Assembly: GCA_964244115.1 (NCBI GenBank)
Contig: CAXTHM010000014.1
Span: 330-64,329, forward strand
Reading direction: 5' to 3'
Length of the DNA: 64,000 nt
Source of the DNA: an uncultured Thermomicrobiales bacterium
GTDB taxonomy: Bacteria > Chloroflexota > Chloroflexia > Thermomicrobiales > UBA6265
Part shown: one piece after another, positions 1 through 64,000 of the stretch
How positions within the stretch are numbered: the first letter of the stretch is position 1
Layout of the letters: each line of letters begins with the position of its first letter
Notes under the pieces: model-generated
Databases searched by the model: none
Told to the model about the DNA's origin: nothing
What the model saw: only the letters and a program-made list of their open reading frames with translations
Program-made: the position numbers and the translations under genes

Positions 1-140
1 GCCTCATGCTGGTCGCGAATCGCCCGGGCGGTGGCGGCGAGCCACGTCGGGAGACCGGCCGGTGGTTGCCCGTCGCCGTGGGCGAGCCGATCGAGATAGT
101 CGTCGAGCCGATCGACCGCATCGTGGTCAGGAGTGGTCAC
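1..140 (-). CDS. putative anti-sigma factor, N-terminal part (gene runs off the window)
   Basis: GTG at 140-138 overlaps the sigma-factor stop (GTGA). The reverse frame reads VTTPDHDAVDRLDDYLDRLAHGDGQPPAGLP... and stays open to the window edge. The slot directly downstream of an ECF sigma gene is the usual anti-sigma position. No domain recognised. Confidence 0.3.
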   Translation of the reverse strand, partial: MTTPDHDAVDRLDDYLDRLAHGDGQPPAGLPTWLAATARAIRDQHE

Positions 141-865
141 TGGTAGTCCCCCCTTTCGTCCGGGCTGGCGCCGAGCAGGCGCCGCAGGGTCGTGATGGCG
201 CGAAACTGGAGCATCTTGACGGCGCCCGGCGGTCGGCCCATCACCTGGGCGACCTCGGGTCCGGTCAGGTCGGCGAGCCGCAGCTCGATGGCGCGGCGCT
301 GGTCGTCGGGCAGGTGATGCAGCAGGGAGCGCAGGGCGGCGCGGTCCTCGGCGTCGAGCGCCGCTTCTTCCGGGGTGGGGTCGCGGTCGGTGCGCTCGGG
401 CACGTCGTCGATCGAGACCTGGGGCCGCTGCCGGCGCCAGACGTCGATCACGACCCGCTCGGCGATGGTGAACAGCCAGGCCGGGAAGGACGTGCCGTCC
501 CGGTGGGAGTCGATCGCCGTCATCGCCCGGATGAACACCTGGCTGGTGGCGTCCTCAGCCGCCTCCCGGCTACTGAGCCGCCGGGAGCAGTAGCGGTAGA
601 CCCGGTCGACATAGCGGTCGTAGAGCAGCCCGAACGCCTGCCGGTCGGCTTTCGCCAGCCGGACGAGTTCGGTATCGGTCAGCACCGCGGCGACGGGCGG
701 GACCGAGGCATCCGGAGACGTCCCCGCTCGGACCGCACGTCCGGGCCGTAACCGGGCGGTGGACGACTCTTCGGTCCGGTCCGTCACGACCGACCAGCCG
801 GGTGCGGTCGTCCTGGTCGCCGGTTGTCTGCGCAGTCCACCCACACCGGCCCCTCCTGCCCGCAC
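137..865 (-). CDS. ECF-type RNA polymerase sigma-70 family factor
   Basis: Region 2: FGLLYDRYVDRVYRYCSRRL ... PAWLFTIAERVVIDVWRR. Region 4 HTH: LPDDQRRAIELRLADLTGPEVAQVMGRPPGAVKMLQFRAITTLRR. The true start is probably internal (non-ATG), because the first ~60 aa are low-complexity. Confidence 0.85.
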   Translation of the reverse strand: MRAGGAGVGGLRRQPATRTTAPGWSVVTDRTEESSTARLRPGRAVRAGTSPDASVPPVAAVLTDTELVRLAKADRQAFGLLYDRYVDRVYRYCSRRLSSREAAEDATSQVFIRAMTAIDSHRDGTSFPAWLFTIAERVVIDVWRRQRPQVSIDDVPERTDRDPTPEEAALDAEDRAALRSLLHHLPDDQRRAIELRLADLTGPEVAQVMGRPPGAVKMLQFRAITTLRRLLGASPDERGDYQ

Positions 866-1033
866 GATCCCGATTGAGGGCGGGACCGCCCCATGGCTGG
901 TGGCCCCGCCGCGAACAGATCAGTCAGACGCGTCTGATGAGAGAGACGCGGGAGAGGTGGGGATGGTCACGGTCGGCATCGTGGGTCGGCGTGGCGCCAT
1001 CTCGCTGGCCAGCGGGTCTGTTCCGATGAACAG

Positions 1034-1116
1034 GATTGAACCCGGAAGACCGGTTATCGCCCTGCGGGGCGATGGCGCCTGCGGGCGCCGGTCAGGGCAA
1101 GCCCGTGACCCTACGA
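1034..1116 (+). repeat. family-A GC-rich multi-hairpin intergenic repeat
   Basis: GATTGAACCCGGAA arm, then ATCGCCC-TGCG-GGGCGAT and GGCGCC-TGCG-GGCGCC hairpins, then GGTCAGGGCAAGCCCGTGACCCTAC. Recurs >=12 times in the window. Confidence 0.8.
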
Positions 1117-1164
1117 CATGACCGCCACCTTTCCGACGGGCAGGAGCGCTTGCGCGACATACGC

Positions 1165-1242
1165 AAGCCCCTCTCCGGGCGTGAGCGCCGTAGCGCGATA
1201 CGAGCCGGGGAGGGGTCTCACTTCGCTGGGGGAGGGGTCTGC
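1165..1242 (+). repeat. family-D ~78-bp repeat
   Basis: AAGCCCCTCTCCGGGCGTGAGCGCCGTAGCGCGATACGAGCCGGGGAGGGGTCTC...GGGGGAGGGGTCTGC. A near-identical reverse-complement copy lies at 17313-17390. Confidence 0.75.
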
Positions 1243-1290
1243 TCCGCAACAGACCTCTCCTCCTTTTGATCGCCCGTGTTGCCAGCACCG

Positions 1291-1350
1291 CCATCGCCCT
1301 GTGGGGCGATGGCGCCTGCGGGCGCCGGTCACCCCAAGGGGCGACCCTAC
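1291..1350 (+). repeat. family-A repeat (overlaps the MFS stop codon by 4 nt)
   Basis: CCATCGCCCTGTGGGGCGATGGCGCCTGCGGGCGCCGGTCACCCCAAGGGGCGACCCTAC. Confidence 0.8.
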
Positions 1351-2639
1351 ATCACCGTGCCGTCTCCATCCTCATCACCGTCGTCATCGATGATCGGGAT
1401 GTCCCGCAGCCGGCGGACGGACGAGAGGACGATCGGCAGGGCGGCCAGGGCCATCCCGGCGGCAGCGATGAACATCGTCTCCCGGACGGTGAGCACGAAC
1501 GGCAGCAGACCGGCCAGCAACGTCCCGAGTAGGTCGCCGCCGAACCGCGTCGTCCGCATGATCGCCTGGACCCGGCCCTGCCAGGCGTCGCCGGCGCTGG
1601 CCTGGACCAGACTCGTGTCGGCGATCTCGTAGACCGTCCACGAGACGTCCCCGACCACCTGCTGAGCGAGGATCAGGCCGAAGGCGAGCAGGCTGGCCTC
1701 GGTCGAGAGCGGCACCAGCAGGTTGGCCAGCGCCGCGACGACCAGCGCCGCCACCATCGCATTGCCGACCCCCAACCGCCGGGTGATCCGGCCCGCGAAG
1801 ACGGCCCCGGCCAGCGACGCCGCCCCGCCCAACCCGAACGCCAGACCGCTGATTCCCTCCGAGAAGCCGATCTCCTCGAGGACATAGAACACGTAGAGCG
1901 TCCCGAGCATGGTCCCGAACAGGTTGAACAGCAGCGCCGAGCCCAGCGTCGCCCGAAGCACGACGCTTCGGGCGACGTACCGAATGCCGTCGCGCAGCTC
2001 GGTCAGGATCGGCAGGTGCGCCCCGGCCGGTTTCGAGGTCGGCTCCGGTCTCGCGATCCGGGAGACGAACAGCGCCGACCAGATGAAGGTAAACGCGTTG
2101 ATGACGAACGTGAACGGGGCCGTCAGTGCCTGGACGAGGAAGCCGGCCGACCCGAACGCCACCGCTTCCGCGACGGCGCCGCTGCCGGTCAGTTTGCTGT
2201 TCGCCTCCGTCAGCGCCCCCCGTGAGACCAGCCACGGCAGGTGGGCCCGGTTGGCGACGTCGAACGATAGCGACAGGACACTGATCAGCGCGGCGAACGC
2301 GTAGAGCAGCGTCATGCTCAGGGAATCGAGCAGCGCCGCCAGCGGGATCGCCAACAAGACGACCGCCCGGGCCAGGTCCGTCGCGATCATGACCGGCCGG
2401 CGCCGGCGCCGGTCGACGAGGACGCCGATCAGCGGCCCGGCCAGGAACGCCGGGACGAGACCGCAGAGCCCGAGCAGGGACAACTGGAACGGGGTCGCAC
2501 CCAGATAACCGATCGCGAGGAACGACAGGGCCAGCCCGGTGACGAACGACCCGTAGGTCGAGATCGTCTGGGCAGCCCAGAGGCGGAGGAAATCAGGGTC
2601 TCGCCAGAGACCCCTCAGGAGGGATGACAGAGCGAACAC
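1347..2639 (-). CDS. MFS transporter (EntS/MFS_3-like exporter)
   Basis: 430 aa with about 12 predicted hydrophobic spans. N-terminus: LWRDPDFLRLWAAQTISTYGSFVTGLAL. Also a DRRRRRP loop between TM2 and TM3. Confidence 0.8.
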   Translation of the reverse strand: MFALSSLLRGLWRDPDFLRLWAAQTISTYGSFVTGLALSFLAIGYLGATPFQLSLLGLCGLVPAFLAGPLIGVLVDRRRRRPVMIATDLARAVVLLAIPLAALLDSLSMTLLYAFAALISVLSLSFDVANRAHLPWLVSRGALTEANSKLTGSGAVAEAVAFGSAGFLVQALTAPFTFVINAFTFIWSALFVSRIARPEPTSKPAGAHLPILTELRDGIRYVARSVVLRATLGSALLFNLFGTMLGTLYVFYVLEEIGFSEGISGLAFGLGGAASLAGAVFAGRITRRLGVGNAMVAALVVAALANLLVPLSTEASLLAFGLILAQQVVGDVSWTVYEIADTSLVQASAGDAWQGRVQAIMRTTRFGGDLLGTLLAGLLPFVLTVRETMFIAAAGMALAALPIVLSSVRRLRDIPIIDDDGDEDGDGTVM

Positions 2640-3151
2640 GGGGACAGACCTTTCCGGGACACGAACGACGGAGAGACGGCGTGAGCTGGTGCGTCCGATC
2701 GTCGACGAGGAGCAGTCCCATCCGTGTTCTCCGGTGTCCGTGCCGCGGCCCGGTCCGCCGATCTGGCGCCGTCCGCTGGCTGGCGTGGTGAGACGAGAGC
2801 GGCGCGCGCCGCGGCGCCCCGGCTGCCGAGAAGACGCCCCGGGCGTCCATCTGGTTCCCGGTCATCGGCTCGGCGAGGCGTCGATGTTATCGCGTGATGG
2901 GCGGTGCGATCGACCCGACCGTGTGCCAGCGTGCCCGACCCCCTCACCTCCCGACCGGTTGTTCACAGGCGAATCGGACGGCACCGGACCATCGATGGGA
3001 GATCGACCTGACCCATTCCAGCCCCAGCCGCAACGTGTCATGGCCTCGGCGCGGTCTCCACGGCACTGTTGTTGCCACGGGGACGGAGATGATCCTGCCC
3101 CGGACCCGGTTGCCAGACGCCCAATGGCCCTGACGGTCGCCGCAGGCGTGC

Positions 3152-4528
3152 GTGTCCGACTCCCCGCCTCAGCCCGGAAGGAGCCCTGTGTCCTCGACGT
3201 TCACGACCTGGTACATGATCGTCGGGGTGCTCTTCATCACGATGGCGCTGAGCGGCTCGATCCTGAAGCGGCTGCCACTGACGACCTCGATCCTCTACCT
3301 CCTGATCGGTCTGGCGCTCGGGTCGGCCGGGGCCGGGTTCATCGACCTCGACGTGATCGCCGATGCGGCCCTGCTCGAGCGGATCACCGAGATTGCGGCG
3401 ATCGTGTCGCTGTTCACCGCCGGGTTGAAGCTGCGGATCGACTGGAGCGACACCCGCTGGCGGATCCCGCTCCGGCTGGCCGTCGTCTCGATGGCGATCA
3501 CGGTCGGGCTGATCGCCATCGCCGGGTTCGTCGGGCTCGGGCTATCGCTGGGCGCGGCCGTCCTGCTCGGCGCCATCCTCGCCCCGACGGACCCGGTCCT
3601 GGCCGCCGAGGTCGCCGTCGACAGCCCGACGGACGAGGACCAGCTCCGGCTGGGGCTGACCGGCGAAGCCGGACTCAACGACGGGACCGCCTTCCCCTTC
3701 GTGATGCTCGGGCTCGGCCTGCTCGGGCTGCACGACCTCGGGTCGTTCGGCTGGCGCTGGCTGGCGGTCGATCTGGTCTGGGCGTCGCTGGGCGGCATCG
3801 CGGTCGGCGTGCTGCTCGGGACGCTGGTCGGCTCCCTGGTGCTCTACCTGCGCCGCGTGCACCGGGAGGCGGTCGGGCTGGACGAGTTCCTGACGCTGGG
3901 GCTGATCGCGATGTCGTACGGCGGCGCCCTGCTGATCCACACGTATGGCTTCCTCGCCGTCTTCGCGGCCGGGCTGGCGCTGCGCCGGGTCGAGCGGCGC
4001 CTGACCCCGGGCGACTTCGAGGAGGTGATCGAGGAGGTCGTCACGGGGCGCGAGGAGGACATCCAGACCCGGAGCGAGACCGCCCCGGCCCACATGCTGG
4101 CGGCCGTCCTCGGCTTCAACGAGCGGCTGGAGCGGATCGGCGAGCTGGCGGTCGTGCTCCTGATCGGTGGGCTGCTGTCCGTCGCGCTGCTGCCGGTCGA
4201 GGCGCTGTGGTTCGTCCCGCTCCTGTTCCTCGTCATCCGGCCGGTGAGCGTCTGGCTGGGGCTCCTGCGCGCCCCGACCACCCAGACCCAGCGGCACTAC
4301 ATCGCATGGTTCGGCATCCGCGGGGTCGGGGCGATCTACTACCTGACGTACGCGATCGAGCACGGGCTGTCGGACGGGGACGCCGAGGTGCTGACCGCCA
4401 TCGTCCTGACCGTCGTCGCGATCTCGATCGTCGTCCACGGGATCTCGGTCACGCCCCTGATGGCTCGCTACGAGCGGCAGGGCCGGTGGCGGGCCGCAGA
4501 GGGCGTCCGCATCCGGACCGATCCATGA
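3152..4528 (+). CDS. cation:proton antiporter (Na+/H+ exchanger family, CPA1-like)
   Basis: Polytopic membrane protein. Motifs LGAILAPTDPVLAAEV and GEAGLNDGTAFPF are typical of Na_H_Exchanger proteins. Non-ATG start in the track. Confidence 0.8.
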   Translation: MSDSPPQPGRSPVSSTFTTWYMIVGVLFITMALSGSILKRLPLTTSILYLLIGLALGSAGAGFIDLDVIADAALLERITEIAAIVSLFTAGLKLRIDWSDTRWRIPLRLAVVSMAITVGLIAIAGFVGLGLSLGAAVLLGAILAPTDPVLAAEVAVDSPTDEDQLRLGLTGEAGLNDGTAFPFVMLGLGLLGLHDLGSFGWRWLAVDLVWASLGGIAVGVLLGTLVGSLVLYLRRVHREAVGLDEFLTLGLIAMSYGGALLIHTYGFLAVFAAGLALRRVERRLTPGDFEEVIEEVVTGREEDIQTRSETAPAHMLAAVLGFNERLERIGELAVVLLIGGLLSVALLPVEALWFVPLLFLVIRPVSVWLGLLRAPTTQTQRHYIAWFGIRGVGAIYYLTYAIEHGLSDGDAEVLTAIVLTVVAISIVVHGISVTPLMARYERQGRWRAAEGVRIRTDP

Positions 4529-4850
4529 CGTCGGGACGACCGTGGGCTTCAGCGGAGGCCCCCGACATCAGGCCACGGAGGGGACCGTTCGCCGCCGACC
4601 TCGTCGCCAGGGCCACACGCCGCCGACCATTCACGGCCGAAGTCGCACCCCCGGAACGCCCCGGAACCGGGCACGTCACGACGAACGTGACGCTACAGCG
4701 CGGCTCATAGCGGTTGACGGGGGAGCGAGCGCCCTCTCTCTATCCGGTCCAGACAGAGTCGCCCGCAGGTGACGGAGGCTGACCGAGATGGGAAGGGGGC
4801 CGGGGGGTGGGGCTGGCCGCTCGCGACCGACAAGCTCCATGAGATCCGCT

Positions 4851-6374
4851 CTATGCCCTGGGCGCGATCGGCAGCCGGATCGTGACGCTGGTGCCGACGC
4901 CTTCCGTGCTGGCGACGCTGATCTCACCGTCGTGCTGCTCGACGAGCTGGCGGACGCCGGACAGGCCGATCCCGCTGCCGCTGATCCCATCGACGTTGCC
5001 GCCGCGGTGGAACCGCTCGAAGACGTGGGGCAGATCTACCGCCGGGATCCCGATGCCCTGGTCGCGGACGACGATCAGCGCCGGGCGTTCCCCCTCGCCG
5101 TCGCCGTCGACCACGACCGACACCTCACCCCCCTGCGGCGAGTACTTCATGGCATTGTTGACGACGTTGTCGATCACCCGGCGCAGGCGCGCCCGGTCCG
5201 CGTGGATCGTCACGGCCGCGCGGACATCGACCTGAACCTGCCGGCCCGGCGAGATCGCCCTGGCATTGGTGACCGTGACCGTGACCAGTTCGCCGAGATC
5301 GACGGTCTCGAGGTTGAGTTCGACGTGCTCACCGGCGCTCAGGTAGACCGTGTCGACCATCTCGTCGATGATCTGCATCATCTGGTCGGTGCCCTGCTCG
5401 ATCACCCGCAGCCCCCGATCGATCCGCCCCGCATCCAGCGTCCCGCGCTGGGCCCGGCGCATCATCAACTGGCCCTCCCCGCGGATGGCGGCAACCGGGT
5501 TGCGCAGGTCATGGGCGAGCGAATCCATGAACGTCTGCCGCTCGCGCTCCGATTCCAGCCGGGCGCTGATGTCCTCCAGGGCCAGCAGGATGCGGGGGGC
5601 CGCGACATCGCTGGATTCCAGGACACGGGCGTCGAGCTGGAACGTCCGGGAACCGAGCCGGGCGAAGTCATGCTGTACCCGCAGATCCTCGAACGGCGTC
5701 CGCTCCCGGATCACGGTCCGGAGCGCATCGATCAGATCGGGCTGGTTCCACTCCCCGTCGCCGAGCTCATCGATCGGCCGGCCGATCGTCTCGGCGTGCC
5801 AGACGGTGAAGGTCTGGTAGAACGCCCGGTTGGCGGAGACGACGCGCAGGTCGTGGTCGAGGACGAGGAGCGGCTCCCGGACGGAATCGACCGTCGCGTC
5901 GGCGTAGGCGCGGGCCCGCTGCAGGTCGATCAGCGCCCCGTGCAGCGTCATCTCCGCCGAGGCCGCCGCCGCGAGATCGCCGAGGATCAGGACGTCCTCG
6001 TCGGTCCAGTCCCGCGGTTCGGTGTCGATCGCGCAGAACGTCCCGAGGATGGTTCCGTCCATGGCTCGCATCGGGACACCGGCATAGGCCATGACGCCCA
6101 GTTCCGTCCGGGCAAGCCTCGTGTCGATGGCCGTCGCCAAACGGGTATCGGGGATGACCAGCGGTCTGCCCCGGGCGGCCGGGATCTGGCAGAGCGAGTG
6201 GGAGATCGGTGTCCAGCGCTGGCTCGCCCAGGGTTCACCCAGACCGTCGAGTCCGATGAACCGCTGGCGATCCGGTTCGATCACGGTGATCAGGGCGATC
6301 GGTACGCCGAGTGTTCGTCGGGCCAGCCGGGCCAGCCGGTCGAGCGCGATCTGGTGCGGTGTCATCGCGGGCAT
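4851..6374 (-). CDS. soluble sensor histidine kinase (GAF-PAS-HisKA-HATPase)
   Basis: GAF-like N-terminus. PAS: VREPLLVLDHDLRVVSANRAFYQTF. H-box: SLAHDLRNPVAAI. N-box: VIDNVVNNAMKYSP. G-boxes: DQGIGIP and GSGIGLSGV. No TM segment. Confidence 0.85.
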   Translation of the reverse strand: MPAMTPHQIALDRLARLARRTLGVPIALITVIEPDRQRFIGLDGLGEPWASQRWTPISHSLCQIPAARGRPLVIPDTRLATAIDTRLARTELGVMAYAGVPMRAMDGTILGTFCAIDTEPRDWTDEDVLILGDLAAAASAEMTLHGALIDLQRARAYADATVDSVREPLLVLDHDLRVVSANRAFYQTFTVWHAETIGRPIDELGDGEWNQPDLIDALRTVIRERTPFEDLRVQHDFARLGSRTFQLDARVLESSDVAAPRILLALEDISARLESERERQTFMDSLAHDLRNPVAAIRGEGQLMMRRAQRGTLDAGRIDRGLRVIEQGTDQMMQIIDEMVDTVYLSAGEHVELNLETVDLGELVTVTVTNARAISPGRQVQVDVRAAVTIHADRARLRRVIDNVVNNAMKYSPQGGEVSVVVDGDGEGERPALIVVRDQGIGIPAVDLPHVFERFHRGGNVDGISGSGIGLSGVRQLVEQHDGEISVASTEGVGTSVTIRLPIAPRA

Positions 6375-6675
6375 CGATCCTTCTGGGCGCTGGGCGTCAC
6401 GGTCGCCAGGATTGTAGTCATCCGGTCAGTCAGGCGCTATGCCTGGACGGACCGGCGCCTGGATCGTGTCGATCCTCGTGTCCGGCCCGATCGCGGGCCC
6501 CGATCCGTCGCCAGCCCATGCTCCGGCCAGCCAGAGGTCGGGCCGCTCGGGCCGCATCCGCCATCGACCGGCGGATCGGCGCGTGCGATACCCTTCTTCG
6601 AGCCGACCGTTCGATGTCGATCGTCCCGCCAGGCGGCGGGCACCGGCACCGACTCGATTGAGGGAGCACATCACC

Positions 6676-7662
6676 ATGGCAGGTATGACGTTCGGGGTCT
6701 TCCCCCCGCAGGGCTGGAAGATGGATCTGACCCAGATCGCGGACCCGGTCGAGCAGTTCGAGGCCATGACCAGCGTCGCGAAGGTGGCCGACGAGGGGCC
6801 GTGGGACAGCATCTGGGTGTTCGACCACTTCCACACCGTCCCGCACCCGACCATGAACACGGTCTTCGAGTCCTGGACGATCTCGGCGACGCTCGCCCGC
6901 GACACCAAGCGGGTCAACGTCGGCCAGATGGTCAACTGCAACGGCTACCGCAACCCCTCGCTGTTCGCCAAGATCGCCTCGACGGTCGACGTCGCCAGCC
7001 ACGGCCGGCTCTACGCCGGCTACGGTGCCGGCTGGTACGAGCACGAGTGGAAGGCGTACGGCTACGGCTTCCCCGAGACCCGCGACCGGATGCGGGCCTT
7101 CCGCGAGGGCGTCGAGATCATCCACAAGATGTGGACGGAGGACAAGCCGACCTTCACGGGCGAGTACTACACAATCGACGGGCCGATCAACGAGCCGAAG
7201 AGCGCGAAGCCGGGCCGCAAGATCCCCCTCTGGATCGGCGGCGGCGGCGAGAAGGTCACGCTCAAGCTGGTCGCCCAGTACGGTGACGCCTGCAACGTCG
7301 GCGGCGGCAACGCGGCCACGATCCGGGAGAAGCTGGAGATCCTGCAGGGGCACTGCGAGACGGTCGGCCGCGACTACGGCGAGATCGTCCGCTCGACCGG
7401 CTTCAACGTCTACCCGGTCGCGGCCGGCGAAGACCCGGTGACGAAGACGGCGACGCTGCGCGAGTCGATGGGCAACATGTCCTGGGAGGACTTCTCCAAG
7501 GACAACCACGTCGGCACGGTGGACGTCATCGCGGAGCGCATTCAGGCCGGAATCGAGGCCGGCGCCGACTACGGGATCATCTACATCCCCGGCCTGGCCT
7601 ACGACATCGACCTGCTCCACATGTTCGAGGAGGGCGTCATCGCCCCGCTCGCCAACAGCTGA
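6676..7662 (+). CDS. LLM-class (luciferase-like) F420/flavin-dependent oxidoreductase
   Basis: MAGMTFGVFPPQGW...DSIWVFDHFHTVPHP...GYGAGWYEHEWKAYGY...PLWIGGGGEKVTLKLVAQYGD. ATG at 6676 chosen inside track ORF 6439..7662; the upstream part is Arg/Pro junk. Confidence 0.8.
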   Translation: MAGMTFGVFPPQGWKMDLTQIADPVEQFEAMTSVAKVADEGPWDSIWVFDHFHTVPHPTMNTVFESWTISATLARDTKRVNVGQMVNCNGYRNPSLFAKIASTVDVASHGRLYAGYGAGWYEHEWKAYGYGFPETRDRMRAFREGVEIIHKMWTEDKPTFTGEYYTIDGPINEPKSAKPGRKIPLWIGGGGEKVTLKLVAQYGDACNVGGGNAATIREKLEILQGHCETVGRDYGEIVRSTGFNVYPVAAGEDPVTKTATLRESMGNMSWEDFSKDNHVGTVDVIAERIQAGIEAGADYGIIYIPGLAYDIDLLHMFEEGVIAPLANS

Positions 7663-7774
7663 CCGTGGCGGGTGCCATCGGCATCACGCTGACGTCGTCT
7701 CCACGAACAGGACCGCGGGAAATTCCCGCGGTCCTGTCTGGTTTTCCGGCTGTGACGGAATGTCGCGTGGGGCG

Positions 7775-8716
7775 CTACCGGCCCTTCAGCTCGCGGACGA
7801 TCGTGGCGAAGGTGTCGATGTCGGCCTCACGCACGGTGTAGTAGGTGATGCCGAAACGATCCCGGCTCGCCATGATCTTGGCGACCATCTCGTCGGCGCT
7901 GCCGATCATCGTGACCGGGCTGTCGCGGACCGTCTCGGCCGGGACGTCCCACGTCGTCGCCATCGTCTCGATCTCGGCCGCCGTCGCCGCCGCGCCGTCC
8001 GTCAGCGCGAACCGCTCCAGCAGGACATTGAACTCCAGCCCGTCGAACCGCTCCCCGGCGGCCTCGCGAATGAACGCGACCTTCTTGTCGAAGCCATCCG
8101 GCGAGCCGTCGTTGCGGTCGAAGCCGCTGCCGTCGTGCTTCGACTTCCAGATCAGCCCGATGATGTCGGCTTCCCGGGCGGCGAAGGAGAGGATCCGCGG
8201 ACCACCGCCGCCGAGGATCAGCGGCGGGTGCGGGCTCTGGACCGGCTTCGGGTTGGCCGGCAGTCCCTCGATCTGGTAATGCTTGCCGGCGAAGGTGACC
8301 GTCTCCTCGGTGAAGTACCGCTTGACGATGCCGACGCTCTCGATGAACTTCCCGACCCGGACCCCGGCGGCCTCGAACGGGATGCCCGTCTTGGTGTAGT
8401 CGGAGCCCAGCCAGCCGGCGCCGAGCCCAAGCTCCAGGCGCCCGTCGGTCAGCAGATCGACGGTGGCGGCGTCCTGCGCCAGGACGGCCGGGTGCCGGAA
8501 GTCGTTGTCCAGCACGTACGGGCAGAACCGCAGCGTCGTCGTCACGCTGGCGGCGGAGACGATCGCCGGGGACCAGGCGAAGACGTCGGTGAAGTGATCG
8601 ACCGTCGCGAGGACGTCATACCCGAGCGCCTCGGCCCGGCGCGCCTTGTCCTCCCAATCGGCCCGGGACTCCCCCCGCGCGATCTGCACCCCGAACCGGA
8701 ACGGTTTCACGGTCAT
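7775..8716 (-). CDS. LLM-class F420-dependent oxidoreductase
   Basis: MTVKPFRFGVQIARGES...LGYDVLATVDHF...GLGAGWLGSDYTKTGIPFE...PPLILGGGGPRILSFAARE. GAGGGAGA RBS lies 6-7 nt before the ATG at 8716. Confidence 0.8.
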   Translation of the reverse strand: MTVKPFRFGVQIARGESRADWEDKARRAEALGYDVLATVDHFTDVFAWSPAIVSAASVTTTLRFCPYVLDNDFRHPAVLAQDAATVDLLTDGRLELGLGAGWLGSDYTKTGIPFEAAGVRVGKFIESVGIVKRYFTEETVTFAGKHYQIEGLPANPKPVQSPHPPLILGGGGPRILSFAAREADIIGLIWKSKHDGSGFDRNDGSPDGFDKKVAFIREAAGERFDGLEFNVLLERFALTDGAAATAAEIETMATTWDVPAETVRDSPVTMIGSADEMVAKIMASRDRFGITYYTVREADIDTFATIVRELKGR

Positions 8717-8822
8717 ACGCTGTCTCCCTCGATCGACGCCCAAGGCCGGCCCGGATCATCACGGTGAATATGGTCGCACGGCCTACGCCATCTGACACCG
8801 GTCGGTCACGTCCCGTGCGTCT

Positions 8823-8930
8823 CGTAGGGGCGACGCTTGCGAGTCCGGCGCCCGCAGGCGCTCGTTCCGTAGGGGCGTGGGCTTGCCCCCCGCCCGGCGC
8901 CCGCAGGCGCCATCGCTGCCAGGCGATAAC
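8823..8930 (-). repeat. family-A repeat, partially duplicated copy
   Basis: CGTAGGGGCGACGCTTGCGAGTCCGGCGCCCGCAGGCGC...CGTAGGGGCGTGGGCTTGCCCC..GGCGCCCGCAGGCGCCATCGCTGCCAGGCGATAAC. Confidence 0.75.
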
Positions 8931-8942
8931 TGTCTGCGTTGA

Positions 8943-9144
8943 CCCGACCATAAATGGCAGCGAAGCGAGTCGGGCTCAGGAACGATGTCGCCAACGGACC
9001 AGACGGAAATCTGCTCAGCGTCATTGAGCGATGGATCGGTCGGGCGTGATGCGTTGTCCAACCTCGGTGCGCAACCATCGGTTTCCACAGGAACCACGAA
9101 TCGATCCGGTTATCGTCTCTGAGCCCGATGCATTCATGGTCGGG
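8943..9144. mobile_element. family-C MITE-like element (about 200 bp, terminal inverted repeats)
   Basis: Left end: CCCGACCATAAATGG..GGGCTCAGGAACGA. Right end: TCTCTGAGCCCGATGCATTCATGGTCGGG. The ends are inverted copies of each other and of the ends of 21560-21771. No ORF inside. Confidence 0.6.
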
Positions 9145-9163
9145 ATACGCCCAAGGCCACCAT

Positions 9164-9233
9164 TTATCGTCCTGCGAGGCTATGGCGCCTGCGGGCGACC
9201 GACTCGCAAGCGTCGCCCCTACAAGAAGGCTCG
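9164..9233 (+). repeat. family-A repeat
   Basis: TTATCGTCCTGCGAGGCTATGGCGCCTGCGGGCGACCGACTCGCAAGCGTCGCCCCTACA. Confidence 0.75.
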
Positions 9234-9256
9234 CATGCGCAGGCCCGGCGTCATCG

Positions 9257-10192
9257 TCAGCGCAGGCGGACGGCGATCGGGGCGAAGGCCTCCATGGACG
9301 GCCCGAAGACCGAGATGTAGCTGATCCCCCAGCGGTCCCGCCGGGCGAGCAGCGTCTCGACGATCTCGTCCTCCGTGCCGACGAGGATCAGGGGCGACTC
9401 GGCCAGGGTCTCGGCTGGCATCTCCCAGTCCCCGCTGAGCTTCCGGAGCACCTCCGCCGTCACCGCGGCGCTGTCGGTCACGGTCAGGTGCTGGAGGAGG
9501 ATGTTGATCGTGATCGCGTCGAACCGTTCCCCGGCGCCCTCACGGAGCCAGCCGATCTTGCGATCCATCGCCTCGGCCGACGAGTCCGCCGTGTCTAGCC
9601 CCGAGCCGTCCCGCCTGGCGATCGGCGTGATGCTGGCGATGTCGGCCTGCTGCCCGGCCAGGGTGAGCATCCTGCGCCCGCCGCCGCCCAGCAGGATCGG
9701 CGGGCAGGGCCGGCTGAGGACGTTCGCCTCGCCGCCCAGCTCGCTGACCCGGTAGTGCTCACCGGTGAAGGTGAACGGCTCACCGCCGAAGGCCCCGCGG
9801 ATCAGCGTGATCGCCTCGGCCAGCTTCGCGACCCGGACGCCGGCCGGCTCGAACGGGATGCCGGCCATCTCGTAGTCCTTGCCGAGCCAGCCCGCCCCGA
9901 GCCCGAGATCCAGCCGCCCATCGGAGAGCAGGTCCAGCGACGCCGCCTCGAGCGCGACGAAGGCCGGGTTGCGGAAGTCGTTGTCCAGCACGAACGTGCC
10001 GATCCGGAGCGACGGCGCCACCGTCGCCGCGACGGCCAGCATCGGTCCCCAGAGCAGGTGCCCGGTCGGGTGATCCGGCACGGTCACGGTGTCATACCCA
10101 AGCGCCTCGACCCGGAGGACCTCGTCGGTGAACGCGGCCCGATTCTCGGCCCGGCCCAGGTGAACGCTGAAGCGGAACGGCGTACTGGTCAT
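9257..10192 (-). CDS. LLM-class F420-dependent oxidoreductase (paralog of 7775..8716)
   Basis: MTSTPFRFSVHLGRAEN...LGYDTVTVPDHP...GLGAGWLGKDYEMAGIPFE...PPILLGGGGRRMLTLAGQQAD. Confidence 0.8.
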   Translation of the reverse strand: MTSTPFRFSVHLGRAENRAAFTDEVLRVEALGYDTVTVPDHPTGHLLWGPMLAVAATVAPSLRIGTFVLDNDFRNPAFVALEAASLDLLSDGRLDLGLGAGWLGKDYEMAGIPFEPAGVRVAKLAEAITLIRGAFGGEPFTFTGEHYRVSELGGEANVLSRPCPPILLGGGGRRMLTLAGQQADIASITPIARRDGSGLDTADSSAEAMDRKIGWLREGAGERFDAITINILLQHLTVTDSAAVTAEVLRKLSGDWEMPAETLAESPLILVGTEDEIVETLLARRDRWGISYISVFGPSMEAFAPIAVRLR

Positions 10193-10412
10193 CCTGATGG
10201 CTCCCGCTGATCGGTCGATTCAGTGGCCGACAGGATAACCGGGCAGCCCTGCGTCCCACGCTCGCCTCGCGCCAGCATCCCGACTGGCTCCCCGACATCG
10301 CCGCTCCGGTCGTCGCGCACGCAGACAGGCGACACCCATGCGGGGTGCCGCCCGTCTGCGTATCCCGGTGTCATCGGGCGATCGTCGGGCGTGGAGTGGG
10401 CCGGTGGCCGGA

Positions 10413-11936
10413 CTACCGGCCCGGCCGCCGGACCTGATGGGGCAGGGCGAAGACGAACAGGAAGGCGCCGACCGAGAGGGCGATGCTGACCGAGAGCGCC
10501 AGCTCGGCGCTGTGCAGGAAGGCCGGCGCCGGGCCGTCCGCCCCGACGCTGAGCGTCCCGAACAGGACGCTGCTGATGATCGCGACCCCGATCGCGGTCC
10601 CGATCCGCTGGGCGGTGGAGACCAGCCCACTGGCGGCGCCGGCCTGCCGCGGGTCGACCGTCGCGAGGATGAACGAGGTATTCGGGGCGATGAACAGGCC
10701 GTTCCCGGCCCCGGCCAACAGCAGCGGGATCGCCAGGAGCCACGGCTCCGGGTCCGGCGCCCGGTCCCAGAGCACGAACAGGGTCAGGCTGAGCCCGACC
10801 ACGACCATGAGCGTCCCGAGGCTGAGGACGTTGCGGCCCATCCGGGCGGCGAACTTGTCGCTGTTGGCGGCGGTGACGAGGCTGCCGAGCGCGAACGGCG
10901 TCACGATCAGGCCGGTCTCCAGGGCGCTGTAGCCCAGCCCGGTCTGGAGGAGGATCGAGAGGGTGAAGAAGATGCTGGTGAAGGCACCGAAATAGACGAG
11001 GGACAGGCCGGTCCCGGCGGCGAACGACGCCCGCCGGAGCAGGCTGACGGCGACGATCGGGACGTAGCCGCGCCCCTCGACCCGACGCTCCCAGACCAGC
11101 AGGGCGATGAGGAGCACGACCGCGCCGACCAGACTCAGCCAGGTCCAGAGCGGCCAGCCCTGACCCTGCCCCTCGACGAGCGGCACCAGCAGCGCCAGCA
11201 GGGCGGCGACGAGCAGGAGCAGCCCGATCGGGTCGAGCATGTCGACCAGCTTCCGGCGCTGCTCGGCCTCCCCCTGGATCTCCCGCCCCGGCAGCAGCCG
11301 CCAGGACAGCACGAGGGCGACGATGCCGATCGGGACATTGACGAGGAAGATCCAGCGCCAGCCGTCAGTCTCGCCGCCCAGCTGGATCAGGAAGCCGCCC
11401 AGCAGTGGGCCGATCGCCGAGGAGATCCCGATGACCGCTCCGAACAGCCCGAAGACCCTGGCGCGGACCGGCCCCTGGAACAGGACCTGGAAGAAGGCGA
11501 CGATCGCCGGGTTGAACAGCCCGGCGGAGAACCCCTGGAGGGCCCGGATCGCGATCAGCTCGGCCGGGTTCTGGACGAGCCCGGCGACGAGACTCGTCAG
11601 CGTGAAGAGCACGAGCCCGACGATGAACAGCCGCCGGTGGCCGTAGAGGTCGCCGAGGCGACCGGCCGGGATCAGCGTCAGGCCGAAGGCGAGCGTGTAG
11701 CCGGAGACGACCCAGGCCAGCGTCGTGTCGCTGGCGCCGATGCCGGTCCGGATGCTGGGCAGGGCGACGTTGACGATCGTGACGTCGAGCAGCGCCATGA
11801 AGGCGCCGATCAGCAGCGGCACGACCATCCGCCAGGCATCGGGATGCATGACCCCGGACGAGTCCGGGGTCGGTGAACCGGCCGAAGGCGCCGGTGCGCC
11901 GGGCTGGGTGGGACGCGTCGTGGGATTTCCGGTCAT
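10413..11936 (-). CDS. MFS transporter, DHA2 (EmrB/QacA-like, 14-TMS) drug:H+ antiporter
   Basis: LLIGAFMALLDVTIVNVALPSI, LAWVVSGYTLAFGLTLIPAGRLGDLYGHRR, and about 14 hydrophobic spans. Start set at the ATG 11936 (MTGNPTT...), which overlaps the upstream gene stop as ATGA. Confidence 0.8.
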   Translation of the reverse strand: MTGNPTTRPTQPGAPAPSAGSPTPDSSGVMHPDAWRMVVPLLIGAFMALLDVTIVNVALPSIRTGIGASDTTLAWVVSGYTLAFGLTLIPAGRLGDLYGHRRLFIVGLVLFTLTSLVAGLVQNPAELIAIRALQGFSAGLFNPAIVAFFQVLFQGPVRARVFGLFGAVIGISSAIGPLLGGFLIQLGGETDGWRWIFLVNVPIGIVALVLSWRLLPGREIQGEAEQRRKLVDMLDPIGLLLLVAALLALLVPLVEGQGQGWPLWTWLSLVGAVVLLIALLVWERRVEGRGYVPIVAVSLLRRASFAAGTGLSLVYFGAFTSIFFTLSILLQTGLGYSALETGLIVTPFALGSLVTAANSDKFAARMGRNVLSLGTLMVVVGLSLTLFVLWDRAPDPEPWLLAIPLLLAGAGNGLFIAPNTSFILATVDPRQAGAASGLVSTAQRIGTAIGVAIISSVLFGTLSVGADGPAPAFLHSAELALSVSIALSVGAFLFVFALPHQVRRPGR

Positions 11937-12469
11937 GAGGGGTCTTCCTTGGGCTGCTCGCCCGGCCGGGTCCCGTGGGACTCGCCGGAGATATCGCGGA
12001 CGCGGTCGATGACGGATTCGTGCCAGGCGAGGTCGGCGTCGAGCCGCATCAGGACATGGCGGATGACGTCGGCCTCGGCGGTGCTGAGCCATGGCGAGAA
12101 GATGCCGAGGACGTGCTGGAGACTGTCACGCCGGACTCGCAACTCCCCGATCCGGTTCCGGAGCAGGGTCGCGAGCTGGGCGGCCTCGATCGGGCCGGAG
12201 TGGGCCAGGGCGCGGTCGAACGGGCCGACGTGATGGACGGCGGACGGGAGCATATCCTGTAGGACGACCCGCGGGGAGCGTTTGCCCTCCTCTATGACCG
12301 CGTAGTTCACCCACTCCGGGGTAAGACCCTCCCGTTGGGCACGGAAGGCCTGGATCAGGCCCGCTCGCTGGAGTCGACTCAGCTCGCCGTAGCGTGCGCC
12401 CACGGCGCCATCGGACCAGCGTTGCGTCCGGTCCTCGTGGGCCTTTCGGTGAACCTGCTGGCCGTTCAC
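11933..12469 (-). CDS. putative PadR-like transcriptional regulator (N-terminally short)
   Basis: ...WSDGAVGARYGELSRLQRAGLIQAF....YAVIEEGKR resembles the PadR wing/recognition region, followed by a long helical C-terminal domain. GTG start with a stop 4 codons upstream. Translationally coupled (ATGA) to the DHA2 exporter. Confidence 0.4.
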   Translation of the reverse strand: MNGQQVHRKAHEDRTQRWSDGAVGARYGELSRLQRAGLIQAFRAQREGLTPEWVNYAVIEEGKRSPRVVLQDMLPSAVHHVGPFDRALAHSGPIEAAQLATLLRNRIGELRVRRDSLQHVLGIFSPWLSTAEADVIRHVLMRLDADLAWHESVIDRVRDISGESHGTRPGEQPKEDPS

Positions 12470-12651
12470 GGGCCGTCGTCTTCAATCGATGCGGCGAGCA
12501 CGAAGCGTCTGCCGCTGTTCACGGGACGACTCTCGCAGGAGTACGCTCGCCTATCCGGCGGAGATGTCCCCTGTGTCGGTTCAGGCCAAGCCCAGGCCTC
12601 ACGGAAGCAAGCAGGTCGAACCCGGCTGGCGCCAGATTAGGAACGCACGGA

Positions 12652-13194
12652 TCAGACCGGGACGAGTGGCTGATGCGGTCCGGCAGGGAGCGAGACGGTG
12701 ATCCGGTCGCCGGGGCGGATCTCGCCGCCGGCGACGACGACGCCCATCACGCCGGCCTTGCGGATGAGATTCCCCTCGGCGTCCCGGCCCAGCGTCGCGG
12801 CCATCAACCCGTTGCGCAGGCCGTCGAGCTGGCCGCAGGGGTTGCGCAGCCCGGTGATCTCGAGGGTGGCCTCGTCCCCGAGCCGCAGCAGCGTCCCGAC
12901 CGGCAGCCCGAGCAGGTCGACCCCGCGGGTCGTGACGTTCTCGCCCATCTCGCCCGGCGCGAGCGTGAAGCCCTGCTCCCGGAGCTCGTCGTGCAACTCG
13001 GCGTGGATGAGGTGGACCTGCCGCAGGTTGGGCTGGCTCGGGTCCCGCGCCACCCGGGAACGGTGTTTGACCGTTTCCCCGGCATGGGCATCGCCATCGA
13101 CCCCGAGTCCGACCAGCAGCCGGATCGACTCTGCGGCGGGCTTGGACATCGTGTGCGCCGGACTGACACTGACCGCTTCGACCCTTGCTGTCAT
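12652..13194 (-). CDS. MOSC domain-containing protein (YiiM-like)
   Basis: VGLGVDGDAHAGE...QVHLIHAELHDEL...GEMGENVTTRGVDLLGLPVGTLLRLG...GLRNPCGQL...GVMGVVVAGGEIRPGDRI. Confidence 0.75.
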   Translation of the reverse strand: MTARVEAVSVSPAHTMSKPAAESIRLLVGLGVDGDAHAGETVKHRSRVARDPSQPNLRQVHLIHAELHDELREQGFTLAPGEMGENVTTRGVDLLGLPVGTLLRLGDEATLEITGLRNPCGQLDGLRNGLMAATLGRDAEGNLIRKAGVMGVVVAGGEIRPGDRITVSLPAGPHQPLVPV

Positions 13195-13298
13195 CGAACG
13201 ACGTCTCCTTCAAATCAGAACGTATCGTTGAGGTTGCCCCAGCAAGAGGCAGACACTACTATCGCGCCATTGAGACCCTATCACCGTGGGGGTGAACC

Positions 13299-13583
13299 AT
13301 GACGGCATCGGCAGAGACGGTCGCGACGACGAACGAGGACGGAACAATAACCATCTCGGCCGACCTGCTCGATGAACTCGGCATCCACGCCGGCGATCGG
13401 GTGGCCGTAGTGCGGGATGGCGACACGATCCGACTGCGCCGGCCAGGGAGCGTCGCGTTACGGACCGCCGGAATTTTTCGCGATGCGGTCCCCAATCCTC
13501 CCCTCACGATCGCCGAGGAGCGGGAGTCGTTCGAACTCGCTGTTGCCGAAGAGGTGTCGGAAACGCCTCAGAATCAATGGTGA
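13299..13583 (+). CDS. AbrB/SpoVT-fold antitoxin (VapB-like)
   Basis: GTITISADLLDELGIHAGDRVAVVRDGDTIRLRRP swapped-hairpin motif. Overlaps the downstream PIN gene by 7 nt. Confidence 0.7.
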   Translation: MTASAETVATTNEDGTITISADLLDELGIHAGDRVAVVRDGDTIRLRRPGSVALRTAGIFRDAVPNPPLTIAEERESFELAVAEEVSETPQNQW

Positions 13584-13987
13584 TTCCTTTTCTGGACACG
13601 AACGTCATCCTCCGACATATTCTCCACGATCATTCAGACCACTCCCCAAGAGCCACTGCGCTAATCCTGGCCCTTGATCTCGGCGACACGTCGGTTCACA
13701 TCTCGGCGACGGTCGTCTTCGAAGTCGTGTTCACGCTCGAGAAGCGCTATCGTCGTTCCCGCGAAGAGATCACGGACGCGGTTCTGCCCATCATCGAATT
13801 CCCAGCGATCCTCATCTCCGACAAGGAAATGTACAGGGAGGTCTTCGAACGCTGGCTCGCCGAGCCCTCTATCTCCTTCGCCGACTCGTGCCATCTCTCG
13901 CAGGCGAAACAACTCGGATTGACCGAGATCATCTCGTTCGACCGCAAGATCGAGAAGGACCCGGCGATCCGGCGGATAGAACCGTGA
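13577..13987 (+). CDS. PIN-domain toxin (VapC-like ribonuclease)
   Basis: FLDTNVILRH (Asp), VVFEVVF (Glu), ISFADSCH (Asp), IISFDRK (Asp). 136 aa. Confidence 0.8.
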   Translation: MVIPFLDTNVILRHILHDHSDHSPRATALILALDLGDTSVHISATVVFEVVFTLEKRYRRSREEITDAVLPIIEFPAILISDKEMYREVFERWLAEPSISFADSCHLSQAKQLGLTEIISFDRKIEKDPAIRRIEP

Positions 13988-14292
13988 TGGGATCGAGAAA
14001 GACGAGGACGGGGGCTATGCAGACACTGGCTGTTGGTGACGAGGGAGACATCGTCATCCCGGAATCGTTGCTGGCCGCACTTGGTCTGGACGACAGTTCG
14101 CTCGTGTCTATCGAGGCCGTCGGGAATACCCTCGTGCTCAAACAGGCCAGGCTCGATTGCGAAGAAATCGTCGCGATCTACCAGGATCTGACGAAGCAGC
14201 GCCCATTGACTCCCCATCAGGAGCGCGAAGCGTTTGGCAATGGCATCGCGGCTGACTACGCGCGGGAGCAGGCCGAGGGTCGATACGGCTGA
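13987..14292 (+). CDS. second AbrB/SpoVT-like antitoxin-type protein (no cognate toxin downstream)
   Basis: GDIVIPESLLAALGLDDSSLVSIEAVGNTLVLKQA, then PLTPHQEREAFGNGIAADY, which parallels PLTIAEERESFELAVAEEV of 13299..13583. ATG 13987 overlaps the PIN stop (TGATG). An alternative start is MQTLAV. Confidence 0.6.
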   Translation: MGSRKTRTGAMQTLAVGDEGDIVIPESLLAALGLDDSSLVSIEAVGNTLVLKQARLDCEEIVAIYQDLTKQRPLTPHQEREAFGNGIAADYAREQAEGRYG

Positions 14293-14326
14293 TCGTCCGA
14301 GCGATAACCCCGGGGGCGTCCAGAGT

Positions 14327-15196
14327 TCACGCCAGCGCCAGATCGACCCGGCTCATGACTGTGACGCCGTCGCCGACCGCGATGTTGCCGGTGCCATCGA
14401 AGGTCATGTTCTGGCCGAACATCACGCCCCGCGGGAACTTGCGGTAGCCGGCGAAGGTCCGGAGCGGCTCCTTGCCGGTCTCGGCGGTCTGCTGGTCGGT
14501 CGTCGTGATCGCGCAGCGGGCGCAGAGCTTGACCCCGTGCAGGGTCATCCCGCCCTCCGCGCCGTCCCCGCCGATGCGGACGTCGCCCCAGGTGTCCTCC
14601 TCGTTCGGGTCGCCGCCCGCGACGACGATGTTCGGCCGGAAGCGGTCCATCGGCAGCGTCGCCTCGCCCCCCTCCGCCAGCCGCCGGTTCAGCTCGACCA
14701 GCGACTCCTCGGAGACGAGGAGGATCGGGTAACCGTCGGAGAAGCCGGTCTGGTCCTCCGGCCGGGCGTAGGTCTGGTCGACCTGCCGGACGTGATCCTC
14801 GGCCATCCGCGCCAGCCGGACCGGCCGCCCCATGAATGCCGACAGCCAGCCGGCGATCTCCTCGCCCTGATCGACCCCGCCGGCCTCGTCCTTCCAGATC
14901 TCGACCGCGATCCGCCGGCCCTCGACCTGGCGCGTGAACGCGATCGGCTCCATCCCCGGCGCCGAGACCCGGAGGCCGCCCGCGACGAGCTCAGGGACGA
15001 TCAGCGCCATCCGCGGGACCTGCCGCTGGGTGAGGAACTTCCCACCGGCATCGACGACGACGAACTCGCGATCGTGCAGCACCCCGCGGGCGTCGAAATC
15101 GGCGACCGCCAGCGCCTGCCCGCGGCAGGACTTGATCGGGTAGCGGAACAGCCCGGTCACCCTCACCGACCCGGCCGACCGATTGATCTCATTCAT
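14327..15196 (-). CDS. MOSC domain protein with N-terminal beta-barrel (YcbX-like)
   Basis: LFRYPIKSCRGQAL (MOSC_N), HDREFVVVD, FSDGYPILLVSEESL, RFRPNIVV, and LCARCAITTTDQ (conserved Cys). Confidence 0.8.
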   Translation of the reverse strand: MNEINRSAGSVRVTGLFRYPIKSCRGQALAVADFDARGVLHDREFVVVDAGGKFLTQRQVPRMALIVPELVAGGLRVSAPGMEPIAFTRQVEGRRIAVEIWKDEAGGVDQGEEIAGWLSAFMGRPVRLARMAEDHVRQVDQTYARPEDQTGFSDGYPILLVSEESLVELNRRLAEGGEATLPMDRFRPNIVVAGGDPNEEDTWGDVRIGGDGAEGGMTLHGVKLCARCAITTTDQQTAETGKEPLRTFAGYRKFPRGVMFGQNMTFDGTGNIAVGDGVTVMSRVDLALA

Positions 15197-15457
15197 CTCG
15201 CACCTCGTCCGTGCCAGTCAGCACACGGCGTATCATGCCGGTCGGCCGGCGTCACGGGCGTCTCCCGGTCATTCGTCCTGGCAGTATAGAGGTCCGCCAT
15301 CCGATCGCGGCGACGTCGTTCCGGGCAACGCAGGGACTCGTCCTCCGTGCCCGCCGGTCACGGCATCGGGTAGACTGCGCGTACGGACAGCCACGGCGCT
15401 GATTCCGGGCGCGCATCCCGGCGCAAGCTGCGTCCTCACGCAGACGGCAGGTTCCTG

Positions 15458-15979
15458 ATGGCGGATCATGTTGACCTCTTCGACCCCACCCTCCGGCGGC
15501 GCGTCCTCCGCGTCCTCGAGCGCGACGCACGGCGCTCGGCCGCACAGATCGCAGAGGCCGTCGGGGCAGACGAGGCAACGGTCGCAGCCATCATCGCGGA
15601 CGCCGAGCGGCAGGGCGCGATCCGGCGCTACAAGGCGATCGTGAGCTGGGACCAGGTCGGCGACAACGGCCAGGTCGTGGCGTTCATCGACGTCTCGGTC
15701 CAGCCAGAGCGCGACACCGGGTTCGACCACGTCGCCTCCCGCATCGCCCGCTTCCCCGAAGTCCGAAGCGTCCACCTCGTCTCCGGCGCGAACGATCTCC
15801 GGGTCGTGATCGAAGGGCCCAGCCTCCAGGCCGTGGCCGCCTTCGTCGCCCACAAGCTCTCCCCGCTGGACGGGGTGACGGCAACCGAGACCCACTTCCT
15901 GCTCAAGGCATACAAGGAAGATGGCGAATCGCTGACCGACGAGAAGACGCAGGACAACCGGCTGGCGGTCGCGCCGTAG
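15458..15979 (+). CDS. Lrp/AsnC family transcriptional regulator
   Basis: RRVLRVLERDARRSAAQIAEAVGADEATVAAIIADAERQGAIRRY HTH, plus a C-terminal AsnC-type ligand domain (VVAFIDVSVQPE...VRSVHLVSGANDLRVVIE). Confidence 0.8.
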   Translation: MADHVDLFDPTLRRRVLRVLERDARRSAAQIAEAVGADEATVAAIIADAERQGAIRRYKAIVSWDQVGDNGQVVAFIDVSVQPERDTGFDHVASRIARFPEVRSVHLVSGANDLRVVIEGPSLQAVAAFVAHKLSPLDGVTATETHFLLKAYKEDGESLTDEKTQDNRLAVAP

Positions 15980-15998
15980 CGCCGCGGGAGAACCCACG

Positions 15999-17279
15999 AT
16001 GACAACCCAGACCATGACCCCGGGGGGCGATCAGCCCCGCCGTTCCCCCAGCAATGCCCTCCGGATCGCGCGCGGCGTCTCCGCCGTGCCGCCCTCCGGC
16101 ATCCGCCGCCTGTTCGATATCGTCACCGAGATGGACGACGTCATCTCCCTCGGCGTCGGCGAGCCCGACTTCCCGACCCCGTGGCGGGTCCGCGAGGCGG
16201 CGATCCACGGGCTCGAGAACCGGCGCGTCACCTACACCGGCAACGCCGGCCTGCTCGAACTGCGCGAGATGATCGCCCAGTATCTGGAGGGCCGCTTCGG
16301 CGTCGGCTACCGGCCCAAGGACCAGATCCTCGTCACGGTCGGGGTCAGCGAGGCGCTCGACCTCGCCCTCCGGGCGATCCTCGAACCCGGCGACGAGGTG
16401 ATCGTCGTCGAGCCGAGCTACGTCTCGTACAAGCCGTGCGTGCTGTTCGCCGGCGGCGTCCCGGTGCCGCTGGCGACGCGGGCCGAGGATGGCTTCGTCC
16501 CGCAGCCCGACGAGCTGGAGGCGAAGATCACCCCCCGTACCCGGGCGATCATGATCAACTCGCCCAATAACCCGACCGGCGCCGCCTACAGCCGCGAGGC
16601 GCAGCAGGCGATCGCCGAGGTCGTCGAGCGCCACGACCTGCTCGTGATCAGCGATGAGGTCTATGAGCGGCTCTGCTACGACGAGCGGCACGTCTCGTTC
16701 GCGTCGATCCCCGGGATGGCCGAGCGGACGTTGCTGCTGAACGGTTTCAGCAAGGCTTACGCGATGACCGGCTGGCGCCTCGGGTACGCCTGCGGACCGG
16801 AGCCGCTGATCTCGGCCATGAACAAGATCCACCAGTACACCGCCCTCTGCGCCAGCCGGACGGCGCAGGAAGCGGGGATCGAGGCGCTCCGCCACGCCGA
16901 TGCCGACGTCGAGGTGATGGTCGACGACTACGACGCCCGCCGCCGGATGGTGGTGGCCGGTCTGAACCGGATCGGCCTGCCCTGCCACCTGCCGGAGGGG
17001 GCCTTCTACGTCTTCCCGTCGATCCGGACGACCGGGCTCAGCTCGGCCGACTTCACCGAGCAGCTCCTGATGGAGGGCCGGGTCGCGGTCGTCCCGGGCG
17101 AGGCCTTCGGCGAGAGCGGCGCCGGCCATGTCCGGATCTCCTACGCCTACGCCGTCCCGCAGATCGAGGAGGCGCTGGGCCGGATCGCCGGGTTCGTCGC
17201 CACCCTGCCAGACTTCGTCCCGGAGTCGGCCCCTATCCGGCCCCGACCGGTGGTGGCGCAGGTTCCGGTCAAGGTCTAG
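15999..17279 (+). CDS. class I/II pyridoxal-phosphate-dependent aminotransferase (AspC/AlaT-like)
   Basis: NSPNNPTG, SDEVYERL, and FSKAYAMTGWRLGY (PLP-lysine motif). About 30-aa C-terminal tail. Confidence 0.85.
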   Translation: MTTQTMTPGGDQPRRSPSNALRIARGVSAVPPSGIRRLFDIVTEMDDVISLGVGEPDFPTPWRVREAAIHGLENRRVTYTGNAGLLELREMIAQYLEGRFGVGYRPKDQILVTVGVSEALDLALRAILEPGDEVIVVEPSYVSYKPCVLFAGGVPVPLATRAEDGFVPQPDELEAKITPRTRAIMINSPNNPTGAAYSREAQQAIAEVVERHDLLVISDEVYERLCYDERHVSFASIPGMAERTLLLNGFSKAYAMTGWRLGYACGPEPLISAMNKIHQYTALCASRTAQEAGIEALRHADADVEVMVDDYDARRRMVVAGLNRIGLPCHLPEGAFYVFPSIRTTGLSSADFTEQLLMEGRVAVVPGEAFGESGAGHVRISYAYAVPQIEEALGRIAGFVATLPDFVPESAPIRPRPVVAQVPVKV

Positions 17280-17312
17280 CGACGGCTGCCATCGAAGCAT
17301 CCGGGCCGCCGA

Positions 17313-17390
17313 GCAGACCCTTCCCCCAGCGCAGCGAGACCCCTCCCCGGCTCGTTTCGCGCTGCGGCGCTCACGCCCGGAGAGGGGCTT
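17313..17390 (-). repeat. family-D repeat (reverse complement of 1165-1242)
   Basis: GCAGACCCTTCCCCCAGCGCAGCGAGACCCCTCCCCGGCTCGTTTCGCGCTGCGGCGCTCACGCCCGGAGAGGGGCTT. Confidence 0.75.
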
Positions 17391-17436
17391 CTTGCTGGTC
17401 GGCTTCGCCTTGCTGACGATGGTCGTGGCGTCGTTT

Positions 17437-17516
17437 CGTAGGGGCGACGCTTGCGAGCCCGGCGCCCGCAGGCGCCATCGCCCCGCAGGGCGATAACCGG
17501 CGTAACGGGTTCGATC
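17437..17516 (-). repeat. family-A repeat
   Basis: CGTAGGGGCGACGCTTGCGAGCCCGGCGCCCGCAGGCGCCATCGCCCCGCAGGGCGATAACCGG..GGGTTCGATC. Confidence 0.8.
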
Positions 17517-17566
17517 ATGCCTTGGGTTTCACGCCAGGTCGCCAACGCAGCGTTCACATGCAACGC

Positions 17567-17643
17567 GGTTGAACCCGGAACACCGTGTCGCCTGGCGGCG
17601 AAGGCCGCAGCGGCGGCCAGGCTTGCAAGCTGCGCCCCTACGA
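17567..17643 (+). repeat. family-A repeat, divergent variant
   Basis: GGTTGAACCCGGAACACCGTGTCGCCTGGCGGCGAAGGCCGCAGCGGCGGCCAGGCTTGCAAGCTGCGCCCCTACGA. Confidence 0.65.
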
Positions 17644-17700
17644 CGCCGCTGCGGCGGGACAGGGATCGGACGTGAGTCCTGGGCGACGAGCCCTGGGTGC

Positions 17701-18153
17701 CTACCGCCAGGGTTCGTCGCCCGGGACCTGCGGGCCGCCGAACGCGCCCTGCTCCCGCATGTCGATCTCGGCCAGTTCGACCATGATCGTCAGGAAGCCG
17801 TCGGTGGTGACGTCGGCGTTGTGGAACCGGAAGCGGCCAACCTCGTAGTGGAGCTGCTGGCCGGGCTCGAAGACCTCGCCGCGCAGCCCGAGCTGGCTGA
17901 GCCGGACCAGGCGCGGGTCGTCCGCCGGCAGCGCGTCGATCGTGTCGGCGAGTTCGTCCAGGCCGTCGGCGGTGCGGACGTTGCGCAGGTCGCGGTCATA
18001 CTCCCGGGCCCGCTGACGCCGCCAGTCCGCGATGTCGCGGAGGTACGCCCGCAGCGCCAGCCGGACATCCCGCGCCGCCTCCCGCTGTCGCTCCGCATCC
18101 GCGAATCGGTCGTTGCCCTGCACGCGTCTCCCCCGTTTCCGCTCCCGCACCAT
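17701..18153 (-). CDS. hypothetical protein
   Basis: 150-aa ORF with good GC3 bias and no recognisable motif (…LRAYLRDIADWRRQRAREYDRDL…FHNADVTTDGFLTIMVELAEIDM…). Confidence 0.5.
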   Translation of the reverse strand: MVRERKRGRRVQGNDRFADAERQREAARDVRLALRAYLRDIADWRRQRAREYDRDLRNVRTADGLDELADTIDALPADDPRLVRLSQLGLRGEVFEPGQQLHYEVGRFRFHNADVTTDGFLTIMVELAEIDMREQGAFGGPQVPGDEPWR

Positions 18154-18332
18154 ACACAGGCCACGGCTCTCGGCCAGGGCAGTCCTACGGGACGCTATGC
18201 GAGAACCGTTCCGCCCGGACGTTTCGGCGCGGTATCACCCATCCGTCTCGATCGGCGTAAGCATCCCCGACCGGCACCGACCCGTGACGAAAATGCGACA
18301 CCTGCTCCCTACACTCCGGTGGGAAAGGGGAT

Positions 18333-19811
18333 GTGTCCATGGGCCGGAACAGTCGTGGCAGACCATCATCCAGATACCCGGCGGGACGCCTCAGACCACC
18401 CCGGGGGCGGTCCGCGCGTCGGCTGCTGTTCGGGATCATGTTCCTGCTCGGCCTGCTGCTGCCGGTTGCCGGTGACCTCGTCGTCGCCCAGTCAGCTTCG
18501 ACTGACGTCCCCGTGATCAGGCTGGACGGGTCGATCACCCCGGCACTCGCGAACCGCGCGGCCGGGGAGATCGACCGGGCTGGCGACGACGGCGCTCCGG
18601 CGGTCATCCTCGAAATCCAAACCGCGACCGGGACGCTAGCGGCGACCGATACCGTCCGGGACGCGATCCGGGACAGCCGCGTCCCGGTCCTGACCTGGGT
18701 GCCACCCGGCGCGACGGTCGAGGGGCCGGGCGCGGTCGTCGTCCTCGCCGGGCAGGTCGCGGCGATGGCGCCCGACAGCCGGATTACGGTCGCTGGCGGC
18801 TACGCCCGGACGGCCTCGCCGTTCGACGACGACCGCTCCGACATCAACCGGGTGGCGGAGATCACCCGACTCGCGGAGCAGCAGGACCGACCGACCGGAT
18901 GGGTCGCCACGGCGGTCGCGGACGGGACAGTGTTCGCCGCCCCCGACGCAGCCGCGGCCGGGATCATCGACGTGGAGGCGGCGACCCTGGCCGACCTGCT
19001 GGCGGCCGTGGACGGCCGAACGATCGAACTTGCAGCGGGGCCAGCGACCATCGCGACCGCGGGTGCCACGACGTTCACCCCTGATCCGTCGCTGACGGAG
19101 CGGCTCTGGCTGTTCCTGACGCTCCCGACGGTCGCCTACCTGCTGCTCTGCTTCGGTGCGATCGGCCTGCTGCTCGAGATCAGCAGCCCCGGCGTCACCT
19201 TCCCCGGCGTCGCCGGTCTGATCGCCCTCGGGGTGGCGGCCGTCCTGCTCGGCGGGATGCCGCTGAACTGGACCGGGCTGCTGCTGATCGGCGGTGGGCT
19301 CGTCCTGCTGATCGTGGACGTCTTCGTCCCCTCGCTCGGGCTGCTCACCCTCGGCGGGCTGGCGGCGTTCGTCGTCGGCTCGTACGTCCTGTTCGACGAT
19401 GCGGCGTCGGGCTACACCGTCGACCCGGTCGCGATCTGGGTGGTAACGGCCTGCCTGGTCCTGTTCTTCGTCTTCATCGCCGGTTCCGCGATCAAGAGCC
19501 TGCGGCGACGCCCGTACTCCGGGCGGGAGTCGATGGTCGGCCGGCTCGGGGAAGCCCGGACGCCGCTCGCGCCCGAGGGGATGGTCTTCATCGATGGCGA
19601 GCTCTGGGAGGCCCACGCGATCACACTGCATCGCTCCGCCGCCGCCCCGATCATCCCGGCTGGCGCGGCCATCACGGTGACGAAGATCGACGGGCTGCTG
19701 CTCGAGGTCCGGCTCGCCACGACCGACGAGATCGAGCGGACATCGCTCGGTCCCCCGGCGCCTGACCGCCGGACCGTCGTCCCGGTCCAGAGCGGGTCGG
19801 CCGCGGAGTGA
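18333..19811 (+). CDS. NfeD family membrane-bound ClpP-class serine protease
   Basis: N-terminal signal/TM. ClpP-like region: VIRLDGSITPALA...VLTWV.P.GA...GAVVVLAG. Central multi-TM block: LWLFLTLPTVAYLLLCFGAIGLLLEI... C-terminal NfeD OB domain: GRLGEARTPLAPEGMVFIDGELWEA. Followed by an SPFH gene. Confidence 0.8.
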   Translation: MSMGRNSRGRPSSRYPAGRLRPPRGRSARRLLFGIMFLLGLLLPVAGDLVVAQSASTDVPVIRLDGSITPALANRAAGEIDRAGDDGAPAVILEIQTATGTLAATDTVRDAIRDSRVPVLTWVPPGATVEGPGAVVVLAGQVAAMAPDSRITVAGGYARTASPFDDDRSDINRVAEITRLAEQQDRPTGWVATAVADGTVFAAPDAAAAGIIDVEAATLADLLAAVDGRTIELAAGPATIATAGATTFTPDPSLTERLWLFLTLPTVAYLLLCFGAIGLLLEISSPGVTFPGVAGLIALGVAAVLLGGMPLNWTGLLLIGGGLVLLIVDVFVPSLGLLTLGGLAAFVVGSYVLFDDAASGYTVDPVAIWVVTACLVLFFVFIAGSAIKSLRRRPYSGRESMVGRLGEARTPLAPEGMVFIDGELWEAHAITLHRSAAAPIIPAGAAITVTKIDGLLLEVRLATTDEIERTSLGPPAPDRRTVVPVQSGSAAE

Positions 19812-19894
19812 TCGTCGCGGTTCCGCGGTAGATTGAGCGGACCACCCCGTCAGGGCATTCGTCCTCGACCGTCGTCGCACCGAAGGGATTCCCG

Positions 19895-20770
19895 TTGGAA
19901 CCGATCCTCATCGTCGCCATCGTCATCGTCGTCTTCCTCCTGTTCGTGCTGTCATCGACGGTCAAGATCGTCCAGGAGTACGAGCGCGGCGTCGTCTTCC
20001 GGCTCGGGCGGCTGCTCGGACCGCGCGGCCCCGGCATCATCTTCCTGATCCCGTTCGTCGAGCAGATGCGCAAGATCGACCTGCGCACCGTCACGATGGA
20101 CATCCCGGCCCAGGAGGTCATCACCCGCGACAACGTCACGGTTCGGGTCAACGCGGTCGCCTACTTCCGCGTCGTCGACCCGAACGCCGCCGTCGTCAAC
20201 GTGGCCGACTTCATCCGGGCGACGTCGCAGATCTCGCAGACGACGTTGCGGAGCGTCCTCGGCCAGGGTGACCTGGACGACCTGCTCTCGGAGCGGGAGA
20301 AGATCAACCAGGAGCTCCAGCGGATCATCGACGAGCAGACCGAGCCGTGGGGCGTCAAGGTCAGCGTCGTCGAGGTCAAGGACGTCGAGCTGCCGCCGAG
20401 CATGCAGCGGGCGATGGCCCGGCAGGCGGAGGCCGAGCGGGAGAAGCGGGCCAAGATCATCCACGCCGAGGGTGAGTTCCAGGCCAGCCAGCAGCTCGCG
20501 AAGGCCGCCGACGTGATCAACCAGAACCCGGTCACGATCCAGCTCCGCTACCTCCAGACGCTGACCGAGATCGGCGCCGAGCAGAACACGACGGTCATCG
20601 TCGCGCTGCCGGCCGACGCCAGCGGCATCCCGGGCGGCGTCGCCCACTCGATGACCCGCGCCGTGATGGGCACCGGCTCCGTCGCTGGGGCGGCGAGCGA
20701 GGCCAACCAGCAGCAGCGCGGCGAGCGCCAGACCCGGAGCACCGAGGACGACGTCTGGAACGGGGTCTGA
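19895..20770 (+). CDS. SPFH/Band-7 (stomatin/slipin-like) protein
   Basis: [43 protein letters not shown]..., [36 protein letters not shown]. Confidence 0.9.
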
Positions 20771-20800
20771 CCGAACTCCGATGGGGTGGGTTTCGTCTGA

Positions 20801-20969
20801 GACCGGGCGCTGAAGCCGCCCGGCAACTCGAAGAAGGGGACAGCATCAGTCCATCCAGCTGACCGGTCGTTATTCAAGCAATGGACAGCGTGTCGCGACG
20901 TAGACAACCGCCACACTATGCAGAGCGTCCGCGGTTTTCCGAGTTGCCGGGCGGCTTCAGCGCCCGGTC
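20801..20969. mobile_element. family-B MITE-like element with 30-bp perfect terminal inverted repeats
   Basis: 20801-20830 GACCGGGCGCTGAAGCCGCCCGGCAACTCG is the exact reverse complement of 20940-20969. Each arm is itself a CCGGGCG..CGCCCGG hairpin. About 109-bp core with no ORF. Confidence 0.7.
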
Positions 20970-21060
20970 CAGGTAGAGGCGGCTCCCCCTATCCTTGCGA
21001 CGAGCGGCTCGTGGCCATCGTGATGACACGTTCGCCGATCGTCGCCGAAGAGGAACCCCC

Positions 21061-21570
21061 ATGTCACCAAGCTGGATCACGCCCGAGACGGCCGTCGCCA
21101 CGATCGAGGATCTGCTCGCCCTGCTGATGAGCGGCTACACCGTCGAACTGGTCCCGCTCGACCTGATCGGCCCGGACCGCGCCCTGCTCCGCCTGACCGG
21201 GCAGGACGGTGACGCGATTGCGCCCCACGAGGTCTGGATCGCGACGATGCGCGGCCTCGGCGACGGTGTCCGGCAGCTCCGGGAGCTGGCACTCGGTGCC
21301 GACGATGCGGGTGATGAGCGCCCGGACTCCGTATCGGCCAATCAGGCTGGCGGGCTGCCGCTGGGGCTGATGGCCGCGATGATGGGCATGGGAGGCAGTG
21401 TCCCGGCAGGTTCGACCGGCGAAGCCGAGCAGCCAAAGCAGGTCCGGAAGACGGACCCGGCCGCGATGGCTGACGCGATCACCGCCGCCCTTCGCCCCGC
21501 CCGCCAAATCCCCCATGAGAACCAGGAACCTGACAGCGCGTCGTCGTCTATCGACGATACCCGACCATAG
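21061..21570 (+). CDS. hypothetical protein
   Basis: 169 aa from the ATG at 21061 (MSPSWITPETAVATIEDLLALL...). GC3-biased, with no motif recognised. The last codons and the stop lie inside the family-C repeat arm. Confidence 0.5.
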   Translation: MSPSWITPETAVATIEDLLALLMSGYTVELVPLDLIGPDRALLRLTGQDGDAIAPHEVWIATMRGLGDGVRQLRELALGADDAGDERPDSVSANQAGGLPLGLMAAMMGMGGSVPAGSTGEAEQPKQVRKTDPAAMADAITAALRPARQIPHENQEPDSASSSIDDTRP

Positions 21571-21771
21571 ATGGCTCGGGCTCAGGAACGACAACCGGTT
21601 CGGGGATCGGTTTCATCAACAATCGCTTCACGCGGCAAATGCATGGATCACCCATACGGATCGACCACATTGAAATGACACCTTTGCCGAATTCGGTTCG
21701 GTTCAAACCAGGACACGATAGACCAATCCGCTCGTAACATCGTTCCTGAGCCCGATCCATTCATGGTCGGG
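21560..21771. mobile_element. family-C MITE-like element (about 210 bp)
   Basis: Arms CCCGACCATAGATGGCTCGGGCTCAGGAACGA (21560-21591) and TCGTTCCTGAGCCCGATCCATTCATGGTCGGG (21740-21771) are near-perfect inverted repeats. The core is visibly less GC-rich than the surroundings. Confidence 0.65.
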
Positions 21772-21798
21772 TCCCGCGAGACGGGCAGAGCTTCTCAA

Positions 21799-22443
21799 CT
21801 ACAGGTCGCGCTGGCGGTACTGCGGCAGGGACCAGCCGGAGACGATGCCATAGGCCCGGACGCCGAGGGCGACCAGGGTGGCGATGATGGTCTGCGTGAC
21901 CGGGTCGGCGCCGAGCCGGTCCAGCGCCAGGACGGCGATGCTCCCGATGACGGCGGCCGTGGCGTAGAGGTCCTTGTGCAGGATCAGCGGCATCGTGTCG
22001 CTGAGCAGATCCCGCAGGACGCCGCCACCGACCGCCGTTAGGACACCGAGCAGCACCGCCGAGACCGCCGGGACGTCGTACGTCATCGCCAACTGGGTGC
22101 CGGAGACCGCGAAGATCGCCAGCCCGACGGCGTCGGCCCAGACGAGGACGCCCCGCCGGGGGACCTCCAGCCGCGCCAGCAGCGGGGCGCCGAAGAACGT
22201 CACCGCCCCGGCCAGCGCGGCGACGATCAGGAAGCTCGGGTCGCGCACCCAGGTGACCGGGCCGATCCCGAGCAGCAGGTCGCGCATCGTCCCGCCGCCG
22301 GTCCCGGTCACCATCGCGATCACGACGAACCCGAACAGGTCCATCCCGCGGCGGGCGGCCGTCAGCCCGCCGCTCAGGCCGAAGACGGCCGTCCCGATGT
22401 AACTGAGGACATCGATCGTCGCCTCAGTGAAGGTCAGGTCCAC
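21799..22443 (-). CDS. trimeric intracellular cation channel family / UPF0126 (YadS-YicG-like) membrane protein
   Basis: Two UPF0126 repeats with GTGGGTMRDLLLG and AVGGGVLRDLLS motifs. About 7 TM helices. Confidence 0.75.
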   Translation of the reverse strand: MDLTFTEATIDVLSYIGTAVFGLSGGLTAARRGMDLFGFVVIAMVTGTGGGTMRDLLLGIGPVTWVRDPSFLIVAALAGAVTFFGAPLLARLEVPRRGVLVWADAVGLAIFAVSGTQLAMTYDVPAVSAVLLGVLTAVGGGVLRDLLSDTMPLILHKDLYATAAVIGSIAVLALDRLGADPVTQTIIATLVALGVRAYGIVSGWSLPQYRQRDL

Positions 22444-22517
22444 CGGCTCCCCTGGCCTGAGGGCAGGCGGCCCACGTCATCGTCGCTGCCCGCCCACTCC
22501 GAGAGCATCGCCGCCGC

Positions 22518-23138
22518 TCAGACCTTCTCGGCCAGCCAGTGCTTCTCGCGACCGAACGTCGTCGGCTCGCCGTGACCGGAGTAGACGACGACATCGTCCG
22601 GCAGGTCCTTGATGCGGGCGAGGCTGTGGTCCATCGTCGCCTGGTCGGAGCCGGCGATGTCCGTCCGGCCGTGGCCGTTCGGGAAGAGGACGTCGCCGCC
22701 GAGGAACATCCGGTCCTTCTCGCTGTAGAGGACGATGTGATTCGGCTCGTGGCCGGGGAGATACATGACCGTGAAGACCGACCCGCCGAGCTGGACGAGG
22801 TCGCCGTCGGCCAGGGTCGCGTCCAGTTCGGACGGCGGGATCGTCATCGGCGCGGTGGTGGACGGGTGGCGGAGCGTCTCGGCGAGGTCGGCGTAACCCA
22901 CCAGCGGGGCGCCGGTCGCCTCGTGGAGGGCGGCGGCATCCCCGATGTGGTCCCAGTGCCCGTGGGTGATCACGATCCGGGTGAGCTGGAGCGACTGGCG
23001 CTGGGCGGCGGCCGTGATCGGCCCGGTCACGCCCGGAGGCGCGTCGATGATGAGCGCCTCGCCGGTCTCGGCGTCGCTGACGAGGTAGGCGTTCGTGGCG
23101 GCGGGTCCGCTGGGGAAGGTCTCGATCTTCAGCGTCAT
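22518..23138 (-). CDS. MBL-fold metallo-hydrolase (glyoxalase II-like)
   Basis: NAYLVSD..ALIIDAPPG, ITHGHWDHIGD (HxHxDH), LPGHEPNH, GHGRTD. Start set at MTLKIETF (ATG 23138, GAAGGAA RBS); the track ORF extends to 23252. Confidence 0.8.
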   Translation of the reverse strand: MTLKIETFPSGPAATNAYLVSDAETGEALIIDAPPGVTGPITAAAQRQSLQLTRIVITHGHWDHIGDAAALHEATGAPLVGYADLAETLRHPSTTAPMTIPPSELDATLADGDLVQLGGSVFTVMYLPGHEPNHIVLYSEKDRMFLGGDVLFPNGHGRTDIAGSDQATMDHSLARIKDLPDDVVVYSGHGEPTTFGREKHWLAEKV

Positions 23139-23424
23139 CAGGGGTTCCTTCATCATTTCGTAGCCGATCGTCCGGAATACCATCCGATGGTCCCGCATGG
23201 CCCGGAGCGTGCGGAGGGGGCGGGAGGCAGGCATCACCCTATCACGATGCATGCCCCCTGGTTCACGGTCGACGCCGATGAGCCATCCCGGTCATGTCGT
23301 TAGGGTTCGTTCGAGTCAGCGAGGTCGATCCATTCCCCCGGTACAGCGGATCACCCCATCCGGCCAGACCGATTGACCGGTCAGTCGGATCCCGATTCAC
23401 CGCCCGGCAATACAGGTACCGCAT

Positions 23425-23820
23425 GTGACGACGACCGCTCGACAACAGACCATCCTCGTCGTCGACGACGAGCGATTCATCGTCTCCCTCCTGACAGAGA
23501 TCCTCGAGGAAGAGGGCTATCTCGTCCGCATTGCCAGTGACGGCGAGGCCGCGCTCCAGGAGATCGCGACGACCCGGCCCGATCTCGTCGTCGCGGACAT
23601 CATGATGCCCCGTCTGGACGGTCTGACGCTCGCGGCGACGCTGCGATCCTGGCCCCTGCCGATCCCCGTCATCCTGATGAGCGCGGCCGTCACGCCACGC
23701 AGCCACGGCGTCTCGTTCATCCCCAAGCCGTTCGACATCGACGACCTGCTCATCGCCGTCGGCCGGATCCTCGGGCCGTCGCCGGGCCACCACACTGGGT
23801 CACCCAGCCACCACGGTTGA
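23425..23820 (+). CDS. single-domain response regulator (CheY-like receiver)
   Basis: ILVVDDERFI, DLVVADIMMPRLDG (phospho-acceptor Asp), PVILMSA, IPKPFDIDDL. Confidence 0.8.
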   Translation: MTTTARQQTILVVDDERFIVSLLTEILEEEGYLVRIASDGEAALQEIATTRPDLVVADIMMPRLDGLTLAATLRSWPLPIPVILMSAAVTPRSHGVSFIPKPFDIDDLLIAVGRILGPSPGHHTGSPSHHG

Positions 23821-23823
23821 CGG

Positions 23824-24636
23824 TCAGGCGTCGTCCTCGGACCCTTCCTGCGCGGCGATGATCAGATCCCGGACGGCGGCGGGGCGCATCCCCCCGATCG
23901 ACTGGCCGATCAGATCCTCGACGTCGGTACGATTCGTCAGCCCCCGCTCCCCAGCCCAGCGCCAGAACGCCTGGTGCGAGACCCCTGCGTCGTCATCGGC
24001 ATCGTTCTGGGTCGGGCTCGCCCTCTCCGGGGGAGGGGTCGCGGCCGGCGGCGTGGTGTCCCGTCGCTGGGAGCTGGAGGACTCGGTCTCGATCGGGCGT
24101 GGCGGCGGGGCCGCCGGACGGCTCTGGGCGGTCATCGTCCCTGCCGGCGGGTCCTCGTTCTGGCCTTCAGGGGGTCGGGGCGCGGCCGTGATGGACCGAG
24201 CCCCGAGCCGCATCCCGGTTGCCGAGGCGACCGCGGCGGCCGACGGCGATGTCCCGAGGTTATACGGGTCGGACGGCGACGCGTCGGCGACGGCCTGGTA
24301 GAGGCCACTCCCGGCGTACGGCGCATCGGGCCCGTCGTCGCGCTCCTCGTACCCGTCGTCATCGGTGGGGACCCGGCCGTCGTAGGCGTCCTGGTCGACG
24401 CCGAGCAGCGCCATCGCCCGGGCCAGTGCCCGCCCCTCAGCCAGCGCGATCGCATCCACGCCAGAGCCGGCGACACTGCCGTACCCCGTCGCCTCCGCGC
24501 CCGTCGGCAGCGTGATCGTCGCCCGGAACACCGTCAACGGCCCGTCGAGCGTGACGTGCTCCGTCCGGACCCGCATCGCCGGGAATTCGGCCCGCACGTC
24601 GTTGAGTGCCGCGACGATCGCGCCCTCCGCTTCCAT
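23824..24636 (-). CDS. hypothetical protein (Pro/Ala-rich linker)
   Basis: 270 aa. Folded-looking N-terminus (RVRTEHVTLDGPLTVFRATITLPTGAEATGYG), a long P/A/D-rich middle, and a helical C-terminus (HQAFWRWAGERGLTNRTDVEDLIG). No motif recognised. Confidence 0.5.
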   Translation of the reverse strand: MEAEGAIVAALNDVRAEFPAMRVRTEHVTLDGPLTVFRATITLPTGAEATGYGSVAGSGVDAIALAEGRALARAMALLGVDQDAYDGRVPTDDDGYEERDDGPDAPYAGSGLYQAVADASPSDPYNLGTSPSAAAVASATGMRLGARSITAAPRPPEGQNEDPPAGTMTAQSRPAAPPPRPIETESSSSQRRDTTPPAATPPPERASPTQNDADDDAGVSHQAFWRWAGERGLTNRTDVEDLIGQSIGGMRPAAVRDLIIAAQEGSEDDA

Positions 24637-24936
24637 GAATCGTCCTCTCCCGTTCGATCAGCACCGGCTGGTACCGGTTGGCACCATCGCCCGTCCCGTA
24701 TTCCGGCATCGGTCGTGCTGGCCGGTCGGCAGGCTGGGTCGTCCCCGTGATCGCATCCCCCGCGCCGCGCCGGTCGGTTGCGCTCCGCGACATCCTACGA
24801 CGAAGTGGCGCCTCAGGACGGTTCCAGCCCGTTCGCACCGCCCCTCACGCACCGGTTGCCGGCGCGGGAGCGCCCGGCTGTGCCATCCTCCGCGGCGCGG
24901 CCCGCTTCCCGGGTCGTGGACGAGGAGCCATACCCC

Positions 24937-25281
24937 ATGACTGACACCCCGAACAGTACCCCTGACGCGACGACCGGCGACGCCAGGCCGGGCGTAGATG
25001 ACCACCCCAGTCGTCGCGACCCGATCACCGTGCTCGACATGGTCTGGCCGGAGACCGGGCTGCCCGTCTCCGTCCGCATCGACCGCCGCCCGCAGGACAC
25101 GATCTCCGAAGACGACGCCGTCCACCTCGAACTCGACTTCGTCACCCTCGCCCTGTCGCCGCTGGAGTTCATCCAGCTCGCGGCCTCGCTGCGAATGAGC
25201 GTCGATGCCCTGCTCGACCAGCACCCGGGTCTCCAGCGAGCCGTGATCGCCGCCTTCGACCTGCGCAAGGACGACCGCTGA
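24937..25281 (+). CDS. hypothetical protein
   Basis: 114 aa from ATG 24937 with a GGACGAGGAG RBS. No motif recognised. Confidence 0.45.
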   Translation: MTDTPNSTPDATTGDARPGVDDHPSRRDPITVLDMVWPETGLPVSVRIDRRPQDTISEDDAVHLELDFVTLALSPLEFIQLAASLRMSVDALLDQHPGLQRAVIAAFDLRKDDR

Positions 25282-25466
25282 CGACGAGAGCAGGTGACCT
25301 GACCCGTCCAGACGGCTAGGCCGGTGGCTGCCCACCCGTCTGATGCTGGCCCTCCCGCGAGTCCGTAGGCTGAGCAGCAGACATCCGGGCGACTTCGCTC
25401 GCTGCCGACGTCCGCCGCGGGCATCCGGCCCGGCCGAACCGATCACGACAGGAAGGTCTCGCCACC

Positions 25467-26381
25467 ATGTCCACGACCACGCCATCCGACCTCCTCAGCA
25501 CGCTCTCCGAGGGCATGGCCGACGCCGTCGCCCATGCCGCCAGCGCCATCGTCACCGTCAACGGCCGTCGCCGCCTGCCGGCCAGCGGCATCGTCTGGGA
25601 CGCCCAAACCGTCGTCACCGCCAGCCACGTCGTCGAGCGCGATGACAACCTCACGATCGGCCTGCCGGACGGCACGACCGTCCCGGCGACACTGGTCGGC
25701 CGCGACCACGGCAGCGACCTCGTCGTCCTCTCCGCCGAACTGGGCGGGATCGCCCCGATCGCGCGGGCGGCGCACCCTGCCCGCGTCGGTCAGCTCGCCC
25801 TCGCCATCGGCCGGGCCGGTTCGGACGGCGTCCGGGCGACCTTCGGCGCGATCAGCACCGTCGGCGGCGCCTGGCGGACGATCAACGGCAGCAAGGTCTC
25901 GGGCTACGTCCGGGCCGAACTGACGATGCTGCCGGGCTTCTCCGGTGGGCCGCTCGTCTCGACCGCCGGTGAACTGATCGGGCTCAACACCAGCGCCCTC
26001 GGCCGCGACGGCGGGATCACCCTGCCGGTCTCCGCGATCGAGCCGATCGTCGCCGATCTCCGGGAGCACGGCCGCCTCCGCCGCGGCTACCTCGGCATCG
26101 CCAGCCAGAGCGTCGACATCCCGGCCAGCATGGTCGAGACCGTCGCGACGGGGCAGGCCCACGGCCTCCTGATCGTCCACGTCGAGCCCGACGGCCCGGC
26201 CCACACCGCCGGTCTGCTGCTCGGCGACGTCCTGCTGACGATCGATGGTCAGCCGGTCACGGACACGGGCACGCTCCAGGAGCAGCTCGGCCCCGAGACG
26301 GTCGGCACGGCCCTCGGCGCTCGCACCCTGCGCGGTGGTGCGATCATGGATCTGACCATTACGGTCGGCACCCGGCAGTGA
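25467..26381 (+). CDS. S1C (HtrA/DegP-like) trypsin-fold serine protease with PDZ domain
   Basis: VVTASHVV (His), GSDLVVLS (Asp), LPGFSGGPLV (Ser). PDZ: GLLIVHVEPDGPAHTAGLLLGDVLLTIDGQPV. Confidence 0.85.
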   Translation: MSTTTPSDLLSTLSEGMADAVAHAASAIVTVNGRRRLPASGIVWDAQTVVTASHVVERDDNLTIGLPDGTTVPATLVGRDHGSDLVVLSAELGGIAPIARAAHPARVGQLALAIGRAGSDGVRATFGAISTVGGAWRTINGSKVSGYVRAELTMLPGFSGGPLVSTAGELIGLNTSALGRDGGITLPVSAIEPIVADLREHGRLRRGYLGIASQSVDIPASMVETVATGQAHGLLIVHVEPDGPAHTAGLLLGDVLLTIDGQPVTDTGTLQEQLGPETVGTALGARTLRGGAIMDLTITVGTRQ

Positions 26382-27166
26382 GTGCGCTGCTGGCACCGGG
26401 GTTGCCTGCACAGGCGGCAGGGCGGCGCCCCACGCCGACCCTCGGCGTCGTCGCCACCAAGGACGGACCCGTCGCCATGGCCGTGCTGATGTCGCCAACC
26501 GGAATCGACGAGACACCCGACCAGCCGACGCTGGTCCGGGTGCTTGTCCTGGCGCGCTCCCCGGCGGTCCGGGCCGGGCTGGGGGCGCTGCTGACGACGG
26601 ACGACCGGATCGTGATGGTCACGACGCCGGGCGTCGCGAGCGGCTGGCTCCGGACGAGCGATCCGCGGCTCGACGCCCCGGAGCCGCTCGACGCGATCGT
26701 CGTCGATCTGCCCAGCTTCGACCCGTCGGCGCTGGACGACATCGCCGAGCGATTCCCCGGCACCCCGATGATCCTGCTCGGCGGCGACCCGGCCGCCTCG
26801 CCGCCGCTGGTCGACGCCCCGACCGGCTACCTGAGTACCGACGCCGACAGCGCGTCCCTGATGGCGGCGGTCCACGCCGTCGTCGCCGGGCTGACCGTGA
26901 TCGACCCGGCGCTGGTGACGCGGTTCGGCGCCCGTCCGGGGACGCCCTCCGCGCCGGACGGCGGTGGGGAGACGCTGACCCCGCGGGAGCGCGAGGTCCT
27001 GCGGCTCGTCGCCGAGGGGCTGCCGAACAAGACGATCGCCCGCGAACTCGGGATCAGCGAGCACACCGCCAAGTTCCACGTCGGCTCACTGCTGGCGAAG
27101 CTCGACGCCGGCAGCCGGACCGAGGCCGTCACCACGGCCACTCGGCGGGGCCTACTGACGGTTTGA
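26378..27166 (+). CDS. LuxR/NarL-family DNA-binding regulator with atypical receiver-like domain
   Basis: C-terminal HTH: LTPREREVLRLVAEGLPNKTIARELGISEHTAKFHVGSLLAKL. The N-terminal receiver-like fold has VLVLARSP in place of the usual acidic DD pair. GTG start overlaps the protease stop (GTGA); the true start may be the ATG at 26477. Confidence 0.75.
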   Translation: MSALLAPGLPAQAAGRRPTPTLGVVATKDGPVAMAVLMSPTGIDETPDQPTLVRVLVLARSPAVRAGLGALLTTDDRIVMVTTPGVASGWLRTSDPRLDAPEPLDAIVVDLPSFDPSALDDIAERFPGTPMILLGGDPAASPPLVDAPTGYLSTDADSASLMAAVHAVVAGLTVIDPALVTRFGARPGTPSAPDGGGETLTPREREVLRLVAEGLPNKTIARELGISEHTAKFHVGSLLAKLDAGSRTEAVTTATRRGLLTV

Positions 27167-27308
27167 TCTGGCGGTCGATGACCGGACGTTACCTGGACTG
27201 ATGAATACGCCGACAGATCACCCCGGCGCTTCGCCATTCCGTGAGGCGCTGGTGTGGTCTGTCGTTCATGCGTCGCGGATACAAGGAAAGTCCTGAACAG
27301 GCCGCTTT

Positions 27309-27757
27309 TCCGGGCGCTAAAGCGACCCGGCTCAGGGGTGATTCCTGGAGTTGGCTGGCGGAGATGCGAAGCGGCAGATCATCCGGGACCGGGCGCTAAA
27401 GCCGCCCGGCAACCCGAAGATGGGCGGCGCTGTTGGGGATCAACGCGGCAACTGGTGGGGAGCAGTGGCAGATGTTTTTGGTCGTTGCCGGGTGACTTTG
27501 GCGCCCGGTCATGCTGGAACCTCGAATGCTCGCCAATCTCCCCTGAGCCGGGTCGCTTTAGCGCCCGGTTACGCCGACCGCCGACCGGCAACCCCAAGAT
27601 CGTCTGCCGCTACCTCCACCATTCACCGCGTTGATCCCCAACATCACCGCCCATCTTCGTGTTGCCGGGCGGCTTTAGCGCCCGGTTGCGCTGGCGGATT
27701 CACCCAGATTCGTCACCCATCACCTCTGAGCCGGGTCGCTTTAGCGCCCGGTTGCGC
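27309..27757. repeat. nest of six family-B hairpin units forming nested inverted repeats
   Basis: Units at about 27309-27340, 27387-27420, 27483-27510, 27540-27575, 27659-27692 and 27721-27757. 27387-27448 is the inverted repeat of 27626-27686 (3 mismatches in ~61 nt), and 27309-27340 is the inverted repeat of 27721-27752. Confidence 0.75.
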
Positions 27758-27774
27758 CAACCGACCGCCGACTG

Positions 27775-28983
27775 CTACTCGTTGACCAGTTGCTCCGCGG
27801 CATCGACCGATGGGTCCGGCGCCGGGGACGGTCGGCTGCCCTCGCGGCGCTCCCAGCCGGGGGCGAACAGCGGCAGGAAGTTGCTCACCTCGTACGGGTG
27901 CTTGGCGATCTCGGTCCAGTTCAGGTCCACACCCAGCCCCGGCCGGTCCGGGATGACAATCTTGCCGTCGACGAGCTCGACCGGGTGATCGACGATCTCG
28001 CGCTCCCAGTCGACGTTGAACTCGTCGAACAGTTCCTGCACCAGCAGGTTCGGCGACGACGCGCTGATCTGGATGCAGGACGCCGTCGAGAGCGGCCCCT
28101 GGGCGTTGTGGGGCGCGATCACGGCGTAGTGGGCGTCCGCCATCGCCGCGACCTGGCGCGTCTTCCAGATCCCGCCGAGGTTGCCCGGCTCCGGCTGGAT
28201 GATGTGGACGGCGTTGTGGGCCAGCAGTTCCGCGAACTGGTGCGTGCTGGTCAGGCTCTCACCCGTCGCGACCGGGACGGTCAGCTTGCGGGCGACCTCG
28301 ACGACGCTGTCGATCTTCTGGTGGGCGGTCGGCTCCTCGAACCAGGTCGGCGCGAACTCCTCCAGCCGCGACCCCACCCAGACCGCCTCGGCGACGCTGA
28401 ACCGGCAGTGGCCCTCGATCATGATCTCGATGTCCGGCCCGACGGCCTCGCGGACGGCCCGGACGATCTCGATCGAGAGGTGGCGCTCGCTCGGCACCAT
28501 CGTCCGCCAGGCCGCGCCGAACGGGTCGAACTTCAGCGCCTTGTAGCCGCGCCCGACGACCATCGCCGCCCGCTCGGCGAAGGACTCCGGCGTCCGCGGC
28601 CCGGCGTACCAGCCGTTGGCGTAGGCCGGCAACGCGTCGTGGCACTGCCCGCCGATCAGATCGTAGATCGGCCGGCCGGTGGCCTTGCCGATGATGTCCC
28701 AGCAGGCGGTCTCGACGGCGGCGACCGCGTTCATATGGATCTGTCCGCCCTCGGAGTAGACATCACGGACCATGCGCTGGTAGATCGTCTCGACCTGGAA
28801 CGGGTCCATCCCCTCGAAGCGCGGCGTCAGCTCATGGATGGCCGCCTCGACGGTCCTGGCGAAGGCGTTGAGCGTCCCCTCGCCGATCCCGTACAGCCCC
28901 GGCTGGTCGGTATCGAGCCGGACGAACAGCCAGTTCTTCCACGGGTTGCCGACGAGATAGGTGGTCACGCGGGTGATACGCAT
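27775..28983 (-). CDS. enolase-superfamily dehydratase (mandelate racemase/muconate lactonizing family; galactonate/mannonate dehydratase-like)
   Basis: MRITRVTTYLVGNPWKNWLFVRLDTDQPGLYGIGEGTL..., AVETACWDIIGKATGRPIYDLIGG, EEPT, ATGESL. Start set at ATG 28983 inside the track ORF. Confidence 0.8.
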   Translation of the reverse strand: MRITRVTTYLVGNPWKNWLFVRLDTDQPGLYGIGEGTLNAFARTVEAAIHELTPRFEGMDPFQVETIYQRMVRDVYSEGGQIHMNAVAAVETACWDIIGKATGRPIYDLIGGQCHDALPAYANGWYAGPRTPESFAERAAMVVGRGYKALKFDPFGAAWRTMVPSERHLSIEIVRAVREAVGPDIEIMIEGHCRFSVAEAVWVGSRLEEFAPTWFEEPTAHQKIDSVVEVARKLTVPVATGESLTSTHQFAELLAHNAVHIIQPEPGNLGGIWKTRQVAAMADAHYAVIAPHNAQGPLSTASCIQISASSPNLLVQELFDEFNVDWEREIVDHPVELVDGKIVIPDRPGLGVDLNWTEIAKHPYEVSNFLPLFAPGWERREGSRPSPAPDPSVDAAEQLVNE

Positions 28984-29183
28984 CGGGTCTTCTCCTGCAT
29001 CCTGTGCACCCTGGCACGGCGCCACGCCATTGCGGTCCGCCGGGATGATAGCGCGATCGCCCACGGCGCCACCTGCCCGGGATGATCGGCTCCTGACCGG
29101 AGACGCGCTGCCCGGAGCTGTCGGTCGCACGATAGAATGGAGACGGCAGGAGCGTCCGAACGGATCACGGATCGAGGAGAGCG

Positions 29184-29519
29184 ATGGACGGACGGACGAC
29201 CACAACCCCGTCGTTACCGGCGATCCTGACCGACCGTCTGGGCGAGATCGCCGCGGTCTGTCGGGAGTACGGGGTGCGCGAACTCTACGTCTTCGGCTCG
29301 GCCGTCCACGGCACGTTCGATCCGGAGACGAGCGATCTCGACTTCATGGTCAACCTGGGGGAGTACGAGCTGGAGATCGCCAGTCGGTATGTCCGGTTCT
29401 ACGAGGCCCTAAGAGCAGTGTTTGATCGAGACATTGATCTCATAACGGTACGTTCGAGGGGTAGCGACCGTTTTCTGGCGCGTGTCATCGAGACGCGCGA
29501 GCTTCTCTATGCCGCCTAG
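29184..29519 (+). CDS. MNT-type nucleotidyltransferase antitoxin (MntA-like)
   Basis: LYVFGSAVHGTFDPETSDLDFMV (GS..DxD minimal nucleotidyltransferase motif). 111 aa. Followed by a DUF86/HepT reading frame. Confidence 0.75.
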   Translation: MDGRTTTTPSLPAILTDRLGEIAAVCREYGVRELYVFGSAVHGTFDPETSDLDFMVNLGEYELEIASRYVRFYEALRAVFDRDIDLITVRSRGSDRFLARVIETRELLYAA

Positions 29520-29870
29520 GCGCGGTCGTAGTGTCGAGGATTCGCTGCGAGACGCCCTGCTTGCCGCAACGAAATCATCGAATGGACCAGCAACAAGACC
29601 TTCACCGATTACACGACTGACAAACGGATGCGGTACTCCCTTGAACGTCAGTTCGAGGTTCTGGGTGAGTCACTGAATGCCGCTGATCGCATCGAGGAGA
29701 ATCTTCGGCACACGATTCCGGAGATCGGCGAATTCATCGGATTGCGGAACGTCATTGCTCACGCGTACTTCCGGATCGACGACGAAGTCATCTGGTCGGC
29801 GATCCGGGTTGACATCCGCTCATTCAGACAAGGATCGTTGACTATCTCGGAGGCGATCACGATCCAGTGA
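29509..29870 (+). pseudogene. HepT/DUF86 (HEPN) toxin, frameshifted
   Basis: Frame 1 from ATG 29509: MPPRRGRSVEDSLRDALLAATK. Frame 0 continues IIEWTSNKTFTDYTTDKRMRYSLERQFEVLGESL...GLRNVIAHAYF (Rx4HxY HEPN motif). Joining them needs one extra base in the AAA run at 29572-29574. Frame 0 has no start before ATG 29628. Confidence 0.6.
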
Positions 29871-30259
29871 CGATGACCCCGATCACTCCGTCGATGAGAA
29901 CGCTCAATACCGTCAATCGCCCTTAGGCGCCGCAGAACCGGACGCCGCTATCGAGCGTTAGGTTAGGTAATGGCCCGGGCCACCCCGTCCGGATAGCGCC
30001 AGGGTTGTCCCGATCGGACCATCAACCGGATGGGTCGGTCGTCTTGACGCCCGGTCAACGCGCTGTCAGCATTGCTTTCAAACGCCCCCTCAGGCGATGT
30101 GATCCGCGCCCGATCCGGCCCGCGCACCGAACCCGGGACCGCCGCATCGTCGCCGGCGCCGGTCCGGCGGCCCTTCGACCGGGCCGCCAGCGGGACCGAT
30201 CTCTCACCCAGCCTGGAGTACTCGTCCGCGTGAATCAGTACCGCCGCCCCTCGTACGCC

Positions 30260-32776
30260 ATGGCCCCACCCACCCGCTCGGCCCGCTGGCCGTGGGCGCT
30301 GCTGATCGTCGTACTGCTCGCGATCGGCGCGATCGGCGCCCTGATCATCACCGACGGCAACCTCACCGGTGGCGACGACGGCCCCGAGACCGTGCCCGGT
30401 CCCAACGGCGAGATGATCATCGTCTCGCGGACCAGTCCGTCCGGAGAGGCGTCGGCGTCGGCGCCGGTCGCGTCGGCACCGACCGACGATGACGCGGGAT
30501 CGGCCGGCGACCCGGCCGCGAGCCCGGCCGATGGCAGCGCCCTCGCCAGTGCCGGGCCGACGGTCCCGCTCCCGACGTCGACGCCGGCTGGCCCGACCAA
30601 CACCGAGCTGGCCGCGGACTGGGCGGCGACCTGGCAGACCGGCGATTTCCAGGCGATGTACGGTCTGCTCAGCGACGCGGCCAGGGACACGATCTCCGAG
30701 GACGACTTCGTGGCTCGCTACCAGGCGATCTACGACCGCGCCACGATCACCAACGTCGTCGTCACGCTCGGCACCGACCCGCTGGCCGCCGACGCCGACG
30801 CCGTCCCGTTCAACGCCGCATTCACCTCGACGGCGCTCGGCGAGTTCGATCAGGACAACACCCTGCCGCTGGTTCAGCAGAACGGGGTCTGGACCGTCGA
30901 CTGGACGCCGTCAGCGATCTTCGACGGGCTCGACGACGACGGCTGCGTCGACCTCCAGAGCGACCCGACCGAGCGCGGCCGCATCCTCGACCGCAACGGC
31001 GAGATCCTCGCGCGGGACGATTTCTTCGACATCATCGGGGTCGACACCGGCGCGATCACCGACGCGGACGGCCTGAACCGCGGTCTGGCCAGTCTGCTCG
31101 GGATGAGCGCGGATGACGTCGCCGCGGCCTGGGCCAATGGCGTCGACGGTCAGTTCACTCCGATCCGTGGGCTCCCCGAGCGTCAGGTGACGCCGGAGAT
31201 GCTCGGCGAATTCGACCTGATCGACGGTGTCCAGGTCCAGCGGACCTCGGGTCGCTCCTACCCGTTCGGCGCCGTCGCGGCCCACATCACCGGCTACGTC
31301 ACGGTTGCGAGCGAGGAGGACATCGCCGCCGACCCGACCATCGCCGCCGGCAGCACGATCGGCCGGTCGGGACTCGAGGCGGGGGCCAACGACACGCTGG
31401 CCGGTGTCTCCGGGCTGGCGCTCTCGGTCGTGGACTGCACCTCCCGGGCGACCCGATCCACGATCGCCGAGCGGGCGGCCGTGCCAGGGCAGGACCTGAT
31501 CCTGACGATCGACATCGGCCTCCAGCAGGCGGTCGACAAGGTGCTGACCGACGTCGAGGGCACGGATGAGCGCGGCAGCGCCGTCCTGCTCGACCCGCGC
31601 AACGGGGCGGTCCTGGCGATGGCCTCCCACCCGACCTACGACCCCAACGGCTTCGTGCTCGGGTTCGACGAGAAAGCGCTGGCCCGGATCAACGACGACA
31701 CGCTCGCCCCGCTTCGCAACCGCGCCGCTGACAGTGCCTATCCAGTCGGATCGATCTTCAAGATCATCACGATGGCCGCCGGGATGGCCCACCTCGGCTA
31801 CGACGAGACCACCGTCCTGGAATGCCCGTCGTCGTACGAACTCAACGGCAACATCTACAACGACTGGGTGGTCGAGTGGGGCGAGCAGCCGCAGGGGCAA
31901 CTGACGCTTCACGACGCCCTTGTCCAGTCCTGCAACACCGTCTTCTATGACATCGGCGCCAAACTGGACCAGCAGGACGACCTGTTCCTGCCCGACATGG
32001 CCCGGTCGTTCGGGCTTGGCGCGCCGACCAACATCCCGTACCTGCCCGAAGTCGGCGGGACCGTCCCCGACGCCGCCTGGAAGGCGGAAGTCATCAGCGA
32101 CGGCTGGTCGACCGGCGACGCGATCAACCTCGCGATCGGACAGGGTTTCCTCGAAGCGACCCCGCTCCAGATGGCCAACGCCTACGCGACGATGGCCAAC
32201 GGCGGCACGCTGCTGGAGCCGTACATGGTCGAGTACACCCAGATCCCCGGCGGCCCCGCCACCCGCGTCGGTGAGCGCAAGGAGGTCGGCCAGGTGCCAC
32301 TCGACGCCACCCAGGTCGGCCAGATCCAGCAGGCGCTCCGCGACCAGACCAGCAACGCCGAGGAGCGCGGCTCGGCCCGGGTCTTCGGGGCCGCCTACCC
32401 GTTCGCGATCGCCGGCAAGACCGGGACGTCCGAGAGCTCGACCGAGCGCGGCAGCCAGCCCCACTCCTGGTTCGCCGCCTTCGGCCCCTGGGAGGACACC
32501 AGTTCCGTCCCGACGATCGCGTCCATCGTGATGCTGGAGAACAAGGGCGAGGGCGGCAAGGTCGCGGCCCCGGCGACCAAGGCGATCTACGACTACTACA
32601 TGACGACCGACCTCGCCGACCGGACCGACAGCGACGGGTCACCACCGCAGGCCATCGAGCCCGACCCGGCCGAACAGTACCCGGCCACCCTGCCGGCCAC
32701 CTCGCCGGCCCCGAGTACGAGCGGCCGCCGTCGCAAGGCGACCGTCCGGCTGCGTCCACGTCGCGTGGACGCATGA
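30260..32776 (+). CDS. class B penicillin-binding protein (transpeptidase) with NTF2-like N-terminal domain
   Basis: TM anchor WPWALLIVVLLAIGAIGALII. NTF2/MecA_N-like WAATWQTGDFQAMYGLLSD. SxxK = VGSIFKIIT, SxN = VQSCNTVF, KTG = AGKTGTSE. Low-complexity P/A/T tail. Start set at ATG 30260. Confidence 0.85.
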   Translation: MAPPTRSARWPWALLIVVLLAIGAIGALIITDGNLTGGDDGPETVPGPNGEMIIVSRTSPSGEASASAPVASAPTDDDAGSAGDPAASPADGSALASAGPTVPLPTSTPAGPTNTELAADWAATWQTGDFQAMYGLLSDAARDTISEDDFVARYQAIYDRATITNVVVTLGTDPLAADADAVPFNAAFTSTALGEFDQDNTLPLVQQNGVWTVDWTPSAIFDGLDDDGCVDLQSDPTERGRILDRNGEILARDDFFDIIGVDTGAITDADGLNRGLASLLGMSADDVAAAWANGVDGQFTPIRGLPERQVTPEMLGEFDLIDGVQVQRTSGRSYPFGAVAAHITGYVTVASEEDIAADPTIAAGSTIGRSGLEAGANDTLAGVSGLALSVVDCTSRATRSTIAERAAVPGQDLILTIDIGLQQAVDKVLTDVEGTDERGSAVLLDPRNGAVLAMASHPTYDPNGFVLGFDEKALARINDDTLAPLRNRAADSAYPVGSIFKIITMAAGMAHLGYDETTVLECPSSYELNGNIYNDWVVEWGEQPQGQLTLHDALVQSCNTVFYDIGAKLDQQDDLFLPDMARSFGLGAPTNIPYLPEVGGTVPDAAWKAEVISDGWSTGDAINLAIGQGFLEATPLQMANAYATMANGGTLLEPYMVEYTQIPGGPATRVGERKEVGQVPLDATQVGQIQQALRDQTSNAEERGSARVFGAAYPFAIAGKTGTSESSTERGSQPHSWFAAFGPWEDTSSVPTIASIVMLENKGEGGKVAAPATKAIYDYYMTTDLADRTDSDGSPPQAIEPDPAEQYPATLPATSPAPSTSGRRRKATVRLRPRRVDA

Positions 32777-32785
32777 CGGGTTCTC

Positions 32786-32980
32786 ATGAACCTTGTCGAT
32801 GGGTCGGAGTCGACGACGTCGAGGGGGGGGGTCGATGACCTCGTCGCGCGTGGCGTCCGGATCGAGCGGTACGGCGGGATGGACCAGGACGAGCGCGGCA
32901 TCGACCGCGGCGGCGGACCGCCGATCGCCTGGTTCACGGACCCCGCCGGGAACGTCCTGTCGGTGATCAGCGGGACCTGA
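32786..32980 (+). pseudogene. C-terminal fragment of a VOC/glyoxalase-family gene
   Basis: ...[16 protein letters not shown]......[15 protein letters not shown] is a typical last beta-alpha-beta-beta-beta module of a VOC domain. The frame opens only at 32777, so the N-terminal half is missing. Contains a G9 run at 32823-32831. Confidence 0.45.
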
Positions 32981-33063
32981 CGAGATCGAGAACACGCCGC
33001 GACCGGAGCCCGGCCCGTTGCCCGACACACCGTGCGACGGCCCAGTACGCAGCCGGTTCTCGC

Positions 33064-33281
33064 ATTGCCGGGCGGCTGCGGCGCCCGGTCAGAGGCAATT
33101 GCTTTCGGATTTCGTCGGCAGTGAAGCTAGCATCAGGTGACAGGTCACGAGCGGCCGATTCCATTCATCAATATTCGTGAATCACCCCTGAGCCGGGCGG
33201 CTTTAGCCTCCGGGTGCGCCAACGGGCGAGCCCGGAAAGTCGAGCATTTTCGAGTTGCCGGGCGGCTTCAGCACTCGGTCC
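33064..33281. repeat. three family-B hairpin units upstream of the E1 gene
   Basis: ATTGCCGGGCGGCTGCGGCGCCCGGTC (33064-33090), CCCCTGAGCCGGGCGGCTTTAGCCTCCGGGTGCGCC (33185-33220), TTCGAGTTGCCGGGCGGCTTCAGCACTCGGTCC (33249-33281). Confidence 0.7.
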
Positions 33282-33459
33282 GGAGCGCTCGCTTCATGGA
33301 GTCCGTCCGGGAGAGAAGCGCAGTCCTGGAGGCGATCACCGCAACAGCACCGCCCGGCCCATCCGGCCCGTGGATACATCGACCGGCAGCCCCTATCATT
33401 GTCCGCACGCCTGTTCGCGTCGTTCCCACAGCCCCTCGCCCGAAGGAGACTGGCCCGCG

Positions 33460-34704
33460 ATGCCGCCCCCGGTCGCCTTCCTGCCCTCTACCGAATCGAT
33501 CGCCCCCGACCCCGCCGACCGTTACGCCCGGCAGCGGCTCCTGCCGTGGTGGGACCAGGACCGGCTGGCCGCGGCGCGGGTCGTCGTCGCTGGGGCCGGC
33601 GCCGTCGGTAACGAGGCGCTCAAGCTGCTCGCCCTCGTTGGTGTGGGCGAGATCGTCGTGGTCGATTTCGACACCGTCTCGCCCTCGAACCTGAGCCGGA
33701 CCGTCCTGTTCCGGGCCGAGGACGTCGGGCAGCCCAAGGCCGCGCTGGCCGCCCGCCGGACGAGGGAGATCAACCCGGAGGTCCACGTCGCCGCGATCGA
33801 CGGGGACATCGGCCGCGACCTCGGGCTGGCAACGCTGGCTGGGGCCGACGTCGTCCTCGGCGGGCTGGACAGCATCAACGCCCGCTGGTCGCTGAACCGG
33901 CGCTGCCTCCAGGCCGGCGTCCCCTGGATCAACGCCGGGATCACCGCCTCCGATGTCCAGGTCAGCCGGCACGTCCCCGGCGAGGGCGCCTGCTACGAGT
34001 GCACCTTCACCGAGGGGATGGCGCGGCGGTTCAACGCGCGCTCCTCCTGCACCGGGCTCGTCCGCCGGACGCCGGACCGGACGGTGCCGACGACCGCGAT
34101 CGGCGCCTCGGTCGTCGCCGGGCTGATGGTCCACGACGCGCTCCGCTTCCTGCACGACCCGGCCACCGGGCTCCGGGCCGGCCAGCGCCAGACCCTCCTG
34201 CTGGATGGCTATCGCCAGTTCCTCGACGATCTGCCCGTCGACCCGGACTGCCCGGCCCACACCGACCCGGTCCGCGACTGGACCACGACCGACCGTGACC
34301 CGGCCACGACCTCGGCCCGGGCACTGGCCAGTACCGCCGGGCTGTCGGAGGCGACCTGGCTGGAGTTGACGTTCGAGCTCGTTCTGGGCTTCTCCTGCCC
34401 CGCTTGCGGCGTGACGGAGGATGTCGGGCGACCGACCGCCGCCGTCTACGAGGAGGAGATCCTCTGCCCGACCTGCCGGCAGGAACGGATCGTCGCCCGT
34501 GGCACCCGTGTCCCGCTCGACGGCCCGCTCGCCGAACGGCCCCTGGCCAGCCTCGGCGTCCCGCCGCACGATCTGGTCGCTGTCGGAATCGGCGACCGGG
34601 CCGGAACATGGCTGGAGACGGGCGGGGAGTCACCGTGGCGAACCATCCCGGACCGACCGACACAGCACCGACCCGAAACCGTACCGACAGGAGCCCAGCG
34701 ATGA
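33460..34704 (+). CDS. ThiF/MoeB-family E1-like ubiquitin-like-protein activating enzyme
   Basis: RYARQRLLPWW, Rossmann VVVAGAGAVGNEALKLLALVGVGEIVVVDFDTVSPSNLSRTVLF, CYEC, SSCTG. C-terminal extra domain with CPACG...CPTCR. GAAGGAGA RBS before ATG 33460. The stop overlaps the next start (ATGA). Confidence 0.85.
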   Translation: MPPPVAFLPSTESIAPDPADRYARQRLLPWWDQDRLAAARVVVAGAGAVGNEALKLLALVGVGEIVVVDFDTVSPSNLSRTVLFRAEDVGQPKAALAARRTREINPEVHVAAIDGDIGRDLGLATLAGADVVLGGLDSINARWSLNRRCLQAGVPWINAGITASDVQVSRHVPGEGACYECTFTEGMARRFNARSSCTGLVRRTPDRTVPTTAIGASVVAGLMVHDALRFLHDPATGLRAGQRQTLLLDGYRQFLDDLPVDPDCPAHTDPVRDWTTTDRDPATTSARALASTAGLSEATWLELTFELVLGFSCPACGVTEDVGRPTAAVYEEEILCPTCRQERIVARGTRVPLDGPLAERPLASLGVPPHDLVAVGIGDRAGTWLETGGESPWRTIPDRPTQHRPETVPTGAQR

Positions 34705-35048
34705 CCGAGCCCATCCAGCAGCCCACCCCCGGCACCCCCAACGAGATGACGCTGAACATCCGGACCGCCAATCGGGACCGCAAGGCCGAGATCGCCGTCG
34801 ACCCGACCGTGACGGTCTCGGAGATCCTCGAAGCCGCCATGCAGAACTGGGCCCTGCCGACGGACTACGACTACGTCGTCCGCAGCGACCGCCTCGGGAC
34901 CCAGCTCCGCCCCTCGGCGACGCTGATCGGCAGCGGCGTCCGCGAGGGCGACATCCTCGAGATCCAGCCGATCGCCGACGCCGGCAGCTCGGCCGGTCGG
35001 CAGGTCCTGCTCTGGCTGGACCCGGTCGGAGCCTGCCCGTGGGCGTGA
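34701..35048 (+). CDS. small ubiquitin-like (beta-grasp-sized) protein, probable precursor
   Basis: 115 aa wedged between the E1 and E2 genes with overlapping stops and starts. The ~80-aa core ends ...GDILEIQPIADAG (Gly95), followed by a 20-aa tail. The fold is inferred from size, context and pattern, not proven. Confidence 0.65.
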   Translation: MTEPIQQPTPGTPNEMTLNIRTANRDRKAEIAVDPTVTVSEILEAAMQNWALPTDYDYVVRSDRLGTQLRPSATLIGSGVREGDILEIQPIADAGSSAGRQVLLWLDPVGACPWA

Positions 35049-35566
35049 TGATCCGCCGGCGGCAGGCCGACCTCGAACGGCTCCGCGAACTGGCGGCGGC
35101 CAACCCCGGCCGGATCGAGATCGTCGCCGTCGAGGGCGAGCCCCCGACGATGATCCGCTTCCGGCTCACCTGCCAGAGCATCACCGAGCTGTCCGCATCG
35201 GGCCAGCCCACCCTCGGCGGCAGCCACCTCCTCCGGGTCCACTTCGGCCAGCGCTACCCGCTGGAGCCGCCGCTGGTCTACGTCGAGTCGCCGATCGCCA
35301 ACCCGCACGTCTTCCCGACCACCCGGCGGATCTGCATCGGCGCCGCCTGGATCCCGTCGGAGACGCTCGACCTGTTCACCCAGCGCGTCTGGGCGATCCT
35401 GGCCTGGGACCCGCAGGTGATCGACCCCGGCAGCCCGGCCAACATGACCGCGCTGAAGTGGTCCGAGGACCACCGGGACCGCCTGCCGATCGAGCCGACC
35501 CGCCTCCGGAACGCCGGGACCCTCGTGCAGGTCGACGCCAAACCGCGCCTGAGCTGGCGGGGCTAG
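35048..35566 (+). CDS. E2-like ubiquitin-conjugating enzyme (UBC fold)
   Basis: LLRVHFGQRYPLEPPLVYVESPIANPHVFPTTRRICIGAAWIPSETL matches the YPxxPP...HPN...C...W.P block of E2s. Candidate catalytic Cys96 = 35333-35335. An alternative GTG start lies at 35045. Confidence 0.8.
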   Translation: MIRRRQADLERLRELAAANPGRIEIVAVEGEPPTMIRFRLTCQSITELSASGQPTLGGSHLLRVHFGQRYPLEPPLVYVESPIANPHVFPTTRRICIGAAWIPSETLDLFTQRVWAILAWDPQVIDPGSPANMTALKWSEDHRDRLPIEPTRLRNAGTLVQVDAKPRLSWRG

Positions 35567-35596
35567 ACGCGGACGGGCGGCTCGACGGACAACGAT

Positions 35597-35660
35597 CGTA
35601 GGGTCACGGGCTTGCCCTGACCGGTCGCCGCAGCGGCCATCGCCCCGCAGGGCGATAATT
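35597..35660 (-). repeat. family-A repeat inserted between the E2 and JAB genes
   Basis: CGTAGGGTCACGGGCTTGCCCTGACCGGTCGCCGCAGCGGCCATCGCCCCGCAGGGCGATAATT. Confidence 0.8.
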
Positions 35661-35694
35661 ATTGGCCGGGCGGCCAGAGGCGGAGGACAGGTCG

Positions 35695-36480
35695 ATGGTC
35701 GCGTGGAAGAGCACAACCGAGTTCAGCCCGGAGCCCCTCGACCTGGCTGCCTACGCCGCGGCCCATCACCTCGCCCTGCCGGAGACGGATAACGCGATCG
35801 GGCCGACCGACCCGGTCCTCGTCATCGACCACGCCGCCTGGGAGGCGCTCTGGGACCACGCCCGGTCGGCCGACGTCGAGGTCGGCGGGCTGCTGGTCGG
35901 CGAGGTCTTTCGGGATACGGCGACTGACCGACCGGTCACGATCGTCCGGGGCGCGATCCCGGCCATTGGCGGAGCGTCGTCCGCCGTCAGCTTCACCTTC
36001 ACGCCGGACGCGTGGGACCACCTCACCGCCGCGCGTGACCACTCGTGGCCGGAGCTGATCACCGTCGGCTGGTTCCACACCCACCCCAACCTCGGCGTCT
36101 TCTACTCTGGGACCGACCGCAACACGCAGCACGCCTTCTTCAACCGCCCCTGGAACGTCGGTATCGTCGTCGACCCGCTGGCGCTCTCGGATCAGGTCGG
36201 GCTGTTCGTCGGCGCCCACAGTCGCCGCATCCCGGCCTCGGACCTCGTCGTCGCACCGGAGCTGATTGCCGTCGCACGGCAGCCGGTCGCCGGTGCACGG
36301 GTGCCCGCCGCGCCGGTCCCGGAGCCGATCCGTCCCGTCCCGACGCCGATCCGCCCGACGATCCGCACCGTCTGGGACACCTACGGCTCGCGAGTCGCGG
36401 CGGCGGCGGCCGGAGCGGCAGTCGCCGTCGTGGCGGTGGCCGCGACCGAATGGGTCCGCTCGCAGCGCAGGGAACCGTAG
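35695..36480 (+). CDS. JAB/MPN+ (JAMM) metalloprotease with Pro-rich linker and hydrophobic C-terminal segment
   Basis: VEVGGLLVGE (Glu) and GWFHTHPNLGVFYSGTD, an exact HxHx7SxxD at 36076-36117. C-terminus: ...PVPEPIRPVPTPIRP...RVAAAAAGAAVAVVAVAATEWVRSQRREP. GGAGGA RBS before ATG 35695. Confidence 0.85.
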   Translation: MVAWKSTTEFSPEPLDLAAYAAAHHLALPETDNAIGPTDPVLVIDHAAWEALWDHARSADVEVGGLLVGEVFRDTATDRPVTIVRGAIPAIGGASSAVSFTFTPDAWDHLTAARDHSWPELITVGWFHTHPNLGVFYSGTDRNTQHAFFNRPWNVGIVVDPLALSDQVGLFVGAHSRRIPASDLVVAPELIAVARQPVAGARVPAAPVPEPIRPVPTPIRPTIRTVWDTYGSRVAAAAAGAAVAVVAVAATEWVRSQRREP

Positions 36481-37521
36481 ATGAGCGAGCGCGCCGAGCA
36501 GATCTCCTATCTGCAACGCCTGATCGACCGGATGACCGGCCGGTCGGCGGCGGCACACGAGGCGGCCAGTGAACCCGCCCATCTGCTCACGCCCGACCCG
36601 CGCGAGTCCCAGCAGCGCCACGGCGACCGGCCCCGGACACCCGGCTCCCGCCCACCATCCCGAACGCCGGCGTCAACGCCGAGAGCGCTGGAATCCCGCA
36701 CGCCGGAGCGCATGGCCCGGCCGACCCCGTCGACGATCTCGTGGGGCGGGGCGGCGGGTCCGTCCGTGCTCGACGACCCGCTCCACTTCATCGGCCAGAC
36801 AGACCCGCTCGAAGGGACCGCCCTGCTGGCCGGGGAGCAGGTCTCGGTCTGCACCCGCTGCGGCGCGGCCTATCACCTCGCGACGATGAGCTTCATCCGC
36901 GGCGCGACCGGCGGCGCCTGCGTCAGTTGCGGCACCGCCGGGCTGTTCCAGACCCTGACGCTGGAGGCCGGCGCCCAGACCATCGCCGCCCCGCCACCGC
37001 CGGTCATCACGATCCCGGTCGCGAACGAGCGCAAACCCATCCGTCCGACCCCTACCGCCGCGCCGCCCCGTGACGCCGCCGGCCGGCCGATCATCCAGCT
37101 CCATCAGGTCCGCGACCACATCGGCGAGGAGGTCGCCTTCGAGGGCCGCGTCCTCCGGGTCCATCTCACCGGCGGCGGGGCCTACTTCCTCTACTTCGAG
37201 CGGGCGGCCCGGGTGCTCGACGGCTTCCGGGCCGTGATCCGGCCGCGGGACATCTTCCACTGGGAGATCGAGGGGCTCGTCCCGCCCGACGCCTACCCGG
37301 ACCAGTGGGTCCGGATCGCGGGGCGGATCGTCGACGACCCGCGCTGGCAACTGGAGATCCTGATCCAGCGGCCGGAGTCGATCCAGATCCTCGACGGCCC
37401 GACCGAGTCGGCCGGCTGGCGCCCGGACGACGGGCTGATCCCGGACATCCCGGCCCCGCTGCTGTCCGACGCCCCGGCCATGAAGTCGGAACCAGCCGCC
37501 CGGGTCCGCTGGCTGGATTGA
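36481..37521 (+). CDS. Zn-ribbon plus OB-fold-like protein of unknown function (candidate adaptor/E3-like/target)
   Basis: The start abuts the JAB stop (TAGATG). Disordered P/R/S-rich N-terminal third. CTRCGAAYH...CVSCG (C124, C127, H132, C147, C150; 36850-36930). C-terminal pattern IIQLHQVRDHIGEEVAFEGRVLRVHLTGGGAYFLYFE...FRAVIRPRD...DQWVRIAGRIVDDPRWQLEILIQRPESIQIL is typical of OB-fold modules. Confidence 0.6.
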   Translation: MSERAEQISYLQRLIDRMTGRSAAAHEAASEPAHLLTPDPRESQQRHGDRPRTPGSRPPSRTPASTPRALESRTPERMARPTPSTISWGGAAGPSVLDDPLHFIGQTDPLEGTALLAGEQVSVCTRCGAAYHLATMSFIRGATGGACVSCGTAGLFQTLTLEAGAQTIAAPPPPVITIPVANERKPIRPTPTAAPPRDAAGRPIIQLHQVRDHIGEEVAFEGRVLRVHLTGGGAYFLYFERAARVLDGFRAVIRPRDIFHWEIEGLVPPDAYPDQWVRIAGRIVDDPRWQLEILIQRPESIQILDGPTESAGWRPDDGLIPDIPAPLLSDAPAMKSEPAARVRWLD

Positions 37522-37565
37522 CCCGAACTGCCGAACGGCGCCATCGTGACCAAGGGAGCCAGACG

Positions 37566-38354
37566 ATGCAACCGAAACCGGCGCACCTCGAAGCACGCTA
37601 CGGCGAGCAGTTCTCCGACCAGTCGGTCGTGGACGCCTACGGGCTCCGGCCGCCCTACCCCGATGGCGTCATCGACCTACTCGCCGACCTCGCCGGTCCG
37701 ACGGGGGCCGTGCTCGACCTCGGCTGCGGGACCGGCGAGATCACCCGCCGCCTCGCCGGGCGCGTCGGCCGGATCGACGCGGTCGACCCGTCGGCGGCGA
37801 TGCTTGTCAGGGCCCGGTCGTTGCCTGGCGGGGACCAAGCGAACCTGTCCTGGATCCACGGAGCGGCCGAAGATGCTCCGTTCGACCCGCCGTACGACCT
37901 CGTCTGCGCCGCCGCCGCGCTCCACTGGATGGACTGGGCGGTCGTCCTGCCCAGAATCCGGGCGGCGCTGACCCCGTCCGGTCCGCTGGCGATCGTTGGG
38001 GACGGCGTGGCTACCGTCCCCTGGGCCGCCGACGCGCAGGTCGTGATCGATCGATATTCGACCAACCGGGATTACCGTCCCTACAATCTGCAAGCAGAAC
38101 TCGAGCAGCGCGGACTCTTCCGCGAGACCGGCCGCTACCGCTCCGAGCCGGTCCCGTTCGACCAGACGATATATGATTACGTCAACAGCTATCACGCTCG
38201 CAATGGCTTCTCCCGCGACCGGATGGACCCGGCCAAAGCCGACGCCTTCGACCGCGAGCTGACCGCCATCGTCGCCTCACACGTCACCGGCGATACCGTC
38301 CGGCTCATGGTCTTCGGCGCCATCGTCTGGGGCATCCCCGGACCCGCCGATTGA
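37566..38354 (+). CDS. class I SAM-dependent methyltransferase
   Basis: Motif I VLDLGCGTGEITRRLA, motif II RIDAVDPSAAML, post-II DLVCAAAALHWMDW. AAGGGAG RBS. Confidence 0.8.
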   Translation: MQPKPAHLEARYGEQFSDQSVVDAYGLRPPYPDGVIDLLADLAGPTGAVLDLGCGTGEITRRLAGRVGRIDAVDPSAAMLVRARSLPGGDQANLSWIHGAAEDAPFDPPYDLVCAAAALHWMDWAVVLPRIRAALTPSGPLAIVGDGVATVPWAADAQVVIDRYSTNRDYRPYNLQAELEQRGLFRETGRYRSEPVPFDQTIYDYVNSYHARNGFSRDRMDPAKADAFDRELTAIVASHVTGDTVRLMVFGAIVWGIPGPAD

Positions 38355-38450
38355 TCTCCCCTACCCCACAGACATCCCTTCGCCAGGCGCCCCTTTCCAT
38401 CGCATCACCCCGACGGCGGCCCGGCTAGTGGCCCCGTCACAGGAGCGCAG

Positions 38451-40508
38451 ATGAGCGACGACCCCACCGATCCCCAGGACGACAGCGCGACCGGCGCCGA
38501 GCCGGAACTGTCCAACAACGACGGCGGCATCGGCCGTCCGCCACCCCGAACCCCGCGCCCGCCCCGCCTCGACGAGCGTCGCGGCGGCCTACGCGGACCC
38601 AATGGCCGGATCATCCCGCCGGGCGGCTCCGGGCCGGGCCGGAATGGCCCCCCGGTCCCGACCGTCCGCTTCCTCACCGGGCAGGGTCAGGCCGACGGCG
38701 ACCGGACCGAGCGCGAGGGCGACGAGCCCGACGAGCCGACCAGCACGACGCCGCTGCTCGATGCGGCGGGCCGCGACCTGACCGCCCTGGCCCGAGCCGG
38801 CGAGCTACCGGACATCGTCGGCCGCGACCCCCAGATCCTCCAGCTCGCCCAGACGCTGCTCCGCCATGACCGCCCCGCGCCGCTCCTGATCGGCGAGTCC
38901 GGCATCGGGCGGACGGCGATCGTCGAGGGGCTCGCCGTCCGGGCCGTCGCCGAGGGGGCCGACCCGCGGCTGGCGAAGCTCCGGATCGTCCAGCTCTCGC
39001 TCGACCAGATGGGCGGCGACGCGATGATCCGTCCCCGGATGGCGAACCGCTTCGGCGCCGTTCTGGAAGAGGTCGTCGCCCACCCGGATACGGTCCTGTT
39101 CATCGACGGGCTGCACCTGCTGCTCGGCGGGACCCCGATCGAGATCGTCCCGGCCGACGTGCTGCGCGGCTTCCTCAACCAGCACGCCGGCCAGATGATC
39201 GGCACGACGACGCCGAAGATCGCCGAGGCGATGCTGAGCCCGCAGCGCGAGCTCGCCCCGTCGCTGATGCCGATCACCGTCGGCGAGCTCTCGGAAGAGG
39301 ATGCCCGGACGCTACTGACCCGGCAGGCCGGTGCCTACGCCGCCCACCATGACGTCGAGATCGGTCCGGACGCGATCGAGGCCGCCCTCGCCCTCAGCAT
39401 CCGCTACGTCTCCCAGGGCTGGTTGCCGCGCAAGGCCAGCGAGCTGCTCGACATCGCCGCCAGCCAGCGCAGCCTGCCCCTGCTGACCGGCCGGGCGAAC
39501 GGCGAGCGTCCCGTCGTGACGCCGGAGGCGATCGCCGCCGCACTCCACGCCCGCTGGGGGATCACCGCCCCGAGCTGGGACGCCGCCCAGGAGCACAGTG
39601 AGCCGACCCCGCTGGCCGCGCCGGCGGACCTCGCCGAGCGGCTGGCCGAACGCATCCTCGGGCAGCCCGAGGCGATCGGCGCCATGACCGACGCCGTCCG
39701 CGTCGCCGCCCTCGGGCTCCGCACGACCGACCGGCCCCGGGCCGTGATGCTGTTCGGCGGCCCGACCGGCGTCGGCAAGACGGCCCTCGCCCGGAACCTG
39801 GCCTCGGCCCTGTTCGGCTCCGAAGAGGCGCTGCTCCGGATCGACATGAGCGAGTTCCAGCAGCAGCACGTCATCGCCCGGCTACTCGGGGCGCCCCCCG
39901 GCTTCGTCGGCTACAACGACGGCGGCCAGCTCTCCCGCTTCCTCCGCGCCCACCCGGAGAGCGTCATCCTGCTCGATGAGATCGAGAAGGCCCACCCGCA
40001 GGCGCTCGACATCTTCCTCCAGCTCTTCGACGCCGGCCGGATCACCGATGGCCACGGCCAGATCCTCGACGCCCGCCACGCCGTCTTCATCATGACGACC
40101 AACCTCCCGATGAGCGACAACCACGTCACCCTCCGGGCTCGGCTGCGACCGGAGTTCCTCAACCGGATCGACCGGATCGTCCAGTTCCGGGCCCTGGAAC
40201 TGGAGGACCTCGAGCGGATCGCGTTGATGCGGCTGGAGACGCTGACCGCCCAGCTCCGCGCCCGGCAGATCATCCTGCGGGTCACGCCGGACGCCCTGAC
40301 CGCCCTGGCCCGGCCGGAGTCCGACGGGCGGGCTGCCAACGGTCGCACGGTCGAGCGCCGGCTGGACCAGGAGGTGGCCGGGCGGGTCGCCGAGTGGGCC
40401 GCGCTGCTGACCGGGATGGCGCCGGGCCAGCCGGTCGTCCTGACGCTGGAGGCCACCGCGACCGGCACCCGCGTCAGCCCGCCGGGGATGCTCGACGTCA
40501 ACGCCTGA
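38451..40508 (+). CDS. ClpA/ClpB-family double-ring AAA+ ATPase with degenerate D1 and no Clp_N domain
   Basis: D1: LIGESGIGRTAIVEGLA (Walker A Lys replaced by Arg) and VLFIDGLHLLLG (Walker B DE replaced by DG). D2 is canonical: LFGGPTGVGKTALA, VILLDEIEKAHPQALDIFLQLFDAGRITDG, LLGAPPGFVGY, PEFLNRID. The first ~100 aa are G/P/R-rich. No coiled-coil M-domain and no IGF/IGL-type loop seen. Confidence 0.8.
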   Translation: MSDDPTDPQDDSATGAEPELSNNDGGIGRPPPRTPRPPRLDERRGGLRGPNGRIIPPGGSGPGRNGPPVPTVRFLTGQGQADGDRTEREGDEPDEPTSTTPLLDAAGRDLTALARAGELPDIVGRDPQILQLAQTLLRHDRPAPLLIGESGIGRTAIVEGLAVRAVAEGADPRLAKLRIVQLSLDQMGGDAMIRPRMANRFGAVLEEVVAHPDTVLFIDGLHLLLGGTPIEIVPADVLRGFLNQHAGQMIGTTTPKIAEAMLSPQRELAPSLMPITVGELSEEDARTLLTRQAGAYAAHHDVEIGPDAIEAALALSIRYVSQGWLPRKASELLDIAASQRSLPLLTGRANGERPVVTPEAIAAALHARWGITAPSWDAAQEHSEPTPLAAPADLAERLAERILGQPEAIGAMTDAVRVAALGLRTTDRPRAVMLFGGPTGVGKTALARNLASALFGSEEALLRIDMSEFQQQHVIARLLGAPPGFVGYNDGGQLSRFLRAHPESVILLDEIEKAHPQALDIFLQLFDAGRITDGHGQILDARHAVFIMTTNLPMSDNHVTLRARLRPEFLNRIDRIVQFRALELEDLERIALMRLETLTAQLRARQIILRVTPDALTALARPESDGRAANGRTVERRLDQEVAGRVAEWAALLTGMAPGQPVVLTLEATATGTRVSPPGMLDVNA

Positions 40509-40528
40509 GCCGACCCGTTGACGAACCA

Positions 40529-40562
40529 CCAGACGGCGCGACCCCGGGGTCGCGCCGTCTGG
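40529..40562 (+). terminator. perfect 34-nt palindromic hairpin after the AAA+ gene
   Basis: CCAGACGGCGCGACCCCGGGGTCGCGCCGTCTGG, 20 nt after the stop. No clear U-tract. Confidence 0.55.
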
Positions 40563-40955
40563 TATGCTGCGCGGACATCGCCTCGCTCGCGCCGGGCCGC
40601 ATCATGATCATTGCAAGGGAGACCCATCGACCGTCCGTCGGATGGGTCTCGTCGATCCTGGTCGGCGGCCGTCGCGACGCATCCCTCCGATGCCGGGCGC
40701 CAGCCCCCGCCATCTCACCCCACACTCCCCGGCCAGTTCGCGGAGCACGCACGAAGGAGATGCCCTGATGAACCCAATGGTGATCCCCCGCTAGATCGTG
40801 GCCCGGTCCGGCCATTCACATCCGGACCGAACGAGCTATCACCCGGAAGACGGCCAGATCCGTTGTCGGAGCCCACCTACGGTCGCCGGCAGGGATCCGT
40901 GCGCCCTGTTGCAGCGGTCCATTCATCGTAGCGTCCCATGTGGTCGCCCGGTTCT

Positions 40956-41035
40956 TGTCGGGGCGAAGCTTGCGAGTCCGGCCGCCGCAGCGGCCATCGC
41001 CCCGCAGGGCGATAACCGGTGTTCCGGGTTCAACC
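40956..41035 (-). repeat. family-A repeat
   Basis: TGTCGGGGCGAAGCTTGCGAGTCCGGCCGCCGCAGCGGCCATCGCCCCGCAGGGCGATAACCGGTGTTCCGGGTTCAACC. Confidence 0.8.
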
Positions 41036-41238
41036 GTGTTTGGCAAGAAATCGCATGGCCGTGACCGCGTCGCCCAATATGGATCGCATGGTCCCTTGCC
41101 TTGATGGCCGCTGCGGCGGCCCGGATGGGCAATCTCCCCCTCCGGACGTCGTCGCCTTGCACGACCGGAAATGAGACCGACCGTGAACACGCCCGCCCTC
41201 ATCAGACACACCTTCAATTGACAGGGAATGGACCAGCA

Positions 41239-42513
41239 ATGATTACCCAGCACTACCCCCCAGCGGCTCCCGAGAGCACGCCGGACCCACGGATCTTCAG
41301 CAGCGAGGGACAGGCGTTCCTCGTCGGCGACACCATCTTCCTGCGCGGCATCGAGGACGAGGACGCCGTCCGCGCCAGCGCCTGGCGCGACTCTCCCTAC
41401 CCGATCAACGCCGAGCGGGCTGGCGAAATCATCAAGGAGATGACCGAGAAGCCCAAGCCCGGCAGCCGCTTCCTCGTCGCCTGCCGCCGCAGCGACGGCG
41501 AGCCGGTCGGCTCGCTGTCCCTGTCCCGCTGGCCAGGCAACGACCTCGACATCCCGGTGGACCTCTACGCCAACCCGGCCCTCCCCGACCGCGAGGCGAT
41601 CCGGGCCGAGATGCTGAAGCTGTTCATCGCGTGGGGCGCCAGCGAGGGCGAGCTCCCGGTGGTCTACATCGAGTTCGCCGACTCGCAGACCGAGCTCCGG
41701 GCGATGGCCGAGTCCCTCGGGATGCGCCACGCGGCCCTGTGGCGCGAGCAGCGCTGGCTCGACGGCGCCTGGCGGGACAAGCTCGCCTACGCCTGGCATA
41801 ACCCGGCCTGGATCCCGCGGCTCGGCGAGCCCGGCGTCGGGATCGACTTCGCCCTGCCCGTTGACGACGCCTCCCGCTGGCGCCCGCGGCAGTTCCCGAC
41901 CTACGGCACGCTCGGTGGCGACCCGCCGACCAATGCCGTCATGGTCGGCCCGCGCGTCTACCTGCGGCCGATCGAGATGGAGGACGCCCCGGTGATCGTC
42001 GCCGGCCAGCGCCGCGAGACCGAGACCTTCTTCGATGATGGCCGCCTGCCGGGGAGCGTCGCCCGGATGCGCCAGCACACCCGCGACCTGGTGAAGGACG
42101 ACATCCAGGAGTGGGTCCGGTTCGCCGTCTGCCTGCGAGAGACCGGCGAGATCATCGGCACCAACGGGATCGACTCCGTCGACCTGATCAACCGGACCGC
42201 CGAGACGGAGACGTTCTTCCACAACGCCGCCTACCGGGGCGGCGGCTACGGCTCGGAAGCCAAGCAGCTCCTGCTTGCCTACGCCTTCGAGCGCCTCGGG
42301 CTGCACTCCGTCTACAGCTGGGTCTGGGGGCCGAATACCCGCTCCGCCGCCGCGCTGCGCAAGCAGGGCTACCGCGAGTGCGGCCGCGTCTTCTGGGCCG
42401 GGACCAAGAACGGCGAGTACACCCACGCCTACACCTTCGACTTCCTCGCCGAGGAGTGGCGCGAGATGACGGCCCGGGCGGCCACTGCCGAGTCGATGGC
42501 GGTCGCCCGATAA
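41239..42513 (+). CDS. double-GNAT (RimJ/RimL-like) N-acetyltransferase, paralog 1
   Basis: Two acetyltransferase halves. The second carries the acetyl-CoA motif AYRGGGYGSEAKQLLLAYAFERLGLHSV...NTRSAAALRKQGYRECG. 424 aa from ATG 41239. Confidence 0.75.
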   Translation: MITQHYPPAAPESTPDPRIFSSEGQAFLVGDTIFLRGIEDEDAVRASAWRDSPYPINAERAGEIIKEMTEKPKPGSRFLVACRRSDGEPVGSLSLSRWPGNDLDIPVDLYANPALPDREAIRAEMLKLFIAWGASEGELPVVYIEFADSQTELRAMAESLGMRHAALWREQRWLDGAWRDKLAYAWHNPAWIPRLGEPGVGIDFALPVDDASRWRPRQFPTYGTLGGDPPTNAVMVGPRVYLRPIEMEDAPVIVAGQRRETETFFDDGRLPGSVARMRQHTRDLVKDDIQEWVRFAVCLRETGEIIGTNGIDSVDLINRTAETETFFHNAAYRGGGYGSEAKQLLLAYAFERLGLHSVYSWVWGPNTRSAAALRKQGYRECGRVFWAGTKNGEYTHAYTFDFLAEEWREMTARAATAESMAVAR

Positions 42514-42553
42514 CCGACCCCACCTCTACAAGGTTCGCCAGAAGCGGTGAATC

Positions 42554-42584
42554 CTGTAGGGTGGGGCAAGCCCCACCCTACGAA
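42554..42584. repeat. perfect hairpin related to the third arm of family A; likely terminator between the GNAT paralogs
   Basis: CTGTAGGGTGGGGCAAGCCCCACCCTACGAA (GTAGGGTGGGG / CCCCACCCTAC stem). Confidence 0.6.
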
Positions 42585-42671
42585 CCGTCGTCCCCACTGA
42601 ACGGCTTCGGTCAGCTCGGCCACCACGCAACCCCAACATATACCTCACCCCCACACAAACGGAGTCCCTAC

Positions 42672-43937
42672 ATGACCACCCAGACGTATCCGCCCCCGGT
42701 CGTCGAGGGCACGCCCGACCCACGGATCTTCAGCGGCGAGGGACAGGCGTTCCTCGTCGGTGAGACGATCTTCCTGCGTGGGCTGGAAGAGGAGGACGCC
42801 GTCCGCGCCAGCGCCTGGCACGACTCGCCCTACCCGATCAACGCCGAGCGGGCCAGCAAGATCATCAGGGAGCTGACCGAGAAGCCCAGGCCGGGCAACC
42901 GCTTCCTCGTCGCCTGCCGCCGCAGCGATGGCGAACCCGTCGGTTCCCTCGCCCTGCGGCGCTGGGCCGGCAATGAGCCCGACAATCGCCTGGGACTCTG
43001 GGCCGACCCGGCCCGGCCGGAGAGCGAGCGGATCAGGGCCGAGATGCTCGGGCTGATGGTGGGATGGGGCTTCGGCGAGGCCGAACTGCCGAAGATCGTG
43101 CTCGAGTTCGATGACGGTCAGGCGCCGCTGCGGGGACGGGCCGAGGCACTCGGGATGCGCCGCGCCGCCCTGTGGCGGGACGGCGTCTGGCGCGACGGGC
43201 AGTGGCGCGACCGCGTGCTGTACGAAGGGTTGCACCCGGCCTGGCTCCGGCGCCTCGGCGACCCCGGCCGCGGGATCGACCACGCGATAGGCGTGGACGA
43301 CCCGATCCGCTGGCGCCCACGACAGTTCCCGACGTACGGCACCGTCGACGGCGACCCGCCGATCAACGCCGTCATGGTCGGCCCACGGGTCTACCTCCGG
43401 CCGATCGAGATGCGGGACGCGGCTCCATCGGTCGCGATGGAGCGTCGCGAACCCGAGACGTTCATGGACAACGGGCGCTTCCCCTGGTCCGCCGCCGGGG
43501 CACGGCAGTTCGTGCGGGACAACGCGAAATCCGACCCGCCCGGGTGGGTCCAGTTCGCCGTCTGCCTGCGGGAGGACGGCCGGCACATTGGGACCAACGG
43601 GATCTGCGCCATCGACCGGCTCAACCTGACGGCCGAGACGGAGTCCTGGTTCCATGACCCGGCCTACCGCAATAAGGGCTACGGCTCCGAGGCCAAGCAA
43701 CTCCTGCTCGCCTACGCCTTCGAGCGCCTCGGTCTCCACTCCGTCCACAGCCATGTCTGGGGACCCAACACGCGCTCGGCCGCGGCGCTCCGCAAGCAGG
43801 GCTACCGCGAGTGCGGCCGGCTGGTCTGGCAAGGGACGAAGCACGGCGAGTACACCCACGCCTACCTGTTCGACTTCCTCGCCGACGAGTGGCGCGAGAT
43901 GACCGCCCGGGCCAGCGCCGCGGCTGGGAACGCGTAG
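42672..43937 (+). CDS. double-GNAT (RimJ/RimL-like) N-acetyltransferase, paralog 2
   Basis: Alignable end to end with 41239..42513. Identical runs include NAVMVGPRVYLRPIEM, GYGSEAKQLLLAYAFERLGLHSV and WGPNTRSAAALRKQGYRECGR. Confidence 0.75.
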   Translation: MTTQTYPPPVVEGTPDPRIFSGEGQAFLVGETIFLRGLEEEDAVRASAWHDSPYPINAERASKIIRELTEKPRPGNRFLVACRRSDGEPVGSLALRRWAGNEPDNRLGLWADPARPESERIRAEMLGLMVGWGFGEAELPKIVLEFDDGQAPLRGRAEALGMRRAALWRDGVWRDGQWRDRVLYEGLHPAWLRRLGDPGRGIDHAIGVDDPIRWRPRQFPTYGTVDGDPPINAVMVGPRVYLRPIEMRDAAPSVAMERREPETFMDNGRFPWSAAGARQFVRDNAKSDPPGWVQFAVCLREDGRHIGTNGICAIDRLNLTAETESWFHDPAYRNKGYGSEAKQLLLAYAFERLGLHSVHSHVWGPNTRSAAALRKQGYRECGRLVWQGTKHGEYTHAYLFDFLADEWREMTARASAAAGNA

Positions 43938-44211
43938 GACCGTCTCCGGTCGCTCAGCTGGCGGACGCCGTGGCGAGCGACGGGAGACGGATTCCCCCTC
44001 TTCGATATGACGCTGATCCATGCCCGAGCCGCCGTGACCGCGGCGCTGGGTGACGAGACGGCATAGCCAGACACCTGCAGGTGTCGCCGAACCGGAACGA
44101 CTTGCCTGTGGCATCATCCCCCATGCCCTATCGCGTCCGGCGGCGGGGCGGTCGGTACCACGCGGTGCGCCGAGACGACCGCCGGACCGGCCCAGCAGAG
44201 GAGGAGTCATC

Positions 44212-45330
44212 GTGGAGCCTGTGCGCGTCGGCGTCGTCGGTACCGGAAACATCAGCAGCATCTACCTCGAGAACTCGCACAAGTTCCGTGAGTACGAGGT
44301 CGTCGCCGTCGCCGACATCCTCCAGGACCGTGCCCAGGAGCAGGCCGACAAGTTCGGCATCCCCCGCGCCCTGTCGGTCGATGAGCTGATCGTCGATCCG
44401 GAAGTCGAGCTCGTCCTCAACCTGACGATCCCGGCCGCCCACGCCGGGATCGCGATCCGGTCGCTGCAGGCCGGCAAGGTCGCCTACGGCGAGAAGCCGT
44501 TCGCGACCAACCGCGAGGATGGCCAGGCGATCCTCGACGCCGCCGCGGCCGCCGGCCTGGTCGTCGGCTGCGCCCCGGACACCTTCCTCGGCGCCGGCAT
44601 CCAGACGGTGCGCCACGCGATCGACTCCGGCCGGATCGGGACGCCGCACTCCGCGATGTGCGTGATGGCCGGCCCCGGCCCGGCCGTCTGGCACCCGGAC
44701 CCCGGCTTCTTCTTCCAGCCCGGCGGTGGACCGGTGCTGGACATGGGCCCGTACTACATCACCAACCTCGTCACCCTGCTCGGCCCGATCAAGCGGGTCT
44801 CCGCCAAGGGCTTCTCGCCCGGCAAGGAGCGCACGATCGGCATGGGGCCGAAGGCCGGCCAGACGATCCCGGTCGACATCCTGACGACGGTCTCGGCCCA
44901 GCTCGAGCTGGAGAGCGGCGTCCTCGCGACCCTGTTCATGAGCTGGGACGTCTGGGGCACGGAGAACACCAACGTCGAGATCTACGGGGAGGACGGCGCC
45001 CTCTCCGGCTGGGACCCGAACACCTTCCACGGCCCGATCAGGTTCCGGAACGCCGACAGCACCGAGCGCGACGTCTGGGAAGAACTCGACCTCGTCAGCC
45101 CGCACGACGGCAATTCCCGCGGCCTCGGACTTGCCGACATCGCGGTCGCCCACCGGACCGGCGTCGCCCCACGCGCCAGTGGCACCCTCGCCTTCCATGT
45201 CCTCGACGTCATGCTGAGCATCATCGAGTCAGCCGAGCAGGACCGCCCGGTCGAGATCGGCAGCCGGGCCGAGCGGCCGGAAGCCCTGCCGGCCGGGCTC
45301 GCCAACTGGACCGTGACGCTGGACCAGTAA
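44212..45330 (+). CDS. Gfo/Idh/MocA family NAD(P)-dependent oxidoreductase
   Basis: VRVGVVGTGNISSIYL Rossmann, AYGEKPFA. GTG start at 44212 preceded by GAGGAGGA; the track ORF starts earlier. Confidence 0.8.
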   Translation: MEPVRVGVVGTGNISSIYLENSHKFREYEVVAVADILQDRAQEQADKFGIPRALSVDELIVDPEVELVLNLTIPAAHAGIAIRSLQAGKVAYGEKPFATNREDGQAILDAAAAAGLVVGCAPDTFLGAGIQTVRHAIDSGRIGTPHSAMCVMAGPGPAVWHPDPGFFFQPGGGPVLDMGPYYITNLVTLLGPIKRVSAKGFSPGKERTIGMGPKAGQTIPVDILTTVSAQLELESGVLATLFMSWDVWGTENTNVEIYGEDGALSGWDPNTFHGPIRFRNADSTERDVWEELDLVSPHDGNSRGLGLADIAVAHRTGVAPRASGTLAFHVLDVMLSIIESAEQDRPVEIGSRAERPEALPAGLANWTVTLDQ

Positions 45331-45357
45331 CCAGGAACGAGGCAACCAGTTCGTGAG

Positions 45358-45391
45358 GAGAGCCCGCCTGACACTGGTCAGGCGGGCTCTC
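45358..45391 (+). terminator. 15-bp perfect stem hairpin after the oxidoreductase gene
   Basis: GAGAGCCCGCCTGAC-ACTG-GTCAGGCGGGCTCTC. Confidence 0.55.
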
Positions 45392-45507
45392 GCTACGCCC
45401 TTGCGAGTTGGGGCTCCAGCCTCTCGACTTAGTCCGGGCAGTACCGATGAGCCTGGGGTCAACCCGGGGAGACGATATACTGGCGGGTAGACGAGGGAGG
45501 TGCCGAG

Positions 45508-45810
45508 ATGACCCAGACGCGTCCTGCCACCAGCTTACAGGCCACACGATCCCTGACGATCGAGACGGACGGCGACACGCAGATCATCCGTCTGCCATCC
45601 GACATCCATTTCGACGGGGATACGGTCATGCTCCGTCAGGATCAGGCGACGGGGGATGTCATCCTCTCGCAGCGCCCGAAGGCGAAGACCTGGGATGAAT
45701 TGTTCGCCATCCTCGATGAACTCGGACCGATGCCCGACGACTTCATGGCGGATCGACCGATGAATGGACCCATCGACCCACGCGGCGTGTTCGACGACGA
45801 GTTCCCATGA
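45508..45810 (+). CDS. vapB: VapB-type (AbrB/VagC-like) antitoxin
   Basis: TQIIRLPSDIHFDGDTVMLRQDQATGDVILS, C-terminal ...DFMADRP. ATGA overlap with the PIN gene. Confidence 0.7.
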   Translation: MTQTRPATSLQATRSLTIETDGDTQIIRLPSDIHFDGDTVMLRQDQATGDVILSQRPKAKTWDELFAILDELGPMPDDFMADRPMNGPIDPRGVFDDEFP

Positions 45811-46229
45811 CGCTTCGCTACATGCTCGATACCGACATCGCCAGCTACGTCGTCAAGGAGCGTCCGCCAGAGTTCCGAAGGCGGATGGATGCCATGCCCC
45901 TTGGTGAAGCCTGCGTCTCGGCGATCACTCGGGCAGAGCTGTTGTACGGCCTGGTTGGGTTCCCCGTTGACCATCGATTGCATGTGGGCACTGCTGCGTT
46001 TCTCGAATCGGTCGTGATCCTCGACTGGCCGACATCAGCTGCGGAGAGGTTCGCCGGGATCAAGCACGACCTGGTATCGACCGGTCAGCGAATCGGTGAG
46101 ATGGACCTGCTGATCGCCGCCCATGCGCTGGACGCCGGCCTGCCGCTGGTGACAGGGAACGTCCGGCACCACGGGCGCGTTCCGGGGCTGGAAGTCATCG
46201 ACTGGCGAGACGCTCCTAACGAGGGCTGA
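45807..46229 (+). CDS. vapC: VapC PIN-domain toxin
   Basis: YMLDTDIASYVVK, ITRAELLYG, DLLIAAHALDAGLPLVTGNVRHH. Confidence 0.85.
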   Translation: MTLRYMLDTDIASYVVKERPPEFRRRMDAMPLGEACVSAITRAELLYGLVGFPVDHRLHVGTAAFLESVVILDWPTSAAERFAGIKHDLVSTGQRIGEMDLLIAAHALDAGLPLVTGNVRHHGRVPGLEVIDWRDAPNEG

Positions 46230-46431
46230 TCAGACCGGCCGCACATCGGTCGTGCCGCCGGCGTCATGCCCCATCCGGGTCGCCGCAGCGTCCGTCGCCG
46301 CCCGGCTTGACGGTGGTGCGTGTGAGCACTGGGCGGCCCAACGCGGCCGGTATGAGACGATCGGGACCGTTACCCGGTGAGGCAGCGACGCACGCTGGTC
46401 ACCCCCGGACTCGCCAACGAGCAGCGACATC

Positions 46432-47331
46432 TCACGATCGGATCCGGCCCGGACTGACCCACTCGACCCCACGACGTTCCACCGGCGGCCCTGGCATCGG
46501 CATCGGGTCGAACTCGACCTCCTGCCAGGTGAACCGGGAGCGGTAGCGCTCCAGCAGCCGGACGATCGGCCCACCCAACGCGACCACGAGGACGACGTTG
46601 GCGATGGCGCGGGTGAGGTCGTGGGGCAGCGAGGTGATCAGATAGAAGCGGACGTACGTCGTGAGCGTCTCCGTGAACGACATCCCCGGCACCCACGACA
46701 GGCTGGTCGCGTACTCGACCCCGGGCGCGGTGAACGGCCAGAAGGACAGGTTGAGCAGCGCGCCGTAGAGGAGCCCCCAGGCGGCACCGAAGCCGGCCAG
46801 CAGCGCCAGCCGCCGCCGGGGGTGTCCGTCCAGCCGGGGCAGCAGCCCCGCCGTCAGCCCGACCCAGCCCGCGCCGAGCATCTGGTACGGCAACCACGGC
46901 CCCACGCCGCCTGTCAGCAGCGCCGAGATCAGCAGCGACAGCGCTCCGAGCTGGAAGCCGATCGCGCCACCGAAGACCGCGCCGACGAGGATGATCAGCA
47001 GGAAGACCGGCGAGGCGCCCAGGAACGTCGGCAGCAGCCGCAGGGTCGCGTTGACCGCGACCAGCACCCCGAGCAGCGCCACGATCCGGGCCGGCCGGAC
47101 GTCTCCGGCGGAGAGTTCCCCGAGGATGGCGAGCAGGCACAGCCCGGTCACGATCGCGAGGATGAACGGGGCGGCCCGCGTCGCGCTGCTGACCCCGTCG
47201 ATGCCGAGGGCCGGCAGCAGGAACGGCCAGAGGTAGCCGAGGAGCCCGATCAGGCTGGCGACCCCGATCGCCAGCCGGGCGGGGATCGCGGTCGCTCCGG
47301 GCCGGGAACGGATCGAGAACGGGCGTATCAT
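46432..47331 (-). CDS. polytopic membrane protein, ECF-transporter S-component-like
   Basis: Six or more hydrophobic spans with G/A-rich helices (LLIILVGAVFGGAIGFQLGALSLLISALLTGGVGPW). No EcfA/EcfT partner in the window. Family assignment is tentative. Confidence 0.5.
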   Translation of the reverse strand: MIRPFSIRSRPGATAIPARLAIGVASLIGLLGYLWPFLLPALGIDGVSSATRAAPFILAIVTGLCLLAILGELSAGDVRPARIVALLGVLVAVNATLRLLPTFLGASPVFLLIILVGAVFGGAIGFQLGALSLLISALLTGGVGPWLPYQMLGAGWVGLTAGLLPRLDGHPRRRLALLAGFGAAWGLLYGALLNLSFWPFTAPGVEYATSLSWVPGMSFTETLTTYVRFYLITSLPHDLTRAIANVVLVVALGGPIVRLLERYRSRFTWQEVEFDPMPMPGPPVERRGVEWVSPGRIRS

Positions 47332-47946
47332 CGGGGGAACCCTCGAACGGCAGCGGCAACGGATACCGCTACGCTCAACCGCGTTGCCGGGACTCGACGG
47401 CCGGCGCTATTCCCGCTCTGGTCACTCGCGGAGCCGAAGCCGGTTCAGCGGGTGAGCAAGCAGGTGCCCCGAGCAGAGGGCGGGAGGAGGTCTGCCCTCC
47501 CACCAGAACGCCTCGATCACAACCGGTTCACGTCCGAAGACTACACGCTACCGTCCAACCCGCCCGGACTGACGACCCTATCGTCGGGCATCGTCGGGAT
47601 CACCGGAGCCAGAGGCCCTTGGGGCTCGACAGGTATCAGCGACCGCTCTGCTCCAGCCGATACCAGACGGCGTCAAGTGAACCATCTACCTTTTGTACAG
47701 AGCGCACAGTGATACATCCAAGACGCGTCCCGCACCCATCACATCGGCCGTATAGGATCACGTAAACTGCGCAGACTCAACAACAGCCAGGCGAAACCCG
47801 GCGTCCATTCGTTGGGCGGATCGGTAGATGCCGGGCTGTTCGCACAGGTCAGGACAACGGAGGCGGATCGCAGCGACGCGTCGGGCTCTCACGTTCGTGG
47901 GTCGGTTGCCGGTGGATCGCCGGGCACATGAGAGGACGAGCGCGGG

Positions 47947-49488
47947 ATGGCTGCCGAGATCACCCTTGCCGACCTGCTGGCCTGGGTACCGCGACTGCGG
48001 CTGCCGGCCCAGGGCGAACCGGTGCTGGCCGGGGACACGGGCGGGGCGCGACCAGGGTTGCGGGGGATCGCTCCGGTCACCTCACTGGACCGGGAACTGA
48101 CCTGGGCGGTCACCGTCCGGGCGAGCAGCCCGATGCTCCCACCGCTCCGGGGCGGCGAACTCGTCCTGCTGCCCCGGCGGGTGCTGGCCGAGTCCGGCGT
48201 CTCGCTGCCCCTGCTGCTCCGGGAACTCTCGAGCCACCAGTGCTCGGGCGTGGTCCTGGACGGCGTCCCAAGCGGGACGGCGCCCCTGCCACTGCTCGTG
48301 ACCACGTCGGTCGGACCGGAGTTCGAGAACGAGATCAACCGGTTGCTGACCCAGCGCCGGGGTGAACTCTACCGCTCCGGCACCGAACTCGAGCACCTGC
48401 TGAGCGACCTCGCCAACTCCGGCGCCGAGGCCTCGCAGGCGCTGACGGCGGTCGCCGGACAACTCGGCGTCCCGCTGGCGATCACGGACCCGCGCGGCCA
48501 GGTGATGATGACGACCGCGCCGGAGCCGGCGATCCCGGCGACGGTCCCGGCACCACGCGGCTGGCAGCAGGACCGGCTGGCGCTGGCGCTGTCGGACGGC
48601 CGGTCGCTCTGGGTCGGGCCGGTCCCCCGGGCCACCCGGGCGCTGATCCGGCTGGTCGGCGAGCGGGTGGCGACGGCGGTCGATTCGGCCCTGCTCCGGG
48701 CGTCGCAGGCCCGGCCGCGCGGTCCGGCGCGGTCGATGGCACTCCAGTCGCTGGTCGTCGGCGCGATCTCGGACCCACTGACCCGTGCCTCCGCCCTCGG
48801 CCTGCCGACGGACGGCCACTTCCGGGTGGCGCTCGCCAGCACCGAGGCCGGGACCGCCGGGCTGATCCGCTCGCTCGGTCCGCTCGGCACCGTCCATGAC
48901 GGCACGACGCTGGACGGTCTCCCGCTCGGGCTGATCGAGGTCCGCCCGGAGCCGGTGGCGTCCGGCGCCAGCCGCGGTCGGGGCAGCCAGCGCGAGAGCC
49001 GACCGGTCTACCGGTCGCCATCGGTGACCGTCCCGCCGACGCAGGGCTGGTTGGCGGTCTCCGGAACGGTGGCCGGGGTCGCCGGGCTGCCCGACGCCCT
49101 CCGGGAGGCGCGGTTCGTCGCGGCGCTGCTTCAGCACGAGGTCATCCCCGGTCCCCTCGCCCGGTTCGACGTCGTCGACGATCTGGGCGCCTACCGGTTG
49201 CTCTATCGACTCTGGGGGACGATCGACCTGGCCCGGTTCGCGGCCGACACGCTCGGGGAGCTGCCGTTCCGCGACAAGAAGGGGTCGCTCCGGCAAACGC
49301 TCCTCGTCTACCTGGAGACGGGCGGCTCGCACGTCGACGCCGCCGACCGGCTCGGCATCCACCGCAACACGCTGGCCTACCGGCTCAAGCAGATCGGGCT
49401 GCTGACGGGCCGGAACCCGACCGAGCCCGGCTGCCGCCTCGTCCTGCACCTCGCCCTCCTCGCGACCGCTTTGCCCGCCGCGCCGTAG
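47947..49488 (+). CDS. PucR-family transcriptional regulator
   Basis: C-terminal PucR HTH: LRQTLLVYLETGGSHVDAADRLGIHRNTLAYRLKQIGLLTG. Confidence 0.8.
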   Translation: MAAEITLADLLAWVPRLRLPAQGEPVLAGDTGGARPGLRGIAPVTSLDRELTWAVTVRASSPMLPPLRGGELVLLPRRVLAESGVSLPLLLRELSSHQCSGVVLDGVPSGTAPLPLLVTTSVGPEFENEINRLLTQRRGELYRSGTELEHLLSDLANSGAEASQALTAVAGQLGVPLAITDPRGQVMMTTAPEPAIPATVPAPRGWQQDRLALALSDGRSLWVGPVPRATRALIRLVGERVATAVDSALLRASQARPRGPARSMALQSLVVGAISDPLTRASALGLPTDGHFRVALASTEAGTAGLIRSLGPLGTVHDGTTLDGLPLGLIEVRPEPVASGASRGRGSQRESRPVYRSPSVTVPPTQGWLAVSGTVAGVAGLPDALREARFVAALLQHEVIPGPLARFDVVDDLGAYRLLYRLWGTIDLARFAADTLGELPFRDKKGSLRQTLLVYLETGGSHVDAADRLGIHRNTLAYRLKQIGLLTGRNPTEPGCRLVLHLALLATALPAAP

Positions 49489-49580
49489 CTGGCAGGTGCT
49501 CATTGGACTGGCCGCGCTCACCCAGGAGCAGCGGCAGTCCGTCACGTCGGGGTGACAGCTCTCGCATCGCTGGCCTCGTT

Positions 49581-49730
49581 CGGCCGCCGTTGCGGCCCAT
49601 GACGTCGGGGCGACGGCCCGCCCTGCCCGGCCGCCGCAGCGGCCCGTCATGTAGAGACGAAGCCTGTAAGCCAGGCCGCCGCAGCGGCCGTCGCCCCGCC
49701 GGGCGACGACTGGCGCACCGGGTTCAACCC
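49581..49730 (-). repeat. family-A repeats (about 1.5 divergent copies)
   Basis: ...GTAGAGACGAAGCCTGTAAGCCAGGCCGCCGCAGCGGCCGTCGCCCCGCCGGGCGACGACTGGCGCACCGGGTTCAACCC. Confidence 0.65.
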
Positions 49731-49825
49731 TCGTCGATCATGCCCGGTAGTGCGCTATTCGGTTTCCCGACCTGGCCGTTGCATCGAGAGACGGCGTCGC
49801 CGACCTGCGTGGTTCGTTCGCAGAC

Positions 49826-49907
49826 GGTTGAACCCAGTGCGCGGTTATCGCCCTGGGGGGGCGATGGTCGCTGCGGCGACCGGTCAGGGCAAGCCCGTGA
49901 CCCTAGG
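49826..49907 (+). repeat. family-A repeat
   Basis: GGTTGAACCCAGTGCGCGGTTATCGCCCTGGGGGGGCGATGGTCGCTGCGGCGACCGGTCAGGGCAAGCCCGTGACCCTAGG. Confidence 0.8.
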
Positions 49908-50177
49908 TCTCGAGCCGCTGCGACGGTGGTTCGGGGCCAGCGAAGCGTTGCGTGAGCGTCGACTTGCCTGCGAACCGGACACCCATGAGAGTCGCCCCGA
50001 CGAGGCTGGTCGCCCTCTCCCCCGAGAGAACCGTTGCGGATCACGTACGTACATAGAGGTACGGACTCCGCACCGTTCGCGGCTGGGCTCCTGTCCCTGC
50101 CTATGACGTCCCGGATCTTCGCCCCGCGCGATCCCGCCCACGCACTGATTTCCCGCACCCCGCACCGACCTGTGATA

Positions 50178-50202
50178 CTGTACGTACAGTGTGTGCGTAC
50201 AC
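50178..50202. promoter_or_regulatory. candidate operator: perfect 12-bp palindrome plus adjacent degenerate copy
   Basis: CTGTACGTACAG immediately followed by TGTGTGCGTACAC, 185 nt upstream of the 50374 start. The same TGTACGTACA core lies upstream of dcd. Confidence 0.35.
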
Positions 50203-50373
50203 CCTTTCGGGCCGGTCCTGCTCGACGCCGATCGTCGGCGTCCCGGACCAGACACATCAGACGCTACGGACCCGATGTCCGCTGGCGGTCGCGGCGGTCG
50301 GGACCCGGCGCATTGGCGTCGAGGCCTGCCGACTGGCCGGTGAACCCATCCAAATATGCGTGAGGAGGCAGTC

Positions 50374-53300
50374 ATGGGACAGTCCGGACTGGGCAACACG
50401 CCCGAGGTCGGTCGCCCACGCGGCGCGGTCTGGCGGTCGCTCGTCAGTGAAGGGATCGCCTGGGAGGGCCAGGTCACGATTGCCGGTGAGCACTCGGACC
50501 TCGCCGCCCGGCTGATCGTCACCGGGCAGCGCGTGGTCTTCGTCCGCAACGGGGCGATCGCGCTGGACGCAGAGCGGTCCTGGCTGGACCCGGCCCCGAC
50601 GATGGGCCGGAACGGCCGCGTCTCGCTCGCGATCTCGACGCCGAACGGCAATGGGCCGATCCCGGTCGAGATCCGGGTCCGGGACGGGAAGTTCGGGGCC
50701 ACCCGGCTGATCTCGAAACTGACGACCGATCCGGTCGAGGATAGTTCGCCGTTCGCTGCCCTGCCCCCACGGCAGCGGTCGCCGGAGCGGGCCGCCCGCC
50801 CGGGAGGAGCGGGCGAGCCGCTCTCCCCGGCGGGCACGGCCGGGCGAGTCCCATCCCGACCGGGACCGCAGCCGAGCCGGCCGGAATCGCGTCCGGCGGT
50901 GCCACCGGTCGCTAGCGCACCGTCGGAGATGTCCCACTTCGGGATACCGTCGACGGGACTCCCACCGATATCGACCCCGATCCCGGCGTTCGGGGTCGCG
51001 TCCCCTCTGCCGACCGAACGGTCCGGTCGTCCCGACGGCGCCCGCTCAGCCACCGGGCCTGCCGAGCGGGCGGGTGACGCCCACCCGAACAGTCCCTCTC
51101 CGGCCCTCAGCGTCGCCGCCATCAACCGGGCCTTCGGGGATCGCCCCGATGCGCCGACGAGCGCGAGCCGACTGACGGACTCGCCCGGGACGGCTCCGAC
51201 GAGGGCGAGCGAGAGCCCGACACGGTGGACGCTGGCGAGTGCCCTCCTGGCTCGCTCCGAGCCTGCGTCCGAACCCCCGACGGAGTTCGGCCCGGTGATC
51301 CCTCGGTCGACGGCGGGCGATGCCCTGGCCGTCCCGTCGCCCACCCGGCCAGTCGCGACGACCAGCGAGCGGCTCGCGCTGCCCGCCGGAGCCGGGCCCG
51401 CGTCATCGGGTCCGGCGACCCAGCGGGCGCTGGCGGTCCCGTCTTCCCTCCGGACGTCGGACCCGGTCCCGCACGCCCGGCCGCTCGAGTCGTCCGGCTC
51501 ACGGAGCATGCTGCCGGGTCTCCCGGCCGGGAACCAGCCGTCCGACCCCGCCAGCGACCGGCGCCCGGTCTCGGCGGCACCCTCGGGTCGGCTAGCGGGG
51601 AACAGCGTCATCACCGCCCGGTCATCGGCGGCGGCACGACAATCCGCCAAGCAGGGCGGCGGCGCGAAGCTCCGCCCGGAGGAGCTCTCGCCCCCGGCGG
51701 TCGCCCTGGCCGGTGCCCGGGCCGGTGTGCCGCTGGCGCCGCTGCCGGGGCCGGTCCCGGTCGGCGAGATCCCGGTCATGGCGGCGGAGCCTGGCGTCGA
51801 GGTCCGGCGAGGCTTCCTCGGCCGGCTGGCTGGCGACCGCGTCAGTGCCCGGGCGGCGTGGGGCGTCACCGCCTTCGCCCTCGTGGCGCTGACCGTCGCG
51901 GCTGGTCTCTATCTCGCCCTCGGCATCCCCACGGATGACGGCAACGGCGACGGCGGCCAGTCCGCCGGGCTGACGCAGCCGCCGGCGACCGGATCCGGTC
52001 AGATCGCGATCGTCGACGCGACGCCGTCCGCCACCAGCCGATCCGTCCCGACCCCCACGGCGACCAGCGCGGTCCCCCGTGGCGTCGGCGGCGAGCGCGG
52101 CGGCATCACCATCCCGACCCGGGCCGCCACCGTCGCGGTGTCGACGGACAGTGACGTCGCCGCTCCGGCGGCGACCGACCCGGCACCGGGCAGTGCGGGC
52201 GGTGGCGCCCCGGTTTCCGATGGAGACGCGGTCGAGACGGATGGCGTCTCATCCGGTGTCCCGTCGGCCTCGCCCTCCGAGATCGCCACGACGACGGCAC
52301 CGAGCGTCGAACCGAGCGTCGAACCGAGCGTCGAATCGACGGCCACCGCAACCACGGAGCCGACCGTCGTCCCACCCGAGACGACCGCGCCCACGGCCGA
52401 ACCGACCGTAACCGTGACCGAGGAACCGACCGCGACCGAGGAACCGACCGCGACCGAGGAACCGACCGCGACCGAGGAGCCGACCGCCACCACGGAGCCG
52501 GGCCCGAACGTCGAGCCGCAGCCCGCCACGGTCGAAGACGATGGCGTACCGTCCCAGGTCTTCACCGTCGGCTCGGTCCGCTACACGATCGAGTCCGTCG
52601 AGGCGGGCCCGACCATCCCCGAGATCAACCAGCCCCAGTCCCCGTTCGGGGGCGACTGGCTGGCGGTCGTCCTGACCGCCGCGAACTGGGGTGAGGGCGA
52701 CGCGGTGATCGACATGACCCAGTTCACCGCGTCGATCGGGAGTTCGGGTGAGACCGATCCCCTCGACACCTACAGCGAGACGGTCGCGATCCAGCTCGGC
52801 TTCCCACGGGTAGTCGGTGCGGCCGATCAGGTCTCGATCGCCCCCGGCGACGAGCTCCGGCTCGGGCTGCTGTACCTGACGGCGCAGGGTGCGTCGGGCT
52901 TCGTCCTGAACGCCGGCACCGCGACGGTCGATCTGACGGCCGCCTTCAATTCCTCCCTCCCGATGGGTCAGCTCGGGGATGAGCCCGTCCCGCCGGACCT
53001 GCTCGAAGCCACGGTCGTCGGGGTGATCGACGCGGTCACGGTCGAGGTCGAGGTCGACGGCGAGAAGGTGGCGGTCCGCTACACCGGCATGGTCGCGCCG
53101 GACGTCGGGAGCTGCTTCTCCGGCTCCTCGACCCTCGCCAACCGGGACCTCGTCATGGGCCAGACGGTCTGGCTGGAGCGCCAGAATGCCAACGTCGACG
53201 AGGACGGGTCCTGGCTGCGGGACGTCTGGATCGAGGGCGACTCCGGGTCACTGGAGCTCGTCGCCGCCACACTCGTCGCCGAGGGCGCGATCGACGCGGT

Positions 53301-53400
53301 CGTGGAGCGGCCCAACAGCCGCTACGCCGCCTACCTCGAGACGCTCGCGTTCATCGCCGAGTCCAACGGGACGGGCATCTGGGCGGGGTGCGACGCCTGA
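50374..53400 (+). CDS. large single-pass membrane protein: PH-like N-domain, long disordered region, TM, P/T/E-rich repeats, DUF4352-like and thermonuclease (SNase)-like ectodomains
   Basis: GAGGAGG RBS before ATG 50374. TM: VTAFALVALTVAAGLYLALGI. (TEEPTA)x4. ...GGDWLAVVLTAANWGEGDAVIDMTQF (DUF4352-like). VAVRYTGMVAPD...DEDGSWLRDVW...LVAEGAIDAVVERPNSRYAAYL...NGTGIWAGC (SNase-like). Confidence 0.7.
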   Translation: MGQSGLGNTPEVGRPRGAVWRSLVSEGIAWEGQVTIAGEHSDLAARLIVTGQRVVFVRNGAIALDAERSWLDPAPTMGRNGRVSLAISTPNGNGPIPVEIRVRDGKFGATRLISKLTTDPVEDSSPFAALPPRQRSPERAARPGGAGEPLSPAGTAGRVPSRPGPQPSRPESRPAVPPVASAPSEMSHFGIPSTGLPPISTPIPAFGVASPLPTERSGRPDGARSATGPAERAGDAHPNSPSPALSVAAINRAFGDRPDAPTSASRLTDSPGTAPTRASESPTRWTLASALLARSEPASEPPTEFGPVIPRSTAGDALAVPSPTRPVATTSERLALPAGAGPASSGPATQRALAVPSSLRTSDPVPHARPLESSGSRSMLPGLPAGNQPSDPASDRRPVSAAPSGRLAGNSVITARSSAAARQSAKQGGGAKLRPEELSPPAVALAGARAGVPLAPLPGPVPVGEIPVMAAEPGVEVRRGFLGRLAGDRVSARAAWGVTAFALVALTVAAGLYLALGIPTDDGNGDGGQSAGLTQPPATGSGQIAIVDATPSATSRSVPTPTATSAVPRGVGGERGGITIPTRAATVAVSTDSDVAAPAATDPAPGSAGGGAPVSDGDAVETDGVSSGVPSASPSEIATTTAPSVEPSVEPSVESTATATTEPTVVPPETTAPTAEPTVTVTEEPTATEEPTATEEPTATEEPTATTEPGPNVEPQPATVEDDGVPSQVFTVGSVRYTIESVEAGPTIPEINQPQSPFGGDWLAVVLTAANWGEGDAVIDMTQFTASIGSSGETDPLDTYSETVAIQLGFPRVVGAADQVSIAPGDELRLGLLYLTAQGASGFVLNAGTATVDLTAAFNSSLPMGQLGDEPVPPDLLEATVVGVIDAVTVEVEVDGEKVAVRYTGMVAPDVGSCFSGSSTLANRDLVMGQTVWLERQNANVDEDGSWLRDVWIEGDSGSLELVAATLVAEGAIDAVVERPNSRYAAYLETLAFIAESNGTGIWAGCDA
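52300..52335 (+). repeat. in-frame tandem repeat, 12 bp x 3 (PSVE)
   Basis: CCGAGCGTCGAA repeated three times exactly. Confidence 0.9.
52417..52488 (+). repeat. in-frame tandem repeat, 18 bp x 4 (TEEPTA)
   Basis: ACCGAGGAACCGACCGCG x3, then ACCGAGGAGCCGACCGCC. Confidence 0.9.
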
Positions 53401-53579
53401 CGGTCTCGCGGGAGCACGCGATACCGATCGGAACGGGGCGGGGACGCAGGTCCTCGCCCCGTTCCCCTGTCCGGTCGGCCCTGTCCAGACCGGACGACGG
53501 TGCCTACAATCAGCACCGTTCTACTGCATCCCGACGACCGGACCCGACGTCGAGCCCGGTCACGCCCCGGAGACCTCCC

Positions 53580-54488
53580 ATGCGCATCGAGATGATCATC
53601 CCGCCGGCCTTCTCGTCCGGCCGCCCGGCCGACCAGCGCACCAGCGGCCTCGGCACGACCGGCGATGCCTACCTCGCCGACGGGCTGCCCGGACGACTCG
53701 GCGCCTACGCCGAGGTGACCGTCCAGGACTTGCAGGCCGCGGCGACTCACGCGCCGGCCGACCCGATCCCGAGGCTGGAGGCGATCAACGCCGCGATCGC
53801 CCGGTCGGTCTCCGGGGCGATCACCGGCGGCTCCGCCCCGCTCCTGACCGGCGGCTCCTGCGTCTCGCTGCCGGGGATGCTCGGCGGGATGCAGATCGGC
53901 TACGGCCCGACCGCCCGGATCGGCCTCGTCTGGTTCGACGCCCACGGCGACTTCAACACCCCGAAGACGACGCTGACCGGGATGCTGGGCGGGATGCCCG
54001 TCGCCGTCAGCGCCGGGCTCTGCTACCCGACCTGGCGCGTCGCCGCCGGGCTCGAGCTGCCGATCCCGACCGAACGGATCATCATGGTCGATGTCCGGAA
54101 CCTCGACCCGGCCGAGCGGACCCTGATCGAGGCGACCGACATCACGGTCGTCGATGTCCCGGGCCGGTCCGCCACATCGTCGCCGTTCGCCGGGGCCGTC
54201 GCCGTGATGGCCGCGTCGGTCGACCACATCTACCTCCACATCGACGCCGACGTCCTCGACGCCCGCTATCAGCCCAACCACCCGACGGTCGAGCCCGACG
54301 GCCCCAGTCTGGAGGATGTCAACGCGGCGATGGACATCGTCCTCGGGACCGGGAAGGTCCGGGCATTCGGCGTCGTCTCCGTCAATGCCGAAGGGCCGGA
54401 GGGACCGGTCGCGCTGGCGAGCGGCATGGCGATGATCGAATCGGCGATCGCGACCTGGACCGGCGTCGAGCCCGTCGCGGCCAGGTAG
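53580..54488 (+). CDS. arginase/agmatinase/formiminoglutamase-family ureohydrolase
   Basis: GLVWFDAHGDFNTP (DAHxD), IIMVDVRNLDP, IYLHIDADVLD (DxDxxD). ATG at 53580 inside the track ORF. Confidence 0.8.
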   Translation: MRIEMIIPPAFSSGRPADQRTSGLGTTGDAYLADGLPGRLGAYAEVTVQDLQAAATHAPADPIPRLEAINAAIARSVSGAITGGSAPLLTGGSCVSLPGMLGGMQIGYGPTARIGLVWFDAHGDFNTPKTTLTGMLGGMPVAVSAGLCYPTWRVAAGLELPIPTERIIMVDVRNLDPAERTLIEATDITVVDVPGRSATSSPFAGAVAVMAASVDHIYLHIDADVLDARYQPNHPTVEPDGPSLEDVNAAMDIVLGTGKVRAFGVVSVNAEGPEGPVALASGMAMIESAIATWTGVEPVAAR

Positions 54489-54652
54489 CCGGAGTCGTCA
54501 TCCCCGGCAGCGCCACGGACCGGGTACCTGTGTGCCGATCACTCCGCTCATGGCGGCCGATCCACCACGGCCCGTGACGCTGCCGGACACCCTTCGCCCT
54601 ATAATCGTCTGCATTGCGTCTGGACGGTTGGTTGTCGTGCGGGAGGACGAGT

Positions 54653-55105
54653 GTGGCGGACGACTTGCGGGCGCTGCTGAACTACATCGTGGTGCATTAT
54701 GTCGTCCCGGATGAGCAACGCGCGATCGAACTCGATGCGGCCCCGAGCGGCGACGGCGCGATGATCGAGGACGACAAGCGCTCCGCCTCGCGCCGGGAGG
54801 CGGAGCGGGCCGACGAGTTCGCGGCGCCGTTCGCGGACGGGCTCGTCATCGCCCACCACCGGGCGACGATGGGCGGCAAGACGCTGCCGCTGGACGACCG
54901 CAAGCCGCACGAGGACGCGATGGCGACCGCCCTGATCCGCTTCCTCGTCAGCAACGACCTGGCCACGTCACGGACCGAGGAGACGGACGCGCAGCGCTAC
55001 ACCTATCATGTCGCCGTCCGGTGGGACCGGCTCGAAGCCGTCTCCGGCGAGGCGGGCATCGACCTCGCCCGCGCCCTTGCCCGGCACCACCCCGCGTCCG
55101 AGTAG
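54653..55105 (+). CDS. hypothetical protein
   Basis: 150 aa from GTG 54653 (GGGAGGA RBS 5 nt upstream). Strong GC3 bias, no motif recognised. Confidence 0.5.
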   Translation: MADDLRALLNYIVVHYVVPDEQRAIELDAAPSGDGAMIEDDKRSASRREAERADEFAAPFADGLVIAHHRATMGGKTLPLDDRKPHEDAMATALIRFLVSNDLATSRTEETDAQRYTYHVAVRWDRLEAVSGEAGIDLARALARHHPASE

Positions 55106-55188
55106 CGTCGGTTATCGTCCGTTTCACCGGCCCTGAAGGGCAGCGGAGCGAGCCGGCTGAAGGACATTCGTGGCGATGTCGGTGAACC

Positions 55189-56400
55189 ATGCGACGCCAC
55201 GTCTATGCGGCGTCGGACGGGAGGTGCCGACCAATGTCCTTCAGCCGGACCCTTCAGGGCCGGTCCCACCGGCTGGCCGATGGCTCGCAGATCTCCGTCT
55301 GTACCTTGCGGGCATCCGCCGGAACAGAGGCTCCCGTGACACGATCACCCGACACGACGCCACCGACCGACGACCGCCAGGACGACGACCGCCCGACGCC
55401 GACGCTCCGGCCGCGGGTCCGTTCCCGACGACGGGACATCTCCCGATTGCGCTCGACCACCCGTGAGCCGGGCCAGCCCCCGGTCGGTCTGAACCGCGAC
55501 GCGTCGGAGGATGGAGACCGTCCAACGCCTCCAGTATCCGGAGCGGTCGCCCGGAAACCGACGCGGCGGGCGCGGCCGACCGAACCCGATCCGATCGAGG
55601 ACGGGCCGGTGATCCTCGACCCGACCGAGCAGCGCGCTCCCGCCTTCGCCGACCACGCCGACCTGCACTTCGACGACCTGGAGCCGCTGCGACTCGCCCT
55701 CACCCATCGCTCGATCCTGCATGACTGGGCCGCGGCCGGCCTGGGCGCGATCCACCTCGGCCGGCCGCTGCAATCCAACGAGCGGCTGGAGTTCCTCGGC
55801 GACGCCATGCTCGGCGCGATCGTGGCCGAGGAGCTCTACCTCCGCTTCCCCGATGCCGATGAGGGCACCCTGACCTCGGACCGCGTCGCGCTCGTCCGCT
55901 CGGAGACGCTCGTCCGCTGGGCCCGGTCGCTCGACCTCGGTGCGTACCTGATCCTCGGCAACGGCGAGCGGATCTCGGACAGCCCGCGGGACCGGATCCT
56001 GGCCGGCGCCTTCGAGGCCCTCGTCGGGGCGATCACGATCGACCAGGGGCTGGAGTCGGCCCGGGCGTTCGTCGGACGCTTCCTTGATGAGGACGCCGAC
56101 ACGGTCGACGGGCAGCGCCGGAGCGAGAGCAACCCCAAGGGGCATCTCCAGGAGCTGCTCCAGGACCGCTACGGGACCCAGCCGACCTACGAGACCATCG
56201 GCGAGTCCGGCCCGGACCACGACAAGGTCTTCACCATCGAGGTCCACCTCAAGGGGGAGCGCATCGGAACCGGCAGCGGCGTCAGCAAGCGAGCCGCCCA
56301 GCAGGACGCCGCCCGGGACGGGCTCCTGACGCTGGAGGCGCGGTTCGCGGACCACCGTTCGGTGCGAACCGCTCTCACCGACGACGAGCCAGCAGGTTAA
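55189..56400 (+). CDS. rnc: ribonuclease III (with long basic/Pro-rich N-terminal extension; start uncertain)
   Basis: LRLALTHRS, NERLEFLGDAMLGAIVAEELY signature, SGPDHDKVFTIEVHLKGERIGTGSGVSKRAAQQDAARDGL dsRBD. The catalytic core begins ~150 aa after ATG 55189. An in-frame GTG at 55609 would give a conventional 263-aa protein. Confidence 0.85.
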   Translation: MRRHVYAASDGRCRPMSFSRTLQGRSHRLADGSQISVCTLRASAGTEAPVTRSPDTTPPTDDRQDDDRPTPTLRPRVRSRRRDISRLRSTTREPGQPPVGLNRDASEDGDRPTPPVSGAVARKPTRRARPTEPDPIEDGPVILDPTEQRAPAFADHADLHFDDLEPLRLALTHRSILHDWAAAGLGAIHLGRPLQSNERLEFLGDAMLGAIVAEELYLRFPDADEGTLTSDRVALVRSETLVRWARSLDLGAYLILGNGERISDSPRDRILAGAFEALVGAITIDQGLESARAFVGRFLDEDADTVDGQRRSESNPKGHLQELLQDRYGTQPTYETIGESGPDHDKVFTIEVHLKGERIGTGSGVSKRAAQQDAARDGLLTLEARFADHRSVRTALTDDEPAG

Positions 56401-56437
56401 CGCGGACGATTCGAAGCGACCGTGTCCATGCACCCGG

Positions 56438-56464
56438 ACCGAACACCGGCGCCGGTTTTTCGGT
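56438..56464 (+). terminator. intrinsic terminator-like hairpin with T5 run after rnc
   Basis: ACCGAACACCGGCGCCGGTTTTTCGGT. Confidence 0.5.
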
Positions 56465-56608
56465 AGGCTATGTCCGGGCGGGCAACCGTGCGGTGGAACG
56501 GGGCGGATCGCACCGGACACCCCGGTGTGACCACCAGGATCCACTCTGCCCGGTAGCGGCGGATCAGGCTCGATGACACCGGCGACGGTCTCCGGCGGAG
56601 GGTAGACG

Positions 56609-57610
56609 GTGAGCAAGCTCTACGATCAGCTGGTCGTGTTCGGCGGCAATACCAACCCGGCCCTGGTCGATGACATCTGCGCGCACATCGGGATCCCCCG
56701 GGGCCGCGCCGACGTCTTCAAGTTCAGCAACGACAACACCTTCGTCCGGATCGGCGAGAGCGTCCGCGGCAACGACGCCTTCGTCGTCCAGACGCTGGCC
56801 GAGCCGGTCAACGACTCCGTGATGGAGTTGCTGATCATGATCGACACGCTCCGGTCGTCCTCCGCCGGGCGGATCACGGCCGTCATCCCCTACTACGGCT
56901 ACGGCCGGAGCGACAAGAAGGATCAGCCCCGCGTACCGGTCACGGCCCGGCTGGTCGCCAAGCTGATCGAGACGGCGGGGGCCGACCGCGTCCTGACCCT
57001 CGACCTCCACGCCGGCCAGATCCAGGCGTTCTTCGACGTCCCGGTCGACGAGATGACGGCGCTCTACCTGCTGGCGCACTACTTCGTCGAGAAGCGTCTG
57101 GTCAATCCGGTGATCGTCTCCCCGGACCTGGGCAGCACCAAGCGCGGCCGGACCTTCGCCGAGGTGCTGGACGCGCCGCTGGCGATCATCGAGAAGCGGC
57201 GGATCGGCAACAGCGGCCGGTCCGAGGTCGTCAACCTGATCGGCTCCGTCGCCGGCCACCCGGTCATCATCGTCGACGACGAGATCGACACCGCGGGCTC
57301 GATCACCCAGGCGGCCGATGTCTGCCTCCGGAACGGCGCCTCCGAGGTCTACGCCACCGCGATCCACCCGGTCTTCTCCGGCCCGGCGATCGCCCGGCTC
57401 CAGGCCAGCCCGCTGCGCGAGATCGTGGTGACGAACAGCATCGCCCTGCCCGAGGCCAAGCGGATCGACAAGATCACGACGCTCTCGATCGCTCCCCTGC
57501 TCGGCGAGGTGATCCAGCGCATCCACACCGGTACCAGCGTCTCGGCCGCCTACCGGGCCGCCGAGGCCCTCCAGAGCCGTCTGCTGTTCGGCTCCGTCTC
57601 TGGCCTGTGA
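56609..57610 (+). CDS. prs: ribose-phosphate pyrophosphokinase
   Basis: KFSNDNTFVRIGESVRGNDAFVVQT, YYGYGRSDKKD, LDLHAGQIQAFF, PVIIVDDEIDTAGS. GTG start. Confidence 0.9.
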   Translation: MSKLYDQLVVFGGNTNPALVDDICAHIGIPRGRADVFKFSNDNTFVRIGESVRGNDAFVVQTLAEPVNDSVMELLIMIDTLRSSSAGRITAVIPYYGYGRSDKKDQPRVPVTARLVAKLIETAGADRVLTLDLHAGQIQAFFDVPVDEMTALYLLAHYFVEKRLVNPVIVSPDLGSTKRGRTFAEVLDAPLAIIEKRRIGNSGRSEVVNLIGSVAGHPVIIVDDEIDTAGSITQAADVCLRNGASEVYATAIHPVFSGPAIARLQASPLREIVVTNSIALPEAKRIDKITTLSIAPLLGEVIQRIHTGTSVSAAYRAAEALQSRLLFGSVSGL

Positions 57611-58071
57611 GCGGCGAGTCTCGTCGCCCACGTACTACCAACGGTGTGCCGGACACTACTCCCGGAGAGAACTGCACGTTCTGCCTGGCGAATGGCGTCC
57701 TGCAGGGAGACATCATGGCCCGGAACGATCTGTGTTACTGCGTCGAGTCGATCGACCCGGTCCTACGGACAGCGGCCATGATCATCCCGGTTCGTCATGT
57801 TGCAACGCCGTTCGACCTCAGGGCCGACGAGTGGCAGTCGACGCACGATCTGCTGCGTGAAGTCAGGGAGTTCCTGGAGCGAGCCGATCCATCCGGTTAC
57901 ACCATCGGCTGGAGTTCGTTACCCGTGGCTCACGCGCACCTGCACGTGATCGCGCGGTTCGCCGACGAACCGCTGAGAGGCCAAGGGCTGCGCTACGCGC
58001 TCAAGCAGGAGTCGAACCGGCGTCTAACGCCCAAAAGAACGAATGTTCTCCCATTAGAGACGGAGCTGTGA
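57607..58071 (+). CDS. HIT-family (histidine triad) protein
   Basis: CTFCL..., IIPVRHV, HAHLHVIARF (HxHxHxx). GTGA overlap with the prs stop. Confidence 0.8.
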   Translation: MSGESRRPRTTNGVPDTTPGENCTFCLANGVLQGDIMARNDLCYCVESIDPVLRTAAMIIPVRHVATPFDLRADEWQSTHDLLREVREFLERADPSGYTIGWSSLPVAHAHLHVIARFADEPLRGQGLRYALKQESNRRLTPKRTNVLPLETEL

Positions 58072-58088
58072 AGGGGGTCCCGGCGATC

Positions 58089-58125
58089 TTGACGAATACG
58101 CTAGGACTGGGTAGTGTACGTACAC
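58089..58125 (+). promoter_or_regulatory. candidate sigma-70-type promoter with overlapping perfect palindrome upstream of dcd
   Basis: TTGACG (58089-58094), 17-nt spacer, TAGTGT (58112-58117). GTGTACGTACAC (58114-58125) overlaps the -10, 72 nt before the dcd ATG. Confidence 0.35.
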
Positions 58126-58196
58126 ATGGGCTGGCCAGCGGGTCGGGGTCACCGTCGCTGCCGCGGGCATGGCCATCACACAGGACGAGGTCGGAC

Positions 58197-58847
58197 ATGG
58201 TGCTCTCGGATCGCGACATTCTCAAGGCGCTTGAATCCGGCCGGATCAAGATCGACCCGGTTCCCGACCTCGCGACGCAGCTTGGGTCGGTCTCGATCGA
58301 CTTCCGGCTCGGGACGACGTTCATGGTCTTCGAGCACAGCCGCTACAGCTTCATCGACCCGCGCCAGCCGCAGTCGATCGGCGACGCGATGCGGACGATC
58401 GAGGTGGCCGAGGACGAGCCGTTCATGATGCAGCCGGGCGACTTCGCGCTGGCATCGACGATCGAATCGCTGGAGCTCGACGACGCGATCCTGGGCCGAC
58501 TCGAAGGCCGATCGAGCATCGCCCGGCTCGGCATCACGGTCCACTCGACGGCGGCCGTCTTCGAGCCGGGTTGGCGCGGGACGGCGACGATGGAACTGAG
58601 TAACCTCGGCCGGATGGCAGTCGCGCTCTATCCGGGGATGCGGATCTGCTCGTTCTCGTTCGAGGAGGTCTCGTCGCCGGTGATGGTGCCGTACCACGCC
58701 AAGCGCAACGCCAAGTACGCTGGGCAGAGCACCCCACGGGCGAGCCTGCTGGCCGACGAAGGCCGCCGCGACGGGCAACCGACCGCGACGGGACCGCACG
58801 GGGAGGACGACCTCGTCCTCGACCCGATCAGCGGGTCGACGCGGTAA
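58197..58847 (+). CDS. dcd: dCTP deaminase
   Basis: MVLSDRDILKALESGRIKIDP, SIDFRLG, GRSSIARLGITVHSTA, GWRGTATMELSN. About 25-aa C-terminal extension. Confidence 0.85.
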   Translation: MVLSDRDILKALESGRIKIDPVPDLATQLGSVSIDFRLGTTFMVFEHSRYSFIDPRQPQSIGDAMRTIEVAEDEPFMMQPGDFALASTIESLELDDAILGRLEGRSSIARLGITVHSTAAVFEPGWRGTATMELSNLGRMAVALYPGMRICSFSFEEVSSPVMVPYHAKRNAKYAGQSTPRASLLADEGRRDGQPTATGPHGEDDLVLDPISGSTR

Positions 58848-58887
58848 CAGACGTCTGCATATCTCCACATGGGAGTTATCAACGCAG

Positions 58888-58924
58888 GAGGACGGCGCTG
58901 GGGAATGTCCCTGGCGCCGTCCTC
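58888..58924 (+). terminator. hairpin after dcd
   Basis: GAGGACGGCGC-(15 nt)-GCGCCGTCCTC followed by TGTTGT. Confidence 0.45.
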
Positions 58925-59022
58925 TGTTGTCGGAAGAGGCGTCGACTGGCAGGTGCCAGCGAGGAGAGCAGGACCTCTAAGGTCAGGCTACCCGTCTGAC
59001 ATCGCTATCGGGCAAGGGTCAG

Positions 59023-59038
59023 CGTTTCACGTGAAACG
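59023..59038. promoter_or_regulatory. perfect 16-bp palindrome CGTTTCACGTGAAACG (candidate operator)
   Basis: One of three copies of the GTTTCACGTGAAAC core in 1.4 kb. Lies about 150 nt upstream of the 59184 gene. Confidence 0.4.
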
Positions 59039-59183
59039 TCGCCTGAACCGGGGGACAACGGGAAGGGCCGGGAATACGATGCCATTGGCGAACGACGTAA
59101 CCCACCAGCGATACTAGTCCGGACGAGACCTTTGGCCAGACGGCCTCCCCATTCCCACCGATTCCCATGGAGATTCAACCCGC

Positions 59184-59564
59184 ATGACCACGACGATTGG
59201 ACTCCGCGAGCGCCTGCTCCCGATGCTGCGCTACGTCGCGCGGGAGTATGAACTGCGGACGCCGGACGGCTACCCGGAGGTGATCGACGAGCCAGCGCAG
59301 GGGATCGTCGGCCTGGCGCTCGACCCAAGCTTCACCCTGTTCTTCACCCAGCAGGACGACGGGTGGGACGTGCAATTGACCCGGCGGAACGCGCGCACCG
59401 ACGCCCGCTCCAGCGCCAGCACGATGCGACACGGCGGCGCGCCGCTGCGAGACAGCCGGGTGCTGCCGGACGATGTCTCCGATCAGACGCTGCGCAACCT
59501 GATCGCAGAACTCAAGTCCCACTTCAACCAGCAGCCGGGCCTGATCCACATCTCCGACTCGTAG
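59184..59564 (+). CDS. hypothetical protein
   Basis: 126-aa ORF, GC3-biased, no motif recognised. Confidence 0.5.
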   Translation: MTTTIGLRERLLPMLRYVAREYELRTPDGYPEVIDEPAQGIVGLALDPSFTLFFTQQDDGWDVQLTRRNARTDARSSASTMRHGGAPLRDSRVLPDDVSDQTLRNLIAELKSHFNQQPGLIHISDS

Positions 59565-59602
59565 GGCGCTCCCGATACTCGATTGATGTCGTTGAGCCGA
59601 AG

Positions 59603-59643
59603 ACAGCAGGACGGGGTGGCCACTGCGGCCACCCCGTCCTGCT
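59603..59643. terminator. bidirectional terminator-like hairpin (18-bp perfect stem) between convergent genes
   Basis: CAGCAGGACGGGGTGGCC-ACTGC-GGCCACCCCGTCCTGCTG. Confidence 0.6.
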
Positions 59644-59669
59644 GCTCCGCGATACCGACTGGTTGGACG

Positions 59670-60128
59670 TTACTCGACGATCCAGCGGTCGCCGTCGCGG
59701 GAGTACGAGACGATCTCACCCTCGTCGAAGAACAGCGCGACCTCACGGGCAGCGCTCTCCGGGCTGTCAGAGCCATGGACAAGATTGCGGCCGACCTGGA
59801 GGGCGAAGTCGCCCCGGATCGTGCCCGGCGCGGCGACGACGGGGTTAGTGCTGCCGATCGTGGCGCGGGCGGCGGCGATCCCGTCGGAGCCCTCGAAGAC
59901 CATGATGGCCGACGGGCCGGAGCCGATGTATTCGACCAGCCCGGCGTAGAAGCCCTTGCCCTGATGCTCGGCGTAGTGCTGCGAGGCGAGCGACTCGTCG
60001 ATGACCTGGAACTTGACCGCGACGAGCTTGAGGCCGCGTCCTTCGAGCCGGCTGATGATCGTGCCGGTCAGTCCGCGCTGGACCGCGTCCGGCTTGGCGA
60101 TGATGAGGGTGTGCTGGACGTCGGCCAT
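59670..60128 (-). CDS. ndk: nucleoside-diphosphate kinase
   Basis: MADVQHTLIIAKPDAVQRGL, GFYAGLVEYIGSGP, TIRGDFA, NLVHGSDS (active-site His). Start set at ATG 60128 inside the track ORF. Confidence 0.9.
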   Translation of the reverse strand: MADVQHTLIIAKPDAVQRGLTGTIISRLEGRGLKLVAVKFQVIDESLASQHYAEHQGKGFYAGLVEYIGSGPSAIMVFEGSDGIAAARATIGSTNPVVAAPGTIRGDFALQVGRNLVHGSDSPESAAREVALFFDEGEIVSYSRDGDRWIVE

Positions 60129-60355
60129 CGAGGCTCCCTTGTGATGAACGGTCTGGCGGACTCGGTGCCGCATGAGACCAGCGAATACTGCTGCCCCAGA
60201 GATGACGCAGGGCAAACCCGGCGAAGGATACCGCACGGGACATCCCGGGACTGTCGTGGGAAGGTAAACGTTCGCCCGTGTTTCCCGGCTAGCTGGCCAG
60301 ATAGTGGTCCAAGGGGGGAGGGTCGACGTGAATCGCCCCCCAGATGCACGGTGAC

Positions 60356-60406
60356 GTTTCACGTGAAACCCGTCCGCTCACCTCGACGCGGCGTTTCACG
60401 TGAAAC
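60356..60406. promoter_or_regulatory. two perfect 14-bp palindromes GTTTCACGTGAAAC, 37 bp centre to centre, upstream of ndk
   Basis: 60356-60369 and 60393-60406, both preceded by C (CGTTTCACGTGAAAC). They lie 230-280 nt upstream of the ndk ATG. Confidence 0.4.
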
Positions 60407-60418
60407 ATCGCTCTAGAC

Positions 60419-60459
60419 GACGAAGGGCCACGACGAGCGAATCGTCGCGGCCCTTCGTC
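60419..60459. terminator. long compound hairpin downstream of the E2 gene
   Basis: GACGAAGGGCC-[CGACGA-GCGAA-TCGTCG]-GGCCCTTCGTC. Followed by CTTTTG on the top strand. 27 nt after the stop of the minus-strand E2 gene. Confidence 0.5.
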
Positions 60460-60485
60460 CTTTTGACTCGCCGCAGACGGTGAGG

Positions 60486-61910
60486 CTATCCCAGCGCCAG
60501 GGTCATCGGGCGCTCGAGGTAGCCGCGCACCGTCTGCAGGAACCGGGCGACCTCGGCCCCGTCCACCGCCCGGTGGTCGGCCGCGATCGTCAGCTTCATC
60601 CGCTGCCCGATCACGATCTCGTCGCCGGAGACGACCGGCGTCCGGACGATCGCGCCGACCGCCAGGATCGCGGCCTGCGGCGGGTTGATCACCGCGATGA
60701 ACTCGTCGACATCGAGCATTCCCAGGTTGGAGATCGTGAACGTCCCGCCCTGGTACTCCTCCGGCTTGAGCCCACCGTTCTTGGCCCGGCCGATCAGGTC
60801 CTTCGCGGCCCGGGCGATCGCGCCGAGGCTCTTCTGGTCGGCGTCGGCGATGAACGGCGCGATCAGTCCACCGTCCAGCGCGACGGCGATGTTGATGTCG
60901 ATGTTCGCGTGGTCGTAGAGCTCGCCGCCCTCGAATGAGGCGTTCAGGTCGCGGTGCTGAGTCAGCGCCAGCGCGGCGGACTTGACGATCAGGTCGTTGA
61001 ACGAGACCCGCGCCCCGCCCTCGGGCAACTGCCCGTTGATCTCGGCCCGGAACGCCGACGCGGCGTCCATCGCGATCTCCGCCGTGACGTAGAAGTGCGG
61101 CACCGTCTGCTTGGACTCGGCCATCCGGCGACCGGTCACCCGGCGGATGCGGGGCAGGTCACGCAGGACCGGCTCGGGGCGCCCGGTGTAGCGCGCCGGG
61201 GCAGAGATCTGCGTCGAGGTCGCGATCTTCGATTCGGCGGCGTCGGCCGGCGCGGCGCTGACGGCGACGGGCTCGGCCCGCGGGGCTGGCGGCGGCGTAG
61301 ACTGTGCCTCCGCCTGGCGGGGCTGCTGCTTCTGGCCACCGGTGACGAACGGCATCACGTCGACCTTGACGATCCGGCCGCCCGGGCCGGTGCCGGCGAT
61401 CTGCTGGAGGTCGATGCCGTGCTCGCTCGCGAGGCGCTTGACGAGCGGCGACGCCCGGAAGCGGCCGTTGCCCTGCCCATCGGCAGCGGCAGGCGGGGCG
61501 GCGGTCGGGGGAGCGGCGGTCGCGGTGCTGGCACCGGCCCCGGCCAGGGGCGACTCCACCGTGTCGCTCTCGAGGGTGACTTCGGTCTGGTCGGTCGGCT
61601 CGGCGACGCTCGGCGTCTCCACCAGAGCCGTCGTGCTGGCGGCGTCCCCGGTCGCGCTGGCCGTCACCGCACCGTCATCGGCGCCGATCTGGGCGATCGG
61701 CTGCCCGATCGGGACGACGTCGCCCTCCCCGACGAGGAGCTTCGAGAGCGTGCCGGAGTCGGTCGCCTCGATCTCGAGCGAGACCTTGTCGGTCTCGATC
61801 TCGGCGATGGCGTCGCCCTCCTCGACCTCGTCTCCCTCGCTCTTCAGCCACTTGAGGAGCGTGCCCTCTTCCATCCCGTCGCCCATCTTGGGCATGATCA
61901 TCATCGGCAT
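60486..61910 (-). CDS. dihydrolipoamide acyltransferase (E2) of a 2-oxoacid dehydrogenase complex
   Basis: Lipoyl domain AIAEIETDKVSLEIEA. Subunit-binding domain ASPLVKRLASEHGIDLQQIAGTGPGGRI. Catalytic ADHRAVDGA. Confidence 0.9.
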   Translation of the reverse strand: MPMMIMPKMGDGMEEGTLLKWLKSEGDEVEEGDAIAEIETDKVSLEIEATDSGTLSKLLVGEGDVVPIGQPIAQIGADDGAVTASATGDAASTTALVETPSVAEPTDQTEVTLESDTVESPLAGAGASTATAAPPTAAPPAAADGQGNGRFRASPLVKRLASEHGIDLQQIAGTGPGGRIVKVDVMPFVTGGQKQQPRQAEAQSTPPPAPRAEPVAVSAAPADAAESKIATSTQISAPARYTGRPEPVLRDLPRIRRVTGRRMAESKQTVPHFYVTAEIAMDAASAFRAEINGQLPEGGARVSFNDLIVKSAALALTQHRDLNASFEGGELYDHANIDINIAVALDGGLIAPFIADADQKSLGAIARAAKDLIGRAKNGGLKPEEYQGGTFTISNLGMLDVDEFIAVINPPQAAILAVGAIVRTPVVSGDEIVIGQRMKLTIAADHRAVDGAEVARFLQTVRGYLERPMTLALG

Positions 61911-61918
61911 CTGAAGCC

Positions 61919-62905
61919 TTATCCTTTTCGGTACAGAGCGCGATTCGCCGCTTCGATCACCTGTGCAACGCCGGGAAATGCTGCGATCTCAAGGTTTCGG
62001 GCATATGGTGCCGGGACCTCGGCGCCGCTGACCCGCTCGACCGGTGCATCGAGGTAGTCGAAGGCGTGCTCCTGGATGATCGCGGCGACCTCGGACGCGA
62101 CGCTGAACCAGCGCCACTGCTCCTGGACGACGACGGCCCGGTTGGTCTTCTTCACCGACTCGATGATCGTCTCGCTGTCGAACGGGCGGATCGAGCGCAG
62201 GTCGATCACCTCGGCCTGGACGTCCTGCTCCTTCTCGAGCTGGTCGGCGACCTTGAGCAGCAGGTTGATCTGGCGGCCGTAGCTGATCAGCGTGATGTCC
62301 GACCCCTCGCGGGCGATCCGGGCCTTGCCGAACGGGACGGTCGCGTCGCCCTCGGGGACCTCGCCCTTGGTGCCGTAGAGGGCGCCGGCCTCCATGAAGA
62401 TGACCGGGTCCGGGTCGCGGATGGCGGTCAGCATCATGCCCTTGACGTCCTCCGGCGTCGCCGGGGCGACGACCTTGAGGCCGGGGAACTGGCCGTAGAA
62501 CCCTTCGAGGCTGTGCGTGTGCTGGGCGGAGAGCTGGACGCCGCCGCCGTTCGGGCCACGGATCACGATCGGGACCGAGACCTGGCCGCCGGAGAAGTAG
62601 CGCAGCTTGGCCGCGTTCTGGATGATCTGGTCCGACGCCAGGAACGAGAAGTTCCAGGTCATCATCTCGACGACGGGCTTCATCCCCATCATCGCCATCC
62701 CGATCGCGGCGCCGGTGAAGCCGCCCTCGGCGATCGGCGTGTCGATGACGCGCTTCTTGCCGAACCGGTCGATCAGCTTGTCGGTGATCAGGTGGGTGCC
62801 GCCGTAGAGACCGATGTCCTCGCCGATCAGCACGACGGACTCGTCGCGCTCCATCTCGTCGGCGAGCGCGGACTTGAGCGCATCGCGGTAGGTCATGATT
62901 GCCAT
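61919..62905 (-). CDS. 2-oxoacid dehydrogenase E1 component beta subunit
   Basis: MTYRDALKSALADEMERDESVVLIGEDIG..., VIDTPIAEGGFTGAAIGMAMMGMKPV, DLRSIRPFD. Start at ATG 62905. Confidence 0.9.
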   Translation of the reverse strand: MAIMTYRDALKSALADEMERDESVVLIGEDIGLYGGTHLITDKLIDRFGKKRVIDTPIAEGGFTGAAIGMAMMGMKPVVEMMTWNFSFLASDQIIQNAAKLRYFSGGQVSVPIVIRGPNGGGVQLSAQHTHSLEGFYGQFPGLKVVAPATPEDVKGMMLTAIRDPDPVIFMEAGALYGTKGEVPEGDATVPFGKARIAREGSDITLISYGRQINLLLKVADQLEKEQDVQAEVIDLRSIRPFDSETIIESVKKTNRAVVVQEQWRWFSVASEVAAIIQEHAFDYLDAPVERVSGAEVPAPYARNLEIAAFPGVAQVIEAANRALYRKG

Positions 62906-62973
62906 CAGGTGGTTCCTCGGTCGGACGCCAGACATCGGTCGATCGGCGCCGGGATGCTGCCAGGCCGGCGGTT

Positions 62974-64000
62974 CTAGAGCGTGCCCTGGTCGTTGCCGGG
63001 GGCGTAGACGTCCGTCGTCAGTTCGGACAGGTCCGGCTCCGGGCTCTCCTCGGCGAACCTGACGGCCTCGTCGGCGAGCTGCTTGGCGTGGGCGCGGATC
63101 TTCTCCATCGCCTCCTCGTCGGTCGCGCCGAGGTCGAGCAGGCGCTGCTCCAGCAGACCGATCGGGTCGCGCTTGCGGGCCTCGCGGACTTCGTCCTTGG
63201 AGCGGTACTGCTCGAGGAAGTCGGCGGCGCCGTGGGGCCCAAGCCGGTAGGTCATGGCCTCGACGGCGTAGGGCTTGCCGGTCTCCCGGATGTAGTCGAC
63301 GGCCTTATGGGCGACGGCGATCACCGCCTCGATGTCCATCGCGTCGACCTTCTCCCACTCGATCGCGTAGGAGTCGAACTTGGAACCGAGGTTGGTGTTG
63401 GCGGTGGCGCGCTCGACGCTGGTGCCCATGCCGTACTGGTTGTTCTCGATGATGAACAGGCAGGGGCACATCCCGTCCCTGCCCCAGAGCCCGGCCAGGT
63501 TGGCGGACTCGTGGAAGTACCCGTTGTGGATGGCGCCGTCACCGAGGTAGAGCTGGACGACGTTGCCCGTCTCCTTGTAGGCCTCGGCGTAGGCCATCCC
63601 GACGCCCAGCGGGATGTGGGCGCCGACGATACCGTAGCCGCCCCACATGCCGTTCTTGACGTCGAACAGGTGCATCGAGCCGCCCTTGCCCTTCACGATC
63701 CCGGTGCCCTTGCCATAGAGCTCGGCCATGGTGGCCTTGGGATCGCCGCCCTGGAACAGGACGTGGGCGTGGTCGCGATAGGCGGTGATCGTCTTGTCGC
63801 CCTTCTTGAATGCGTCGAGGAAGCCGCGGGCGAGCGCCTCCTGCCCGATGTAGACGTGGAGGTAGCCGCCCACCTTGCCCTGCCGGAAGCCGCGGGTGGC
63901 GGCCTCCTCGAACAGCCGGACCTCGACCATCTGCCGGTAGTAGTCGAGCAGCTTCTCGGGCGCGACGGCCGGAGCCTGGGCCGCCCCGTTGGCCGCTACG
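62974..64000 (-). CDS. 2-oxoacid dehydrogenase E1 component alpha subunit (TPP-dependent), 5' end beyond the window
   Basis: YRDHAH, LYLGDGAIHNGYFHESANLAGLW (GDG...N TPP motif), IIENNQYGMGTS. The reverse frame stays open upstream of the track's first Met through position 64000 (...PEKLLDYYRQMVEVRLFEE). Confidence 0.9.
   Translation of the reverse strand, partial: VAANGAAQAPAVAPEKLLDYYRQMVEVRLFEEAATRGFRQGKVGGYLHVYIGQEALARGFLDAFKKGDKTITAYRDHAHVLFQGGDPKATMAELYGKGTGIVKGKGGSMHLFDVKNGMWGGYGIVGAHIPLGVGMAYAEAYKETGNVVQLYLGDGAIHNGYFHESANLAGLWGRDGMCPCLFIIENNQYGMGTSVERATANTNLGSKFDSYAIEWEKVDAMDIEAVIAVAHKAVDYIRETGKPYAVEAMTYRLGPHGAADFLEQYRSKDEVREARKRDPIGLLEQRLLDLGATDEEAMEKIRAHAKQLADEAVRFAEESPEPDLSELTTDVYAPGNDQGTL

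Follow-up and report, generated by a model that had tools for sequence, protein, structure and literature searches.

A ubiquitin-like protein of a Thermomicrobiales bacterium as a predicted precursor with a C-terminal tail after Gly95

Genes and neighbourhood of the locus

The window, that is the whole 64,000-nucleotide stretch of DNA analysed here, contains four consecutive genes on the forward strand, encoding an E1-like adenylating enzyme, a ubiquitin-like protein (Ubl), a UBC-type E2 and a JAB/JAMM metalloprotease. Together they would form an operon for a ubiquitin/SUMO-like modifier of a Thermomicrobiales (Chloroflexota) bacterium. The order E1-Ubl-E2-JAB was found in all loci, with the Ubl always placed between the E1 and the UBC-type E2. 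The literature search found no papers on this Chloroflexota/Thermomicrobiales ubiquitin-like system.

The E1-like enzyme (33460..34704, 414 aa from the ATG at 33460) was identified by its match to Pfam ThiF (9.4e-54). A longer ORF begins at 33214; the orthologue in locus L001 was called at 414 aa. The protein has one ThiF domain (residues 32-260); the C-terminal region that follows includes a zinc ribbon, CxxC...CxxC. The Cys of the RYSCTG sequence was invariant, and both the nucleotide-binding motifs and the crossover-loop Cys were kept. The closest solved relatives among the best 60 PDB matches were the active adenylation domains of UBA7/UBA1, and MccB.

The Ubl gene (34701..35048) is a genuine coding sequence of 115 codons and a TGA stop. 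Its frame agreed with the GC3 periodicity, its ATG overlaps the E1 stop codon as ATGA, and a Shine-Dalgarno sequence, AGGAG, was located 7 nt upstream of the ATG at 34689-34693. The translation was identical to the 115-residue sequence quoted in the preliminary description, including the 15-residue leader and a C-terminus that is not Gly. A sequencing artefact or frameshift as the origin of the C-terminal extension was ruled out, because at least 29 distinct orthologues from independent assemblies share the same tailed architecture.

The UBC-type E2 (35039..35566) comprises 175 aa from the GTG at 35039. Its match to Pfam UQ_con (1e-5, 25.6 bits) was just under the cut-off of 27, and the closest solved relatives among the best 60 PDB matches were UbcH5/E2 D3 and Ubc9. 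As in a eukaryote-like ubiquitin operon, the E2 has the UBC-fold features of a catalytic Cys and an HPN-like motif: the active-site region reads NPHVF...RICIG, the pattern NPH(V/I)F...C.G was present in all loci and the catalytic Cys was invariant. The word-indexed search for E2 homologues recovered close relatives only and gave no deep E2 alignment. The structure model of a homologue fused to its Ubl (P0068) resembled eukaryotic E2s. The E2 ends in a tethered C-terminal motif, ...KPRLSWRG; the Ubl-E2 fusion model, consulted on where this W-motif docks, showed a beta-bridge at residues 253-254 (block-mean pLDDT ~76).

The JAB/JAMM metalloprotease (35695..36480) has 261 aa from the ATG at 35695, which is preceded by a Shine-Dalgarno sequence; the ORF is open from 35662. 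Prok-JAB (3.6e-7) and JAB (1.7e-6) were both matched over their Pfam cut-offs, and the PDB search returned Rpn11/PSMD14 (5e-10) and the Caldiarchaeum Rpn11-like protein 6fjv as the closest solved relatives. The JAMM motif E...HxHx7Sx2D (E...HTHPNLGVFYSGTD) is complete and was conserved in all loci. The C-terminus consists of a hydrophobic segment, conserved in all loci, and then basic residues; its hydropathy (KD19) reached 1.91 over residues 245-263, counted in the 272-aa ORF that opens at 35662. From its sequence, this segment is predicted to be a membrane anchor. The computation found the catalytic motifs of the E1, the E2 and the JAB intact.

Downstream of the JAB lies X346 (36481..37521, forward strand), a clade-specific 346-aa protein whose Pfam matches were all sub-threshold and whose 17 homologues all fall within this clade (alignment A2). 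Its N-terminal half is disordered and Pro-rich; next come a CxxC-H-CxxC zinc ribbon and a conserved domain of ~100 aa, and a Pro-rich linker leads to the ending ...RVRWLD. Residues C124, C127, H132, C147 and C150 form one zinc site, and the match to Prok-RING_1 (E = 0.047) was below threshold. No RING-type E3 (srfp) was found in the operon, and the distant loci have no X346-like gene inside the operon. A ClpA/ClpB-like double AAA+ ATPase is encoded further downstream (38451..40508, forward strand; Pfam AAA_2 9e-45, NCBIfam ClpB/ClpA matches below cut-offs). This position 3' of the operon is confined to the close clade, so that the ATPase is at most a candidate member of the Ubl system. The wider neighbourhood was composed of housekeeping genes and is not a defence island. 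No NCBIfam model matched the Ubl, the E2 or X346, and no Rfam family was matched between 33000 and 38500.

The beta-grasp core, Gly95 and the tail

The Ubl begins with a leader of 15 residues (34701..34745) which had a pLDDT of ~50 and varied in both sequence and length (9-15 aa) within the clade. The leader is followed by the beta-grasp core, residues 16-95 (34746..34985), which ends ...QPIADAG. AlphaFold2 gave a ubiquitin/SUMO-like beta-grasp over residues 16-94 with a pLDDT of 82-88. In a Foldseek search with this model, the best matches were SUMO1/2, ubiquitin variants, NEDD8 and the Caldiarchaeum ubiquitin (CsUb, 6fj7), with a probability of 1.0 for SUMO, ubiquitin, NEDD8 and CsUb; the superposition on 6fj7 gave a TM of 0.83 and an rmsd of 1.7 Å at 24% identity. 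At the sequence level, the clade profile found no significant solved relative of the Ubl and no BilA among all PDB matches, and the wider Ubl profile (A5) reached ubiquitin, weakly, among its best 60.

The last elements of the fold were a strand at residues 85-90 and a helix at 91-94. Residues 96-108 had a pLDDT below 50 and no secondary structure, so that the beta-grasp ends before the tail, as had been proposed earlier, and the tail is not an integral strand of the predicted fold. Low AlphaFold2 confidence is not the same as demonstrated disorder, and the tail may be disordered on this modelling. Docking of the tail in cis on the beta-grasp in the manner of a SIM was considered and found unsupported, given the low tail pLDDT and the absence of a strand.

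Gly95 (codon GGC, 34983-34985) had been named as the candidate mature C-terminus, and the conservation analysis bears this choice out. Residues A92, D93, A94 and G95 were invariant across 16 close homologues, in which the tails vary in length and sequence. The domain ends in Gly in 90 of the 96 family members with an alignable end (77/83 outside the close clade), and in an alignment of 52 diverse members Gly95 was the sole invariant column. The wider family profile places it opposite Gly76 of ubiquitin (...LRLRGG). The residue preceding this Gly is Ala in 80 of these 90 members and Gly in five; the Gly-Gly end of the Ubl in a eukaryote-like ubiquitin operon is thus Ala-Gly here. Judged from the alignments, Gly95 is the predicted mature C-terminus. 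The calculated masses are 12,470.9 Da for the full-length protein, 10,362.5 Da for residues 1-95 and 2,126.4 Da for the tail peptide.

The tail, SSAGRQVLLWLDPVGACPWA, spans residues 96-115 (34986-35045) and is followed by the stop codon at 35046-35048. Its length is 20 aa here and 13-38 aa in the clade. Outside the clade, it was absent in 18 proteins, 1-3 aa in 22, 4-10 aa in 20, 11-30 aa in one and longer than 30 aa in 16, several of which are fusions to an E2 domain. Among the 18 that end exactly at the Gly are L018, L020 and L021, sister loci with the equivalent four-gene operon in the order E1-Ubl-E2-JAB, where the protein finishes ...LADAG-stop; in other sister loci it extends past the Gly by R, DY, SQR, SAPRR or TEELLV. 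Among homologues the Gly is conserved and the tail length is not (0 to >30 residues), and the alignments indicate computationally that the tail is dispensable and variable across the family.

Within the clade, the tail divides into three parts: a hypervariable linker, a conserved motif and an end that overlaps the ribosome-binding site and start of the E2. The linker, S96-Q101 (34986..35003), takes up at least six residues after Gly95. It was 37% identical with indels among the 29 distinct clade sequences, in which the core was 94% identical; its length ranged from 6 to 17 aa, and P0165 carries one tandem duplication. The hydrophobic motif, V102-L-L-W105-L-D107 (35004..35021), was defined from the clade alignment and codon comparison. 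Trp105 was kept in 28 of 29 clade members; in the tally by motif position, the Trp was present in 28/28, the Leu at position 2 in 24/28, the Leu at position 5 in 25/28 and the Asp in 26/28. The last part, P108-A115 with the TGA (35022..35048), was compared at the codon level in nine loci. It contains Cys112, which is replaced by A, S, T, G, N, V or R in clade homologues. Of the Trp and Cys which the preliminary description had singled out in the tail, the Trp is consequently a conserved feature and the Cys is not.

The start of the E2 was placed most probably at the GTG at 35039 rather than at the ATG at 35048. The codon at 35039 is ATG in L006, L008, L012 and L013, the ATG at 35048 reads ATC in L005 and L008, and the gene caller puts the orthologous E2 start 10 nt inside the Ubl ORF. 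With this GTG as its start, the E2 overlaps the Ubl ORF by 10 nt at the 3' end of the latter, and the terminal codons CC(G/A) TGG GCG TGA contain the E2 start (A/G)TG GGC GTG. The E2 Shine-Dalgarno sequence, GGAG at 35028-35031, likewise falls within the tail region. The conserved terminal PWA may stem from this overlap and the embedded ribosome-binding site; a role at the peptide level is possible. The idea that the E2 N-terminus is longer and the tail merely its overlap in another frame was rejected, as the E2 frame 5' of 35039 is Arg/Pro-rich junk and the overlap is only 10 nt.

The precursor reading and its alternatives

A propeptide that masks the reactive Gly is an established principle, and because of this the main gain here is one more lineage in which a known rule would apply. 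We consider it likely, with a probability of roughly 0.8, that the Ubl is a pro-form whose 20-residue tail is clipped off after Gly95 before attachment to targets. The translation product would then comprise a short variable leader, a beta-grasp of 80 residues with the end ...IADAG95, and a disordered propeptide of 20 residues. As long as this propeptide remains in place, the carboxylate of Gly95 would not be free, so the E1 could not adenylate it. The Rpn11-like JAMM metalloprotease, apparently membrane-anchored by its C-terminal helix, would cut the Gly95-Ser96 bond, after which the E1 would adenylate Gly95 and hand the Ubl to the UBC-type E2 at its catalytic Cys, for conjugation with target amines. 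Removal of the Ubl from targets would probably be carried out by the same JAMM enzyme, which makes the neighbouring JAB a candidate for both processing and deconjugation.

We infer cleavage at Gly95-Ser96, the identity of the protease, activation and conjugation by analogy with two characterised prokaryotic systems. CsRpn11 removes a propeptide of 9 aa from CsUb (87 aa), which in its uncleaved form resists the E1 (PMC5654768, PMC6043591); BilC cleaves BilA after a conserved Gly, beyond which Type II BilA has up to nine non-conserved residues (PMC10557695). The suggestion that the tail is an autoinhibitory or localisation propeptide is in part borne out, since any extension blocks activation by the E1, as was demonstrated for CsUb (PMC5654768); a more specific role would have to be sought in the V/I-L-x-W-L-D motif, and not in the Cys. 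Some features speak against the precursor reading, namely the Ala-Gly end in place of Gly-Gly and the Pfam scores of the Ubl and the E2, which are both under their family thresholds. The tail is also two to four times as long as the characterised prokaryotic propeptides and has a conserved motif, so that it could have a role for which it must stay attached for some time. The JAB is moreover predicted to be membrane-anchored and the Ubl soluble, so that the reading assumes that the protease can reach the precursor.

The alternative that survives best accepts the precursor and takes the tail peptide itself to be functionless, which we regard as possible but on balance doubtful. The stop codon would have been lost and the former Ubl-E2 spacer read through, and the conservation would act at the nucleotide level, on the Shine-Dalgarno sequence and start of the E2 and possibly on an anti-Shine-Dalgarno hairpin that couples translation of the E2 to that of the Ubl. 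The E2 start inside the last Ubl codons agrees with this, as do the GGAG or GAGG lying 6-8 nt 5' of it, inside the tail, in the nine loci compared, and the spacer of ~2-60 nt that short-tailed relatives have in place of the tail. Further, the WLD codons (CUCUGGCUGG) paired with the Shine-Dalgarno region (CCGGUCGGAG) in the minimum-energy fold of the window and of L011-L013, and synonymous codon identity reached 0.88 in the motif, a little above the 0.73 of the core. However, the hairpin was not recovered in L001, L006, L007 and L008, and in L005 the Shine-Dalgarno sequence paired with another upstream segment, whereas all of these loci retained the peptide motif (ILCWVD, VFVWLL, VFVWLD). With a fold energy of the tail region that was unremarkable (z = -0.64) and a hairpin confined to near-identical sequences, RNA structure was rejected as the explanation of the motif. 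It also speaks against this alternative that codon position 2 was the most conserved, substitutions kept the hydrophobicity (V/I, L/F), and P0010 still has VLVWLD despite a 12-residue insertion that separates the motif from the E2 start. Finally, a phi-x-W-x-[D/G] motif also ends the E2 and X346, where no downstream start site overlaps.

This recurrence is the sole unexpected element of the locus: a long propeptide with a motif common to the termini of the E2 and X346. The tail motif is possibly a docking motif. A broader proposal, that the propeptide motif, the phi-x-W ends of the E2 (...RLSWRG) and X346 (...RVRWLD) and the start of the JAB (MVAWK...) dock on a common site, is put forward as speculative and, in our judgement, improbable as a whole. 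In that case the pro-Ubl tail would either carry the precursor to the JAB at the membrane or, until its removal, act as a competitor of the E2 or X346 tail. Were the docking reading true, maturation would be regulated and confined in space, acting as a switch in a eukaryote-like ubiquitin system of Chloroflexota that had not been characterised before.

Other alternatives depart further from the precursor reading. Maturation by a housekeeping peptidase, with the neighbouring JAB acting as a deconjugase only, appears unlikely to us. The predicted tail anchor of the JAB in the membrane and the finding that eukaryotic Rpn11 performs no precursor processing (PMC6043591) would be in keeping with it, but the JAB accompanies the Ubl in every examined locus whose sequence reaches the JAB position. 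The natural Ubl-E2 fusions among relatives (P0068, P0073, P0080 and P0096) would also require a dedicated, cis-encoded protease, and it is the operon's own JAMM enzyme that processes the modifier in both characterised prokaryotic systems (PMC5654768, PMC10557695).

Still less probable is an unprocessed and unconjugated beta-grasp adaptor of the YukD/EsaB type, acting non-covalently and with a functional C-terminal region. YukD (PF08817), which is not conjugated covalently (PMC1779556), was the only Pfam family near threshold for the Ubl (E = 6.8e-5), yet its score of 24.0 bits was under the gathering cut-off of 27, no ESX/type VII secretion genes were found near the operon, and the solved YukD 2bps matched the family profile with E = 0.3, worse than ubiquitin did. 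Its placement in every locus, flanked by an E1 and a UBC-type E2, and an invariant Gly at which many relatives end also argue against it.

The least credible reading makes the Ubl a sulfur carrier of the ThiS/MoaD type, activated in the manner of ThiF/MoeB and trimmed by the JAB for thiocarboxylate formation instead of protein conjugation; although JAB-ThiS/MoaD-E1 sulfur operons do occur in bacteria (PMC1779556) and ThiF and MoeB were the best NCBIfam matches of the E1, these matches were far under their cut-offs (134.8 vs 275 bits), the E1 lacks a rhodanese domain, no thiamine, Moco, cysteine-synthase or sulfur-metabolism genes were found in the neighbourhood, the Ubl had no ThiS or MoaD Pfam match and ends in AG rather than GG, and all loci have a UBC-fold E2 whose catalytic Cys is invariant.

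The precursor reading makes the locus a clean, testable case of bacterial Ubl maturation. For reconstitution of the system, Ubl(1-95) should be used, or the JAB co-expressed.

Comparison with known systems

The closest parallel is offered by CsUb/CsRpn11 of Caldiarchaeum subterraneum, likewise a prokaryotic operon with a single-domain beta-grasp Ubl, an E1, a UBC-type E2 and an Rpn11-like JAMM enzyme. In both, the translated Ubl carries a C-terminal propeptide whose removal is required before E1 activation, which for the present system would follow by analogy. In contrast to Caldiarchaeum, the present host is bacterial (Chloroflexota), and the genes run E1-Ubl-E2-JAB. The predicted mature end is Ala-Gly instead of Gly-Gly, and the propeptide, 20 aa here and 13-38 aa in the clade against 9 aa in CsUb, has a conserved motif. 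A RING-type E3 was not detected here, X346 having a single zinc ribbon with four ligands, and the JAB has a predicted C-terminal membrane anchor.

The eukaryotic precursors of SUMO, NEDD8, ISG15 and Atg8 also have a short C-terminal extension that masks the reactive Gly, and the fold of the Ubl is closest to SUMO/ubiquitin. Their processing is mostly the work of cysteine proteases (SENP, UCH, Atg4), and the tails removed are 1-11 aa long. To our knowledge, these tails have no motifs in common with an E2.

In Type II BilABCD systems (Ensifer aridi BilA/BilC), a bacterial Ubl similarly has a Gly that is conserved throughout, whereas the residues after it are not, and conjugation is performed by a separate E1 and E2. 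The cognate JAB cleaves after the Gly and also deconjugates, and BilA leaves an Ala-Gly remnant (PMC10557695). The window proteins and 52 family Ubls nevertheless gave no match to the PADLOC models of BilA, BilB and BilC, and the E1 gave a weak, partial match to BilD (1.2e-6, 25.5 bits over ~100 aa). PADLOC and NCBIfam assigned no Bil, Bub or CBASS membership to the Ubl, the E2 or the JAB, and no Bil entries were among the PDB matches listed (all matches for the Ubl profile A1 and the JAB; the best 60 for the E1, the E2 and A5). Unlike Bil, the system here has an E1 with a single adenylation domain and no N-terminal inactive domain, a classical UBC-type rather than a CEHH-type E2, the order E1-Ubl-E2-JAB rather than Ubl-E2-DUB-E1, and a housekeeping neighbourhood rather than a defence island; Bil tails are at most 9 aa.

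Bub (6E/DUF6527) operons (PMC11601603) contain Ubl-E2 fusions, and some relatives of the present Ubl are likewise natural fusions to an E2 that need a cut after the Gly. The locus differs from them in that there is no DUF6527/BubE and no JAB-E1 or E2-E1 fusion, the E1, E2 and JAB being separate proteins. Taken together, the enzymes of the operon, with a UBA1/7-like E1 domain, a UbcH5-like E2 and an Rpn11-like DUB, look nearer to eukaryotic ones than the enzymes of the characterised Bil and Bub defence operons do, and the context of the system is one of housekeeping and not of defence.

Gly95 and the end of the beta-grasp core

The ubiquitin-like protein (Ubl) is encoded at 34701-35048 (+), and the translation of this interval exactly matches the protein quoted in the preliminary description: 115 residues followed by TGA, with no terminal glycine. 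The Gly95 codon lies at 34983-34985 (+), and the 20-residue tail, SSAGRQVLLWLDPVGACPWA, is encoded at 34986-35045 (+). An AGGAG at 34689-34693 precedes the ATG, and in a window with a G+C content of 70% the frame is supported by third-position GC periodicity. Since many independent assemblies encode orthologues with a matching architecture, the tail is neither a chance extension of the open reading frame (ORF) nor a frameshift artefact. In the databases, the proteins of this system are named "hypothetical" or "ubiquitin-like domain-containing".

An AlphaFold2 model built on a 16-sequence alignment presented a beta-grasp, with five strands (residues 16-22, 28-33, 58-62, 67-69 and 85-90) and two helices (39-50 and, shorter, 91-94). 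Fold comparison matched it to SUMO1/2, ubiquitin variants, NEDD8 and Caldiarchaeum ubiquitin. The pLDDT was 82-88 in the core and below 50 for residues 96-108, which had no secondary structure. The fold is therefore predicted to end with the 85-90 strand and the 91-94 helix, leaving residues 96-108 of the tail outside it.

A92, D93, A94 and G95 were invariant in the 16 closest homologues, and the residues after the glycine varied in length and sequence. An exhaustive profile search retrieved 106 relatives, in which the domain end was placed with a core-only HMM. Glycine occupied the last core-HMM position in 90 of 96 proteins, and G95 was the sole invariant column (52/52) in an alignment of diverse family members. 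Tail length was variable: outside the close clade, the glycine was followed by 0 residues in 18 proteins, 1-3 in 22, 4-10 in 20, 11-30 in one and >30 in 16, several of these longest extensions being fusions to an E2 domain. The C-terminal half of the Ubl profile aligned to the ubiquitin segment ...TLHLVLRLRGG, with G95 on Gly76. Within the clade (29 distinct sequences), the 80-residue core was 94% identical, as against 37% for the stretch right after Gly95, which spans 6-17 residues and carries a tandem duplication in one member. This drop sets the conservation boundary exactly at Gly95. In the sister loci with the same operon, the Ubl either ends in ...QPLADAG-stop (L018, L020 and L021) or continues past the glycine by only R, DY, SQR, SAPRR or TEELLV. 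These proteins, ending at or just past the glycine, are the most direct sequence evidence for Gly95 as the putative mature end.

Gly95 had been proposed as the mature C-terminus exposed by proteolysis; the end of the fold, the conservation of the glycine and the sister Ubls that stop at it support this assignment, to which we give a probability of roughly 80%. The mature Ubl (residues 1-95) would hold a single lysine, K28 (34782-34784), inside the invariant RTANRDRKAE, and therefore one linkage site at most if chains form.

Other architectures were observed among the relatives. In the natural Ubl-E2 fusions (P0068, P0073, P0080 and P0096), E2 helix 1 opens ∼4 residues past the conserved glycine; P0017 and P0018 are tandem-Ubl proteins, while P0059, P0064, P0078 and P0108 are very large proteins (1000-1600 aa) with five or six Ubl-like repeats.

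Constraints on the tail

Tail codons were compared across nine loci. The final Ubl codons, CC(G/A) TGG GCG TGA, hold (A/G)TG GGC GTG in the +2 frame; four loci have ATG in place of the GTG at 35039, two have ATC in place of the ATG at 35048, and gene callers place the start of the E2 orthologue 10 nt before the Ubl ORF ends. The E2 start is thus most probably GTG 35039 rather than ATG 35048, judging from these codons. The two ORFs overlap by 10 nt, and the E2 Shine-Dalgarno sequence, GGAG at 35028-35031, lies within the tail, 7 nt 5' of GTG 35039. This arrangement, together with the ATGA overlap of the E1 stop and Ubl start (34701-34704), suggests translational coupling along E1-Ubl-E2. As the E2 start codon and GGAG fall inside the tail, E2 translation signals may have shaped the conserved 'PWA' with which it closes, as well as the G/E shortly before. 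The W of 'PWA' could also belong to a phi-x-W motif set shared across the system and so have a peptide-level role.

Further upstream, the tail carries the motif V102-L-L-W105-L-D107. W is kept in all 28 motif-bearing clade members, L in 24 (position 2) and 25 (position 5), and D in 26; the motif is absent from one member, P0009. Substitutions preserve hydrophobicity, codon position 2 varies least, and P0010 keeps the motif despite a 12-residue insertion separating it from the E2 start. A less favoured explanation is that the motif, with its WLD codons, is kept by an RNA hairpin with the E2 Shine-Dalgarno region. A 10-bp hairpin at 35010-35033, pairing the L104-W105-L106 codons (CUCUGGCUGG) with that region (CCGGUCGGAG), is indeed predicted in the window and in L011-L013. 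However, these sequences are near-identical, the hairpin was not found in more divergent loci, and the folding energy of the region was unremarkable relative to shuffles (z = -0.64). Taken with the hydrophobic substitutions and the P0010 insertion, these observations favour, with moderate confidence, a constraint on the motif at the peptide level. Of the Trp/Cys-containing propeptide envisaged earlier, the tryptophan stands, as part of this hydrophobic motif, and the cysteine does not, Cys112 not being conserved.

A similar pattern was located at other termini. After a variable linker, the E2 ends in ...KPRLSWRG; every locus, and the Ubl-E2 fusions as well, shows the pattern [KR]-x-phi-x-W-x(1-3) there. 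The C-terminus of X346, the 346-aa zinc-ribbon protein, follows a Pro-rich linker and reads ...RVRWLD/G in 15/15 clade homologues. Phi-x-W-x-[D/G] accordingly occurs as LLWLD in the Ubl propeptide (35004-35021), LSWRG at the extreme C-terminus of the E2 (35549-35563) and VRWLD at that of X346 (37504-37518); the N-terminus of JAB, the JAMM protease, reads MVAWK (35695-35709), as in most loci. Among 46 predicted window proteins, only Ubl, E2 and X346 held [VILF]-x-W-x-[DG] in their last 12 residues, with a background of 0.00085 per residue for a pattern that was defined after being seen. In the AF2 model of the P0068 fusion (pLDDT 88.9), the C-terminal KW forms a beta-bridge past a disordered linker (block-mean pLDDT ∼76). 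As a hypothesis only, phi-x-W might be a common docking motif, mimicked or shared by the Ubl propeptide; the AF2 pro-Ubl model gave no support for the tail docking onto its own beta-grasp.

Candidate processing enzyme and operon

The co-directional cluster comprises the E1 with its ThiF domain (33460-34704), Ubl, the UBC-like E2, JAB (35695-36480), X346 (36481-37521), a SAM methyltransferase (37305-38354, start ambiguous) and a ClpA/ClpB-like AAA+ ATPase (38451-40508). Across 21 related loci, some of them distant (52-61% Ubl identity), the order E1-Ubl-E2-JAB is kept wherever the sequence reaches far enough, and the last three genes adjoin these four only in the close clade, which named genome records place in Thermomicrobiales, Chloroflexota. 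The neighbouring genes have housekeeping or metabolic functions and do not form a defence island.

JAB has the full JAMM motif, invariant across loci (E in EVGG, and HTHPNLGVFYSGTD, i.e. HxHx7Sx2D), and its closest solved relatives by sequence are the eukaryotic Rpn11/PSMD14 (5e-10) and a Caldiarchaeum Rpn11-like protein. Those of the E1 are the active adenylation domains of eukaryotic UBA7/UBA1; in this enzyme the nucleotide-binding motifs and the CxxC zinc ligands are retained, and the Cys of RYSCTG is invariant. The E2 is closest to the eukaryotic UbcH5/E2 D3, and the Cys of its catalytic region, NPHVF...RICIG, is invariant across loci. Processing of Ubls by the JAB domains of such operons was predicted by Iyer et al. 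(2006; PMC1779556). CsRpn11 trims a nine-residue propeptide off Caldiarchaeum pro-ubiquitin, and the E1 activates the cleaved form only (PMC5654768, PMC6043591); BilC cuts Type II BilA after a conserved Gly, with up to nine non-conserved residues beyond (PMC10557695). By analogy with these two precedents, JAB would cut Gly95-Ser96, and the adjacent JAB is a likely processing protease, at a confidence somewhat below that for Gly95 itself. Its C-terminal ∼30 codons (∼36390-36477) encode a hydrophobic segment, VAAAAAGAAVAVVAVAATEWV (KD19 = 1.91), and then basic residues. All loci with that end available, including distant ones, have an equivalent (e.g. LSWFLPMACLVLAVLLGAWFFF in L018), and the segment resembles a tail anchor, which would put the deubiquitinase at the membrane.

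All 17 homologues of X346 are confined to the window's Thermomicrobiales clade. The protein opens with a short helix and contains a long disordered stretch rich in Pro, Arg and Ser, a CxxC-x4-H-x14-CxxC zinc ribbon and a C-terminal domain of ∼100 aa weakly similar to DUF5818; the ribbon and the C-terminal domain are conserved. It may act as an E3-like adaptor or be a substrate, but is not a canonical RING. L004 carries a zinc-ribbon homologue upstream of its E1 but on the other strand (6387-6563 of that locus), with 43% identity over residues 103-162.

The methyltransferase is probably outside the Ubl system, since in L005, L006 and L013 X346 and the AAA+ gene have no such gene between them. 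Its ORF from 37305 overlaps the X346 end, its domain starts near 37563, and a promoter-like site (38058-38087) falls within the gene. The double-AAA+ ATPase has no obvious M-domain; its first ∼100 residues are Gly/Pro/Arg-rich and disordered in place of a Clp N-domain, and its Walker A motifs are GESGIGRT in D1 (Lys to Arg) and the canonical GPTGVGKT in D2. It may be an unfoldase partner of the Ubl system, an association not kept in distant loci.

Directly 3' of the AAA+ gene are two tandem GNAT (Acetyltransf_3) paralogues of ∼465 aa each (41101-43900), also observed in L001 and L002. A promoter-like site (33371-33399) lies ahead of the E1, and every close-clade locus has a class B penicillin-binding protein (MecA_N, PBP_dimer, Transpeptidase; 30005-32776 in the window) upstream of the operon; the Arg-rich opening of its long ORF is probably untranslated, with the true start further downstream.

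Comparison with known systems

The proposed maturation mechanism is the pro-ubiquitin principle, which is already established in archaea, bacteria and eukaryotes, and the present case would not surprise a specialist. What it adds is an unusually long propeptide carrying a conserved motif that recurs at the E2 and X346 termini. A literature search of limited coverage found no papers on this system.

ThiS/MoaD membership was rejected, as was YukD (score below threshold, no type VII secretion context) and Bub (no DUF6527 protein, no enzyme fusions). Bil membership was rejected too: the window proteins and 52 family Ubls gave no PADLOC Bil matches beyond a weak, partial match of the E1 to BilD, and unlike Bil, the system has an E1 with a single adenylation domain, a classical UBC-type E2 and another gene order. 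The nearest known system is the eukaryote-like operon of Caldiarchaeum and Asgard archaea, from which the present one differs in having no detectable RING E3, a Ubl ending in Ala-Gly, and a JAB whose conserved C-terminal hydrophobic segment and basic residues form a predicted tail anchor. It represents an uncharacterised, eukaryote-like and possibly membrane-associated system.

Follow-up and report, generated by a model that had tools for sequence, protein, structure and literature searches.

An Rpn11-like JAMM protease with a predicted C-terminal membrane anchor in a Ubl conjugation operon of Thermomicrobiales

The fourth gene of an operon with the order E1-Ubl-E2-JAB-X, located in a 64,000-nucleotide stretch of Thermomicrobiales DNA (the window), encodes what is probably an active Rpn11-like JAMM protease, oriented N-in and held at the membrane by a C-terminal helix, which is predicted both to mature a Ubl precursor and to act as a deconjugase. 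The tail-anchor reading had been put forward in an earlier note made from the nucleotide letters of the window; comparison among relatives supports it, short of proof, for a helix that is short (18 residues) and marginally hydrophobic.

The JAB protein and its catalytic domain

The JAB gene and its parts are arranged as follows.

35695-36480, + strand: JAB open reading frame, 261 aa; JAMM protease with Pro-rich linker and hydrophobic tail
35695-36264, + strand: JAMM/MPN+ catalytic domain, residues 1-190 (Pfam, Foldseek and AF2)
36265-36393, + strand: Pro-rich flexible linker (residues ~191-228) and conserved pre-helix segment (229-233, ending in YGSR)
36394-36447, + strand: predicted TM/tail-anchor helix core V234-T251 (VAAAAAGAAVAVVAVAAT), with a near-invariant G240 and a small-xxx-small (GxxxG/A) pattern
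36448-36480, + strand: charged C-terminal tail EWVRSQRREP and stop; conserved, with the consensus ..EW.R.QRR..

The open reading frame translates into exactly the 261-aa protein that had been described as a JAMM protease with a Pro-rich linker and an Ala/Val-rich C-terminal segment, and it ends in ...TYGSRVAAAAAGAAVAVVAVAATEWVRSQRREP*. The start codon is sound, because the ATG follows a GGAGGA ribosome-binding site and the aligned homologues share the beginning MV.W (M1 invariant, V2 and W4 in at least 90%). The JAMM site E...HxHx7SxxD is intact, with E62 at 35878-35880 and H128-x-H130-x7-S138-x2-D141 at 36076-36117, and all five residues (E62, H128, H130, S138 and D141) are invariant in 25 of 25 aligned homologues. 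The protein exceeds the Pfam cut-offs for both Prok-JAB (30.5 bits, cut-off 25) and JAB (28.4 bits, cut-off 22.5). A profile search against the PDB retrieved PSMD14/Rpn11 (3e-16) and CsRpn11 (3e-15), and a Foldseek search with the AF2 model found the same two proteins, PSMD14/Rpn11 and Caldiarchaeum Rpn11, with E-values of 1e-9 to 3e-9. In this model the pLDDT of the JAB domain is mostly above 85 and the folded domain extends to about residue 187-190, so that the end near residue 170 proposed earlier was placed too early. From these sequence and fold matches, we assign the protein to the Rpn11-like JAMM isopeptidases and predict that it is active.

The hydrophobic C-terminal segment

The linker (residues ~188-228) contains 10 Pro in 41 residues and the AF2 model gives it a pLDDT below 50 across residues 191-225, followed by an isolated helix at 226-258. 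According to the translation of 35695-36480, the tail from R233 onwards reads R-VAAAAAGAAVAVVAVAAT-EWVRSQRREP. The core V234-T251 consists of 18 uncharged residues (11 Ala, 5 Val, 1 Gly and 1 Thr), with R233 before it, E252 after it and 10 residues following, which bears out the earlier observation of an uninterrupted A/V/G stretch of about 18 residues between charges. A degron or a docking tail of the HbYX type was considered and discarded, since the extreme C-terminus is variable among homologues (REP, RDG, QER, SRG) and not hydrophobic.

The segment V234-T251 is the sole Kyte-Doolittle window of at least 1.6 in the JAB protein and lies less than about 30 residues from the C-terminus. Its 19-mer mean is 1.91 (usual threshold 1.6), as opposed to 2.2-3.1 for bona fide anchors in the window; its Eisenberg <H> is 0.70, whereas the multi-pass proteins and the anchor of PBP2 in the window reach 0.99; and the Hessa biological scale gives about +0.9 kcal/mol for the 18-residue core and +3.5 for the best 19-mer with one flanking charge. 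The helix of the Thermomicrobiales JAB is only marginally hydrophobic, well below the other anchors in the window. On the Wimley-White octanol scale the tail did not come out as the most hydrophobic part of JAB; Ala-rich helices score poorly on this scale, and the result is kept as a caveat and not as a refutation.

The marginal hydrophobicity beside genuine anchors of the same genome speaks for an alternative that we consider unlikely, namely that JAB is soluble or peripheral and that the helix is a vestigial TM segment reused for protein contact, either in self-association through an Ala/Gly zipper or in docking to X, to E1/E2 or to the AAA+ ATPase encoded nearby. The conserved small-residue pattern GxxxG/A is compatible with this, as it can drive the packing of soluble helices too. 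However, the hydrophobic moment of the tail is 0.07, practically zero, so that the segment is uniformly hydrophobic, not amphipathic, and has no polar face. Moreover, 18 uncharged residues between conserved charges form the pattern of a membrane span, and in the AF2 model the helix at 226-258 is left undocked on the JAB domain.

Conservation of the tail and of the linker

The absence of the C-terminal extension from homologues, or its lack of conservation, had been named beforehand as evidence that would count against an anchor. The homologue C-termini instead show the hydrophobic segment as the conserved part and the linker as the variable one. Among 23 homologues, mean pairwise identity is 54% in the tail as opposed to 25% in the linker, whose length ranges from 25 to 53 aa, and in the same 23 sequences the tail has neither gaps nor any charged residue in its 18 core columns, with G240 near-invariant. 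Approximate dN/dS values from 6 sequences are lowest in the catalytic core (0.26), intermediate in the tail (about 0.45) and highest in the linker (0.82). By its identity, length range and dN/dS, the linker evolves in a near-neutral manner.

These data bear on the trivial explanation that the A/V/G stretch, closing a disordered tail, is functionless compositional noise of a 70%-GC genome (GCN and GTN codons). High GC content does favour Ala, Val and Gly, and the linker just upstream does evolve fast. However, dN/dS in the tail amounts to about half the linker value, and seven homologues share an identical tail despite an overall difference of 15-19% and indels in their linkers; this linker divergence argues against their being near-clonal. 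Hydrophobicity is also kept by different residues in distant relatives. The soluble proteins of the window show no comparable runs: among its 42 putative genes (70% GC), other runs of at least 18 residues lacking charge and Pro occur only in proteins with several strong hydrophobic windows or a clear signal-anchor, and in one small protein. The rarity of such runs in the window, together with the gap-free conservation and the dN/dS contrast, places the stretch beyond chance driven by GC content; compositional noise is already largely refuted by the conservation data, and we give it almost no weight.

The same segment in distant relatives

The tail aligns with clear TM helices of distant homologues, such as P0023 (GLAAWALVVLFAAVAILAA; Hessa sum -2.1) and P0024 (AILGTLGFICGLAALIIVL; Hessa sum -2.8). 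These distant relatives have an unambiguous TM helix, rich in Leu, Ile and Phe, at the same position, about 85-105 residues past the JAMM motif, and this positional homology is a further argument against a soluble or peripheral JAB. A TM-like segment C-terminal to the JAB domain was present in 70 of 80 related loci, mostly from Chloroflexota (the JAB of each locus being defined by tblastn coordinates), and in 72 of the 150 closest cluster representatives at 50% identity. After the segment, 58 of the 70 loci continue into an extension of about 133 aa, while in the remaining 12 it lies at or near the C-terminus. The extension gives a weak match to an Ig-like domain (Big_7), as expected for an extracytoplasmic domain. 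Some loci encode a second, soluble JAB paralogue. Among the 80 related loci, the proteobacterial relatives carry no hydrophobic C-terminal segment; the function of the enzyme therefore needs no membrane.

A downstream RING-like protein followed by a TM-like segment was found in 40 of 57 loci with a relaxed RING pattern; a strict pattern overlooks RING proteins of the membrane-anchored type and found 0 loci. Most members of the family combine a strong TM helix in JAB, a probably extracytoplasmic extension and a RING-type E3 that is also membrane-anchored. The anchor is best read as a trait inherited within a Chloroflexota-wide JAB family, with insertion of the segment predicted from its sequence. 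In the Thermomicrobiales JAB the extension would have been lost and a weaker, Ala/Val/Gly-rich helix with the GxxxG/A pattern kept, which may pack against another membrane helix. That this clade has lost the extracytoplasmic extension as well as the membrane-anchored RING would also fit a drift away from the membrane, as the soluble or peripheral alternative supposes.

Topology of the predicted anchor

In Thermomicrobiales the flank before the helix has a net charge of +3/+4 and the flank after it one of +1, a difference that favours N-in, an orientation in which the three Arg after the helix of the tail anchor would need to cross the membrane. This Arg cluster right after the helix (RSQRR) could be taken as a sign of the inverse topology, in which the basic C-terminus would be inside and the JAB domain exported and acting outside the cell; Craney et al. 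took Arg clusters as an N-out sign in one Streptomyces tail-anchored protein (PMC3087755). Such an orientation is extremely improbable here. The protein begins MVAWKSTTEFSPEP, with no N-terminal signal or Tat motif, and by hydropathy and sequence inspection its N-terminus (MVAWKSTTEFSPEPLD) is hydrophilic, with no hydrophobic window and no RR motif. Export of about 230 residues by means of a C-terminal anchor is implausible, and the partners, namely the ATP-dependent E1, the E2 and Ubl, have no export signals. The larger net charge of the N-side flank also argues against an exported JAB, as does the Ig-like match of the relatives, which falls after the helix and not in JAB.

The operon and its chromosomal neighbourhood

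The genes around JAB that concern us here are the following.

33460-34704, + strand: E1-like adenylating enzyme, 414 aa; single ThiF domain (Pfam ThiF, E 9e-54) and C-terminal CxxC...CxxC region
34701-35048, + strand: Ubl precursor, 115 aa; beta-grasp domain, invariant Ala94-Gly95 and 20-aa extension (SSAGRQVLLWLDPVGACPWA)
35039-35566, + strand: E2 conjugating enzyme of the UBC fold, in which the catalytic Cys (RICIG) is invariant; overlaps the 3' end of Ubl
36481-37521, + strand: X, 346 aa; translation coupled to that of JAB
37566-38354, + strand: class I SAM methyltransferase (Pfam Methyltransf_25, E 4e-18)
38451-40508, + strand: ClpB/ClpC-like double AAA+ ATPase with a Pro/Gly-rich N-terminus (Pfam AAA_2, E 9e-45; AAA_lid_9; ClpB_D2-small)

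The E1 gene starts at the ATG at 33460, after an AAGGAGA ribosome-binding site, and its TGA stop overlaps the ATG of Ubl (ATGA). Its closest solved relatives are UBA7, UBA1, MccB and ThiF, in alignments that cover one adenylation domain only. The Ubl gives a weak match to Pfam YukD (E 7e-5), which becomes clear in an 88-aa orthologue from locus L011 (E 1e-12). In the Ubl alignment the AG is invariant, and orthologues from other Chloroflexota stop exactly at ...TAG; an extension past the Ala-Gly, 15-22 aa long, is found in the Thermomicrobiales clade of the window and otherwise in only two other loci. Such an extension after the invariant Ala-Gly would have to come off before activation, which suggests that the tethered JAB probably matures Ubl. 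The E2 starts probably at the GTG at 35039, as its homologues begin MGVI.., with the ATG at 35048 as the alternative. It matches Pfam UQ_con with E 1e-5, below the cut-off, and was aligned with UBE2D3, its closest solved relative, and with orthologues. An AT-rich patch in the E2-JAB spacer (GATAATTATT) was considered as an internal promoter and rejected, being unconserved in five orthologous spacers and not called by a promoter scan.

The stop codon of JAB (TAG) abuts the ATG of X. From alignment and AF2, X has a helix at the N-terminus, then a single-zinc module between two disordered regions, then an OB-fold barrel (~196-305) and a conserved RVRW motif at the C-terminus. The zinc module (C124, C127, H132, C147 and C150) resembles a degenerate prokaryotic RING with one zinc site kept; its match to Prok-RING_1 is sub-threshold (14-19 bits, 29.1 required; E 0.0012 on the fragment). 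The OB fold matches by Foldseek the OB domains of Asp-, Asn- and Lys-tRNA synthetases (E ~2e-6). The X family has 17 members, with Thermomicrobiales as the only taxon named. X was also considered as a TM partner of the JAB helix and set aside, as it has no hydrophobic window.

The methyltransferase between X and the AAA+ gene is present in only some orthologous loci (in L002 and L084, and absent from L001) and therefore is probably no core component. The AAA+ ATPase is syntenic in every Thermomicrobiales locus that reaches far enough, as a positional neighbour of the operon. The flanking genes (MR_MLE, PBP2, the AAA+ ATPase, two GNATs and a racemase) are common to loci whose JAB is 52-77% identical. 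The operon thus lies in conserved chromosomal synteny and not in a defence island or mobile element.

A proposed membrane-held deconjugase

In the mechanism that we propose, the catalytic domain of JAB would be cytoplasmic and a single C-terminal helix (V234 to ~V254) would hold it at the inner face of the membrane, with the disordered Pro-rich linker of about 40 residues giving it reach along the membrane surface. The tethered JAB would cut the Ubl precursor and expose the Gly that E1 adenylates, and it would also strip Ubl from conjugates. Maturation and removal of Ubl would consequently take place preferentially at the membrane.

A wider reading is speculative, and we hold it to be rather improbable: that the Chloroflexota-wide E1-Ubl-E2-RING-JAB set is a vertically inherited, membrane-organised Ubl system, which tags membrane or envelope proteins for extraction or turnover as an ERAD-like analogue, with JAB activating the Ubl precursor locally and recycling Ubl. 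The deconjugase would then be membrane-anchored, and in most lineages the E3 as well, and the Thermomicrobiales module would be fixed beside a ClpB-like AAA+ unfoldase and the cell-wall transpeptidase PBP2.

So far, work on Ubl conjugation in bacteria has dealt with mobile anti-phage operons of soluble proteins (CBASS Cap2/Cap3, Bil and Bub). What differs here is an Rpn11-like deconjugase with a predicted anchor conserved across the phylum, in an operon whose sequences are nearer to the eukaryotic and Caldiarchaeum system than to Bil and which, in this lineage, behaves as a stable chromosomal locus would. Should the anchor be real, the system would be a simple, testable case of spatial control over Ubl maturation and removal in bacteria, with membrane-proximal substrates, and would be relevant to the question of how early ubiquitin signalling became compartment-specific. 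The practical gain is modest: pipelines annotate these proteins only as 'Mov34/MPN/PAD-1 family', and the present analysis contributes the anchor, its linker and the assignment to an operon.

Comparison with known systems

The earlier note had set the protein in a context of phage defence, and compared it with the JAB proteins of CBASS and Bil, described there as soluble. BilABCD does combine the same four enzyme classes (Ubl, E2, JAB and E1) in one operon. In the Bil and Bub systems a protease matures the Ubl, and the JAB protein BilC is also able to reverse conjugation (PMC11601596). However, in PADLOC the Ubl and E2 of the window match nothing, JAB matches only generic JAB models (E 1e-4 or weaker), and E1 gives a weak match to BilD (E 1e-6, 25 bits) ranked under many CBASS E1-E2 models. 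The E1 of Bil is a tandem IAD-AAD-CYS protein, whereas that of the window has one ThiF domain in 414 aa, and Bil operons are defence-island genes, whereas the window locus is syntenic chromosomal DNA. A membrane anchor in BilC is not described in the Bil literature examined. Cap3 of CBASS is likewise a JAMM isopeptidase paired with E1/E2-type enzymes; here, in contrast, the PADLOC matches of JAB are only weak (E 1e-4), E1 and E2 are separate and not fused, a dedicated Ubl is present, and neither the operon nor its flanks contain CD-NTase or effector genes of CBASS. As PADLOC made no assignment to Bil or CBASS and the neighbourhood is a conserved chromosomal one, the defence framing was dropped.

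Membrane recruitment of deconjugating enzymes has parallels elsewhere. The eukaryotic deubiquitinases USP19 and USP30 are membrane-anchored, and are cysteine proteases, not JAMM enzymes. The bacterial BubE resembles the window JAB in being a conjugate-removing enzyme brought to the membrane by a terminal hydrophobic segment; it has conserved hydrophobic N- or C-terminal extensions for which peripheral membrane association was proposed, explicitly not predicted to be TM (PMC11601596), and it is a Ser-His protease, unlike the window JAB. For high-GC bacteria, experiments have established the existence of tail-anchored membrane proteins that lack a signal sequence (PMC3087755).

Sister loci in Ardenticatenaceae, Promineifilaceae and Anaerolineae, consisting of E1, an 88-aa Ubl, E2, JAB and two Prok-RING_1 proteins near MoxR and DUF58, relate the window to the bacterial prokaryotic-RING Ubl conjugation operons. 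Their Prok-RING_1 genes are clear (E 3e-7 and 5e-11), as opposed to the sub-threshold RING remnant that remains in the clade of the window. Operons of this kind (Pfam Prok-RING_1, PF14446) were reportedly described by Burroughs, Iyer and Aravind in 2011. Bacterial Prok-RING_1 proteins contain transmembrane helices according to their Pfam entry, and membrane association of Prok-RING Ubl systems is therefore no new idea. A membrane-anchored JAB in such operons found no mention in Iyer 2006, Chambers 2023, Ye 2024, Gong 2024, Aravind 2012, Kaur 2020 and a 2024 review. Versions of the Prok-RING Ubl operons linked to vWA and MoxR have been described (PMC7159879).

A close likeness is to the archaeal Ub-E1-E2-RING-Rpn11 operon, which follows the same logic as that of the window: the Ubl stands alone, the E1 has a single domain, the E2 is of the UBC type, and a JAMM protease is present. 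CsRpn11 of Caldiarchaeum subterraneum (PDB 6FJV/6FNN) is among the best sequence and fold matches of the window JAB, together with eukaryotic Rpn11/PSMD14. To our knowledge, CsRpn11 is soluble and has neither a C-terminal linker nor a hydrophobic helix. Two reports indicate that the Caldiarchaeum JAMM protease processes the Ubl precursor and removes conjugates (PMC6043591; PMC5654768). The window operon differs in having X, with its degenerate single-zinc module and OB fold, in place of a RING E3, and a Ubl that ends in AG instead of GG and scores as YukD-like. By its predicted components, the operon is eukaryote/Caldiarchaeum-like rather than of the Bil or CBASS type.

The operon and its JAMM protease

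The operon has the order E1-Ubl-E2-JAB-X, X being the gene product directly after the JAMM protease JAB.

Genes of the operon in the window
33460-34704, + strand: E1, with one ThiF domain
34701-35048, + strand: Ubl, 115 aa; its ATG overlaps the E1 stop (ATGA)
35039 or 35048 to 35566, + strand: E2, UBC fold with an invariant Cys
35695-36480, + strand: JAB, 261 aa, ending ...TYGSR-VAAAAAGAAVAVVAVAAT-EWVRSQRREP by translation
36481-37521, + strand: X, 346 aa; its ATG abuts the JAB stop

The JAB gene starts with an ATG preceded by GGAGGA, all homologues have the N-terminus MV.W, and translation reproduces the 261-aa protein and the C-terminus quoted in an earlier note on this DNA. The JAMM signature is complete (E62 and H128-x-H130-x7-S138-x2-D141), with each residue invariant in 25 homologues, and the protein scores above the Pfam thresholds for both Prok-JAB and JAB. 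Its nearest sequences are proteasomal Rpn11/PSMD14 (3e-16), the Caldiarchaeum Rpn11 homologue (3e-15) and CSN5, and the fold search agrees with the Rpn11-type matches. By sequence and fold JAB belongs to the Rpn11/CsRpn11-type Ubl protease family, and its intact motifs predict that it works as such a protease. In an AlphaFold2 model built from a 25-sequence alignment, the MPN domain is confident up to about residue 190, and the domain therefore ends nearer 190 than 170, the limit proposed earlier; residues 191-225 have pLDDT <50 and residues 226-258 form a single helix. Apart from this limit, the features described in the earlier note are confirmed.

The E1 is closest to UBA7, UBA1, MccB and ThiF, and UBE2D3 is nearest to the E2. 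Around E2 residues 84-96, the Thermomicrobiales clade has 'NPH' (ANPHVF...RICIG) in place of the canonical 'HPN' triad; in the E2s of sister Chloroflexota the motif is still FHPNI...VCIG, and the catalytic Cys is invariant. In the Ubl, the stretch at 34980-35048 (residues 94-115) consists of an invariant Ala-Gly and, after it, a 20-aa extension in which a ..WLDP....PWA pattern is conserved. Being clade-specific as well as conserved, the extension may do more than serve as a pro-peptide.

X comprises an N-terminal helix, a single-zinc module (CxxCGxxYH...CxxC), an OB-fold barrel similar to the domain with which Asp/Asn/Lys-tRNA synthetases bind the anticodon, and an invariant R-x-R-W (RVRW) motif at the C-terminus. 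The zinc module is probably a relic of a prokaryotic RING, its Prok-RING_1 match staying below threshold. X is an orphan with 17 relatives, Thermomicrobiales being the sole named taxon among them, and it may be an E3-like adaptor, a substrate or a nucleic-acid binder.

A candidate promoter of the operon is a sigma-70-like match (TGGATA-17-TATCAT, 33371-33399) located ~60 nt before the E1 start; 5.8 kb of sequence hold only two such matches, against 0.2 expected. The 128-nt E2-JAB spacer, in a region of 72% GC, holds a 10-base AT-only patch, GATAATTATT (35650-35662); five orthologous spacers do not share this patch, and the promoter scan did not pick it up.

Conservation of the hydrophobic tail

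Four lines of evidence indicate that the JAB tail (core V234-T251) is more than GC-driven low complexity. Among 23 full-length homologues its 18 core columns show 54% identity and zero gaps, whereas in the Pro-rich linker (residues ~191-228) the mean pairwise identity is 25% and the length ranges over 25-53 residues; the C-terminal extension, whose conservation the earlier note had made a point to check, is thus kept in its tail and variable in its linker. In the same homologues the core is uncharged, apart from a single distant sequence in which two Arg are misaligned; G240 is near-invariant and G244 frequent (GxxxG/A). Seven homologues with just 81-85% overall identity have an identical tail. 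In six orthologues, a small sample, dN/dS (NG86, approximate at this GC content) was 0.26 in the catalytic core, 0.45 in the tail and 0.82 in the linker. Elsewhere among the window's 42 putative genes, charge- and Pro-free runs of at least 18 residues are confined to obvious membrane proteins, apart from a single small protein.

Evidence for a probable membrane helix

Comparative data are the strongest evidence that the tail is a putative membrane helix. At the aligned position, two distant homologues carry clearly hydrophobic helices: GLAAWALVVLFAAVAILAA followed by RARWRRERRR in P0023, and AILGTLGFICGLAALIIVL followed by SRT in P0024 (Hessa-scale sums -2.1 and -2.8, respectively). Scanning a single genome of each species for relatives gave 404 loci. 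The best 80 of them are almost all from Chloroflexota (Thermomicrobiales, Ardenticatenaceae, Promineifilaceae, Anaerolineae), and the gene order E1-(Ubl)-E2-JAB is conserved in nearly all. In 70 of these 80 non-redundant loci a strongly hydrophobic 19-mer lies 85-110 residues past the JAMM motif; it is followed by a ~133-aa extension in 58 of the 80, and lies at most 30 residues from the C-terminus in 12, Thermomicrobiales among them. No such 19-mer was found after the motif in the set's four proteobacterial relatives. When 1.8 billion cluster representatives were searched with HMMER, a transmembrane-like segment lay C-terminal of the JAB domain in 72 of the best 150 and N-terminal of it in 7, and 70 had none.

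The post-helix extension of a typical relative weakly matches Big_7 (Ig-like), as for an exported domain, which would place JAB on the cytoplasmic side. Net flank charge in the Thermomicrobiales clade (+3/+4 before the helix, +1 after) likewise favours an N-in topology, and in the window's JAB a hydrophobic moment of 0.07 argues against an amphipathic surface helix.

However, the helix of this clade is weak. On the Kyte-Doolittle scale its 19-mer averages 1.91, whereas anchors and multi-pass proteins of the same window reach 2.2-3.1; its Eisenberg <H> is lower than that of the PBP2 anchor (0.70 and 0.99, respectively). The 18-mer core sums to ~+0.9 kcal/mol on the Hessa scale, the Wimley-White octanol scale did not select the helix, and three Arg follow it. 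The main alternative is that a vestigial span now serves in helix-helix contact. The clear helices of the relatives, the moment and the flank charges favour the tail anchor suggested in the earlier note, and the marginal hydrophobicity and the three Arg weigh against it. Because of this weakness and these Arg, we consider it only fairly probable that the window's JAB is held by a membrane anchor.

Neighbourhood and sister loci

The surroundings (MR_MLE racemase, PBP2, small genes, operon, sometimes a methyltransferase, ClpB-like AAA+ ATPase, two GNATs, racemase) are conserved across contigs whose JABs are 52-77% identical, which favours a resident chromosomal locus over a mobile defence island. 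The ATPase is always just downstream of the operon in Thermomicrobiales, and directly after X in locus L001. In some orthologous neighbourhoods, HepT/MNT-type (nucleotidyltransferase and HepT) toxin-antitoxin genes lie between the MR_MLE gene and PBP2.

Neighbouring genes in the window and related loci
Window 38451-40508: ClpB/ClpC-like double AAA+ ATPase, Pro/Gly-rich N-terminus where the Clp_N domain would be
L001 601-1260: HepT/MNT-type genes, fused
L084 736-1438: HepT/MNT-type genes, split
L011 3070-3636: CAP/SCP-domain gene upstream of E1
L011 8402-9379 and 9417-11740: two Prok-RING_1 genes after the JABs, then MoxR and DUF58
L011 7177-8280 and L086 8985-10070: second JAB paralogue, acidic N-terminal region, no hydrophobic segment
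L086 6472-6813, - strand: PemK-family toxin gene, inserted antisense between E1 and Ubl in a single distant operon

L011, a typical Chloroflexota operon, encodes E1, an 88-aa Ubl, E2, a JAB-TM-extension protein, a second soluble JAB and two Prok-RING_1 proteins, the second with C-terminal transmembrane helices; MoxR and DUF58 adjoin the two RING genes. Of the 57 loci with enough downstream DNA, 40 encode a RING-like protein with a transmembrane-like segment after it. In many Chloroflexota loci the second JAB directly follows the membrane-anchored one and, as it lacks a hydrophobic segment, a tethered and a soluble JAMM appear to be paired. The Thermomicrobiales clade has lost the post-helix extension, has X in place of the RING genes, and has Ubls extending 15-22 aa beyond the invariant Ala-Gly; in most other Chloroflexota the Ubl is an 88-aa protein with ...TAG as its exact C-terminus. 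Since X has no hydrophobic segment, JAB is the only component with a membrane-type segment in this clade.

Proposed mechanism

The model starts from the observed sequence features, conservation and architecture of JAB. By analogy with CsRpn11 (PMC6043591) and with BilC and BubC (PMC11601596), JAB would cut the Ubl precursor after Gly95. The exposed Gly would be adenylated by E1 and the Ubl passed to E2 Cys96 and conjugated to substrates, X possibly guiding, and the same JAB would reverse conjugation. Tethering by a ~40-residue flexible linker would bias Ubl maturation and removal towards the membrane surface. Streptomyces tail-anchored proteins offer a precedent for insertion without a signal sequence (PMC3087755).

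Comparison with known systems

PADLOC assigned the operon to neither Bil nor CBASS, giving generic weak matches only. Family models of these systems are unmatched, and E1 architecture and genomic context differ; JAB is not a component of either, and the earlier CBASS/Bil framing is not supported. Membrane association is not wholly new for this operon type. According to its Pfam entry, Prok-RING_1 has bacterial members with transmembrane helices. None of the literature searched, which excluded the defining 2011 paper, describes a JAB with a membrane anchor in operons of this type; for BubE, peripheral membrane association has been proposed (PMC11601596). Chloroflexota operons such as L011 resemble the prokaryotic RING-type Ubl systems described by the Aravind group, which include vWA-MoxR-linked versions, and L011 itself is like the vWA-MoxR-linked ones of Kaur et al. 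2020 (PMC7159879).

Follow-up and report, generated by a model that had tools for sequence, protein, structure and literature searches.

A candidate E3-like protein with a predicted one-zinc RING-derived module in a bacterial Ubl operon

The Ubl cassette and the gene for X

The window, which is the whole 64,000-nt stretch of Thermomicrobiales DNA that was analyzed, encodes a set of ubiquitin-like (Ubl) cassette proteins followed by an unannotated protein, designated X (Table 1). The ORF coordinates bore out the initial annotation, according to which the ATG of X directly abuts the stop codon of the JAB gene. The GC contents at codon positions 1, 2, and 3 of X were 0.72, 0.57, and 0.91, and the third-position frame signal remained at 0.85–0.97 throughout the ORF, as in the flanking genes; therefore, X is a genuine gene rather than a product of high GC content. 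In the computational analysis, the protein could be divided into five parts. An N-terminal helix is followed by a disordered linker, then by a putatively RING/PHD-derived module carrying one Cys4 zinc site, and finally by a predicted OB fold and a tail. No PADLOC or NCBIfam model matched X, the Ubl, or the E2.

Table 1. Positions of X, its parts, and the neighboring genes in the window
Feature	Position	Strand	Basis or remark
E1, ThiF-type adenylating enzyme with C-terminal extension	33460..34704	+	Pfam ThiF 6e-54
Ubl, YukD-like beta-grasp	34701..35048	+	Pfam YukD 6.8e-5, 24.0 bits, below cut-off 27
E2, UBC-like	35048..35566	+	Pfam UQ_con 25.6 bits, just below cut-off 27
JAB/JAMM peptidase	35662..36480	+	Prok-JAB 30.5 bits, above cut-off 25; Pfam JAB also matched
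X, unannotated protein, 346 aa	36481-37521	+	ATG immediately after the TAG of the JAB ORF (end 36480)
X residues 1-22, N-terminal amphipathic helix MSERAEQISYLQRLIDRMTGRS	36481..36546	+	Conserved in alignment A1
X residues 23-84, P/R/S/T-rich disordered linker	36547..36732	+	Length and sequence variable
X residues 85-90, first [IVL]-x-W copy, TISWGG	36733..36750	+	Fixed distance ahead of the zinc module
X residues 95-162, predicted single-zinc RING/PHD-like module	36763..36966	+	AF2, family column statistics, Pfam, Foldseek
Putative Zn ligands of X	C124 36850, C127 36859, C147 36919, C150 36928	+	From alignment; site 2 kept
Former site 1 of X, polar residues	D108 36802, E111 36811, H132 36874, T135 36883	+	Conserved
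X residues 163-196, proline-rich linker with K185 (ERKP)	36967..37068	+	pLDDT < 50
X residues 197-310, predicted OB fold of tRNA_anti-codon type	37069..37410	+	AF2 and Foldseek
X residues 311-346, disordered tail with K335 and terminal RVRWLD	37411..37518	+	RVRWLD at 37501-37518
SAM-dependent methyltransferase, between X and AAA+	37566..38354	+	Pfam Methyltransf_25 3.8e-18
ClpA/ClpB-type double AAA+ ATPase	38451..40508	+	Pfam AAA_2 9e-45, AAA_lid_9; NCBIfam ClpA/ClpB below cut-off

Orthologues of the E1 were found in the same operon at loci L001, L003, L009–L013, L017, L018, and L030, and in L015 and L016, a partial ThiF gene was located where the contig ends. The mature Ubl probably ends at ...IQPIADAG (residue 95, position 34985), and the 20-residue extension after ADAG contains VLLWLD (35004–35021). 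Three of four Anaerolineae/Chloroflexota Ubl orthologues end exactly at ...ADAG and the fourth has four more residues, while the Thermomicrobiales orthologues carry extensions of 20–23 residues. The E2 has its catalytic C96 in RICIG, NPH in place of HPN, and a tail ending in RLSWRG (35546–35563); C96, W101, and the tail W170 did not vary among nine E2s sharing about 30% identity, and the L017 orthologue passed the UQ_con cut-off of 27 with 30.7 bits. Judged from its sequence, the E2 keeps the RING-binding features of UBC enzymes, namely Y-P-[LF]-x-x-P in loop 4 and W-x-[PA]-[SA] in loop 7. The H-x-H...S-x2-D motif of the JAB peptidase is intact (36076–36117), and the gene may alternatively start at the ATG at 35695. 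Its C-terminus forms a hydrophobic, transmembrane-like tail (36394–36456), and the top 19-residue hydropathy window (1.6–2.55) was C-terminal in all eight JAB orthologues examined. Similar hydrophobic JAB tails were also seen in metagenome loci.

Downstream of X, the methyltransferase is a lineage-specific insertion: it is missing in L009–L012, where the AAA+ gene directly follows X, it has an in-frame stop in L003, and it was called as two pieces in the independent assemblies L003–L005. It was rejected as a core component because it is absent outside Thermomicrobiales and stop-interrupted in L003–L005. The AAA+ protein has neither an N-domain nor an M-domain; its N-terminal region is disordered and contains TVRFLTG (38661–38681), its D1, presumably inactive in this lineage, carries an altered Walker A (GESGIGRT, K to R) and the Walker B FIDG, and its D2 is intact.

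A profile search placed the X family at approximately 200 clusters at 50% identity, and the architecture of a RING-like module joined to an OB domain was present in about 98 of the 163 family sequences collected. Outside the window, relatives of X occurred at 27 loci. The taxa in which X is encoded next to the cassette include Thermomicrobiales, other Chloroflexota (Anaerolineae), and one Planctomycetales MAG. Wherever flanking sequence was available (24 of 24 outside loci, plus the window), X adjoined genes of the Ubl cassette, and no locus lacking cassette genes was found among these 24. This result answers in the strongly positive sense the check on conservation beside E1/E2/JAB that the initial annotation had proposed, and supports its placement of X in the cassette. 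Three layouts were observed: E1-Ubl-E2-JAB-X(-AAA+) (layout A), X-(DnaJ)-E1-Ubl-E2-JAB (layout B), and AAA+-JAB-X. The gene immediately preceding X was JAB in the window as well as at 19 further distinct loci, and on two short contigs, the fragment upstream of X resembled a JAB tail. Four further loci had the order X-(DnaJ)-E1, followed by Ubl in L018 and by Ubl-E2-JAB in L017. Where at least about 100 nt was present downstream of X, an AAA+ gene followed, except in L020, L021, L023, and L024; its absence downstream of X in L021, L023, and L024 led us to reject AAA+ as an obligatory partner. In Thermomicrobiales, the locus was syntenic and chromosomal, and scans with profiles A2 and A5 found no X relatives in viral contigs.

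The zinc module of X

The initial annotation had described a zinc ribbon with about five ligands. The pattern C124-x2-C127-x4-H132-x14-C147-x2-C150 (36850–36930) was present, and all five residues were invariant in 16 homologues with identities down to 41%. When column statistics were taken over the family, C124, C147, and C150 were invariant in all 67 modules, D108 and Y131 were each found in 66 of the 67, position 111 was conserved as D, E, or T, and position 135 was S, T, or C throughout. Because relatives with an intact Cys4 set carry Q, R, T, or S at position 132, H132 is probably not a zinc ligand and was set aside as a fifth one; therefore, the family-wide count is four, not five as claimed earlier. 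Furthermore, one clade has D in place of C127 and carries a new cysteine at position 148, a compensating change that argues for a four-ligand zinc site.

The motif C124-x2-C127-x4-H132-x2-T135...C147-x2-C150 is in register with C3-x2-C4-x4-H5-x2-C6...C7-x2-C8 of the C4HC3 RING/PHD pattern, and D108-x2-E111 stands at the place expected for C1-x2-C2, 12 residues upstream. A RING has eight Cys/His ligands that bind two zincs in a cross-brace, and X keeps site 2 only. By position in the alignment, L110, M136 (M or W in the family), and V148 would offer hydrophobic side chains equivalent to the E2-contact residues of RINGs. No conserved linchpin Arg or Lys follows C150 in the clade of the window, which has G151 and T152; R or K is found in many relatives. 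Three relatives (P0057, P0058, and P0064) have a near-complete set of about eight ligands, arranged as C-x2-D...C...C...H-x2-C...C-x2-C. Bacterial RINGs that lack two Zn-ligand pairs yet keep the central-hairpin and C-terminal pairs have been described in a review (PMC11354881).

Among the Pfam families, Prok-RING_1 (PF14446; gathering threshold, 29.1 bits) was the commonest match, found for 35 of the 67 modules at E ≤ 0.1, all below threshold (best E, 4.9e-6), and the other most frequent matches were PHDvar_NSD, zf-RING_2, PHD, and zf-RING_4. X scored below the Prok-RING_1 threshold both as the full protein (14.1 bits) and as the isolated module (18.8 bits). The best individual relatives reached about 26 bits, with P0058 and P0064 matching positions 3–43 of the model at 26 bits (cut-off, 29.1), and the P0058 module could be aligned over its full length with the RINGs of EL5 and NOT4, at E-values that were not significant. 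An AF2 model of the domain alone (pLDDT 83, pTM 0.70) showed a strand-strand-helix-strand order, and in both AF2 models, a 10-residue helix (133–142) was predicted between the knuckles. When the module was compared with solved structures by Foldseek, about 30 of the top 50 PDB matches were RING/U-box E3s at weak E-values of 0.1–1, including RNF20, TRIM21, Bre1, Rad18, Prp19, TRAF6, and LubX. The list also contained Sir2 zinc modules, rubredoxin, HypA, and a thiolase zinc ribbon, and the probabilities were 0.14–0.47 for zinc-ribbon-type matches, compared with a maximum of 0.77 for RINGs. In the Pfam, Foldseek, and PDB searches, X had no significant match to a solved RING in either sequence or structure. 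PDB profile searches with alignments A2 and A3 likewise gave nothing significant, returning chance-level or spurious C2H2 matches; the matches to PRDM9 were rejected as sums over chance “TGEKPYVCxxCG” C2H2 linkers, with each single stretch at E > 0.4.

In a zinc ribbon, the knuckles sit on beta-hairpins that make up a small sheet, with no helix between them, an arrangement that neither AF2 model predicts for X. The earlier classification as a zinc ribbon rather than a RING is thus not supported: the exact C4HC3 register and the predicted inter-knuckle helix argue against it, as do the frequency of Prok-RING_1 matches, the relatives with near-complete ligand sets, and the mostly RING/U-box neighbors in Foldseek. 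In other words, the single Cys4 site of the earlier description stands, but its assignment to the plain ribbon class probably does not, and the module is probably a decayed one-zinc RING finger. Not all prokaryotic RINGs reportedly act in Ub-like pathways.

OB domain, linkers, and the [IVL]-x-W motif

AF2 predicted a beta-barrel at residues 197–310 of X with a pLDDT of about 90. Foldseek gave 161 PDB matches to this domain at E ≤ 0.001, and the best were OB-containing class IIb aminoacyl-tRNA synthetases, with the N-terminal OB of AsnRS, AspRS, and LysRS at the top (E 2e-6 to 1e-4, probability 1.0). The predicted topology is that of an OB fold, and this Foldseek comparison, which the initial annotation had suggested for the C-terminal half, agrees with its OB assignment at the level of the model. 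That annotation had assigned an OB-like pattern to the C-terminal ~110 residues; residues 197–310 fit this description, but the last 36 residues form a disordered tail outside the OB. X itself reached no Pfam OB threshold, and its sole Pfam match in the region was DUF5818 (E 0.012); the OB-only relatives P0052 and P0082, which were reached by the X profile, pass the Pfam cut-offs of PF01336 and PF13742. In P0082, a PLD-family domain is joined to several copies of the X-type OB. Another protein, P0017 (L006), was left out of the family as an OB-OB protein without a zinc module in an unrelated neighborhood. The net charge of the OB is about −3 in X by hand count, and the family mean is +2. The OB is not basic; therefore, nucleic-acid binding is uncertain.

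The first ~95 residues had been described as P/R/S/T-rich. These four residues make up 49% of residues 1–95, compared with 33% of the whole protein, and 53% of residues 23–95, so the composition was as described, but residues 1–22 are a conserved predicted helix rather than low-complexity sequence (AF2 helix at residues 2–19, pLDDT about 80). Comparable N-terminal helices were also present in Anaerolineae relatives. The linker at residues 23–84 had a pLDDT below 50 and was gap-rich and poorly aligned in A1. There are only two lysines in the 346 residues, K185 and K335, both in disordered linkers. A lysine at or beside the K185 column occurred in 13 of 16 close homologues, and the K335 context A-M-K-S-E corresponds to psi-K-x-E, with M-K-S-E or V-K-T-E among close homologues. 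This conservation is limited to close relatives, and the Anaerolineae homologues have a normal lysine content. The cassette proteins of the window are all lysine-poor (0.4–1.2%, versus 1.3–2.1% in neighboring genes).

Two copies of an [IVL]-x-W motif flank the folded domains of X. In the first, W88 and G89 were invariant in alignment A1, and the tryptophan was present in 36 of the 37 sequences covering this column in alignment A3. In the second, RVRWLD at the end of X, R343 and W344 were invariant in A1. Across 120 family proteins, the motif was counted 108 times, compared with 27.8 ± 5.4 in shuffles, and among the 27 C-terminal tails in the family that are at least 15 aa long, 21 carried it, nearly always at the extreme C-terminus. 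X shares the motif with the E2, where it is C-terminal, and with the AAA+ or DnaJ partner, where it is N-terminal.

Relation to known systems and possible roles of X

Prok-RING_1, which includes the small RING finger protein (srfp) of Candidatus Caldiarchaeum subterraneum, was the best and most frequent Pfam match of the X family. Unlike Prok-RING_1/srfp, X has one zinc site of two, scores below threshold, and is fused to an OB and long disordered linkers; unlike in the srfp system, the Ubl of the X operon is YukD-like and ends in Ala-Gly, and a ClpA/B-like AAA+ or a J-protein is often added. In Caldiarchaeum, mutating the equivalent E2 loops, or I30, W58, and R69 of the RING, impairs conjugation (PMC5654768). 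The anti-phage Bil (BilABCD) systems, Bub, and CBASS Cap2/Cap3 have separate or fused E1, E2, Ubl, and JAB and carry out genuine protein conjugation, and the components named for the characterized Bil, Bub, and CBASS Cap2 systems are an E1, an E2, a Ubl, and a peptidase, with no E3 (PMC11601603). The X operon likewise encodes E1, E2, Ubl, and JAB. Bil systems protect against phage by tagging a virion protein and are recognized by the PADLOC models for BilA, BilB, BilC, and BilD; the window lacks this full set: the PADLOC Bil models gave no match to the Ubl, E2, or X, the E1 matched BilD weakly (1.1e-6), and the JAB matched generic JAB models weakly (about 1e-4). Moreover, unlike in Bil, the E2 matches the eukaryote-type UQ_con family. 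Class IIb synthetases, whose OB (PF01336/PF13742) is the best structural match for residues 197–310, differ from X in that the OB of X is near-neutral and is joined to a RING-like module with no catalytic domain. Our literature search found no paper on an E1-Ubl-E2-JAB-RING/OB-AAA+ operon; the likeliest source (Burroughs et al. 2011) lay outside the search.

The loss of a zinc site has parallels elsewhere. In SP-RINGs (Siz/PIAS, Nse2) and U-boxes (Prp19, CHIP, LubX), polar or hydrogen-bond networks take the place of one or both zinc sites, and the E2 is still bound; SP-RING ligases additionally rely on a short SUMO-interacting motif close by. Similarly, an [IVL]-x-W motif precedes the module of X by about 20 residues, and the U-boxes of Prp19 and LubX were among the Foldseek neighbors of the module, at weak E-values. 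X shares no detectable sequence homology with the SP-RING and U-box families, and its surviving site is placed by alignment alone.

We give about an even chance to the reading that X is an E3-like scaffold or adaptor of a conserved bacterial Ubl operon (E1, YukD-type Ubl, UBC-type E2, and JAB); among the options listed in the initial annotation, the evidence favors this one, an E3-like factor or substrate adaptor. In its favor are the ligand register of the zinc module and the relatives with fuller ligand sets, the cassette genes beside X, the loops of the E2, and the reduced bacterial RINGs described in the review. Against it stand the lack of a significant match to a solved RING, the missing linchpin in the clade of the window, the description of Bil, Bub, and CBASS Cap2 with no E3, the prokaryotic RINGs that reportedly act outside Ub-like pathways, and the non-basic OB. 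In the E3 mechanism, the RING-like module would dock the E2~Ubl thioester through the hydrophobic L110, M136, and V148, in a manner comparable to that of a single-zinc SP-RING or a U-box, and the OB domain may pick the tagging target, which could be a protein or nucleic-acid-bound. Through their [IVL]-x-W peptides, the E2, X, and the unfoldase or J-protein would all bind a single receptor, for which the Ubl, the RING-like module, and the OB are candidates, and the tagged substrates might then be passed to the chaperone near the membrane-anchored JAB. A more far-reaching proposal, which we consider doubtful, is a complete bacterial E1-E2-E3-DUB pathway wired to a remodelling machine, in which the [IVL]-x-W peptides on the E2 tail, X, and the unfoldase/J-protein N-terminus would assemble these components at the membrane-anchored JAB, and tagged substrates would be extracted or unfolded.

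X could instead serve as a receptor or shuttle for Ubl conjugates, comparable to Npl4/Ufd1 for Cdc48 or to proteasomal ubiquitin receptors, with no ligase function; its finger or the [IVL]-x-W motif would bind the Ubl for delivery to the AAA+ or J-protein. Ubiquitin-binding small zinc fingers are common (NZF, UBZ, ZnF-UBP, and A20), X adjoins the chaperone-type gene whenever one is present (in layout A, the order is X-AAA+, with the methyltransferase in between in Thermomicrobiales; in layout B, three of the four loci have X-DnaJ), and X shares its motif with the AAA+ and DnaJ N-termini. However, at three loci where the sequence after X extends for 5 kb or more, neither an AAA+ nor a DnaJ gene is present in it (at L023, the first genes with a Pfam assignment are PrpD-like and amidohydrolase genes), and X is therefore tied more tightly to E1/Ubl/E2/JAB than to the chaperone. 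In sequence, the module resembles RING/PHD fingers rather than NZF or UBZ, and the motif, which the E2 carries as well, would suit an assembly hub more than a pure reader; we hold the receptor role to be unlikely. It is less probable still that X has a plain Cys4 zinc ribbon with no relation to RING and acts as a nucleic-acid sensor or regulator switching the cassette on at foreign or damaged DNA or RNA. The two CxxC knuckles, the Foldseek matches to Sir2 zinc modules, rubredoxin, and the thiolase zinc ribbon, weak Pfam matches to ADK_lid and PknG_rubred, and an OB of the nucleic-acid-binding tRNA_anti-codon class, as in the multi-OB P0082, are consistent with a sensor, but the helix predicted between the knuckles and the conserved D108, D/E/T111, H132, and S/T135 exactly at the places of the lost RING ligands are not. 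The intermediates with about eight ligands, the position of Prok-RING_1 as by far the commonest Pfam match, the lower Foldseek probabilities than for RINGs, and the near-neutral OB also speak against it. Finally, the two lysines, their conservation among close homologues, the psi-K-x-E context of K335, and the lysine-poor composition of the whole cassette would suit X as a dedicated conjugation target or auto-modified regulator carrying the Ubl on K185 and/or K335; this seems very improbable, as the lysines are lost beyond close relatives and the conserved RING-like module and OB would be left unexplained. Auto-modification is typical of E3s, so the target role is compatible with the E3 explanation.

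The bacterial Ubl systems studied so far (Bil, Bub, and CBASS) have been described without an E3, and the X family offers a candidate one; in our literature search, the sole reconstituted prokaryotic RING E3 was archaeal. Because its operon is compact and widely sampled, the family lends itself to direct tests of a candidate bacterial E3, and its members grade from a two-zinc RING to a half-polar form with one zinc, which bears on the origins of U-boxes and SP-RINGs. A common linear motif may also connect Ubl tagging in this operon with Hsp100 or Hsp70-cofactor partners. If the wired pathway were true, it would be a bacterial counterpart of the ubiquitin-Cdc48/ERAD or ubiquitin-proteasome logic, and X would be the first bacterial chromosomal RING-type E3 for the cell’s own Ubl. 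The four cysteines, L110/M136/V148, and the motif tryptophans provide mutable handles on the purpose of Ubl tagging in bacteria.

The gene for X and its operon

The window has a G+C content of about 70%, so long spurious ORFs are common in it, and the ORF listing shows overlapping ORFs in every frame. Codon positions in the 346-codon ORF of the unannotated protein X are those expected of a real gene: its G+C content by position is 0.72/0.57/0.91, and a third-position frame signal of 0.85–0.97 persists throughout, running on from the upstream JAB gene and differing from the frame downstream. The features described in the initial annotation are present: the ATG directly abuts the JAB stop codon (...CCG TAG ATG AGC...), P, R, S, and T make up 49% of residues 1–95, and a Cys/His motif (C124-x2-C127-x4-H132-x14-C147-x2-C150) lies at 36850–36930. 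No assignment for X was found in Pfam, PADLOC, or NCBIfam. When X was aligned with 16 close homologues (41–90% identity; all those with a source name are Thermomicrobiales), five parts could be distinguished, and AlphaFold2, run on this alignment, reached high confidence in just three stretches: the helix, the zinc block (pLDDT 80–89), and the C-terminal domain (approximately 90).

Features of the ubiquitin-like cassette and of X in the window
Feature	Position	Description	Basis
Toxin-antitoxin-like pair	29184–29870	nucleotidyltransferase (MNT-like) and HepT-like RNase	
E1	33460–34704	ThiF-type	Pfam
Ubl	34701–35048	YukD-like	Pfam, just under threshold
Ubl conserved end and extension	34971–35048	...EIQP[IL]ADAG	
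Ubl extension motif	35004–35021	VLLWLD	
E2	35048–35566	UQ_con-type	Pfam, just under threshold
E2 site	35300–35308	N-P-H	
E2 C-terminal motif	35546–35563	RLSWRG	
JAB	35662–36480	peptidase	Pfam
JAB C-terminus	36394–36456	hydrophobic segment	
X	36481–37521 (+)	346 aa	
X part 1	residues 1–22	conserved N-terminal helix	alignment
X part 2	after N-terminal helix	variable proline-rich linker	alignment
X part 3	ISWGG (85–90) to about residue 160	conserved block with five Cys/His	alignment
X part 4	between zinc block and C-terminal domain	variable second linker	alignment
X part 5	residues 197–310	strongly conserved domain, then variable tail ending in invariant R-W (RVRWLD)	alignment
X motif copies	36733–36750; 37501–37518	about 20 residues before zinc module; C-terminus	
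SAM methyltransferase	37566–38354	downstream of X	Pfam
AAA+	38451–40508	double, ClpA/B-like; downstream of X	Pfam
AAA+ N-terminal motif	38661–38681	TVRFLTG	
AAA+ D1 Walker A	38892–38915	GESGIGRT (Lys to Arg)	
AAA+ D1 Walker B	39093–39110	FIDG (DE to DG)	
Toxin-antitoxin-like pair	45508–46229	small unassigned ORF (45508–45810) overlapping PIN-domain (VapC-like) gene	

The whole neighbourhood is syntenic in Thermomicrobiales relatives, with a PBP gene upstream and GNAT genes downstream, and this synteny alone would be little proof that X is linked to the cassette. The linkage extends well beyond it. With near-identical assemblies counted once, loci with relatives numbered 27 outside the window (L numbers); three of these, with X at a contig edge (L021, L022, and L024), were uninformative, and X adjoins cassette genes in all 24 that have flanking sequence. 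L009 has the order E1-Ubl-Ubl-E2-JAB-X-AAA+ in a different neighbourhood, with an X homologue of 33% identity; E1-Ubl-E2-JAB-X-AAA+ recurs in Chloroflexota/Anaerolineae genomes and metagenome contigs (L010–L013 and L019–L031), and a Planctomycetales MAG (L014) has AAA+-JAB-X. A second layout, X-DnaJ-E1-Ubl-E2-JAB, occurs in L015, L016, and L017 (852–5667), and L018 has X-E1-Ubl. Where DnaJ is linked (L015–L017), an additional zinc ribbon (CxxC...CxxC) separates the RING-like module of X from its OB domain; within the L015–L018 subfamily, the N-terminal segments of several X proteins look transmembrane-like, and the set of RING ligands is nearly complete in some. Viral contigs scanned for relatives of X yielded none.

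The methyltransferase gene was found only in Thermomicrobiales and, because none of the operons examined from other groups has it, is probably dispensable. In L003 (9090–9878), an in-frame stop takes the place of the Trp in the window's ...VPWAAD..., and in three independent assemblies (L003–L005) the gene was called in two pieces. Since X is not followed by an AAA+ gene in three loci (L021, L023, and L024) and the methyltransferase is lineage-confined and, in one lineage, stop-bearing, the core consists of E1, Ubl, E2, JAB, and X. The two toxin-antitoxin-like pairs flank the region, and two tandem double-GNAT paralogues lie at about 41.2–43.9 kb.

A RING-like zinc module and a predicted OB fold in X

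A profile search with X retrieved 203 representatives at E ≤ 0.001. The zinc module is combined with an OB domain, as in X, in 98 of the 163 sequences examined; others have it by itself, as tandem copies, or alongside TPR repeats. Across 67 diverse modules, C124, C147, and C150 are invariant, and position 127 is Cys in 58 and Asp in 7; the sequences of the Asp group that were inspected have an extra Cys at position 148, a compensating change that points to a four-ligand zinc site. H132 is probably not a ligand, because some members whose Cys4 is intact have Q, R, T, or S there. D108 is shared by 66 of the modules, D, T, E, or S stands at position 111 in 62, position 135 is S, T, or C in every one, and hydrophobic residues occupy positions 110, 136, and 148 almost throughout.

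In the C4HC3 finger, zinc site 1 consists of C1, C2, H5, and C6 and site 2 of C3, C4, C7, and C8. The spacing in X (C124-x2-C127-x4-H132-x2-T135...C147-x2-C150, with D108-x2-E111 twelve residues upstream) exactly reproduces the pattern C1-x2-C2...C3-x2-C4-x4-H5-x2-C6...C7-x2-C8, and because of this register X would keep site 2 and have polar residues in place of site 1. U-box and SP-RING domains likewise carry polar residues in place of a zinc site. Three family members (P0057, P0058, and P0064) have the ligand set C-x2-D...C...C...H-x2-C...C-x2-C, and two of them (P0058 and P0064) match positions 3–43 of the Prok-RING_1 model with a score of 26 bits (threshold 29.1). Of the Pfam models, Prok-RING_1 matched most often in the family (35/67 modules, best E 4.9e-6), with PHD- and RING-type models also frequent, and the P0058 module could be aligned from end to end with the RINGs of EL5 and NOT4, at non-significant E-values. 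A domain-only AlphaFold2 model of the X module (pLDDT 83, pTM 0.70) showed hairpin, helix, knuckle, and strand in RING order, and approximately 30 of its 50 best Foldseek neighbours in the PDB were RING or U-box ligases. The register, the Prok-RING_1 matches, the model, and its neighbours speak against the earlier view of a zinc ribbon rather than a RING; the module looks like a decayed RING. Because two defining features, a pair of zinc sites and a score above the Pfam threshold, were not found in X and the contextual one, the cassette, was, X is called RING-derived, not a RING family member.

The OB-like C-terminus noted in the initial annotation was borne out on the predicted structure. The C-terminal domain gave 161 Foldseek matches in the PDB at E ≤ 0.001, the top ones being AsnRS, AspRS, and LysRS (OB-containing class IIb; E 2e-6 to 1e-4, probability 1.0), and the profile search, covering 1.8 billion cluster representatives, reached OB-only proteins that pass the Pfam models tRNA_anti-codon and tRNA_anti_2, among them P0082, with a PLD-family domain and several OB copies. 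An OB fold is thus supported, on the model, for the domain. Judged from domain architectures, the RING-like module moves independently of the OB. Without the OB, the module is found as two or three tandem copies (P0066, P0047, and P0077), with TPR repeats after it in one case (P0066); the OB without the module forms tandem arrays after hydrophobic N-termini and, in P0082, follows a PLD-family domain.

Partner proteins and a shared motif

In three of the four Anaerolineae/Chloroflexota Ubl genes, the stop codon falls exactly after the Ala-Gly of the conserved end (L010 8194–8448, L012 8090–8365, and L013 5218–5472 were compared). Thermomicrobiales Ubls have a C-terminal extension of 20–23 residues, and because the window gene runs 20 residues past this end, a pro-Ubl needing trimming is implied, plausibly processed by the JAB peptidase. 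In the E2, the Cys in RICIG is invariant, an N/H-P-H/N motif is present, and loops 4 and 7 are UBC-like; the N-P-H of the window, H-P-H or H-P-N in other clades, stands where eukaryotic E2s carry H-P-N, ahead of their catalytic Cys. In the archaeal system of Caldiarchaeum, E2 loops 4/7 and RING residues I30, W58, and R69 are required for E3-dependent conjugation (PMC5654768). The JAB protein has an intact JAMM motif, and its C-terminus is a tail-anchor-like segment (maximum 19-residue hydropathy 1.6–2.55) followed by basic residues, found in every orthologue examined (L001, L003, L009–L013, and metagenome loci), which suggests a tail-anchored, membrane-bound deconjugating enzyme. Both Walker changes in AAA+ D1 are shared by the window, L001, and L003, in which D1 is probably catalytically dead and D2 is intact; in Anaerolineae orthologues, D1 is canonical (GxxGVGKT and FIDE).

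A motif, [RK]-[IVL]-x-W, recurs in the disordered termini of cassette proteins in all clades (noted also in L009–L012, L015–L017, L019, and L025–L031). All complete E2s examined carry it at their very C-terminus, where the tryptophan is invariant among nine E2s of approximately 30% identity, and almost all AAA+ proteins with an available N-terminus have it there, Thermomicrobiales showing V-R-F instead. Two N-terminal copies occur in the DnaJ of the second layout, two in X, and one in the Thermomicrobiales pro-Ubl extension. N-terminal of the zinc module, 120 family proteins contain 108 copies, against 27.8 ± 5.4 in shuffles. Candidate receptors are the Ubl, the RING-like module, and the OB; the Ubl is a candidate by analogy with SIM and LIR motifs.

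Possible roles of X

The best-supported reading, for which we consider the chances about even, is that X is the E3-like scaffold of the cassette: E2~Ubl would dock on its RING remnant, targets would be chosen by the OB, and the [IVL]-x-W motifs would tether the cassette parts and a chaperone partner. That X is instead a receptor presenting conjugates to the unfoldase or J-protein seems unlikely. The OB of X is not basic (net charge about −3 by hand count; family mean +2), and a plain zinc-ribbon/OB nucleic-acid sensor appears more doubtful still. Least probable is X as the conjugation target itself: both linker lysines are conserved and one lies in a psi-K-x-E context, but this conservation extends only to close relatives. 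These readings are not fully exclusive, as an E3 may bind nucleic acid or modify itself.

X has two lysines in 346 residues, K185 (ERKP) and K335 (MKSE), both in disordered linkers and kept in close homologues. Lysine makes up 0.4–1.2% of all cassette proteins in the window (33460–40508; one in 272 residues of JAB) and 1.3–2.1% in neighbouring genes (30257–32776, 41227–42513, and 44194–45330); the depletion was not seen in lower-GC Anaerolineae operons.

The X operon would work like the archaeal E1/E2/srfp/Rpn11 system. Compared with Bil, Bub, and CBASS, it adds a candidate E3 and a eukaryote-type E2, and the PADLOC Bil models do not recognise its proteins. A 2011 study reportedly predicted Ub-like operons in prokaryotes that combine RING proteins with YukD-like modifiers. 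Apparently new are the one-zinc, half-polar state, which was traced column by column, an OB fold constantly fused to the RING-like module, the use of AAA+ or DnaJ as alternative partners, and the [IVL]-x-W motif common to the cassette proteins.
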